NCBI RefSeq assembly: GCF_014084105.1
Contig: NZ_CP048289.1
Location: forward strand, 419,922-443,921
Direction: 5' to 3'
Length of the DNA: 24,000 bases
Origin: Streptacidiphilus sp. P02-A3a
Lineage (GTDB): Bacteria > Actinomycetota > Actinomycetes > Streptomycetales > Streptomycetaceae
The position numbers were made by a program, and so were the translations under genes. Below the pieces are notes generated by a model. That model was not told the DNA's origin. It did no database searches and saw only the letters and a list, made by a program, of their open reading frames with translations. Positions 1 through 24,000 of this stretch are shown here, piece by piece; positions within the stretch are counted from its first letter, which is position 1; each line of letters opens with the position of its first letter.

Positions 1-41
1 GCGCTTGACATCAAGCGCGCTTGAACCAGAAGGCTGGCGTG

Positions 42-1310
42 ATGACACCGACCCGGACCACCCGGCTGCTGCCCTCCGCCTACCGCCCGCTGCTCGCCCA
101 CGCGACGTTCCGGCGGCTGCTGCCGGCGATGGCGGTCTCCGACTTCGGCGACGGGATGAGCGCGGTCGCCGTGGCCTGGCTGGCGATCCTGATCGCGCCG
201 CCCGGCCGCGCGGGGCTGCTGCTCGGGGCGGCCGTGGCCGCGTACTCGCTGCCGGGCGTGGTCGGGGCGCTGGTGCTCGGCCGTCGGCTGCGCCGGGTTC
301 CGGCGCGGCGGCTGCTGGTCGCCAACGCGTCCCTGCGCGCGCTGTGCCTCGGCTGCGTCCCGCTGGCCTGGGCGGCGGGGCTGCTCAACCCGGTGCTGTA
401 CGTGGTCCTGCTCGGCGGGTCGTCGTTGCTCAGCTCCTGGGGCAGCGCCGGAAAGTACGGCCTGCTCGGGCAGCTACTGGTGCCGGAGCTCAGGTTGGCC
501 GCGAACGCGCTGGTCAGCTCCAGCTCCTCGGCCGCCATGGTGCTCGGCCCGGCCGTCGCCGGGCTGCTGGTGGCGGGTATCGGCCCGGCCTGGATCATCG
601 GCCTGAACGCCCTGTCCTTCGCGGTCCTCGCGCTCCAGGTGGGGCGACTGGCGTTGGCCGCCGCCCCGGCCGCGCCGACGGCGGACCACGCCGGGTCCGG
701 GCTCCGACTGCTGCGCGGGCAGCCGGAACTGCTCGGCATCATCGCGTTGACCTGGGCGTTCAACTTCCTCTACGGCCCGGTCGAGGTCGCCCTGCCGCTG
801 CACGTCAGCCGGGATCTGCACGCCGGCGCCGGGCTGCTCGGGCTGTACTGGGCGTGCTTCGGCGTCGGCGCGGTGCTCGGCAGCCTGGCGGTCGGCGGCC
901 TGCGGCGGCTGCCGCTGTGGCCGGTCACCCTGGGCATCGTCGCCGGGTGGGGAGTGGTCCTGCTCCCGGTCGGGCTCGCGGTGCCCACGGCGGTCTCGCT
1001 GGGCTGCTTCGCGCTCGGCGGGCTGATCTACGGTCCGTTCAACGCCCTCTCGTTCACCCTGTTCCAGCAGCGCACCCCCGCGGCGCTGCTGACCACCGTC
1101 CTCGCCGTCCGCGGGGCCGCCCTGCTCACCTCCGATCCCATCGGCACCGCCCTCGGCGGCCCGCTGACCTCGGCTCTGGGCGCGGGCCCGGTACTGGTCG
1201 GCTCCGCGCTCGCCACGGTGCTGCTGGCGGTCGGCGCGGCCGTGGTCGCCACGGTGGTCCGGGCGGGCGGCGGGAGCGCGCTGACCCCCGGCCGGGACGC
1301 CGTCGGCTAG
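42..1310 (+). CDS. MFS transporter
   Basis: ORF-track frame 21..1310. ATG at 42, with GTG 39 and TTG 21 as alternatives. Multiple Gly/Ala/Leu-rich hydrophobic segments along the whole length. N-terminus 'FRRLLPAMAVSDFGDGM' is typical of actinobacterial MFS proteins. High third-position GC. Confidence 0.85.
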   Translation: MTPTRTTRLLPSAYRPLLAHATFRRLLPAMAVSDFGDGMSAVAVAWLAILIAPPGRAGLLLGAAVAAYSLPGVVGALVLGRRLRRVPARRLLVANASLRALCLGCVPLAWAAGLLNPVLYVVLLGGSSLLSSWGSAGKYGLLGQLLVPELRLAANALVSSSSSAAMVLGPAVAGLLVAGIGPAWIIGLNALSFAVLALQVGRLALAAAPAAPTADHAGSGLRLLRGQPELLGIIALTWAFNFLYGPVEVALPLHVSRDLHAGAGLLGLYWACFGVGAVLGSLAVGGLRRLPLWPVTLGIVAGWGVVLLPVGLAVPTAVSLGCFALGGLIYGPFNALSFTLFQQRTPAALLTTVLAVRGAALLTSDPIGTALGGPLTSALGAGPVLVGSALATVLLAVGAAVVATVVRAGGGSALTPGRDAVG

Positions 1311-1416
1311 CCGAACAGTCCGTCGGCCAGGGCCTCACCCCGTCCGGAGCGGCCTCGCCCGGGAACGGTCGCACAGGCGGGCGAGGGAGGTTCGGGGTGC
1401 GGGTAGCCTCTGCCGG

Positions 1417-1620
1417 GTGACCAGGACCCGGGCGGATTCATGGGAAGCGGAATGGGCGGACACGCTGTTCGCCACCGCGCCGCCGCACCGCGCCGACGCG
1501 CCCGCGCCGATCAACTACCGTCGCGTGATCCCGGACCGGGGCTCCGCCCGCCCACGCGGCCTCGAACCAACGGCGCTCCGGGCGCAGTTGACCCGGCTGA
1601 CGAATGCTCCGGCCCAGTGA
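1417..1620 (+). CDS. candidate small protein (67 aa), function unknown
   Basis: GTG start. By eye, third-position GC is clearly higher than in the overlapping 1440 frame. Stop TGA (1618-1620) overlaps the GTG (1617-1619) of the hydrolase as GTGA, a coupling signature. No recognisable motif and no good SD. Confidence 0.3.
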   Translation: MTRTRADSWEAEWADTLFATAPPHRADAPAPINYRRVIPDRGSARPRGLEPTALRAQLTRLTNAPAQ

Positions 1621-2291
1621 CAGCGGAGTTGTCCACCCGGGAGGCGGGTGATCCCGGCCGTCCCACGCTGCTGCTGGTCCACGGCTCGGGGCAGGGGGCG
1701 CGCATGTGGCGGCGGCAACTCGCCTCCCTGTCCGACCGCTACCACGTCGTCGCGGTCGACCTGCCCGGATTCGGCTGCTCGCCGGGGCCGTTCAGCATGG
1801 CCCGGGCGGTCGCCGGGGTCGCCCGGCTCGCGGAGCGGCACCGACCCGCGCACGTCTGCGGGATCTCGCTGGGTTCGGTGGTCGCGGCCGGAGTCGCCGC
1901 CGAGCGCCCGGAGTTGGTGGACCGGCTGGTCCTCAGCGGACCGGTGATCGCGCCCGCGCGGTCCGGGCCGGGACTCATCCGCCGCTATCGCCGCTGGCCG
2001 GGGTGGCTGGTGCGGGCGGTCACCGACGTGCCGGACCGGGCCGGGTGGCTGGCCGTCGTCGGCGCGATGGAGGCCACCGACCTGACCGACCTGCTGCCGT
2101 CGATCACCGCGCCGACACTGGTGCTGTGCGGGCAGCGGGACCGGGAGTGCCTGCCGGACGCGCACACCATGGCGGCGGCGGTGCCCGCCGCCCACCTGGT
2201 GGTCGTCCCGCACGTCGGGCACCTGATCCCGGTCACCGCGCCGAAGGCCTTCGACGCCGTCGTCGGCGGGTTCCTGGGCAGCGCGGGATGA
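1617..2291 (+). CDS. alpha/beta hydrolase fold protein
   Basis: 'LLLVHGSGQGARMW' oxyanion-region motif, nucleophile elbow G-I-S-L-G, C-terminal 'HVGHLIPV' catalytic His. The 1440 start in the ORF track adds an Arg/Pro-rich N-terminus with poor codon bias. GTG at 1617 gives a normal-length enzyme. Confidence 0.85.
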   Translation: MTAELSTREAGDPGRPTLLLVHGSGQGARMWRRQLASLSDRYHVVAVDLPGFGCSPGPFSMARAVAGVARLAERHRPAHVCGISLGSVVAAGVAAERPELVDRLVLSGPVIAPARSGPGLIRRYRRWPGWLVRAVTDVPDRAGWLAVVGAMEATDLTDLLPSITAPTLVLCGQRDRECLPDAHTMAAAVPAAHLVVVPHVGHLIPVTAPKAFDAVVGGFLGSAG

Positions 2292-2312
2292 GACCGGGGC
2301 AGGGCGGCGACG

Positions 2313-2373
2313 GCAGGGCATGGCAGTAGCAGGGCATGGCAGTAAAGGTGGGAAGCCCGTCATTGCTGCCATG
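2313..2373. promoter_or_regulatory. perfect 16-bp tandem duplication GCAGGGCATGGCAGTA x2 plus an inverted CTGCCATG half-site; candidate operator upstream of the GlxA-type regulator
   Basis: Copies at 2313-2328 and 2329-2344. The reverse complement of CATGGCAG lies at 2366-2373, 26 bp before the ATG at 2399. Confidence 0.3.
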
Positions 2374-2398
2374 ACCGCAGGCTGCGAGGCTCGACCGC

Positions 2399-3373
2399 AT
2401 GACGTACCGACGTGTGGTCATCGTCCTCTACGAGGGTGTGCAGAGCCTTGACGTGACCGGTCCGCTGGAGGTGTTCGCCGGGGCCGGGGCCGCGCTCGGG
2501 GATCCGGAGGCGTACCGGATCACCACCGCCGCTCTCGGCGGCCGGGTGGTGCGCAGCTGTAGCGGGCTGCGACTGGTACCCGACGAGCAGCTGGACCGGC
2601 TGGCCGCGCCGCACACCCTGGTCGTGCCCGGCGGCACCACGATGGACGACCCCGATCCGGCGCTGGTCCGCCGGATCGCGGTCCTGGCGGCTGCGGCCGA
2701 GCGGGTGGTGTCGGTGTGCACCGGCGCGTTCCTGCTGGCCGAGGCCGGGTTGCTGGGCGGCCGCCGGGTGACCACGCACTGGGCCTTCAGCGACGCGCTC
2801 GCACGGCGCTTCCCCGAGGCCGAGGTCGATCCCGAGCCGATCTTCCTGACGGACGGGAAGTTCGCCAGCTCGGCCGGGGTGACGGCGGGAATCGACCTGG
2901 CCCTGGCGCTGGTCGAGGCGGACCACGGCCGGGACGTCGCGCTGACCGTCGCCAGGCACCTGGTGATGTTCCTGCGTCGGCCGGGAGGCCAGGCGCAGTT
3001 CAGCACCCAGCTCGCCGCGCAGCTGGCCGAGCGGCAGCCGCTGCGGGACGTCCAGCGGTGGATCGCGGAACACCCGGGCGACGACCTCTCGGTCGAGGCC
3101 CTCGCCCGCCGCTCCACGCTCTCGCCCCGGCACTTCGCCCGCGCCTTCGCGGCCGAGGTCGGGGTGACCCCCGGCCGGTACGTGGAGGGGGTGCGCCTGG
3201 AGACCGCCCGCCGCCTGCTGGTGGACACCGTGGACGGGATCGAGGAGATCGCCCGCCGCTGCGGCTACGGCACGTCGGAGGCGATGCGCCGGGCCTTCGT
3301 CCGCACCCTGGCCGTGCCACCGGTCGAGTACCGCCGCCGCTTCCGGCCCCACCAGGCCCAGCGACCGCACTGA
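2399..3373 (+). CDS. GlxA-family transcriptional regulator (DJ-1/PfpI-like N-domain plus AraC-type HTH)
   Basis: N-terminal 'VVIVLYEGVQSLDVTGPLEVF' and 'VCTGAFLLAEAGLLGGRRVTTHW' (class I glutamine amidotransferase-like). C-terminal AraC HTH 'LSVEALARRSTLSPRHFARAFAAEVGVTPGRYVEGVRLETARRLL...IARRCGYGTSEAMRRAF'. Confidence 0.9.
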   Translation: MTYRRVVIVLYEGVQSLDVTGPLEVFAGAGAALGDPEAYRITTAALGGRVVRSCSGLRLVPDEQLDRLAAPHTLVVPGGTTMDDPDPALVRRIAVLAAAAERVVSVCTGAFLLAEAGLLGGRRVTTHWAFSDALARRFPEAEVDPEPIFLTDGKFASSAGVTAGIDLALALVEADHGRDVALTVARHLVMFLRRPGGQAQFSTQLAAQLAERQPLRDVQRWIAEHPGDDLSVEALARRSTLSPRHFARAFAAEVGVTPGRYVEGVRLETARRLLVDTVDGIEEIARRCGYGTSEAMRRAFVRTLAVPPVEYRRRFRPHQAQRPH

Positions 3374-3463
3374 GACCGCGAACCGCACTGAGACCGCGAA
3401 CCGCACTGAGACCGCGAACCGCACCGAGACCGCGAACCGCACTGAGACCGCGAACCGCACCGA
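3361..3463. repeat. 18-bp tandem repeat (unit GACCGCGAACCGCACTGA), 5 full copies plus a partial first copy
   Basis: Read directly. Units at 3374, 3392, 3410, 3428 and 3446. Two allelic forms, ...CACTGA and ...CACCGA. The first copy supplies the regulator's TGA stop (3371-3373). No spacers between copies. Confidence 0.9.
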
Positions 3464-3486
3464 GCCCACCAGAACGGAGCACGCTG

Positions 3487-4119
3487 ATGCAGATCGCCAT
3501 CCTGCTGTACGACCGCTTCACCGCCCTCGACGCGGTCGGGCCGTACGAGATCCTGTCCCGTATCCCCGGCGCGGAGGTGGTCTTCACCGCCGCGAAGCCC
3601 GGGCCGGTCCGCACCGACATGGACAGCCTGGCGCTCACCGCCGAGGTTCCGCTGTCCGAGGTCACCGCCCCGGACGTGCTGCTCGTTCCGGGTGGCCCGG
3701 GCACCGCCGACCAGCTGCGGGACGAGGCCGTACTCGACTGGCTGCGCGCGGTGGACCGGGCGACCAGCTGGACCACCTCCGTCTGCTCCGGCTCGCTGCT
3801 GCTGGCCGCCGCCGGGCTCCTCACCGGGCGGCGGGCCACCTCGCACTGGATCTGCCTGGACGAGCTGGGTGCCATGGGCGCGGTCCCGGTCCCGGACCGA
3901 GTGGTCGTCGACGGCAAGTACGCCACCGCCGCCGGGGTCTCGGCCGGGATCGACCTCGCGTTGCGGCTGACCGGTCGGCTGGCGGGTGACCGCGTCGCTG
4001 AGGCGATCCAGCTGGTGGTCGAGTACGACCCCCAACCGCCCTACTCGGCGGGCTCGGTGGCCACCGCCCCGGCCGAACTCGTGGCCTCGCTGCGGGCCAC
4101 CGGCCTGGTGGTCGGCTGA
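3487..4119 (+). CDS. DJ-1/PfpI family protein
   Basis: ATG 3487 preceded by GGAG. 'IAILLYDRFTALDAVGPYEIL' and nucleophile-elbow Cys 'VCSGSLLLAAAGLLTGRRATSHW'. The longer 2716 ORF is the out-of-frame overlap with the upstream gene. Confidence 0.9.
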   Translation: MQIAILLYDRFTALDAVGPYEILSRIPGAEVVFTAAKPGPVRTDMDSLALTAEVPLSEVTAPDVLLVPGGPGTADQLRDEAVLDWLRAVDRATSWTTSVCSGSLLLAAAGLLTGRRATSHWICLDELGAMGAVPVPDRVVVDGKYATAAGVSAGIDLALRLTGRLAGDRVAEAIQLVVEYDPQPPYSAGSVATAPAELVASLRATGLVVG

Positions 4120-4151
4120 TCACGGGCGGCCGACCCGCTCCGCCGGCGGAT

Positions 4152-4553
4152 TCAGACGGCGCCCGGTACCGAGCCCTGGGCGGCCAACTGCGCTTCACCG
4201 TTGCCGAGCGACCAGTTGGCGAGGGCGTTGTCGGTGAGCGTGATGAGGACGTCCTCGGGCCGGACCCCGGCGTCGGTCAGGTTGGCGGTGATCTGCTGGT
4301 GCAGCTTGAGCTTGAGCTGCGCCGGGCGGCCTTCGACCAGGGTGATCCGGACGAAGACCACGTCCCGGCGGTCGACGCCGAGGTAGTCGGGGTCGAAGAC
4401 CAGCTCGTCGGCGGGGTGCGGGGTGATGATCTGGAAGCGGTCCCCGGCGGGGATGCCGACGGTGTCGACCAGGGCCCGGTGCACGCCGGAGGCGATGGCG
4501 CGGCGGGCCTCGGGGGTGCGGGTGTCGGCGAGATCGATCTGGACCAGAGGCAT
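4152..4553 (-). CDS. tautomerase family protein (4-OT superfamily, Pro-1 type)
   Basis: Start ATG at 4553 gives 'MPLVQIDL...' with the catalytic Pro directly after Met, about 133 aa. The ORF-track start at 4640 adds an unlikely low-GC N-terminus. Confidence 0.8.
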   Translation of the reverse strand: MPLVQIDLADTRTPEARRAIASGVHRALVDTVGIPAGDRFQIITPHPADELVFDPDYLGVDRRDVVFVRITLVEGRPAQLKLKLHQQITANLTDAGVRPEDVLITLTDNALANWSLGNGEAQLAAQGSVPGAV

Positions 4554-4590
4554 GGGAGGACTCGCTTTCCGGAATGCGTGGTTACGGGTA

Positions 4591-4616
4591 ATGTGTTCGA
4601 CGTAGGTCGACCACAT
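4591..4616. promoter_or_regulatory. imperfect inverted repeat ATGTGTTCGAC-GTAG-GTCGACCACAT; candidate ArsR-family operator in the divergent intergenic region
   Basis: 11-bp arms with one mismatch. A third half-site, TCGAACAC, is at 4633-4640. A TAGTGT -10-like hexamer (4617-4622) follows immediately, and an AAGGAGG SD precedes the GTG at 4658. Confidence 0.4.
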
Positions 4617-4657
4617 TAGTGTATGGCTAACATCGAACACTCTGCAAGGAGGGAACC

Positions 4658-5035
4658 GTGTCCGCCCGCACCCGCAACCTGACCCACACCCACCCGTCCG
4701 AGGTCGCGCTGCAGGACGCTCTGGTGGCGGTTGCCGACCCGATCCGCCGCGCCATCGTCAAGGAACTGGCCGCGAACCCCGACTGGACCCGCGCCTGCGG
4801 CACCTTCGACCTGGCCGTGACCAAGGCGACCCGCAGCCACCACTTCACCGTGCTGCGCTCGGCCGGGCTGATCGAGCAGCGGGACGAGGGGCCGCGCCGC
4901 CTCAACCGGCTCCGCCGCGCGGAGTTCGACCAGTACTTCCCCGGCCTGCTCGACCTGGTCCTCACCGAACCCGCGTCCGCCGACGCGGCATCCGGCGAAC
5001 CCACGTCCGCTGAACCCGAGGAACCGGCTCGGTAA
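4658..5035 (+). CDS. ArsR/SmtB-family HTH transcriptional regulator
   Basis: GTG start with AAGGAGGG SD 5 nt upstream. 'LVAVADPIRRAIVKELA...TKATRSHHFTVLRSAGLIEQRDEG' is a winged-HTH ArsR pattern. Confidence 0.85.
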   Translation: MSARTRNLTHTHPSEVALQDALVAVADPIRRAIVKELAANPDWTRACGTFDLAVTKATRSHHFTVLRSAGLIEQRDEGPRRLNRLRRAEFDQYFPGLLDLVLTEPASADAASGEPTSAEPEEPAR

Positions 5036-5048
5036 CCCCGTGCCGGGT

Positions 5049-5456
5049 TCAGCCGCGCAGGACCCGGGTCACCGCCTGGGTGCGGTCGGTGACGCCCAAC
5101 TTGCCGAATATCGAGTGCAGATGGTTCTTCACTGTCGGCTCGGCGATGACCATCCGACGGGCGATCTGCCGGTTGGACAGCCCGAGCAGCAGCAGTTCCA
5201 TGACCCGGGTCTCACGCTGGGTCAGCCGGGCCAGCGCCGGGGCCGACCACTCCGGAACCCCCTTCTCCGGAACCCCCTTCTCCGGATGCTCGATGATTTC
5301 GCTGGTCCCCCTTTCCTGGCTCCCTTTTCCGGACGGTTCAGGTCCGGCGGCGTGCACCAGGACTTCCAGCCGCGAGACGAGTTGCCCGGCCTCGCGCAGC
5401 AGCGCGGCGAGCATGGTCTCGTCGGTTGTGTCTCCCACGGGCAGCCTTTCGTTCAC
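5049..5456 (-). CDS. small LuxR-family (FixJ/NarL-type C-terminal HTH) regulator
   Basis: 'LTQRETRVMELLLLGLSNRQIARRMVIAEPTVKNHLHSIFGKLGV'. GTG start. No receiver domain. Confidence 0.8.
   Translation of the reverse strand: MNERLPVGDTTDETMLAALLREAGQLVSRLEVLVHAAGPEPSGKGSQERGTSEIIEHPEKGVPEKGVPEWSAPALARLTQRETRVMELLLLGLSNRQIARRMVIAEPTVKNHLHSIFGKLGVTDRTQAVTRVLRG
5251..5286. repeat. 15-bp in-frame tandem duplication (TCCGGAACCCCCTTC x2.4) encoding EKGVPEKGVPE in the LuxR gene linker
   Basis: Read directly in the sequence and in the translation. Confidence 0.85.
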
Positions 5457-5565
5457 GGTGGCTCCGGCGGTACCCGCAGGGTGGTTCCGTCGGCCGGGAA
5501 AATGCTCACCTTTTTCGTCAATGTATAGACCGGCCGGTGCGGCTGGATATCGCTGGATCGGGTGA

Positions 5566-5593
5566 GGCGGCCGGTCCGGGCGGACCGGCCGCC
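5566..5593 (-). terminator. GC-rich hairpin (12-bp stem GGCGGCCGGTCC / GGACCGGCCGCC, 4-nt loop) just after the oxygenase stop
   Basis: Perfect complementarity read from the sequence, 4 nt beyond the stop codon at 5598-5600. No U-tract, as is common in actinomycetes. Confidence 0.5.
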
Positions 5594-5597
5594 GTGT

Positions 5598-7028
5598 TCA
5601 GGGCCTCCCCAGCAGGTGACTTCCGGCGGCTGCCCGGCCGCGCGCGGTGAAGAATTCCCGGAATCCCGCGATAAACTCCTCCGCATCGATACGCCCGTCG
5701 CCGTCCCGGTCGAGCTGCCGGTATCCGTGGTTGAGCTCGGCGGGGTGGGTGCGCTTGCCGAAGGCCCGGCGGTAGTCGTCCTGCCCGAGGAAGCCGTCCC
5801 CGTCGGTGTCGATGGCGTCGAACAGGGCGCGAGTGGCCCGGTCCAGGCCCTTGCTGAGGTAGTCCGGGTCGTCGTCCAGACCGGCCAGGGTCGCGGCCAC
5901 GAACCCGGCCCGGCTGATCCGCCCCTCGCCGTCGGCGGCCCGGCCGATCTGCTCCCACCAGGCGCGGAAGCCGTCGTACACCTTGGTCTCGGTCGCCGCG
6001 TCGAGTTCCAGGTCCCAGCAGGCGGCGCGGGCCATCGCCTCCAGGTCGGCCCGGGTCAGGTAGCCGTCGCCGGTCTGGTCCAGGACATGGGTGAACAGCC
6101 GTTCCAGCTTGCGGGCACGCAGGTCCCGGCGGAACCGGCCCAGCAGCGAGCCGCCGCCGACGTCCTCACGCGGACCGGCCAGCCGGATCGCGTCGGCCGC
6201 GTACCCCTGGTACCGCCAGCCGCCGTGCAGCCGTTCGGCCAGCGTCCGCCAGCCCCGGTGGGTGAGTCGGGAGAGGGTCCGGGCGCGGCCGGAGGCGGTC
6301 AGTCCGAGCCGGTCCCGGTACGCCGGCGGCAGGTCCGCCACGATCACGGCGACGATCAGCCGGGCCGCGAGCGGGCGGACCGCGAGCCACAGCGGCGGAC
6401 ACCAGCGCAGCTGGGCGGGCGCGACCGCGTGCCGGTAGAAGTCCCCGAGCAGGTCGCGGACCGGCGGGTTGTCCTCCAGCACCTCGCGCAGCATGGTGTC
6501 GAAGTACCGCCAGAAGGACGCCGGGTCGGCGGGCAGCGCCTCCCGGGGCAGGCCCAGGGACACCGCGACGGCCTGCCACTCCTGGTAGAGCAGCGCCTCG
6601 TCCGCCGCCGACAGCGGGCGTCCGGACAGGCGGCACATCGCCACGATGCCCTCGAACACGGTGCCGAGCACCCAGGCGCGGGCGGCGGGATCAGCCGCCG
6701 TGTAGGGGCGGCCGTGGGCGTCGGTGCCGCTGATCCGGCGGTGCTGGCGGCCGATCCGCTCGATCTCGCGGGCCCGGGCGGCGGGCGCGGCGTAGATCAG
6801 CCGTTGCAGGCTGTCCAGGGTGTGCTGGGCCCGGCGCCACGGATGCGCGTGGTACGTCGAGTGCTCCGCCACCCCGGCGCCGACCACCGGGTGGGCGTTC
6901 TGCAGCACCAGCAGTCGGCCCAGCATCAGCAGGAAGCGCCACTCGCCGATATGACGCCAGGTCACCGAACCGGCGCGGGGGTAGCCCTCGGGGTCGGGCA
7001 CGGCCTGGTGCCCGGCGGCGTCAGCCAT
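5598..7028 (-). CDS. MpaB/Lcp-family (DUF2236) oxygenase fused to a C-terminal 4-EF-hand calcium-binding domain
   Basis: N-terminal part 'WRHIGEWRFLLMLGRLLVLQNAHPVVGAGVAEHSTYHAHPWRRAQHTLDSL' looks like the DUF2236 catalytic domain. The C-terminal ~169 aa (5598-6107) carries loops DQTGDGYLTRAD, ADGEGRISRAG (degenerate), DTDGDGFLGQDD and DRDGDGRIDAEE. ATG at 7028 overlaps the upstream stop (ATGGCTGA). Confidence 0.85.
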   Translation of the reverse strand: MADAAGHQAVPDPEGYPRAGSVTWRHIGEWRFLLMLGRLLVLQNAHPVVGAGVAEHSTYHAHPWRRAQHTLDSLQRLIYAAPAARAREIERIGRQHRRISGTDAHGRPYTAADPAARAWVLGTVFEGIVAMCRLSGRPLSAADEALLYQEWQAVAVSLGLPREALPADPASFWRYFDTMLREVLEDNPPVRDLLGDFYRHAVAPAQLRWCPPLWLAVRPLAARLIVAVIVADLPPAYRDRLGLTASGRARTLSRLTHRGWRTLAERLHGGWRYQGYAADAIRLAGPREDVGGGSLLGRFRRDLRARKLERLFTHVLDQTGDGYLTRADLEAMARAACWDLELDAATETKVYDGFRAWWEQIGRAADGEGRISRAGFVAATLAGLDDDPDYLSKGLDRATRALFDAIDTDGDGFLGQDDYRRAFGKRTHPAELNHGYRQLDRDGDGRIDAEEFIAGFREFFTARGRAAAGSHLLGRP

Positions 7029-7968
7029 GGCGCACCTGCCCGTGTCCGGCCAGCAGCAGCCGGGCGGTCGGCAGCAGCGGGTGCCCGACCCGCCGCCGCC
7101 GAACCCGCTCACCGGCTCGCTCGATGGCCTCCAGGTGCAGCGAGTGCATCAGCAGAAAGGCGTTCATCATCGGACGCAGCTCCAGGGGGGTGAGGTCGAG
7201 CACCGGACGGGCGGCGTACAGCGCGGTGCGGGCGCGGGCGATCTGCACGGCGAGCTCCGCGCCGGGCAACCGGACGCGGTCGGCTGGGTCGGCGGGGTCG
7301 GCTGGGTCGGCGGGGTCGGCGGGGTCGGTAGGTTCGGCACGGTCGGTACGGGCGTCCTCGGCCAGGTCGGCCAGGAAGTCGATCCGCTGGCAGGCGGCGG
7401 CGAGCAGCCAGTACGCCCGTGCGTGCCCCGGCTCGCGGCAGCCGGGGTGCACGCCGACCAGCAGCAGCAGGTACGGCAGCGACACCCGGTCCACGTAGCG
7501 CTCGAACTCCGCCTCGCCCGCGAGCGCGGCGCGCCCGCCGCCGGAGGTCCCCTCGGCGTCCTGCCGCATGCCGCTGAGGAAGCGGTTGATCCACTCGGTC
7601 GGCAGCCCGCGCTCGACCGCGGTACGGGCGAACGCGGCCAGCTGCGGGCTCGCCCCGGGCCCCGGTACCGCACCGGCCGCTGTTCCGGCCGCCTCCTCGG
7701 CCAGGGCCCGGCGGACGGTGGCGGACCAGTGGTCGAAGCGCTCCCGGCGGCCGGTCGCCGGGCCGCTGTCGGCGACCGCGTCGGTGGCCCGGGCGAACCA
7801 GTAGCAGACCAGCAGGTGCGGTTGCAGCGCCGCCGGGACCAGCAGCCTGACGGCCAGGCAGTGGACCGGGTCCGCGCGCAGCAGGGTGCGCACGGCCGCG
7901 CGGTACTCCCGGCGCGCGGCCGGGTCCCGGATCCCGGCGAGGTCCAGGGCCCGGCCGAAGCGGATCAT
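7021..7968 (-). CDS. squalene/phytoene synthase family (head-to-head trans-IPPS fold) protein
   Basis: 'RLLVPAALQPHLLVCYWFARATDAVAD' (first Asp-rich DxxxD), 'FERYVDRVSLPYLLLL', 'AACQRIDFLADLAEDA...LPGAEL' (second Asp-rich region), 'MNAFLLMHSLHLEAIERAG'. Start ATG 7968 forms ATGA with the uppS-like stop. The ORF-track 595-aa version adds an Arg-rich artefact. Confidence 0.8.
   Translation of the reverse strand: MIRFGRALDLAGIRDPAARREYRAAVRTLLRADPVHCLAVRLLVPAALQPHLLVCYWFARATDAVADSGPATGRRERFDHWSATVRRALAEEAAGTAAGAVPGPGASPQLAAFARTAVERGLPTEWINRFLSGMRQDAEGTSGGGRAALAGEAEFERYVDRVSLPYLLLLVGVHPGCREPGHARAYWLLAAACQRIDFLADLAEDARTDRAEPTDPADPADPADPADPADRVRLPGAELAVQIARARTALYAARPVLDLTPLELRPMMNAFLLMHSLHLEAIERAGERVRRRRVGHPLLPTARLLLAGHGQVRHG
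7278..7331. repeat. 9-bp in-frame tandem repeat (GGTCGGCKG x6, plus 2 degenerate copies to about 7349) encoding (PAD)n inside the synthase-like gene
   Basis: Read directly. Protein 'EPTDPADPADPADPADPADR', located just after the second Asp-rich motif. Confidence 0.85.
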
Positions 7969-8765
7969 CCGACCCCCCTGGCCGCGCCGAAGCGGCGGGT
8001 CCTGGAGGCGTAGCCCTCGATCGCCCGCCACAGGTCGAGCCGGTCGAAGTCGGGCCAGAGCACGTCGGTGAAGAAGAGCTCGGCGTAGGCGCTCTGCCAG
8101 AGCAGGAAGTTGCTCAGCCGCTGCTCGCCCGAGGTGCGGATGACCAGGTCGACGTCGAACAGGTCGGGGTGGAACAACCGCCTGCCGAACTCCGCGTCGG
8201 TGACGTCGGTCAGCGCCAGCGTCCCGGCCCTGACCTCCTCGCAGAGCTGTGCGGCGGCGGCCACCAGCTCGTCCCGGCTGCCGTAGTCGACGCAGACCGT
8301 GAGGCTCATGCCGTCGTTGTCCCTGGTCCGCCGCTCGTACTCGCGCAGGGTCCCGGCCAGCGGCTCGGTCAGCCGGTCGCGCCGCCCGCTCCAGCGGATC
8401 CGGACCCCGCGCGCGTACCAGCTCTCCCCGTGGTCGAGCAGCAGCTGCCGGATCACCCGCAGCACGCACTCGACCTCGCCCGGATCCCGCCGCCAGTTCT
8501 CGGTGGAGAAGGCGAAGACCGAGATCTGCCCCAGCCCGATCTCCAGCGCGCCGTCGACCGCCTCGACGATCGCGGAGACGCCCGCCTCGTGCCCGGCGCT
8601 CCGGGGCAGCCCCCGCCCGAGCGCCCAACGGCCGTTCCCGTCCATGATCACTGCGACATGGCGCGGTAACCGCTCGGCGGCCACGGTCGGCGGTCGCGCG
8701 CCGGAGGGATGGGGTTTCGTCAATGGCCGGACGACCCGGCTGCCTGATTCTCCGACGTAGGCCAT
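7965..8765 (-). CDS. uppS: isoprenyl transferase (cis-prenyltransferase, UPP synthase family)
   Basis: 'HVAVIMDGNGRWA', 'FAFSTENWRR', 'DLVIRTSGEQRLSNFLLWQSAYAELFF', 'RTRRFG': full set of cis-PT motifs. AAAGGAG SD before the ATG at 8765. I cannot tell whether this is the housekeeping copy or a paralog. Confidence 0.9.
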   Translation of the reverse strand: MAYVGESGSRVVRPLTKPHPSGARPPTVAAERLPRHVAVIMDGNGRWALGRGLPRSAGHEAGVSAIVEAVDGALEIGLGQISVFAFSTENWRRDPGEVECVLRVIRQLLLDHGESWYARGVRIRWSGRRDRLTEPLAGTLREYERRTRDNDGMSLTVCVDYGSRDELVAAAAQLCEEVRAGTLALTDVTDAEFGRRLFHPDLFDVDLVIRTSGEQRLSNFLLWQSAYAELFFTDVLWPDFDRLDLWRAIEGYASRTRRFGAARGVG

Positions 8766-8812
8766 GCGGCTCCTTTTTCGTGGGAAAGTCCTCCGGAACT
8801 CCGAGCATCCGC

Positions 8813-8831
8813 GACCGGATAATGTCCGGTC
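8813..8831. promoter_or_regulatory. 7-5-7 perfect palindrome GACCGGA-TAATG-TCCGGTC in the 203-bp divergent control region
   Basis: Read directly. It lies in the lower-GC stretch between the uppS-like start (8765) and the small-protein operon start (8969). Confidence 0.35.
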
Positions 8832-8968
8832 AATGGGTTTCCGGGTTTCTCGGGGCAGGCCGTTCGAACCAGTTCCTGCGATCTATGGACGCCCCTCCCC
8901 GTGATTGTCAGGCTGGGTGGCGGAGTGAGGCGCACGACAACCGCGCGAACGTATATACGGGAGAATGA

Positions 8969-9256
8969 ATGGCCAGTGACCGGGGTAGGCAGCGGACGAG
9001 TCTGGCGAAATACGTCGGCGGGGTGCTCGAAGCGGTGGAGGAATTCGTCACCGATACCCGCGAATGTGTCGAAGGATTCCTGGAGAACTCGGATTCCGTC
9101 CAGCGGAGCGCGTTGCGGACGGCGCGGCGCGCGCTGCGCCCGGGCAGCGAGCCCGAGCCGGACGAACTGGCCGCGCTGCGGGCGGAGGTGGCCGCACTCG
9201 CCGCCCGGCTCAGCCGGTACGAGGCGGCACCCGCCGACGTACCCGAGCCCGCGTGA
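8969..9256 (+). CDS. hypothetical small protein (95 aa), predicted helical/coiled
   Basis: ATG with GGGAGA SD. Strong third-position GC bias. C-terminal 'DELAALRAEVAALAARLSRYE' heptad-like segment. Stop overlaps the next start (GTGA). Confidence 0.6.
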   Translation: MASDRGRQRTSLAKYVGGVLEAVEEFVTDTRECVEGFLENSDSVQRSALRTARRALRPGSEPEPDELAALRAEVAALAARLSRYEAAPADVPEPA

Positions 9257-9540
9257 GCGCCGCCCCGGAGCAGCCGTCCGGGCCCGGCGGCCCGCTGCGC
9301 CGCACCCGTGAGGGCGTGCTCCGCGACCCGCTGCGTCCGGGGGCCGACAGCGCCGCCCTGGTCCGTGCCGGGCTGCGGGCGGACCGCCGGTTCCGGGTCA
9401 CCGACGAGGAGACCGGGCAGGACTGCACCGTCGAGGTCCTGGCGGAGTTCCTGCTCGGCGCCTGCACCCGCCCGGCCGCCCGGTCGCTCGCCACGGCCCT
9501 CGGCGCGGACGGCCGGACCTCGCCGGTGACGTCCGGGTGA
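9253..9540 (+). CDS. hypothetical small protein (95 aa)
   Basis: GTG 9253 overlaps the upstream TGA. Its own TGA (9538-9540) overlaps the GTG (9537) of the kinase gene. High GC3. No motif recognised. Confidence 0.55.
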   Translation: MSAAPEQPSGPGGPLRRTREGVLRDPLRPGADSAALVRAGLRADRRFRVTDEETGQDCTVEVLAEFLLGACTRPAARSLATALGADGRTSPVTSG

Positions 9541-11045
9541 GGGAACCACGCGGCAACCAGGTCGCTCGGCTGGTCGCCCTGCTGACCTCGGACGCGCTGT
9601 CCGCGCGCGGCGAGGGCCGGGGCGGTGGCGAGCGCCCGCACCGCCGGGCGGTGCGGATCCGGTCGCTGATGGAGGAACTGGGCCCGTTCTACGTGAAGCT
9701 CGGCCAGATGCTGTCCACCCGGCCCGACATCATCAGCGAGGCGCTGACCGTGGAACTCGGGCGGCTGCACCAGGCGGTGCGGCCCACCCCGTTCGCTCGG
9801 TTCGAACCGGTCCTGGACCGGGAACTCGGTCGCGGCTGGCGCCGTGAACTCCGCGACATCGAGGCCGCCGAGCCGCTCGGCTCCGCCTCGCTCGCCCAGG
9901 TCTACCGGGCCACCCGGCCCGACGGCGTCCCCGCCGTGGTCAAGATCCAGCGGCCCGGCGCCCGGGCCCGGGTGCTGGCCGACATGGCGGCGCTGCGCCG
10001 GGCCGCGCGGGTCGTCGGCCGCGCGCTGCCCGGACTGGACGCGGTCTTCGACATCGACGCCACCCTGCACGTCCTCTCCGACGCCATGCAGCCCGAACTC
10101 GACTTCCAGGTCGAGGCCCGGAACATGGAGTCCGCCCGGCGGATGACAGCGGACTTCGACCTGGTCAACGTGCCCGGAGTGGTCCGGGCGACGCCACAGG
10201 TGCTGGTGCAGGACCTGGCCCCGGGAGGGCCGATCGGCTCGGCGCCGGCCGGGGAACTCCCCGTCGCCACCCGGCAGGCGATCGGCAGCCAGCTGCTCGC
10301 CTTCATGTACCGGGGCTACTTCACCGAGCGCTGCTTCCACGCCGATCCGCACCCCGGAAACGTCTTCGTCGACCCGGAGCGGGGCGCCACCCTGATCGAC
10401 TGGGGAATGGTCGGCAGGCTGGACCGCAACCTCAGCGGGCTCGGCATGCTGACCCTCACCAGCCTCGCCCAGAACGACGCCCGGGGCCTGGTCAGCGCCT
10501 GGGTCGGGATGGGCAGGGCGACCCTCCGGGCCGACCTGCCCGGCTTCCAGGAGGACATGAGCCGCCTGGTGCCCAGGATCTCCGCCGCCTCGTTGGAGAA
10601 CCTGGACTTCGGCGTGGCGCTGAGCACCATCCTGCGGCAGTCCGCCCGCCGGGGGATCCGCACCAGCCCGATGATCGGACTGCTCGGCAAGTCCTTCGCC
10701 AACATCGAGGGTTCGGTCCGGCTGATCGCGCCGGAGCTGTCCATCGTCACCGTGTTCCGCGAGGCGTTGACCGACGTGATGGTCGAACTCGCCCGCGAGA
10801 TGCTCTCCGTGGAGCAGTCGGCCCGCACCGCGCTGGACGTGATGGCGGGCGGGACCATCGCCCTGGACCAGATCCGCAGCATCCTGCGGGACGTGTCGGG
10901 CCACGAGGCCACCATGCGGGTCGGCCTGCTGCCGGGACACGGCATCGGCGGCGAGGGGGACGGCCGAGTCAGCCGCTACTGGCCCCATCTCGCGGCCTCC
11001 GCCGGTCTCCTGTGGTTCCTGCGCCGCGAACTCCGGCACCGCTGA
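9537..11045 (+). CDS. ABC1/UbiB (AarF) atypical kinase family protein
   Basis: 'LGPFYVKLGQMLSTRPDI', 'EPLGSASLAQVYRA...AVVKIQRPG', 'DFQVEARN', 'FHADPHPGNVFVD...LIDWGMVGRL': canonical ABC1 motif series. Confidence 0.9.
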   Translation: MREPRGNQVARLVALLTSDALSARGEGRGGGERPHRRAVRIRSLMEELGPFYVKLGQMLSTRPDIISEALTVELGRLHQAVRPTPFARFEPVLDRELGRGWRRELRDIEAAEPLGSASLAQVYRATRPDGVPAVVKIQRPGARARVLADMAALRRAARVVGRALPGLDAVFDIDATLHVLSDAMQPELDFQVEARNMESARRMTADFDLVNVPGVVRATPQVLVQDLAPGGPIGSAPAGELPVATRQAIGSQLLAFMYRGYFTERCFHADPHPGNVFVDPERGATLIDWGMVGRLDRNLSGLGMLTLTSLAQNDARGLVSAWVGMGRATLRADLPGFQEDMSRLVPRISAASLENLDFGVALSTILRQSARRGIRTSPMIGLLGKSFANIEGSVRLIAPELSIVTVFREALTDVMVELAREMLSVEQSARTALDVMAGGTIALDQIRSILRDVSGHEATMRVGLLPGHGIGGEGDGRVSRYWPHLAASAGLLWFLRRELRHR

Positions 11046-11095
11046 AGGCAGTTGTCCGCCGAGGGAAGCCACGCCCGGAACGGGGAGGCCCACCA

Positions 11096-11927
11096 GTGGC
11101 CTGCGCTACGGAATCAACCCCCAGCAGTCGAAGGCCTCCGCCGACGCCGTGGTCCCCGGCCGGTGGCCGTTCTGGATCGTCAACGGCAGCCCGTCGCACA
11201 TCAACATCCAGGACGCGCTCAACGCCTGGCAGTTGGTGCACGAGACCGGCCGGGCGCTGGGCCTGCCCGCGGCGGCCTCCGTCAAGCACGTCTCGCCCGC
11301 CGGGGCGGCGCTGGCCGGACCGATCGACGCGGCGGCACAGGGGCTCTACGGCTTCACCGACGGCGAGTTGAGCCCGGTCGCCAACGCCTACCTGCGTTCC
11401 CGCGACGCCGACCCCAAGTCCTCCTACGGCGACTTCGCCGCCGTCTCCGAGCCGGTCGACCTGGATCTGGCGGAACTCCTCAGCGGGATGTTCTCCGACG
11501 GCATCATCGCCCCCGGCTACGCCCCGGGCATGGTCGAGCGGCTGAGCCGGAAGAAGCAGGGCCGGTACCTGGTCCTGGAGGGCCGACCCCGGGTACACCG
11601 CGCCGGAGCAGGACGTCCGCGAGGTCTACGGCGTCCGCCTGGTCCAGGACCGCGACCGCGCGCCGATCACCCGGGACGTGCTGAACCTCGCCACCGGCCC
11701 GGAACTGCCCGAACAGGCCGTGCGGGCCCTGCCGTTCGGGTCCGGCGTCCGCCGCCAGGACCGGATCAACTGGCAGGTGCGGCTGATCGAGGGCGGACTG
11801 GGCGCGGCGGCTCACCGGGGTCGCCTTCACCTCGGACGGCTACCTGCCGTTCCGCGACAACGTCGACCACGCCCACCGCCACGGCGTCGAGTACATCGCG
11901 GAACCGGGCGGGTCGATCCACCACTGA
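11096..11927 (+). pseudogene. PurH-like AICAR formyltransferase-family paralog, disrupted by at least three frameshifts and probable internal deletions
   Basis: GGGGAGG SD plus GTG at 11096, then homology jumps frame. 'LRYGINPQQ...AASVKHVSPAGAA...IIAPGY...YLVLEG' is in frame 1 (11101-11583). 'DPGYTAPEQDVREVYGVRLVQDRD...GVRRQDRINWQVRLIEG' is in frame 2. 'LTGVAFTSDGYLPFRDNVDHAHRHGVEYIAEPGGSIHH*' is in frame 0, ending at 11927. Confidence 0.7.
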
Positions 11928-11970
11928 CCCGCGACCGGCCAACCCGACCGGCCGACCCGGCCGGTTGTGC

Positions 11971-11993
11971 ACCGGGCCCGGACCGGGCCCGGT
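11971..11993. terminator. hairpin ACCGGGCC-(7 nt)-GGCCCGGT between convergent genes
   Basis: 8-bp perfect stem, 1 nt beyond the HhH-GPD gene stop (11995-11997). Confidence 0.35.
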
Positions 11994-11994
11994 C

Positions 11995-12588
11995 TCAGGC
12001 CTCGGCCTGCTGCTCGGCCTTCGCCGCCCGCTTCGCCTCCTGCTTGTACGCCCGGACCTTGTCCAGCGACTCCGGGCCGGTGATGTCGGCGACCGAGCGG
12101 TGGCTGTGCGGCTCGCCGTACGGCCCCGCCGCCTCCCGCCAGCCCTTCGGTCGCACCCCGAGCTGCTTGCCCAGCAGCGCGAGGAAGATCTGCGCCTTCT
12201 GCTTGCCGAACCCGGGCAGTTCGACCAGCCGCGCGAGCAGCTCGGCGCCGGTGCCCGCGTCCCGCCAGACCGCTTCGGCGTCACCGCCGTAGTGCTCGTC
12301 CAGGTACTGGCACAGCTGCTGCACCCGCTTGGCCATCGAGCCCGGGTAGCGGTGCACGGCGGGCTTCTCCGAGAGCAGCGCCGCGAACTCCTCCGGGTCG
12401 AAACCGGCGATCCGGTGCGCGTCCAGATCGTCCCCGCCGAGGCGTCGCAGCAGGGTGTACGGGCCCGTGAAGGCCCACTCCATGGGGACCTGCTGGTCCA
12501 GCAGCATGCCGATCAGCGCGGCCAGCGGGCTGCGACTGAGCAGTGCGTCGGCATCCGGGTTCTGCGCGAGCCGCAGCGTGACGGTCAT
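11995..12588 (-). CDS. HhH-GPD-type base-excision-repair-like protein
   Basis: ATG 12588 with perfect AAGGAGG SD. 'LVELPGFGKQKAQIFLALLGKQLGV' helix-hairpin-helix. Lys/Ala-rich C-terminal tail. Confidence 0.8.
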   Translation of the reverse strand: MTVTLRLAQNPDADALLSRSPLAALIGMLLDQQVPMEWAFTGPYTLLRRLGGDDLDAHRIAGFDPEEFAALLSEKPAVHRYPGSMAKRVQQLCQYLDEHYGGDAEAVWRDAGTGAELLARLVELPGFGKQKAQIFLALLGKQLGVRPKGWREAAGPYGEPHSHRSVADITGPESLDKVRAYKQEAKRAAKAEQQAEA

Positions 12589-12802
12589 CGCGCCTCCTTT
12601 CGACGGTCCGTCCCTCCTTCCGGCCATTCTCCCCGCGATCACGCGCCGCCGCGTGTCCGGCTCGCGGGCCCCTCGGCGTGGCGCTGTGTCACCAAGCGCG
12701 GGCTCTGTAACAGTGGTTGTTACGGACAGTGAGAAACCGCCGGGATCCCCAGCGTGTGTAAGGGATCACAACCGCCTACCGCACACTCCCTGGGGGGACC
12801 GT

Positions 12803-13498
12803 ATGAACACGCCCACGACCGCCCGCCGCCGGATCCTTCCGATGGCGCTGCTCGCCGCCGCCACCGCCACCCTGGCGCTCACCGCCTGCGGCCAGGCCAG
12901 CGCCTCCGCCGCCGCGCCCGGCACCGCCGCCGTCACCGCCGCGCACGCCGTCCCGGCGGCCCCCGCCGCGGCGGTGAGGTCGGCCGACAGCAACGCCGAC
13001 AGCGCCGGGTACGCCTACAAGCACCCGTGCACCGAGCAGCAGCTCCGGGTGAAGGTCTCCTACGACGCGCGGCTGGGCACCTCCAAGCGGCTGATCGCGG
13101 TCACCGACACCGGAAGCACGGCCTGCGGCCTGAGCTACTTCCCGGTGGTCGCGATCGACAACAGCGCGACCATCCACGCCGAGCACGGCACGGCGCAGAC
13201 GGTGCAGCCGAAGGTCCCGGGCGGCCTGGGCGGTGCGCCGTACTTCCCGGTGTACGCCGGTCACACCGCGTACGCGGTGGTGGACCTGGACCCGAGCCAC
13301 AGCACGGTCGGGGCCAGCCGCGTCTACAACGAGCTGTCGGTCATCGCCACCGACACCCTGCCGAACGCCGACACGGTCAACACCAAGCTGGTCGCCGAGG
13401 GCGGCAGTGGCAACCCGTACGTCAAGGCCCCGTTCCTGGGCCTGTACGAGAACACCATCGCCTCCGCCAACGCCTCCGCCACCCCGGCCCGCAGGTGA
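12803..13498 (+). CDS. lipoprotein, DUF4232-like
   Basis: Signal peptide with Arg-rich n-region and lipobox 'LALTAC'. Ala/Pro linker. 'C..QQLRV...TDTGSTACGLSYFPVV' two-Cys pattern as in DUF4232. Confidence 0.75.
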   Translation: MNTPTTARRRILPMALLAAATATLALTACGQASASAAAPGTAAVTAAHAVPAAPAAAVRSADSNADSAGYAYKHPCTEQQLRVKVSYDARLGTSKRLIAVTDTGSTACGLSYFPVVAIDNSATIHAEHGTAQTVQPKVPGGLGGAPYFPVYAGHTAYAVVDLDPSHSTVGASRVYNELSVIATDTLPNADTVNTKLVAEGGSGNPYVKAPFLGLYENTIASANASATPARR

Positions 13499-13521
13499 CG
13501 CACCGCTGAGCCCGGCCGCAG

Positions 13522-13547
13522 CCGCCCGGCCGACCCCGGCCGGGCGG
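13522..13547. terminator. bidirectional hairpin CCGCCCGGCC-(6 nt)-GGCCGGGCGG between convergent genes
   Basis: 10-bp perfect stem read from the sequence, followed by TT. Confidence 0.45.
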
Positions 13548-13565
13548 TTGCGGTGGCTGTGGCGA

Positions 13566-14195
13566 CTACCCGTACGTCGGGTGCTGCGGCCACCCGGCGG
13601 GGGAGTCCTCCCACTCCTCCTGGCGCCCGTACGGGACCAGGTCCAGGACGCTGTTGGCGAAGACCAGCGGGTCCACCCCGCGGGAGTAGGTGCGGTACGT
13701 CTGGTAGACGTCCTCGCCGTCGCGCAGGTACACGCTCAGCAGGAAGCCCCCGCCCGCGCCGCTGTCCCGGGAGAACGAGCTCCCGTGCGACGAGACGAAC
13801 GGCAGCGTCCAGCCCATCCGCGCCTTGTACGCCTCGATCTGGGCGAGCGGCATGTCGGACACCGTCACCCAGGTCGCCCCGCGCTCGGCGAGCCCCGCCA
13901 GCGCCCCGGCCGGGACGTTGGCCGTGAACCCGGTGCAGCCGGGACAGTAGTGGTCGGGCCCCCGGTCCATGAACTGGTAGACGACCAACTGCCGCTGTCC
14001 TTCGAACAGCTCGGTCAGTGTCCGGGGTCCGAGCGGCGTGTCGAAGGTGTACGCGCCGGGGAACGCGACCATCGGCAGCCGTCGTCGGCGCGCGGCGAGC
14101 GCGTCCTGAGCACGGGTCAACTCCTTTTCAGCTTTGAGCAGTTCCTCGCGGGCCTGCTGCCATTCCTCGACCGAAACAACCTCTGGCATCTCCAT
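13566..14195 (-). CDS. DUF899 family thioredoxin-fold protein
   Basis: 'EEWQQAREELLKAEKELTRAQDALAARRRRLP', 'QLVVYQFM...CPGCT', 'EAYKARMGW..PFVSS': characteristic DUF899 layout. Confidence 0.85.
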   Translation of the reverse strand: MEMPEVVSVEEWQQAREELLKAEKELTRAQDALAARRRRLPMVAFPGAYTFDTPLGPRTLTELFEGQRQLVVYQFMDRGPDHYCPGCTGFTANVPAGALAGLAERGATWVTVSDMPLAQIEAYKARMGWTLPFVSSHGSSFSRDSGAGGGFLLSVYLRDGEDVYQTYRTYSRGVDPLVFANSVLDLVPYGRQEEWEDSPAGWPQHPTYG

Positions 14196-14265
14196 GCGGC
14201 GAGTGTCGCACCGGCCACTGACAATCGGCCCGCGCCGCCACCGCGAGCGACCGGGTCGGCCCGCG

Positions 14266-15249
14266 TCAGCCCAGCCAGGCGCGCTCGGTGGCGCGGGCCC
14301 CGGCCTGGAACCGGCTGCGGGCGCCCAGCAGGTCCATCGCCTCGGAGATCAGCCGTCGTACGGTGCGTTCCGAGACGCCCAGCTTGCGCGCGGCCACCAG
14401 GTCGGTGTCGCCCTGGTTGAGGATCCGGAGCAGGGCGTAGTGCTGGCCGGACATGCCGTGCGCGTCGCGGCCTCGGGGATCGCACAGCGGCGTCGCGCCC
14501 GACCACACCAGGTCGAACAGCGCGCACACGGCGGCGACCGCGCCCCTGCCGTACAGCACCGTGGCGGTGTCGGTCCGCTCCGGATCGAGTGGTACCACCG
14601 CGGCGTCACGATCCACGATGACCATGCGCAGCGGCAGTGCGGGGGCGGTCCTGACCCGGCCGCCGCGCTCCACGAGCCAGCGCGCGTAGTCGGTGGTCGG
14701 CTGGTGGTTGCGCACCGAGTCCAGGAAAAGCGTGCGCAACTCCACTCCGCGCCCGAGGAGTTCCTCATCGAGCGGCCGACTGGCCGCGCGGTCCTCCTCG
14801 CTCTGTCCACCCCCGGGAACGAAGGCGAGCACCTGGAACGTGCTCCGGGCGCCCAACTCGGCGAGCCGGTCGCGGATCGCGTCCGCGCCGAACAGGTTCT
14901 CGGACCGGGTGTACTTGCGGGTGCTCGCCGCGTCGGCGAGGACCACCTCGTAGGCGCTCTGGCACTGCTCGATCTCGTGGCGGTGGGCGGCCAGTTCGGC
15001 CTCCTTGCGGGCGAGCAGGGCCTTCAGGCCGAGCTCCGGCGGCACCGGCCGCATCGTCAACGGGTCGTCCGCGGAGGGGCGCAGCAGGGACAGCCGGGTG
15101 AGCTCCAGGCAGGCGGCCTCGACCTCGGCCCCGGACAAATCCACTTCTGCGGGCAATTCGGATTCGGTAAGCGCCGGAGTCCGCAGCAGGGCCAGGTAAA
15201 CCGTCTCGGCGGGCGTGCTCAGGCCGAATGCCCTCAGTGCGGCACGCAT
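14266..15249 (-). CDS. transcriptional regulator with TrmB-like N-terminal HTH and LuxR-type C-terminal HTH
   Basis: N-terminus 'ETVYLALLRTPALTESELPAEVDLSGAEVEAACLELTRLSLL'. C-terminus 'LLRILNQGDTDLVAARKLGVSERTVRRLISEAMDLLGA'. Same strand as DUF899 and 70 bp upstream of it. Confidence 0.8.
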   Translation of the reverse strand: MRAALRAFGLSTPAETVYLALLRTPALTESELPAEVDLSGAEVEAACLELTRLSLLRPSADDPLTMRPVPPELGLKALLARKEAELAAHRHEIEQCQSAYEVVLADAASTRKYTRSENLFGADAIRDRLAELGARSTFQVLAFVPGGGQSEEDRAASRPLDEELLGRGVELRTLFLDSVRNHQPTTDYARWLVERGGRVRTAPALPLRMVIVDRDAAVVPLDPERTDTATVLYGRGAVAAVCALFDLVWSGATPLCDPRGRDAHGMSGQHYALLRILNQGDTDLVAARKLGVSERTVRRLISEAMDLLGARSRFQAGARATERAWLG

Positions 15250-15288
15250 GGTCGTCCCCCACTTCCCCGTACAGATCCCCCCGGGGTA

Positions 15289-15298
15289 GGTCTAGACC
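15289..15298. promoter_or_regulatory. 10-bp perfect palindrome GGTCTAGACC in the divergent regulator/MFS intergenic region
   Basis: Read directly, 40 bp from the regulator start codon. Confidence 0.25.
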
Positions 15299-15482
15299 AC
15301 TAGCGCGCTTCCTGTCAAAGGTCTCGGGCCTGCGGTCCTGACCACCGCCACGGTGGGCAGCTGGCCGGATCATGCACGGCCGGGTCCGGCCAGCGTCCGC
15401 GCTGGCGGACGCGGACGCGCTCAGGACACAGTGGGGCGTCGGCGAATTCGTTCTCCGGCGGTTCAGGAAAGGGGATTCCACG

Positions 15483-17021
15483 GTGGGCGCAAAGGGCATG
15501 GAAACGGGCGGCGGCGCTGAAATCCGACGTGCCGGGAACAGCAGTACCGGGAACAGTGGTGACGGGAACAGCCGAGACGGGAACAGCGGTTCCGGGAATA
15601 GCGATGGCGGGATTTCCAGGGCCACCCGGTGGCGCCGCCTCCTGGGCGTCCCGGAACTGGCGGGCCACGGCCGGGTGGTGGCCGCCACCACGCTGGACTC
15701 CCTGGGGGTGGGGATGTTCGTCCCGCTCTCGTTCCTGTTCTTCGTGCTGACCACCCACCTCAGCGTCGCCGACGTCGGCCTGGGCACCAGCGTCGCCACC
15801 CTGCTGTCGCTTCCGGTGGCGCCGGTGGCCGGCAGCATCGTCGACCGCTGGGGCCCGCGGAACTCGCTGGTGGCCAACAACTTCCTGGCCGCGGCCGGAT
15901 TCCTCTGCTACCTGCTGGTGGACTCACTGCCCACGCTGGTCGGCGCCATGTTCCTGGTGCTGTGCGCGGAGCGCCTGTACTGGGCCTCCTGGCCCGCCTT
16001 CGTGGCCGACCTGGCCGAGGGCGCGGAGCTGGACCGCTGGTACGCCTTCACGACCGCCGGTACGAACGCGAGCGTGGCGATCGGCGGGATGGCGGGCGGC
16101 CTGCTGCTGGGCAGCGGCTGGAAGGGCGCCGCGGTGCTCATCGTCGCGCTGAACGCGGCCACCAGTGTGGTCGCCGGGGTACTGCTGCTCGCGCCGTCGC
16201 GGTCCGGGGCACCCCAGCCGTCAGAGCCGTCCCAGCCGTCGGAGGTGTCCCAGACAGCCCAGGTGCCGGTGCGCCGGTCGGCCGCCGACCCCGCCGCCGA
16301 CCCCGCCGCCCCACCGGACGGGCCGGAGCCGCCGCGCGCCGGCTGGCGCACCCTGCTGCGGGACCCCGCCCTGCTGGCGCTGATGGCGGCGCAGGCCGCG
16401 TTCGCGTTCGCTTGGCTGATCCCGACCGTGGTCCTGCCGGTCTACCTGGTCGAGGTGGACCGCCTGCCGACCTGGCTGCCGTCCACCGCGCTCGCCGTCA
16501 ACGCGATCGCCATCGTCTCGGCCCAGTCGCCGCTCACCGCGCGGCTGGTCGCCTTCCGGCGGGCCCGGGTGATCTCCTGGGCGTCGCTGCTGATGCTCGG
16601 CTCGATCCTGCTGCTCGGACTCGGGGCGAGCGGCCGGGGCGCGACCACCGTGGTTGTCGTCTTCGCGGCGGTACTGCTCTTCACGGCCGGACAGATGATG
16701 TCCGGACCGGCCACCACCGCGATCGCCGCGACCGCGGCTCCGGCGGAGGCGCGCGGCCGGTACCTCTCGCTCTTCAACCTCACCTGGGCGCTGTCCGCGA
16801 CCGTGGGCCCGGTCCTCGTGGGCGCGCTGATCGAGCACCACGCGGCGGTCTTCTGGTGCGTCCTGGCGGCGCTGGTCGCCACGGGCGGCCTCGGCTACCG
16901 CCTGGCCGACCGCTTCGCCACCCCGCCCGCGACCCTCCGCGCCCGGCGGCAGCCCGAGCCCGAGCCCCAGCCCGAGCCCCAGCCCGAGCTGCCGCGCATC
17001 CGCGAGGAACTGGTCCGCTGA
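15483..17021 (+). CDS. MFS transporter with repeat-rich N-terminal tail, central loop and C-terminus
   Basis: GTG 15483 preceded by GAAAGGGGA (ATG 15498 is an alternative; the ORF-track start 15372 is unlikely). Twelve-TM-like hydrophobic pattern. A large Pro/Ser/Glu-rich central loop separates the two halves. Confidence 0.8.
   Translation: MGAKGMETGGGAEIRRAGNSSTGNSGDGNSRDGNSGSGNSDGGISRATRWRRLLGVPELAGHGRVVAATTLDSLGVGMFVPLSFLFFVLTTHLSVADVGLGTSVATLLSLPVAPVAGSIVDRWGPRNSLVANNFLAAAGFLCYLLVDSLPTLVGAMFLVLCAERLYWASWPAFVADLAEGAELDRWYAFTTAGTNASVAIGGMAGGLLLGSGWKGAAVLIVALNAATSVVAGVLLLAPSRSGAPQPSEPSQPSEVSQTAQVPVRRSAADPAADPAAPPDGPEPPRAGWRTLLRDPALLALMAAQAAFAFAWLIPTVVLPVYLVEVDRLPTWLPSTALAVNAIAIVSAQSPLTARLVAFRRARVISWASLLMLGSILLLGLGASGRGATTVVVVFAAVLLFTAGQMMSGPATTAIAATAAPAEARGRYLSLFNLTWALSATVGPVLVGALIEHHAAVFWCVLAALVATGGLGYRLADRFATPPATLRARRQPEPEPQPEPQPELPRIREELVR
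15534..15608. repeat. 15-bp in-frame tandem repeat x5 encoding GNSST/GNSGD/GNSRD/GNSGS/GNSDG
   Basis: GGGAACAGC-N6 units read directly. Located in the cytoplasmic N-terminal tail of the MFS protein. Confidence 0.85.
16950..16990. repeat. 12-bp/6-bp in-frame repeat (CAGCCCGAGCCC) encoding QPEPEPQPEPQPE at the MFS C-terminus
   Basis: Read directly. Confidence 0.8.
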
Positions 17022-17114
17022 TCCCTGTTTTTGCCCATTCCCCGGGCTCGCTTCGACAACATCGGCATCATGGGACGGAGTTGATGACGAGTCAGTCAGG
17101 GGGCCGGTAGCGGC

Positions 17115-17720
17115 ATGCGTGATCTTCTGGACCAGGAGCACGGCGTACGGCTGGACATCGCGGCGTATTTCGCCGAGTTCGAGGAGCTGTTCTGGCGTAT
17201 CGGAGCGGAGGGCTTCTGGAAGCTTGAGTGCCTCCAGTCCTACCAGGAACCCGGTTTCGCCAGCTGGGACGCGTTCAACCGGGGCGACTGGGCCGCCTCC
17301 CTGCAACTGCTGCGGGAGGAGGGCCCGGCGTTCGCGGACTTCTACGGGCAGATCCGGGTGGCCGGGTTCAGCCACCACCGGGTCCGCGTGGTGGAGGAGC
17401 CGGTCTCCCCGTACGTGCAGTGGGAACTGCATCTGCTCCAGGCCAAGGACCAGTACGGCGAGGGCGTCTCGGTGCTGACCCGCGACCGCGCGTTGGCCCT
17501 GGGCGCCACCCTGCCGCTGCCCGACCTGGTGGTCCTCGGCAAGGAGGCCCTGTACGAGGTGCACAGCACGCCGGAGGGGCGCCTCGCCGGCGCCACCCGC
17601 TACACGGACCGAGCGGTCGTCGACGGCGTCCGCACCCGCGTCCAGCAACTGCACCGCGGCGGCGAGCCCCTCGCGTCCTACTTCCCCCGAGCCGTCGCCG
17701 ACTTGGCCGCACCGTCCTGA
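17115..17720 (+). CDS. hypothetical protein, DUF6879-like
   Basis: 'FWKLECLQSYQE...W..F..G.W......L....' then 'HRVRVVEEPVSPYVQWEL...YGEGVSVL' resembles my recollection of the DUF6879 family. Good GC3. Confidence 0.6.
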   Translation: MRDLLDQEHGVRLDIAAYFAEFEELFWRIGAEGFWKLECLQSYQEPGFASWDAFNRGDWAASLQLLREEGPAFADFYGQIRVAGFSHHRVRVVEEPVSPYVQWELHLLQAKDQYGEGVSVLTRDRALALGATLPLPDLVVLGKEALYEVHSTPEGRLAGATRYTDRAVVDGVRTRVQQLHRGGEPLASYFPRAVADLAAPS

Positions 17721-17824
17721 GAGCGGGCCGCGACACGGCGGCCGGATCGGCCTCAGTACGATGATCGCCAGCCGACCGGACCCGCCGGTGGGTTTGCCCG
17801 CGGGCGGGGTACGGCCGTGATGCC

Positions 17825-19423
17825 GTGCCCGGACCTGCGATCCTCGTGGAGGTACTGGTGGGCGCACGTGCCCGGTCAATGGTCGGTGGGGTGCTGCTGC
17901 TCATGGTCGGCGGCTCCCTGTGGGGTACGCCGGCGCAGGCAGCGGGGCCCCTGTCCGCGCACCCCGCCGGGCCCGGGGCCCGGACCACGTGCGCGAACCC
18001 GAACCCGATCCCGTTCCACCCGGACTTCCAAGTACGCCACACCACGGGGACCGCGCCGCTGTCCGTGGTGTTCCAGAGCCTGGGTGACCAGGGCCCCTGT
18101 CCGATCGTCAGCACGTCGGTCGACTTCGGTGACCACGCCTCGGCGACGGGCGGCGCGACCCTCGACGTCCCCCACACCTACGCCAAGCCGGGTCTCTACC
18201 GGATATCGGTCACCGAGACCGACGACACCGGTGCCACCGCCAGTGACGACCTCACCACCCTGCTCGGCGGTGTCTACGCCGCGGACGGCCCGCAGCGGAT
18301 CCTGGACACGCGGTTCGGCACGGGTACGGCGAAGCGGCCGGTCCCGCCGGGAGGCACCCTGCGGCTGAAGGTCACCGGCTCCAAGGGCGTGCCCGCCGCC
18401 GGGGTCACCGCCGTCGTCCTGAACCTGACCGCGACCGGCTCCACCGGGGCCGGGTTCATCACCACCCACCCGGGCGGCAGCAGCACCCCGAACACCTCCA
18501 ACCTCAACTTCGCCCGCGACCAGACCATCTCCAACTCGGTCGTGGTCCCGGTCGCGAGCGACGGCACCATCGACCTGACCAACAGCGGCGGCGACAGCAC
18601 CGACCTGCTGGCCGACCTGCAGGGCTACTACACCGTCAGCGGGGGCCCCAGCGCCGGGTTCTACGACAACATCGGCCTCACCACCCGGCTGCTGGACACC
18701 CGGCAGTCCAACGCCGTGCACACCGGAGCGCTGGGCCCCGGCCAGAGCATCACCCTGCCCGTCCCCTTCCGGAGCGCCGACGACCCCGGTGCCTCCGCTC
18801 CCAACGCGGCCACGCTCCGGATCACCACCACGGCCGCGACCGCCAACGGCTACGTGACCGCGTCCGACAGCGCCGGCGCCCCCGGCACCTCCACCGTCAA
18901 CTTCACCGCTGACCAGACCATCAGCAACGTCGCCGTCGTCCCACTCGACGCCAACGGCGCGGTCCACCTCTACAACCACACCGGCCGCACCCAGGTCATC
19001 GTGGACCTCCTGGGAACCTTCAGCACCACCGCCGGCGAAGGCGCCGGCGAATACACCCCGATCACGCCCGAACGGGTGCTGGACACCCGCAACGGCACCG
19101 GAGCCCCCACGGCCAAGCTCCAGCCGGACCAGTTCCTCCAGGTCGACCTGCCCTCGTCGGCGAACCTCCCGATCGGCTCCGCCGTGGTGAACCTCACCGC
19201 GACCCGGGCCACCACCGACACCTACCTGAACGTCTTCGCCTGGGCCGACACCACCGCACCGCCCTCCCCGTTCGCCAGTGTCACCGTCGGCCCCGGCCAG
19301 ACCGTCTCCAGCCTCACCGAGACCAGCCTGGACTACACGTACGGCACCGCTTTCCACTTCGAGGTCCTCAACCCCCGCGGCGACGTCGACGCCATCGCCG
19401 ACGTCGAGGGCTACTACAGCTGA
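17825..19423 (+). CDS. secreted protein: signal peptide, PKD-like domain, then three tandem ~120-aa repeats
   Basis: Signal 'GARARSMVGGVLLLMVGGSLWGTPAQA' (true start probably GTG 17858 or ATG 17879). PKD-like 'GTAPLSVVF...VDFGD...HTYAKPGLYRISVTETDDTG'. Repeats at about 18272-18631, 18659-19021 and 19049-19420, each 'R.LDTR...(V/L)NLTAT...G(F/Y)(I/V)T...NF...QTISN..VVP....G...L....G....(I/L)(V/A)D(L/V).GY(Y/F)'. Confidence 0.8.
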   Translation: MPGPAILVEVLVGARARSMVGGVLLLMVGGSLWGTPAQAAGPLSAHPAGPGARTTCANPNPIPFHPDFQVRHTTGTAPLSVVFQSLGDQGPCPIVSTSVDFGDHASATGGATLDVPHTYAKPGLYRISVTETDDTGATASDDLTTLLGGVYAADGPQRILDTRFGTGTAKRPVPPGGTLRLKVTGSKGVPAAGVTAVVLNLTATGSTGAGFITTHPGGSSTPNTSNLNFARDQTISNSVVVPVASDGTIDLTNSGGDSTDLLADLQGYYTVSGGPSAGFYDNIGLTTRLLDTRQSNAVHTGALGPGQSITLPVPFRSADDPGASAPNAATLRITTTAATANGYVTASDSAGAPGTSTVNFTADQTISNVAVVPLDANGAVHLYNHTGRTQVIVDLLGTFSTTAGEGAGEYTPITPERVLDTRNGTGAPTAKLQPDQFLQVDLPSSANLPIGSAVVNLTATRATTDTYLNVFAWADTTAPPSPFASVTVGPGQTVSSLTETSLDYTYGTAFHFEVLNPRGDVDAIADVEGYYS

Positions 19424-19436
19424 GCCCGTGCGCGAG

Positions 19437-19471
19437 GGGTGCCCCGCCGCGCCAGGCGCGGCGGGGCACCC
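19437..19471. terminator. strong bidirectional hairpin (16-bp stem GGGTGCCCCGCCGCGC / GCGCGGCGGGGCACCC, 3-nt loop)
   Basis: Perfect complementarity, between the convergent stops at 19423 and 19490. Confidence 0.6.
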
Positions 19472-19489
19472 GTTCGCCCCGGCCCGGGC

Positions 19490-20074
19490 CTACTTGTAGC
19501 CGTTCCAGAAGTCCTGGCTGCCGGGGCAGTCGTGGTAGGTGTTCGACGCCCAGTAGGGCGTGCCGTCCTCCCACAGGACGAGGTTGCCGTCGGTCTGCAC
19601 GATGAGCTCGCTGTCCGCGCCGTGCCACTGGTTCATGCTCCACTGGACGCCCTTGATGCCGGTTTCCTCGTTGATGCCGTAGGTGGCGAGGTTGCCGTCG
19701 TTCCAGAAGTCCATCACGTGCAGGTTGCCGCTCTGCTCGTCGACGAAGCCCGATGCCCAGACGGCCTGACCGGCGTTGACGTCGCGGCCCAGGCCGTAGG
19801 AGTAGCCGCCGTTCTTGCAGTACAGCACGAGGTTGCCGTCGGACTGGTACTGGAGGTAGGTGAAGGCGCTGTTCCAGCGGGTGTTCGCCTGCCACTCCGA
19901 GTTGTTGGCGTACAGGGTCGAGGTGTGGGAGCACTGGGAGCTGTCCGCACCGCTGGAGAGGACGGTACAGACGTAGCTGGTTGCCGAAGCCGAGCTCGCT
20001 GGGCCCGCGGCAACGAAGCCGGCGGCGAGGGCGGCGGCTGCGGCGGCGGTCGCGGCTGTCTTCCGGATGCGCAT
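19490..20074 (-). CDS. secreted bulb-type (monocot mannose-binding, beta-prism II) lectin domain protein
   Basis: ATG 20074 with GGAGA SD. Sec signal 'MRIRKTAATAAAAAALAAGFVAAGPASSASA'. Three QxDxNxVxY-type motifs: QSDGNLVLY (canonical), WNDGNLATY and QTDGNLVLW (degenerate). Paired Cys at both ends. Confidence 0.8.
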   Translation of the reverse strand: MRIRKTAATAAAAAALAAGFVAAGPASSASATSYVCTVLSSGADSSQCSHTSTLYANNSEWQANTRWNSAFTYLQYQSDGNLVLYCKNGGYSYGLGRDVNAGQAVWASGFVDEQSGNLHVMDFWNDGNLATYGINEETGIKGVQWSMNQWHGADSELIVQTDGNLVLWEDGTPYWASNTYHDCPGSQDFWNGYK

Positions 20075-20190
20075 GGGGTCTCCTGTCAGAGGGTGGAGGC
20101 CGACGGAGCGGCAGCTCTGGGGCGAGCTCGCACCCGACTCCTCGGTGATCGGTGCGCGCTTCATCGGCGCGACCTCAGCTTTACGGTCGG

Positions 20191-20220
20191 CCCTTACACT
20201 CCGCCTACATCGCGCCTACA
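20191..20220. promoter_or_regulatory. three direct 8-mers (CCCTTACA, CGCCTACA, CGCCTACA) at exact 11-bp spacing; candidate SARP box
   Basis: Read directly at 20191, 20202 and 20213. On the minus strand the array (TGTAGGCG, TGTAGGCG, TGTAAGGG) is followed by an 8-bp spacer and then TAAAGC (20183-20178), pointing toward the lectin gene. Confidence 0.4.
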
Positions 20221-20254
20221 GTCATGGGCCAGGCGGTGACACGGGGGTGTGGGG

Positions 20255-23152
20255 ATGGAATTCAGCCTGCTCGGAACAGTTGAAGCCAGCGATGACGCCG
20301 GGGTGCTCTGCCCGGTGCCGCGGGGACGGTTGCGGAATCTGCTCGCGGCTCTGCTCGTCCACGCCGATGCGGCCGTCTCCGTCGACGCTCTGGCCGCGTG
20401 TGTCTGGGGGGAGGAGCAGCTCCCGCGGCGTCCCCGGGAAGCCCTCCAGGTGATGGTGGTGCGGCTGCGAAAGCACCTCGGCCCCGAAGTCGGCGCGCGG
20501 ATCACCAGTGCCCGGCCCGGGTACCGGCTGCTGGTCCAACCGGGCGAGGTGGACCTGCACCGCTTCGAGGAGCTGCTGCGGCGCGGCTCCGCGGCCCTGG
20601 CTACCCAGGACTGGCCCGCCGCCCGCGACCTGCTCGGGAAGGCGCTGGCGGTGTGGCGGGGGGATCCGCTGTCCGACGTACGCCCCGGCACGGTACTCGA
20701 CCGGGACCGCGACGCGCTGGCCGACCTCCGCTTGCGGGCCCGGATCCAGCTGATCGAAGCCCGCCTTCGGCTGGGCGGCCACGCCGAACTGGTGGCCGAT
20801 GTCGCGGCACTCGTTCAGGACCACCCCTTCGACGAGCAGCTACGGGCCCAGCTCATGCTCGCCCTGTACGGCTGCGGGCGGCGGGCCGAGGCCCTCGAAG
20901 CCTTCCAGAGCGCACGCCGCACCTTCGTGGAGGAACTGGGGATCGAGCCCGGCGTCGAACTGCGGGAGCTGCACCGGGCGGTGCTGGTGGACAGCCCGCG
21001 GCTCGGTCAGTGGGCACCGCCCGGCCCCGCCGCCGCCACCCGCGCACCGACGCACGGAGCCGTCGACTGGGCCGGTCCGGCCCAGTTGCCGGCGGACCTC
21101 GCCGACTTCACCGGTCGGGTACGGGTCGTGGCGCAGCTGGAGGCGCAGCTGGCGAAGGCCACCGGAGCGTGGGCCAGGGGTCCCCTGGTGCTGTCCGCGG
21201 TCAACGGCGCGGGCGGCATAGGCAAGACCTCACTCGCCGTCCACGTCGCCCATCGGGTCGCCGGCCACTTCCCCGACGGTCAGCTCCATGCCGACCTGCA
21301 CGGCACCGGCGGGGTGCCGGCAGAGCCCGGCGAGGTGCTCGCCCGGTTCCTGCGAGGGCTCGGCTTCCCGCCTGAAGGGGTGCCCGCCGACCTGGAGGAA
21401 CGCGGGGCGCTGTACCGGACCACGTTGGCCGCCCGACGGGTCCTGGTCCTGCTCGACAACGTCAGGGACGCCGCTCAGGTGCGTCCGCTGCTGCCGGGTT
21501 CCAGTACCTGTGCCGTCCTGATCACCAGCCGCAGCACGCTCCCCGGGCTCGACGGGGCGTCCAGGCTCACCCTCGACTTCCTCGACCCCGACGAGGCGCT
21601 GGCGCTCTTCACCCACATCGTCGGCTGTAGGACGACCACGGCCGACCTGGAAGCGGTCCACGCCGTGCTCAGGATCTGCGCGGGACTGCCACTGGCCATC
21701 CGCATCGCCGCCGGTCGGCTCGGTGCCAGAACTGACTGGAGTGTCCAGGAGCTGGCCCGGCGGATGGCTGACGAGCGGCTCCGACTCGGTGAGTTGGCGG
21801 TGGAGGACCGGGCGATCCGGACGAGCTTCGCGGTCAGCTACCGCGATCTGACGGCCGATCAGGCACGGGCGTTCCGGCTCCTGGGCCTCGCCGAGGGGCC
21901 CTCCCTCGGCGTTCCCGCCGCAGCCGCGCTGCTGGGCCTGCCAACGGCCGCGGCCGAACAGGTCCTGGAGGCTCTGGCCGATATCCATCTGCTGGAGTCC
22001 CCGGGCCGGGGCCGCTATCAGTTCCACGATCTGCTGCGCCTGTTCGCGGCCGAGTGCGCCCAGGCCTCGGAAACGCCCGCAGACCGGGACGCGGCGGTTC
22101 AGCGGTCGCTCGGCTGGTATCTCGCCAGCTCTGCGGCGGCCTCCCGGGTCCTTCAGCCGACCCGTCGGCACGTGGTGCTCGACCCGCCGGATCCGCGCTG
22201 GCCCGCGAGGGACTTCGACGGTTTCGACGCGGCCCTGGCCTGGTGCGAGACCGAACGGGGCAACCTCGTCGCGGCGGTCGCCCAAGCCACCCGGATCGGC
22301 AGCCACGAGATCGGCTGGAAGCTGCCGATCACCATGTGGGACCTGTTCCACCTGCGCCGCTGGCACGAGGACAACATCAACTGCAACGAGGCCGCACTGG
22401 CCAGTGCCCGGGCTCTGGACGATCGCGAAGCCACCGCCTGGGTACTCAACAGTCTGTCCGCGGCGTACCAGGCGGTGGGGCGGCTGGCGGAGGCAGCGGA
22501 CTGCCTCGACCGTGCCCTGGAGATTCGGACCGCCCTCGGTGACCTGCGCGGAGAGGGGTCCTGCCTGATCAACCTCGGCTACGTCCAGGTGGAGATGGAC
22601 CGGGCGGCGGAGGCGGTCGGGACGCTGGAACGGGCACTGGACATCTTCCGCGCCATCGCCCTGCCCAGCGGGGAGGCCACCGCGCAGACCAACCTCGGTG
22701 AGGCGCACCAGAAACTGGGGGACTTCACCGCCGCGCTACGACACCAGCGGGAGGCGCTCAGGATCCACGCGGAGCAGTCCGACGAGTTCCGGGTCGGCAG
22801 AGCACTGACCAACCTCGCCGAGACCCTGTTCAGGCTCGACCGCCTGGACGAGGCGGCGGACCACGCGGCGCGCGGCCACCAGGTCAACCGGATGACCGGC
22901 AACCAGGTCGACGAGGGGATCGCCTGGGACATCCTGGGCCAGGTGCACGCGGCCCGAGGGCACTACGCACTGGCCCGGCAGCACTGGCAGAACGCCCACG
23001 CCGTCCTCGACCCACTGAGCCACCCGCGCGCGGTGGAGATCGGCCTCCGCCTCGCGGCCCGCTCACCACTGACCGACCGGCCCGCCCCCACCGGCAGCCG
23101 CCCCGGAGCGGGAGAGCCGAACCGTGGCCCTCACGTCAGTGCCGGGCCGTAG
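20255..23152 (+). CDS. AfsR/SARP-family regulator (OmpR-type winged helix, BTAD, NB-ARC P-loop NTPase, TPR)
   Basis: 'MEFSLLGTVEA...LLAALLVHADAAVSVDALAACVW' and 'PGYRLLV' (wHTH). 'WRGDPLSDV...LRAQLMLALYGCGRRAEALEAFQSARRTFVEELGIEPG' (BTAD). Walker A 'GAGGIGKTSLA' and 'VLVLLDNV' (NB-ARC). C-terminal TPR-like repeats. GTG 20249 is an alternative start. Confidence 0.9.
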   Translation: MEFSLLGTVEASDDAGVLCPVPRGRLRNLLAALLVHADAAVSVDALAACVWGEEQLPRRPREALQVMVVRLRKHLGPEVGARITSARPGYRLLVQPGEVDLHRFEELLRRGSAALATQDWPAARDLLGKALAVWRGDPLSDVRPGTVLDRDRDALADLRLRARIQLIEARLRLGGHAELVADVAALVQDHPFDEQLRAQLMLALYGCGRRAEALEAFQSARRTFVEELGIEPGVELRELHRAVLVDSPRLGQWAPPGPAAATRAPTHGAVDWAGPAQLPADLADFTGRVRVVAQLEAQLAKATGAWARGPLVLSAVNGAGGIGKTSLAVHVAHRVAGHFPDGQLHADLHGTGGVPAEPGEVLARFLRGLGFPPEGVPADLEERGALYRTTLAARRVLVLLDNVRDAAQVRPLLPGSSTCAVLITSRSTLPGLDGASRLTLDFLDPDEALALFTHIVGCRTTTADLEAVHAVLRICAGLPLAIRIAAGRLGARTDWSVQELARRMADERLRLGELAVEDRAIRTSFAVSYRDLTADQARAFRLLGLAEGPSLGVPAAAALLGLPTAAAEQVLEALADIHLLESPGRGRYQFHDLLRLFAAECAQASETPADRDAAVQRSLGWYLASSAAASRVLQPTRRHVVLDPPDPRWPARDFDGFDAALAWCETERGNLVAAVAQATRIGSHEIGWKLPITMWDLFHLRRWHEDNINCNEAALASARALDDREATAWVLNSLSAAYQAVGRLAEAADCLDRALEIRTALGDLRGEGSCLINLGYVQVEMDRAAEAVGTLERALDIFRAIALPSGEATAQTNLGEAHQKLGDFTAALRHQREALRIHAEQSDEFRVGRALTNLAETLFRLDRLDEAADHAARGHQVNRMTGNQVDEGIAWDILGQVHAARGHYALARQHWQNAHAVLDPLSHPRAVEIGLRLAARSPLTDRPAPTGSRPGAGEPNRGPHVSAGP

Positions 23153-23162
23153 GCTGGCGGGT

Positions 23163-23291
23163 ATGGCGAAGAGTGGCGTGGGTGAGGCTGCGGGGGCGCG
23201 GCCGGAGGATCTGGTCACCCTGCCCGGGGTCGGCCGCAAGACCGCCAACGTCGTCCTGGGCAATGCCTTCGGTTCTCTCACTTTGGTATGA
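23163..23291 (+). pseudogene. nth: remnant of endonuclease III (nth) covering only the helix-hairpin-helix segment
   Basis: The 42-codon frame reads 'MAKSGVGEAAGARPEDLVTLPGVGRKTANVVLGNAFG|SLTLV*'. 'LPGVGRKTANVVLGNAFG' is the Nth HhH signature. Homology stops near 23273, where GC content falls. About 100 expected N-terminal residues and the whole [4Fe-4S] C-terminal half are missing. Too short for the ORF track. Confidence 0.6.
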
Positions 23292-24000
23292 CGGTCATCT
23301 GTATGCTCCTCATGTGACTACATCCCTCCGCCGCTTCCCGCAGCAGGCCACTGGCCCTGATCCCGAGCTGACCGAGGCAGTCATCCGCATCGCCGTCAGC
23401 TATGTGCGGCAGTCGGCCGCAAAGGCGGACCGGACCGAGGCGTCACCGATGACGCAACGGGCCGCGAACGAGAGGGAGTCGGAGCGCTGGGGTACTTTCG
23501 GAGGCCACTATGAGGACATCGGCATCTCCGGCTGGGATCCGGACGCGGGCCGCGAGGGCTTCGAGCGTATGCTCCGGGACGCCCGCAACGGCGATTTCCA
23601 GGTCCTGATCGTCTACAACGTCAGCCGCTTCTCGCGGCGCGAGGTGATGGACGCGATCCCGGTCGTGACGGAACTGCACCGGCTGGGTGTCACCATCGTG
23701 AGCGTGATGGAGGGCGTCTTCGCCCCCAGGGACAACATGGCCCTGATCTACCTGATCATGCGTCTGGACGCCGCTCACCAGGAGTCCCAGAACAAGAGCG
23801 TCGCCGTCCGGGAGGTAAAGGCCATCCAACGGGCGGCCGGCAGCTGGATGGGCGGTGCCGCACCCTACGGGCTGCGCGCTGAGAAGGAGCTGCAGGGCAA
23901 GCTCGCCATCTACAAGCTGCGGCACGAGCCAGAGGAAGCGGAGAACCTCCGCAGGATCTGGGCGACCATCCGTGAGCACATGGGCCAGCCGATCAAGGCC
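23274..24000 (+). mobile_element. left end of an integrated element (prophage or ICE-like) beginning at a hybrid att junction; continues beyond the window
   Basis: Break in nth homology, a local GC drop (23274-23313), then an integrase gene about 40 bp later. In phiC31-type phages attP sits next to int, so the hybrid att site is expected here. Confidence 0.55.
23314..24000 (+). CDS. int: large serine recombinase (phiC31-type integrase), N-terminal 229 codons; 3' end outside the window
   Basis: My own translation from GTG 23314 is open to the window end. 'IAVSYVRQSAAK' (catalytic Ser context), 'FQVLIVYNVSRFSRREVMDAIPVVTELHRLGVTIVSVMEGVF...LIYLIMRLDAAHQESQNKS', 'GGAAPYGL'. From memory this block closely parallels the phiC31 integrase N-terminal domain. 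It is absent from the ORF track because there is no in-window stop. Confidence 0.9.
   Translation, partial: MTTSLRRFPQQATGPDPELTEAVIRIAVSYVRQSAAKADRTEASPMTQRAANERESERWGTFGGHYEDIGISGWDPDAGREGFERMLRDARNGDFQVLIVYNVSRFSRREVMDAIPVVTELHRLGVTIVSVMEGVFAPRDNMALIYLIMRLDAAHQESQNKSVAVREVKAIQRAAGSWMGGAAPYGLRAEKELQGKLAIYKLRHEPEEAENLRRIWATIREHMGQPIKA

Follow-up and report, generated by a model that had tools for sequence, protein, structure and literature searches.

A conserved seven-gene cassette of Streptacidiphilus sp. P02-A3a that probably builds and then cleaves a cis-isoprenoid lipid

A cis-prenyltransferase, a squalene/phytoene synthase (SQS/PSY)-like enzyme and an oxygenase fused to an EF-hand domain are encoded by three consecutive genes of Streptacidiphilus sp. 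P02-A3a, a cultured strain of a soil actinomycete. The locus, described in an earlier note made from the sequence alone, raises the question of whether these genes form a single pathway and what that pathway would produce. It was analysed here within a window of 24,000 nucleotides, the whole stretch of DNA under study. The cassette probably builds a cis-isoprenoid lipid, from which the squalene-synthase-like enzyme would strip or transfer the diphosphate before a calcium-sensing haem oxygenase cuts the lipid.

Organisation and conservation of the locus

Genes A (7965..8765), B (7021..7968) and C (5598..7028) are all located on the minus strand and are chained by overlaps. The stop codon of gene A overlaps the ATG of gene B in an ATGA at 7965-7968, and the ATG of gene C lies 8 nt before the end of the gene B stop codon in ATGGCTGA at 7021-7028. 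An AAGGAG Shine-Dalgarno sequence was present 7 nt 5' of the gene A ATG (8765). The deposited proteins begin exactly at the called starts of A and C, and the start of B was backed by six homologues beginning at the same residue. A perfect 12-bp GC-rich stem with a 4-nt loop (5566..5593, minus strand) begins 4 nt past the gene C stop codon, with a minimum free energy of -31 kcal/mol (z = -3.4 against shuffles). This hairpin, which has no U-tract, is likely a terminator or an RNA-stabilising stem; the consensus terminator scan was silent on it because the T-run is absent. The overlaps, the hairpin and the gene boundaries described earlier could all be confirmed at the positions given. Beyond the hairpin, a GerE/LuxR-type regulator of 135 aa is encoded at 5049..5456 on the minus strand (PF00196, E 3e-18). 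In five of the six cassette lineages this gene immediately follows the oxygenase gene; placed after the hairpin, it probably has its own transcript.

Upstream of gene A, a divergent promoter region (8766..8968) contained the near-palindrome GGAACyGGTyCGAACGGCC at 8858-8876 and CATTGACC at 8828-8835, both of which were conserved in an alignment of five lineages; the near-palindrome is a putative operator. The first plus-strand gene, small1 (8969..9256), encodes a helical protein of 95 aa with a C-terminal coiled coil, which matched no family above threshold and gave sub-threshold matches to DUF6779 (E 0.002-0.005) and Phasin (E 0.15). It was conserved at 53-92% in five lineages. The second, small2 (9253..9540, plus strand, 95 aa, GTG start), is coupled by GTGA overlaps to both small1 and the ABC1 gene. 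Its core, RFRVTDEETGQDCTVEVLAEFL, is nearly invariant, and three of four small2 sequences gave sub-threshold matches to PHB_acc_N, the PhaR N-domain (E 0.005-0.008). The third gene (9537..11045, plus strand) encodes an ABC1/UbiB-family atypical kinase of 502 aa (PF03109, 165.9 bits against a threshold of 22.9, E 1e-48), which was found, at 67-95% identity, in all cassette loci that extend far enough to include the gene.

Overlapping stop and start codons are common in high-GC actinomycete operons, and therefore the overlaps between A, B and C prove little by themselves; the result that goes beyond chance is the synteny. The full cassette could be recovered in six sequence lineages (gene B identity 47-89%) despite differing flanking genes. 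The 4-nt A/B overlap recurred in eight lineages and the A-B-C trio in six, and the A-B adjacency with its 4-nt overlap persisted at gene B identities of 45% and 38%. The co-conservation in related genomes on which the earlier note had staked its proposal was thus found in six lineages, and its description of the trio as one coupled unit is borne out. Its limit of three genes was too narrow, since the conserved unit, of approximately 6 kb, comprises seven genes: A-B-C, the divergent small1-small2-ABC1/UbiB operon and the downstream GerE/LuxR regulator. The unit is rare. Only 8 relatives of gene B at E<1e-30 were present among 1.84 billion representatives, and neither such relatives nor the cassette occurred in 185,579 species-representative genomes. 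Gene B is the fastest-evolving gene of the cassette. The neighbours in various lineages included stress- or ion-related genes (Nramp, MgtC, HSP20, STAS, BCCT). Genes building a carbazole or other aromatic acceptor were found neither in the window nor in any cassette locus, and no carrier-lipid phosphatase, kinase or glycosyltransferase was linked to the cassette.

Properties of the three enzymes

The four domain assignments proposed earlier were right: cis-prenyltransferase for A (PF01255, E 2e-72), SQS/PSY fold for B (PF00494, E 3e-23), and MpaB/Lcp-type oxygenase (PF09995, E 3e-55) followed by EF-hand families for C. The 266-aa product of gene A scored 243.9 bits against PF01255 (threshold 27) and 236 bits against TIGR00055 (threshold 109.55), and carries the full catalytic and IPP-binding motif set. 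D42 (the Asp of MDGNGRWA), S87-W91 (FSTENW) and R210-N219 (RxSGExRxSNF) were invariant in the alignment. However, it fell below both housekeeping equivalogs of actinobacterial isoprenyl transferase/decaprenyl diphosphate synthase, NF011404 (294 bits against a cut-off of 372) and NF011402 (268 against 535). All four cluster-linked A copies tested failed NF011404, the other three scoring 259-294 bits, whereas the Streptomyces and Microlunatus controls (P0182, P0207, P0246) passed it with 415-422 bits. The clade of gene A is held together at 75-95% identity, compared to at most 58-62% for ordinary actinobacterial UPPS. Neither recO nor era was found among its neighbours within the window. Gene A shares 53% identity with 7CPN and 49% with Rv2361c, while the identity between these two is 65%. 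In the alpha-3 helix, 15 of 18 positions were changed compared to 7CPN and Rv2361c, and the replacements of NYGGR by DYGSR and of YAFSTENW by FAFSTENW were seen in all eight cluster-linked copies. Judged by its sequence, gene A is most likely a specialised, diverged, cluster-specific paralogue and not the housekeeping uppS. With the tunnel helix alpha-3 almost wholly replaced, its product probably differs in chain length from that of the housekeeping enzyme.

Gene B encodes a divergent SQS/PSY-fold class-I isoprenoid enzyme of 315 aa (83.3 bits against PF00494, threshold 26) with conserved D63xxxD67, D201xxED205 and Y158. Both Asp-rich motifs were intact and invariant across homologues, dN/dS was 0.34-0.54, stop codons occurred in no lineage tested and the structure model was confident (pLDDT 89). 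A 9-bp tandem repeat at 7278..7346 on the minus strand (TRF period 9, 7.7 copies) encodes a (PAD)n insertion at about residues 212-235, which is missing from all homologues and specific to the window. The insertion, with a pLDDT of 52-61, is modelled as a disordered surface loop; the suspicion that it might break the Asp-rich motifs and leave a dead enzyme did not hold.

The clade profile of B searched against the PDB gave the best matches to LvqB4 (3e-13), HpnC (4e-11) and CqsB4 (6e-11), and much weaker ones to YisP (0.011), PSY (0.12) and CrtM (0.39). The fold ranking agreed with the profile, although the values were close (TM 0.71-0.73 for the prenyltransferases against 0.65-0.70 for the synthases). 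The second motif, QxxDF[IL]xDLxED, is common to B and the carbazole prenyltransferases; the corresponding sequence of PSY and CrtM is QxTNILRDxGED. Thus B has Q194xxD197xxA200D201 where PSY 5IYS and CrtM-like 8IS6 have QxTNILRD, so that the Asn and Arg of QxxNxxRD kept by PSY and CrtM are Asp and Ala in B. Three residues ahead of the first motif, the Arg position is variable in the B clade (R/L/H/D), and the equivalog scores were 53 bits for HpnC (cut-off 250) and 41 for HpnD (cut-off 279). The earlier note had expected an SQS/PSY-fold enzyme to couple trans-prenyl diphosphates head-to-head. This view was too narrow: among characterised enzymes, B is nearest to the carbazole prenyltransferases and HpnC and not to the phytoene or dehydrosqualene synthases, and head-to-head coupling would for this reason not be the favoured reading. 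Even so, B is only 17-18% identical to LvqB4 and CqsB4. Its Y158 corresponds to the Tyr of PSY, CrtM and HpnC and to a Phe in the carbazole prenyltransferases. Approximately 20 residues after the second motif, present in every characterised relative, are absent from B, and its chemistry may therefore match none of them.

Gene C encodes 476 aa, with an N-terminal MpaB/Lcp-type haem oxygenase domain at about residues 24-257 (188.4 bits against PF09995, threshold 23) and a C-terminal CabD-like four-EF-hand domain at about residues 300-465 (EF-hand_7, E 3e-14). Residues 307-462 matched the S. coelicolor Ca-binding protein 3AKB (E 3e-13). Canonical 12-residue loops were seen at 317, 407 and 440, but not in the second EF-hand, whose loop is degenerate. 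For the N-domain, the AF2 model reached a pLDDT of 88, and its best PDB folds in Foldseek were the t-anethole oxygenase 8S1J (TM 0.62) and Lcp 5O1L, with probabilities of 0.96-1.0. R66, T70 and H96 were invariant in 23 sequences. Their spacing is similar to that of R164, T168 and H198 of Lcp; since the searches gave no match to Lcp at the sequence level, it is by this spacing that the three residues are paired with the Lcp triad as putative haem-site residues. No signal peptide or hydrophobic leader was found at the N-terminus, and a hydrophobic helix is present at 213-231; the protein is predicted to be cytoplasmic and is possibly membrane-peripheral. Membership of the MpaB/Lcp family, suggested earlier, was upheld by the PF09995 match and the fold. 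A secreted latex-clearing protein in the strict sense was rejected, since C has no secretion signal and lies in an operon with biosynthetic enzymes. Many genomes of Streptomyces and Kitasatospora encode MpaB::EF-hand proteins of approximately 50% identity that stand alone, so C does not necessarily require A and B.

Proposed pathway and alternative explanations

At a probability of roughly 0.5, the seven-gene cassette carries a dedicated accessory isoprenoid-lipid pathway in which A elongates, B transfers and C cleaves; the general idea of making, modifying and then cleaving a Z-isoprenoid, already put forward in the earlier note, is plausible from the sequences. In the first step, as its intact motifs suggest, A would add IPP units to an allylic primer, giving a Z-configured polyprenyl diphosphate. 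In the second, B, an obligate partner whose coupling to A is shown by the synteny, would ionise this single polyprenyl diphosphate at its two Asp-rich motifs and hand the polyprenyl cation to a nucleophile, candidates being water, an internal double bond or an acceptor molecule. In this role B would resemble HpnC, YisP or the carbazole prenyltransferases and not a two-substrate head-to-head synthase. In the third step, C, by its fold a predicted haem dioxygenase, would cut the chain at a C=C bond into carbonyl-ended fragments, and the fused EF-hand domain would set this cleavage under Ca2+ control. The small1-small2-ABC1/UbiB operon may handle or regulate the hydrophobic lipid, and the conserved inter-operon palindrome may be the site of action of the GerE/LuxR protein, perhaps together with small2.

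It is unlikely that B is instead a true head-to-head (1'-1) synthase that joins two A-made Z-prenyl diphosphates into a symmetric hydrocarbon, which C would cleave into smaller lipids or signals. The PF00494 membership, both Asp-rich motifs, the Tyr shared with PSY and CrtM, the conserved A-B coupling and the place of HpnC, a squalene-pathway enzyme, among the three best PDB relatives are consistent with such a synthase, and the sub-threshold resemblance of small1 and small2 to phasin/PhaR would be in line with a neutral product. However, the two-substrate synthases are the most distant PDB relatives of B, and the replaced Asn and Arg, the variable Arg ahead of the first motif and the low HpnC and HpnD scores all argue against it. 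Gene A also aligned with two polyprenyl diphosphate synthases over 245-248 residues with no indels, and a long A-made chain would render the dimer very large for the fold.

The closeness of A to long-chain carrier-lipid synthases, with all their catalytic motifs kept, would also suit a cassette that tunes the polyprenyl-phosphate carrier-lipid pool under stress, A supplying additional carrier, B and C removing or recycling polyprenyl diphosphate in excess, and ABC1 and LuxR regulating the process. The stress- or ion-related neighbours and the EF-hand domain, which suggests signal control, point the same way. This account is nevertheless improbable: absence from the species-representative genomes is unexpected for general homeostasis, the clade-specific changes in the tunnel helix and NYGGR point to a product other than a carrier lipid, and the carrier-lipid enzymes sought were not linked.

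A more speculative and very improbable possibility is an intracellular store of neutral cis-polyisoprenoid, a bacterial rubber-like inclusion mobilised by Ca2+. Here A would polymerise and B would strip the diphosphate by 1'-1 coupling or hydrolysis to leave a neutral lipid; small1 and small2 would sit at the lipid surface like phasin and PhaR, ABC1 would resemble the plastoglobule kinases, and the Lcp-like C would be the internal depolymerase, in a counterpart of the PHA granule cycle that stores polyisoprene. That A, B and C are simply adjacent with unrelated functions, A being the housekeeping uppS or B decaying, is hardly credible and runs counter to the synteny and selection results, for although overlaps are common in such operons, B evolves fastest and relatives of B and C can stand alone, the gene order is kept in six lineages despite reshuffled flanks, A fails the equivalog that controls pass, and B combines a dN/dS below 1 with invariant catalytic motifs and a confident model.

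If the elongation, transfer and cleavage pathway is true, it would be the first bacterial pathway pairing an SQS/PSY-fold enzyme as a dedicated partner with an IPP-elongating cis-prenyltransferase, and the first case of an Lcp/MpaB-type alkene-cleaving haem oxygenase that works intracellularly, controlled by Ca2+, on a Z-isoprenoid of the cell's own making. Three little-understood groups would also receive a first function: the orphan 'squalene/phytoene synthase family' proteins of Streptomycetaceae, the widespread MpaB::EF-hand fusions and the ABC1/UbiB kinases of organisms without ubiquinone.

Comparison with known systems

The cassette combines known enzyme families in a new way. No described pathway matching it was found in the literature search, which agrees with the earlier note, where the combination had not been recognised either. 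The best matches of gene A, 7CPN and the decaprenyl diphosphate synthase Rv2361c, align without gaps and have all catalytic motifs in common with it; they differ in the rewritten alpha-3 helix, in NYGGR and in overall identity, and A stays below the equivalog cut-offs. SQS, CrtM, CrtB/PSY and HpnC/HpnD have the fold of B together with its Asp-rich motifs and conserved Tyr, whereas the second-motif Asn and Arg are gone in B and its HpnC/HpnD scores are far below the cut-offs. Unlike squalene and phytoene systems, the cassette has a cis-prenyltransferase partner instead of a trans-IPPS, and desaturase and cyclase genes are not linked.

Lcp, MpaB' and Nro1 are all C=C bond cleavers (PMC5522427, 10.1101/524025, PMC12724181). 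Lcp cuts the double bonds of poly(cis-1,4-isoprene), employing the haem ligand His198 along with Arg164 and Thr168 (PMC5522427). Lcp, the t-anethole oxygenase 8S1J and Nro1 are bacterial alkene-cleaving haem oxygenases whose Pfam family and fold are shared by C. However, Lcp is secreted, catabolic and free of an EF-hand fusion, while C has no signal peptide and lies in a biosynthetic-looking operon. In the mycophenolic acid pathway, MpaA' attaches a prenyl chain, and in the step directly following, MpaB' (PF09995) cleaves one C=C bond of that chain (10.1101/524025). The oxygenase is thus of the same family as C, but the system is fungal, with a UbiA-type prenyltransferase, a trans-FPP donor and an MpaB' without EF-hand.

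The carbazole prenyltransferases have the SQS/PSY fold and two Asp-rich motifs and use one prenyl diphosphate as donor (PMC7466098). LvqB4, CqsB4 and NzsG are the best sequence and fold matches of B and share its form of the second motif, although they differ in the low identity, in Phe for Tyr and in the extra residues after that motif; their pathways also differ from the cassette in that carbazole or other acceptor genes are not linked here. Cyclolavandulyl diphosphate synthase (CLDS) has the cis-prenyltransferase fold (PMC11776366). Its structure 5YGJ matched gene A (E 9e-12), yet CLDS condenses DMAPP, whereas A is a normal IPP-elongating cis-prenyltransferase. In lavanduquinocin, the carbazole receives its prenyl group from the product of CLDS, which would be a precedent for a cis-prenyltransferase-fold enzyme paired with an SQS-like enzyme.

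Organisation of the locus

The window had a GC content of approximately 72%, and exact protein matches could be assigned to three of its genes: QMU67166 to the cis-prenyltransferase gene (A), QMU67164 to the MpaB/Lcp-type oxygenase::EF-hand gene (C), and QMU67169 to an ABC1/UbiB kinase gene; the proteins of the locus carry accessions QMU67164–QMU67169. On the minus strand, A (7965–8765, 266 aa) was followed by the gene of an SQS/PSY-fold enzyme (B; 7021–7968, 315 aa) and by C (5598–7028, 476 aa). At the A/B junction, GGATGATCC, the stop (TGA) and start (ATG) codons overlapped as ATGA (7965–7968), and the B/C junction was ATGGCTGA (7021–7028). The ATG of A was preceded by AAGGAG. Four bases past the C stop, a hairpin (5566–5593) with a perfect 12-bp stem and a GCCC loop was found, with a folding energy of −31 kcal/mol (z = −3.4) and without a U-tract; the terminator scan missed it because the T-run was absent. 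Pfam analysis assigned A to Prenyltransf (E 2e-72), B to SQS_PSY (E 3e-23), and C to MPAB_Lcp_cat (E 3e-55) plus EF-hand families. Junction sequences, folding and Pfam thus confirmed the overlaps, the 3' hairpin and the domain assignments that the earlier note had read from the sequence as a single coupled trio, but the unit proved to be larger, adding a divergent operon and a GerE/LuxR regulator gene (5049–5456) located 3' of the hairpin.

The divergent operon was separated from A by a 203-bp gap and consisted of small1 (8969–9256), small2 (9253–9540, GTG start) and the ABC1/UbiB kinase gene (9537–11045), joined by GTGA overlaps. The core of small2 was nearly invariant, with PhaR-N matches below the Pfam threshold in three of four sequences, while small1 gave DUF6779 and Phasin matches, also below threshold; the phasin/PhaR likeness of the two small proteins is therefore used only as a hint. 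Within the divergent promoter region, a near-palindrome, GGAACTGGTTCGAACGGCC (GGAACyGGTyCGAACGGCC; 8858–8876), and CATTGACC (8828–8835) were conserved in four or five lineages and represent candidate operator and −35 elements. A sigma-70 promoter scan gave no match, and self-comparison of this intergenic region revealed no repeats, the palindrome surfacing only in the cross-lineage alignment.

Several further features of the window were recorded. The GerE/LuxR gene carried a perfect 15-bp repeat (5250–5286, 2.5 copies) encoding EKGVPEKGVPE in the N-terminal half. An 18-bp tandem array (3364–3464; 5.6 copies, 96% matches) covered the end of an AraC/DJ-1 regulator gene (2399–3373) and the gap up to a DJ-1/PfpI gene (3499–4119), giving rise to spurious, long repeat ORFs in both orientations. 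Of the 311 positions in the AICARFT/IMPCHase (purH) profile, the region 11149–11600 (+) matched only 108–220, and it contained no ORF whose third-position GC was good; this region is probably what is left of a gene beside the ABC1 gene. The region 17115–23152 encoded a DUF6879 protein, a PKD-domain protein and a 967-aa SARP-type BTAD/NB-ARC/TPR regulator, a content that fits a variable, secondary-metabolism-rich chromosome region.

Predicted activities of the three enzymes

The AF2 model of B was confident (pLDDT 89) and displayed the SQS/PSY fold, with both Asp-rich motifs conserved (D63xxxD67 and D201xxED205). A 9-bp tandem repeat (7278–7346) encodes a (PAD)n stretch in B, and the earlier note had considered that this insertion might indicate a dead enzyme. 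This proposal was rejected, since the stretch lies in a low-confidence loop (pLDDT 52–61) 3' of the second motif and occurred in none of the homologues; B is therefore intact. Values of dN/dS across three closer lineages were higher for B (0.34–0.54) than for A (0.19–0.29) and C (0.14–0.31), and indicate purifying selection on B. Low-complexity inserts in B varied in kind and position by lineage (GDPAAGG x3 in loop 1 of the L013 locus, 8864–9670; Gly/Glu/Pro/Thr-rich in the homologous protein P0001), and repeat expansion seems to be concentrated in its surface loops.

A clade-only profile of B searched against PDB matched LvqB4 (3e-13), HpnC (4e-11) and CqsB4 (6e-11), followed by YisP (0.011), PSY (0.12) and CrtM (0.39). 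The SQS/PSY fold is also that of NzsG and CqsB4, both well-established as prenyltransferases (PMC7466098). Residue-level alignments with characterised relatives revealed that the second motif of B, QRIDFLADLAED, was of the prenyltransferase type and without the Asn and Arg, compared with QxTNILRDxGED in PSY and the CrtM-like enzyme, QVANHMQDIDRD in HpnC, and QLLDFIWDLRED in LvqB4 and CqsB4. PSY, CrtM and HpnC retain an Arg ahead of the first motif; this position was Tyr in the carbazole prenyltransferases and variable in the B clade. Following the second motif, every characterised relative has a stretch of approximately 20 residues that B lacks, made up of the GR[IL]Y[LVI][PT] segment and the next helix. 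At the position of Tyr158 in B, the synthases also have Tyr, and the carbazole prenyltransferases have Phe. On the whole, ionisation of a single diphosphate substrate is the most likely activity of B. Coupling of two chains head-to-head, raised as a possible step in the earlier note, is a weaker and rather unlikely alternative.

In A, all catalytic and IPP-binding motifs were present, and the alignments to 7CPN and Rv2361c, both polyprenyl diphosphate synthases, were gap-free over 245–248 residues; on this basis A should elongate with IPP. Identity of A was 53% to 7CPN and 49% to Rv2361c, against 65% between these two enzymes. Within the A clade identity was 75–95%, falling to 58–62% or less for generic actinobacterial UPPS. 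Helix alpha-3 of UPPS lines the chain-length tunnel, and 15 of its 18 positions were replaced in A. The changes NYGGR to DYGSR and YAFSTENW to FAFSTENW occurred in all eight cluster-linked copies (8/8), including those of the distant loci L008 and L019. On the NCBIfam equivalog NF011404, for which the cut-off is 372 bits, the scores were 259–294 for four cluster-linked copies, A among them, and 415–422 for controls from Streptomyces and Microlunatus. The sub-cut-off score, the clade identity gap, and the alpha-3 and motif changes led to rejection of A as a housekeeping uppS. Since uppS is essential and the representative genomes do not carry the cassette, it is also very unlikely that A is the only uppS copy of P02-A3a. 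A role of the genes in carrier-lipid homeostasis would agree with the predicted elongation activity of A but sits poorly with its departure from housekeeping UPPS, and is considered improbable.

The N-domain model of C (pLDDT 88) was closest in fold to t-anethole oxygenase 8S1J (TM 0.62), followed by Lcp 5O1L; searches of PDB with its sequence, either alone or within a 12-sequence profile, returned nothing meaningful, and the link to these enzymes comes from fold comparison only. Lcp, a haem b dioxygenase whose key residues are His198, Arg164 and Thr168, cuts cis-polyisoprene (PMC5522427). Immediately following prenyl transfer, MpaB' cuts a farnesyl chain at a C=C bond (10.1101/524025), and an actinobacterial MpaB-family enzyme cuts synthetic rubber (PMC12724181). 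R66, T70 and H96 were invariant in 23 C homologues with spacing similar to that in Lcp, and may be the counterparts of the Lcp residues. A signal peptide was absent and a single hydrophobic helix (213–231) was present, which places C within the cell and possibly at the membrane. The last 160 residues matched the S. coelicolor calcium-binding protein 3AKB (E 3e-13), with three canonical loops. Cluster-linked C proteins formed a closer group (57–96% identity). MpaB::EF-hand fusions approximately 50% identical to C were widespread in Streptomyces, Kitasatospora and Peterkaempfera (372 matches, E<1e-10), and those at two loci, L011 and L012 (each 10001–11425), stood alone in their contexts.

Conservation and rarity of the cassette

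A tblastn table of gene content over all fetched loci revealed the order ABC1, small2, small1, then A, B, C and LuxR in five further lineages. Identities to the window for A and B, respectively, were 95% and 79% (L001/2/3/15), 88% and 66% (L016), 75% and 59% (L004-7/17), 75% and 59% (L013/18, where the sole interruption of B was an assembly gap), and 58% and 47% (L008). The last of these was incomplete, lacking small2 and LuxR and holding just a 66-aa ORF at the small1 position. Flanking genes differed between lineages, among them Nramp; BCCT and P450/FdR/Fd; STAS and HSP20; and Ser/Thr kinase and MgtC, so the cassette is kept as a unit. The trio was thus co-conserved in other lineages, a check proposed in the earlier note, and chance adjacency of the genes, for which the variable surroundings leave little room, is highly improbable. 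In more distant relatives of B, at 45% and 38% identity, the gene still overlapped by 4 nt with that of a cis-prenyltransferase immediately upstream, and in one of them the next gene was LysR in place of C; A and B thus form the tightest pair.

A word-indexed search of 5.8 billion proteins returned seven close relatives of B, each from a soil or peat metagenome, and an exhaustive phmmer search with B of 1.84 billion representatives returned 105 matches at E<1e-3 and eight at E<1e-30. Four loci came from the metagenome collection. Searches with the B-clade alignment and small2 against 185,579 species-representative genomes returned zero relatives, the source genome's own copy likewise not being returned. 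The contexts examined for B relatives of 34–44% identity and for MpaB::EF-hand proteins of approximately 50% identity lacked the partner genes and did not extend the cassette, and tblastn of B against plasmids was uninformative, giving just orphan genes (30–33% identity) in unrelated contexts. SQS/PSY-family proteins 30–36% identical to B were orphans in Streptomyces chromosomes and large linear plasmids (L009, 6206–8942; L023; L024), none with a linked prenyl diphosphate synthase; in S. globosus, a distant B relative lay directly 3' of a Ser/Thr kinase gene. In the L004–L007 lineage (e.g. L004, 1821–4633), ferredoxin reductase, P450 and ferredoxin genes lay directly beyond the ABC1 gene and may be lineage-specific tailoring genes.

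Proposed pathway and relation to known systems

The best-supported model, to which we give a probability of roughly one half, has three steps. A would produce a Z-polyprenyl diphosphate of altered length, B would ionise it and hand the chain to a nucleophile, and C would cut a double bond under Ca2+ control, while ABC1 and the small proteins would handle the lipid. The probability left by this model and the three alternatives, coupling, carrier-lipid homeostasis and chance, falls to chemistries outside those listed. Literature searches turned up no account of such a set of genes. Among known systems, the cassette comes closest to the carbazole prenylation enzymes, to the MpaA'/MpaB' step in the biosynthesis of mycophenolic acid, to Lcp and to the SQS/PSY synthases. 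It is a member of none of these, and is a real, conserved and rare unit in which known enzyme families occur in a new combination.

Follow-up and report, generated by a model that had tools for sequence, protein, structure and literature searches.

A UbiB/ABC1-family kinase encoded with two coupled small proteins in a putative isoprenoid-lipid module of Streptacidiphilus

In the window, the whole 24,000-nucleotide stretch of Streptacidiphilus sp. P02-A3a DNA that was analysed, two small proteins (P1 and P2) and a UbiB/ABC1-family protein (ABC1) are encoded in a plus-strand operon that faces a minus-strand operon of predicted prenyl-lipid enzymes. The trio would form the right-hand half of an accessory isoprenoid-lipid module of seven genes, in which a LuxR-type gene adjoins the left operon. 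We lean, by a modest degree, toward a role for the trio in handling hydrophobic prenyl products on behalf of the neighbouring enzymes of this module. The features are listed below by position in the window.

5049–5456, minus strand: open reading frame for a small HTH regulator of the LuxR/GerE type, counted as the module's seventh gene
5598–7028, minus strand: MpaB/Lcp-type (DUF2236) haem oxygenase domain with C-terminal EF-hands, last gene of the prenyl operon
7021–7968, minus strand: enzyme of the squalene/phytoene-synthase (SQS/PSY) fold, head-to-head prenyl condensing type (Pfam SQS_PSY, 3.1e-23)
7965–8765, minus strand: cis-prenyltransferase of the UppS family (Pfam Prenyltransf, 1.8e-72; TIGR00055, 236 bits)
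8766–8968, no strand: divergent control region of 203 bp, between the start of the uppS-like gene (8765, minus strand) and the ATG of P1 (8969)
8813–8831, no strand: perfect 7-5-7 inverted repeat GACCGGA-TAATG-TCCGGTC
8969–9256, plus strand: P1, 95 aa, acidic (pI 4.9), ATG to TGA, GC3 0.82
9253–9540, plus strand: P2, 95 aa, GTG to TGA; the public record also annotates 95 aa
9537–11045, plus strand: ABC1, UbiB/ABC1-family atypical kinase/ATPase, 502 aa, GTG start (Pfam ABC1, 1.2e-48)

The block comprises LuxR, a fusion of an MpaB/Lcp oxygenase with EF-hands (MpaB-EF), SQS/PSY and the cis-prenyltransferase, divergent from P1, P2 and ABC1. The same block (GerE, MpaB-EF, SQS_PSY and Prenyltransf, divergent from P1-P2-ABC1) is intact in three further metagenomic lineages, in which the outer flanks differ and P1 is 88%, 72% and 61% identical to that of the window. 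The preliminary description of this DNA had proposed a six-gene isoprenoid-lipid module; divergent synteny in four lineages upholds the module, but the LuxR/GerE regulator has to be added and the true count is seven. It had also made the proposal depend on synteny between the two operons in relatives, and such synteny was found, as the divergent layout in the three further lineages and as a fused operon in two genomes. Neither P1 nor P2 occurs in any of 40 relatives, and the seven-gene block is thus an accessory module. Both operons are located in a variable arm of the chromosome.

In the two genomes with the fused arrangement (G184 and G232), the single operon uppS-sqs-mpaB-abc1 contains neither P1 nor P2, and in a Catenulispora-like genome (G075) uppS is divergent from a P1-ABC1 pair and P2 is missing. 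The prenyl enzymes thus do not always have P1 and P2 as partners, and the occurrence of the core enzymes without both small proteins, or without P2, counts against the handling role that we favour for the trio. When peptide patterns from P1 and P2 were run over 185,579 species genomes, nothing matched; the patterns were too narrow, as distant members were recovered later with HMM and profile searches. Literature searches on MpaB with cis-prenyltransferase clusters, on PhaR with ABC1 and on terpene synthase with UbiB/AarF yielded no account of the trio or the module.

The three plus-strand genes are joined, as first described, by two GTGA stop/start overlaps, P1/P2 at 9253–9256 and P2/ABC1 at 9537–9540. 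Both 4-nt overlaps are kept in the three independent metagenomic lineages, which indicates that they are more than chance, and the P2-like/ABC1 overlap is also present in Sporichthyaceae-type genomes, Actinomadura, Thermomonospora and Spirillospora. As read from the sequence, translational coupling links P2 to P1 on one side and to ABC1 on the other. Co-occurrence of the small proteins with ABC1 kinases, which the preliminary description had proposed as a check, is borne out by the P2-like genes examined, all 16 of which, from several actinomycete orders, lie directly upstream of ABC1. The trio (a P2-like gene of the PhaR N-terminal [PhaR-N] type directly 5' of ABC1, with a P1-family gene adjacent) is present in the window and at 15 other loci, drawn from several actinomycete families and from metagenomes.

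P1 has a conserved amphipathic helix at its N-terminus, followed by a linker that varies and by a coiled coil of three heptads. Its AF2 model (pLDDT 75) predicts helices at residues 9–56 and 64–86, and the maximum hydrophobic moment is 0.65. The heptad-like C-terminus noticed at the outset is real: Leu67, Leu70, Val74, Leu77, Leu81 and Tyr84 follow a 3-4-3-4-3 spacing within the predicted helix 64–86. Searches of P1 against curated families returned none above threshold. Assignments as a Phasin (PF05597, 12.5 bits versus 28.8; TIGR01837, 13.6 versus 94.7), as UbiK/BMFP (PF04380, 12.6 bits versus a cut-off of 37.2) and as DUF6779 (below threshold) were rejected; the P1 family aligned to E. coli UbiK by hhalign with a probability of only 1.6%, and Phasin was listed at E up to 1 for one of 18 family members. 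Relatives are few, with six sequences among 5.8 billion (the window's own included) and, by profile search, 14 true representative clusters among 1.84 billion; a 1666-aa WD40 protein (P0013) in the latter search was discarded as a repeat-driven false positive. By these comparisons P1 represents a rare actinomycete family of helical coiled-coil proteins that has no Pfam model.

Residues 15–74 of P2 are predicted to form a divergent PHB_acc_N (PhaR N-terminal) domain, and the remainder is a disordered tail. P2 reaches 17.3 of the 25 bits that the Pfam model (PF07879) requires, and an hhalign comparison of the same residues with actinomycete PhaR-N proteins gave a probability of 96.4% (E 1.1e-9); taken together, the sub-cut-off score and the profile–profile match argue that P2 is homologous to PhaR-N but divergent. 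P2 is not a full PhaR, as it has 95 aa versus about 150–200 aa, and a search for the C-terminal PHB_acc/granule-binding region found no second domain, only a poorly conserved, low-confidence tail past residue 74. The AF2 model (pLDDT 60) has a beta-beta-alpha-beta-beta core, and a fold search with this weak model against the PDB gave nothing below E = 0.8. The kinase-linked forms of P2 constitute a separate group in which Cys58 is invariant, and this Cys is absent from true PhaR-N. Gly21, Asp25, Phe47, Thr54, Thr59, Glu61 and Leu63 of P2 are invariant as well.

The preliminary description had allowed that the small open reading frames might not be conserved as proteins, and they proved to be so conserved. 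Values of dN/dS are below 1 for both (0.25–0.39 for P1 and 0.37–0.68 for P2), all indels in both are in frame, and third codon positions change more often in P1 (p = 0.005) and in excess in the core of P2 (p = 0.03). Judged by these substitution patterns, P1 and P2 are real genes. A longer P2 from the ATG at 9064 (158 aa) was rejected; it would overlap P1 in another frame, and in all homologues the start is the GTG overlapping the stop of P1, where MSA/MSG is conserved as the N-terminus.

The 203-bp, lower-GC spacer of the original account is present where it was placed, with a GC content of 60.6% versus 72.6% for the window. A four-lineage alignment demarcates three conserved blocks within it: GTCAATGG at 8829–8836; GGCCGTTCGAACCAGTTCC at 8858–8876, in which GTTC occurs twice, 10 bp apart; and CTATGGAC at 8883–8890. 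A ribosome-binding site, GGGAG, is situated at 8959–8963. The 19-mer at 8858–8876 has its sole occurrence in the 9.33-Mb genome here, and was rejected as a regulon motif on account of that uniqueness and of the modest excess of 2-mismatch matches (9 versus 5 for the control). The 7-5-7 palindrome had been put forward as a shared control element; it is present and perfect, but it was rejected as an operator because it is neither above chance nor conserved, whereas the three other blocks are. Among shuffled spacers, 12% contain a perfect repeat whose arms measure at least 7 nt around a loop of 0–10 nt, such repeats occur window-wide at 0.74 per 203 bp, and across the lineages the repeat at 8813–8831 has a mismatch in one arm in L004 and is broken in L009 and L006. 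A leader RNA or riboswitch was likewise rejected, as Rfam gave no match and the spacer has no covarying RNA structure. No consensus sigma-70 promoter was found in the spacer; a leftward TTGACC-17-GATGCT promoter is possible on our own reading only.

These features of P1, P2 and the spacer invite comparison with the PhaR-PhaP circuit of PHA granules. In a circuit of that style, P2 would repress the divergent promoters (those of terpene operons elsewhere) until titrated off the DNA by the hydrophobic product, P1 would be a phasin-like coat under P2 control, and ABC1 would be merely co-expressed and independent. PhaR-N carries a DNA-binding annotation, so a regulator role fits P2 at least as well as that of a kinase subunit. 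The homology of P2 to this domain speaks for the circuit, as do the conserved spacer blocks, unique in the genome, and the P1-family genes that immediately precede true PhaR genes in PhaC-positive (PHA-synthase-positive) actinomycetes; P1 is also small, amphipathic and helical, like phasins. However, P2 is without the C-terminal granule-binding part of PhaR, for which no PHB_acc match was found, its kinase-linked forms stand apart from true PhaR-N with their invariant Cys, and P1 is sub-threshold for both phasin models tried. The 4-nt P2/ABC1 overlap in several actinomycete lineages points instead to stoichiometric co-production, the P1-P2 pair being welded to an ABC1 kinase among isoprenoid genes; no PhaC is present in the window's genome or in Planomonospora, and the module already has a LuxR regulator. 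We consider such a circuit fairly unlikely.

The ABC1 domain (PF03109) scores 165.9 bits against a Pfam gathering cut-off of 22.9. Its active-site motifs are intact, namely FYVKLGQ (KxGQ), VVKIQRPG (Lys), PELDF..EARN (Glu), FHADPHPGN and IDWG, and they align to their equivalents in 5YJZ. Assignment as UbiB proper was rejected (TIGR01982, 237.7 versus 487.55; NF003404, 157.7 versus 667), and the second ABC1 gene of the genome is a different paralogue, 31% identical. In a tree, the window ABC1 falls within a clade whose links are to terpenoid and lipid genes, and it is not an orthologue of the ubiquinone UbiB.

The intact catalytic Lys, Glu, HxDxHPGN and DxG motifs would suit a true protein kinase that phosphorylates and thereby regulates the neighbouring enzymes or P1 and P2, as proposed for plastoglobule ABC1Ks, and one report describes a plant ABC1K with Mn2+-dependent kinase activity (PMC8956952). 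ABC1 nonetheless carries the UbiB-specific KxGQ motif, the evidence on COQ8 in another report favours ATPase and lipid-chaperone activity (PMC13418538), and no phosphorylation substrate is singled out by the sequence, so that we regard a protein kinase role as distinctly unlikely. Alternatively, ABC1 could be a product-binding protein for self-protection or sequestration like MABP-1 (Rv3197), with P1 and P2 as unrelated small proteins. The closest solved structure is indeed the mycobacterial ABC1 protein (PDB 5YJZ, E 2e-26), which belongs to the same broad actinobacterial ABC1 group, and there is a weak NCBIfam MABP-1 match. The structural match, however, covers the kinase core only and at low identity, the NCBIfam model for the macrolide-binding ATPase MABP-1 (NF050082) gives 97.2 bits against a cut-off of 800, and the genomic setting is another one; P2 is coupled to ABC1 in every case examined, and P1 and P2 are constrained alongside the kinase. 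We rejected the MABP-1 assignment, and a self-protection role is very improbable.

In the left operon, the uppS-like gene is an extra paralogue, one of four PF01255 loci in the window's own genome, and its junction with the SQS/PSY gene is an ATGA overlap at 7965–7968. The SQS/PSY gene was rejected as an HpnC/HpnD equivalog (HpnC, 53 bits versus a cut-off of 250). Its stop is overlapped by the start of MpaB-EF at ATG 7028, which is the likely start given homologues of 475–476 aa. The MpaB-EF protein matches the Pfam models MPAB_Lcp_cat (3.1e-55) and EF-hand_7 (4e-14), and the fusion recurs in G184 and G232, with an alignment that spans residues 43–503. In each of the three metagenomic lineages, the corresponding place is taken by a GerE-family gene (identity 58–87%, dN/dS 0.29–0.63); the true start of the LuxR/GerE gene may be further in than called, since its homologues have 100–116 aa. 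The left operon would probably build a hydrophobic cis-prenyl-derived lipid and then cleave it oxidatively. We flag this combination of a cis-prenyltransferase, an SQS-like enzyme and an EF-hand-fused Lcp-like oxygenase as an uncharacterised pathway.

The company that the trio keeps elsewhere is also rich in isoprenoid genes. Operons of terpene synthase, P1-like, P2-like, ABC1 and polyprenyl synthase genes occur in Actinomadura, Thermomonospora and Spirillospora, and in Planobispora and Planomonospora the trio adjoins terpene synthase and polyprenyl synthase genes. In the surveyed genomes, all eight kinases at least 50% identical to the window ABC1 lie beside isoprenoid genes; within about 10 kb of nine related kinases (47–50% identical), there is no such gene. 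Terpenoid gene clusters are a recurrent setting for this kinase clade. Although the variable chromosome arm and the nine kinases with no isoprenoid neighbour would suit an accidental back-to-back order with no functional link, the occurrence of the arrangement in four lineages with different flanks, the fusion of the same genes into a single operon elsewhere and the adjacency of the kinase to a terpene synthase and a polyprenyl synthase, another isoprenoid class, in at least eight genera leave that reading with almost no credence.

For the favoured role of the trio in handling prenyl products, we infer complex formation, ATP-driven lipid handling, the product chemistry and any DNA binding by P2. 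The right operon would make P1, P2 and ABC1 in fixed proportion through translational coupling. The UbiB protein would spend ATP on extracting a water-insoluble prenyl intermediate or product from a membrane or inclusion, or on presenting it; P1 would be a surface-active, oligomerising adaptor, and P2 would attach to the kinase as an adaptor or a sensor. Binding of P2 to the conserved spacer DNA, in the manner of PhaR at its operators, is a further possibility. Points that weigh against this role include the failure of P1 to match any curated family above threshold, the low-confidence P2 model with no structural match, and the nine related kinases that have no isoprenoid neighbour. By way of comparison, COQ8/UbiB proteins are described as ATPases that deliver insoluble CoQ intermediates to a biosynthetic metabolon (PMC13418538). 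Like UbiB with UbiJ/UbiK and COQ8 with the CoQ metabolon, the window encodes a UbiB-family ATPase, with KxGQ and catalytic motifs, alongside small accessory proteins that include a short coiled-coil protein, for a pathway with very hydrophobic prenyl-lipid intermediates. Unlike in those systems, ABC1 is not a UbiB orthologue, P1 is not UbiK, an SCP2/UbiJ protein is absent here, and the neighbours are a cis-prenyltransferase, an SQS-like enzyme and an MpaB oxygenase (terpene synthases elsewhere) rather than genes of quinone synthesis.

The prenyl-lipid droplets of plastids and cyanobacteria, which are dominated by ABC1Ks and a coat-protein family, the fibrillins (PMC12223511), offer a second likeness, in that ABC1 kinases, structural coat proteins and prenyl-lipid enzymes are gathered on a hydrophobic body. 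The differences are that no fibrillin homologue was detected here (P1 has no fibrillin match in Pfam at E up to 1), and that the proteins are encoded in one operon, no droplet having been observed in these bacteria. A bolder reading, which we hold tentatively and think doubtful on balance, is that the trio constitutes a 'hydrophobic-product body' system, not described before, in the terpenoid and lipid clusters of actinomycetes, with P1 as phasin-like coat or adaptor, P2 as minimal PhaR-type sensor and ABC1 as UbiB ATPase. By analogy, such a system may be a bacterial counterpart of the plastoglobule ABC1K–fibrillin pairing; it may have arisen from the PhaP/PhaR pair of PHA granules and later been recruited to isoprenoid pathways. 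P2 may then link product sensing with kinase activity, with transcription or with both, and the product of the module may be a cis-polyprenyl-derived lipid processed by a calcium-responsive Lcp-like oxygenase.

The molecular job of UbiB/ABC1 proteins is still debated, and most work has addressed ubiquinone synthesis or plant plastoglobules, both of them difficult to dissect. Here, a clade of bacterial UbiB homologues is hard-wired into compact terpenoid clusters of four to seven genes, with two dedicated small partners that are translationally coupled, on sequence grounds, to the kinase, one a PhaR-type domain and the other from a family that pairs with PhaR. The trio clusters thus offer a tractable bacterial system for learning how UbiB proteins act on a defined hydrophobic substrate, an action that is directly testable because the clusters are transferable to laboratory Streptomyces hosts, in which single genes can be deleted. 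Accessory genes that are routinely ignored in terpene genome mining may, we suggest, affect product yield or localisation. The wider family extends across bacteria, archaea and eukaryotes (PMC8956952), and mutations in the human homologue COQ8A lead to CoQ deficiency (PMC10354825). At Sporichthyaceae-type loci, the trio is found in a lipid-storage-like setting with no terpenoid genes, so its cargo may be hydrophobic lipid generally, not isoprenoids specifically.

The window occupies 419,922-443,921 on one contig of 9.33 Mb, which places it in a chromosome arm. The seven genes of the module lie in two divergent groups, with the prenyl enzymes assigned from family models:

5049-5456, minus strand: small LuxR/GerE regulator, upstream of P1 together with the three prenyl genes
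5598-7028, minus strand: MpaB/Lcp-type oxygenase with fused EF-hands
7021-7968, minus strand: SQS/PSY-fold enzyme
7965-8765, minus strand: cis-prenyltransferase, UppS family
8969-9256, plus strand: P1, 95 aa, third-position GC 0.82
9253-9540, plus strand: P2, 95 aa, third-position GC 0.96
9537-11045, plus strand: UbiB/ABC1 kinase, 502 aa, third-position GC 0.94

The third-position GC values support all three plus-strand reading frames, which are coupled by GTGA overlaps at 9253-9256 and 9537-9540, as the preliminary description stated. With cis-prenyltransferase paralogues at four loci in the genome, and another ABC1 protein only 31% identical to that of the module, the seven genes are not housekeeping. 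The number of cis-prenyltransferase (PF01255) loci is unusually high, those outside the window lying at 1,059,825, 1,812,354 and 5,037,493 of the same replicon (G000:C1).

The proposal that the kinase operon and the prenyl operon constitute one isoprenoid-lipid unit is supported and sharpened by comparison with other genomes. Three metagenomic lineages (L003-5, L009-10 and L006-8) carry the seven genes in the same order and orientation, with GerE, MpaB-EF, SQS_PSY and Prenyltransf diverging from P1-P2-ABC1. Their outer flanks differ, consisting of an Nramp transporter in one lineage, a BCCT transporter and a P450/ferredoxin system in another, and MarR with LprG-like and MFS genes in the third. 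Two surveyed genomes (G184 and G232) contain a single co-directional operon, uppS-sqs-mpaB(EF)-abc1, that lacks P1 and P2. A Catenulispora-like genome (G075) has uppS diverging from a P1 homologue and ABC1 without P2, and the closest database relative of this homologue is from a Catenulispora MAG. The same partners remain together despite reshuffled gene order, which argues strongly that the kinase and the prenyl enzymes are functionally linked. Of 250 genomes sampled from the order, 16, G184 and G232 among them, encode a kinase related to that of the window (45-63% identical). Neither P1 nor P2 was found in any of 40 relatives, of which 22 are congeneric, and scans of 185,579 species genomes with narrow peptide patterns also detected neither; these results mark the module as rare and accessory.

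Several features surround the module. The left flank in the window (4152-5035; tautomerase and ArsR-type HTH genes) is syntenic with that of the closest metagenomic relative (L003-L005:3480-5736), in which an Nramp gene, absent from the window, stands between the ArsR and LuxR genes. In the most distant lineage (L006:12359-15171), ferredoxin reductase, P450 and ferredoxin genes directly follow ABC1 and may lengthen the pathway by oxidizing the prenyl product further. Downstream of the module at L009:8961-11155 are an LppX/LprAFG-type lipid-binding lipoprotein and an MFS transporter, reminiscent of the mycobacterial lprG-rv1410c lipid-export pair.

P1 and P2 are real genes. Homologues are scarce, as 5.8 billion proteins yielded five for P1 besides the copy in the window and three for P2, which is annotated as 95 aa in the public record. 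Across the four lineages, P1 retains 56-88% identity with dN/dS of 0.25-0.39 and P2 56-92% identity with dN/dS of 0.37-0.68, all indels are in frame, and both 4-nt overlaps are preserved. Variable sites at codon positions 1/2/3 number 35/24/52 for P1 (p = 0.005) and 14/13/27 for the P2 core, residues 14-68 (p = 0.03); the P2 tails outside this core show no codon-position bias. Conservation of the two small ORFs at the protein level, as anticipated, is thus borne out by dN/dS below 1, in-frame indels and the third-position excess. Public assemblies of the closest relative disagree on the region after P1: one (L003:10285-12708) has calls of 129, 195 and 289 aa, two others of that lineage have calls of 117 and 509 aa, and frameshift errors in the former probably account for the difference.

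Against Pfam, P2 gives a sub-threshold match to PHB_acc_N (17.3 bits). Three Sporichthyaceae-type genomes (G513, G483 and G468) encode a 144-aa protein that contains the P2 core motif FEAETEETGRDCTMEVL and overlaps the ABC1 start by 4 nt, with genuine PhaR-N proteins (PF07879, 3e-17) encoded nearby. A profile of P2 matches one of actinomycete PhaR-N proteins over P2 residues 15-74 (96.4% probability, E 1.1e-9), which identifies P2 as a PhaR N-terminal domain in minimal, divergent form, lacking the C-terminal region of that protein. Kinase-linked forms share invariant G21, D25, F47, T54, C58, T59, E61 and L63. Cys58, replaced by Met, Ile or Leu in true PhaR-N, could serve redox chemistry, metal binding or lipidation. 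In an alignment of P2-like proteins (A7), this Cys is invariant in all kinase-linked members, within the motif TG-x-(D/E)-C-T-x-E-V-L. The AF2 model of P2, of modest confidence, has a beta-beta-alpha-beta-beta core for which a PDB fold search returned no match.

The AF2 model of P1 (pLDDT 75) consists of a long helix (9-56), which is amphipathic (maximum hydrophobic moment 0.65, p about 0.02), and a second helix (64-86). The latter forms a three-heptad Leu/Val zipper and accounts for the heptad-like C-terminus noted earlier. Direct comparison rules out UbiK. No curated family matches P1 above threshold, and a full HMM search of 1.84 billion representatives recovered only 14 true clusters, all unnamed or hypothetical. 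P1-family genes lie directly upstream of genuine PhaR genes in G513, G483, G468 and G389, which is the classical phasin-PhaR order, and P1 is therefore best described as phasin-like, by context rather than by family membership. G513, G483 and G389 were checked for PHA synthase and all three have it; none was found in the genome of the window or in Planomonospora. The G389 locus (L059:7527-10415) encodes a DUF445 protein, a P1-like protein (4-nt overlap), a genuine PhaR-N protein and a second P1-like protein, with no ABC1 nearby; the flanking of PhaR-N by P1-like genes in a PhaC-positive genome supports a phasin-like role for the family.

The kinase matches the ABC1 domain strongly (1.2e-48) and does not score as a UbiB equivalog. 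Among solved structures, the mycobacterial ABC1 proteins 5YJZ and 7CY2 come nearest, with COQ8A and COQ8B next in rank. The kinase retains intact KxGQ, Lys, Glu, HxDxHPGN and DxG motifs and ends in a short conserved hydrophobic segment, YWPHLAASAGLLWFL.

A profile search seeded with P2-like sequences identified 61 proteins, from Planomonospora, Planobispora, Thermomonospora, Actinomadura, Spirillospora, Sporichthyaceae and Acidimicrobiia MAGs, and an ABC1 gene lies directly downstream in 16 of 16 contexts examined. Actinomadura sp. GTD37, a Thermomonospora and a Spirillospora share an operon of terpene synthase, P1-like (confirmed by the P1 HMM), P2-like, ABC1 and polyprenyl synthase genes. 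Two Planomonospora genomes and Planobispora likewise place the trio next to genes for terpene synthase and polyprenyl synthase, accompanied in Planobispora by one for DXP synthase. Within the family of the window, the kinases of G208, G128 and G146 adjoin the same two types of gene, preceded in G208 by an HMM-supported P1-like gene and in G146 by a small ORF resembling one. Among the surveyed genomes, isoprenoid neighbours accompany eight of eight kinases at least 50% identical to that of the window; a tight clade of nine, ~49% identical, lacks them. These nine genomes (L029, L030, L074-L079 and L081) belong to one genus (g8), and in L029 a small ORF with a P1-like N-terminus precedes the kinase and an LCM-type methyltransferase follows it. 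At Sporichthyaceae-type loci, the trio is found among SRPBCC, PNPOx-like, SDR and PhaR genes, with WS/DGAT in one case. Hydrophobic lipid is the common theme, and in Streptomycetales and Streptosporangiales the setting is predominantly isoprenoid. A larger Sporichthyaceae-type cluster (L045:6639-13207 in G513, L046, L096 and L097) contains P2-like, ABC1 and P1-like genes, then a further P1-like gene, full PhaR-N and an SRPBCC (Polyketide_cyc2) protein, with PNPOx-like, SDR and TetR genes; WS/DGAT and a lipase are additionally encoded on one metagenomic contig, and the cluster resembles a lipid-inclusion locus.

COQ8/UbiB proteins are ATPases that bring insoluble prenyl-lipid intermediates to their enzymes (PMC13418538), and prenyl-lipid droplets are populated by ABC1Ks and a coat-protein family (PMC12223511). 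By analogy, and given the translational coupling, P1, P2 and ABC1 would constitute a unit that handles the hydrophobic product made by the neighbouring enzymes, in which P2 may additionally act as a PhaR-like DNA-binding sensor. As read from domain families only, this product would arise by cis-prenyl chain synthesis, SQS-type condensation and Lcp/MpaB-type oxidative C=C cleavage, a step that may be calcium-responsive, to judge from the EF-hands. The trio is a variant of two known arrangements, UbiB plus accessory factors and the PhaR-phasin pair. The module offers a compact, transferable bacterial system for testing UbiB function.

The spacer between the operons (8766-8968) is 203 bp at 60.6% GC, compared with 72.6% for the window, as first described. 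The perfect 7-5-7 inverted repeat reported within it is present at 8813-8831, but its significance does not hold: 12% of shuffled spacers contain a perfect repeat of this size, the whole window has 0.74 per 203 bp, and the repeat carries one mismatch in L004 and is broken in L009 and L006, which rules it out as a conserved element. Searches of the spacer for Rfam families, a covarying RNA fold and consensus sigma-70 promoters were all negative. Three blocks are kept in all four lineages:

8829-8836: GTCAATGG
8858-8876: GGCCGTTCGAACCAGTTCC, with two GTTC copies 10 bp apart
8883-8890: CTATGGAC

The 19-mer at 8858-8876 occurs once in the genome, and the three blocks are most simply putative local DNA control sites.
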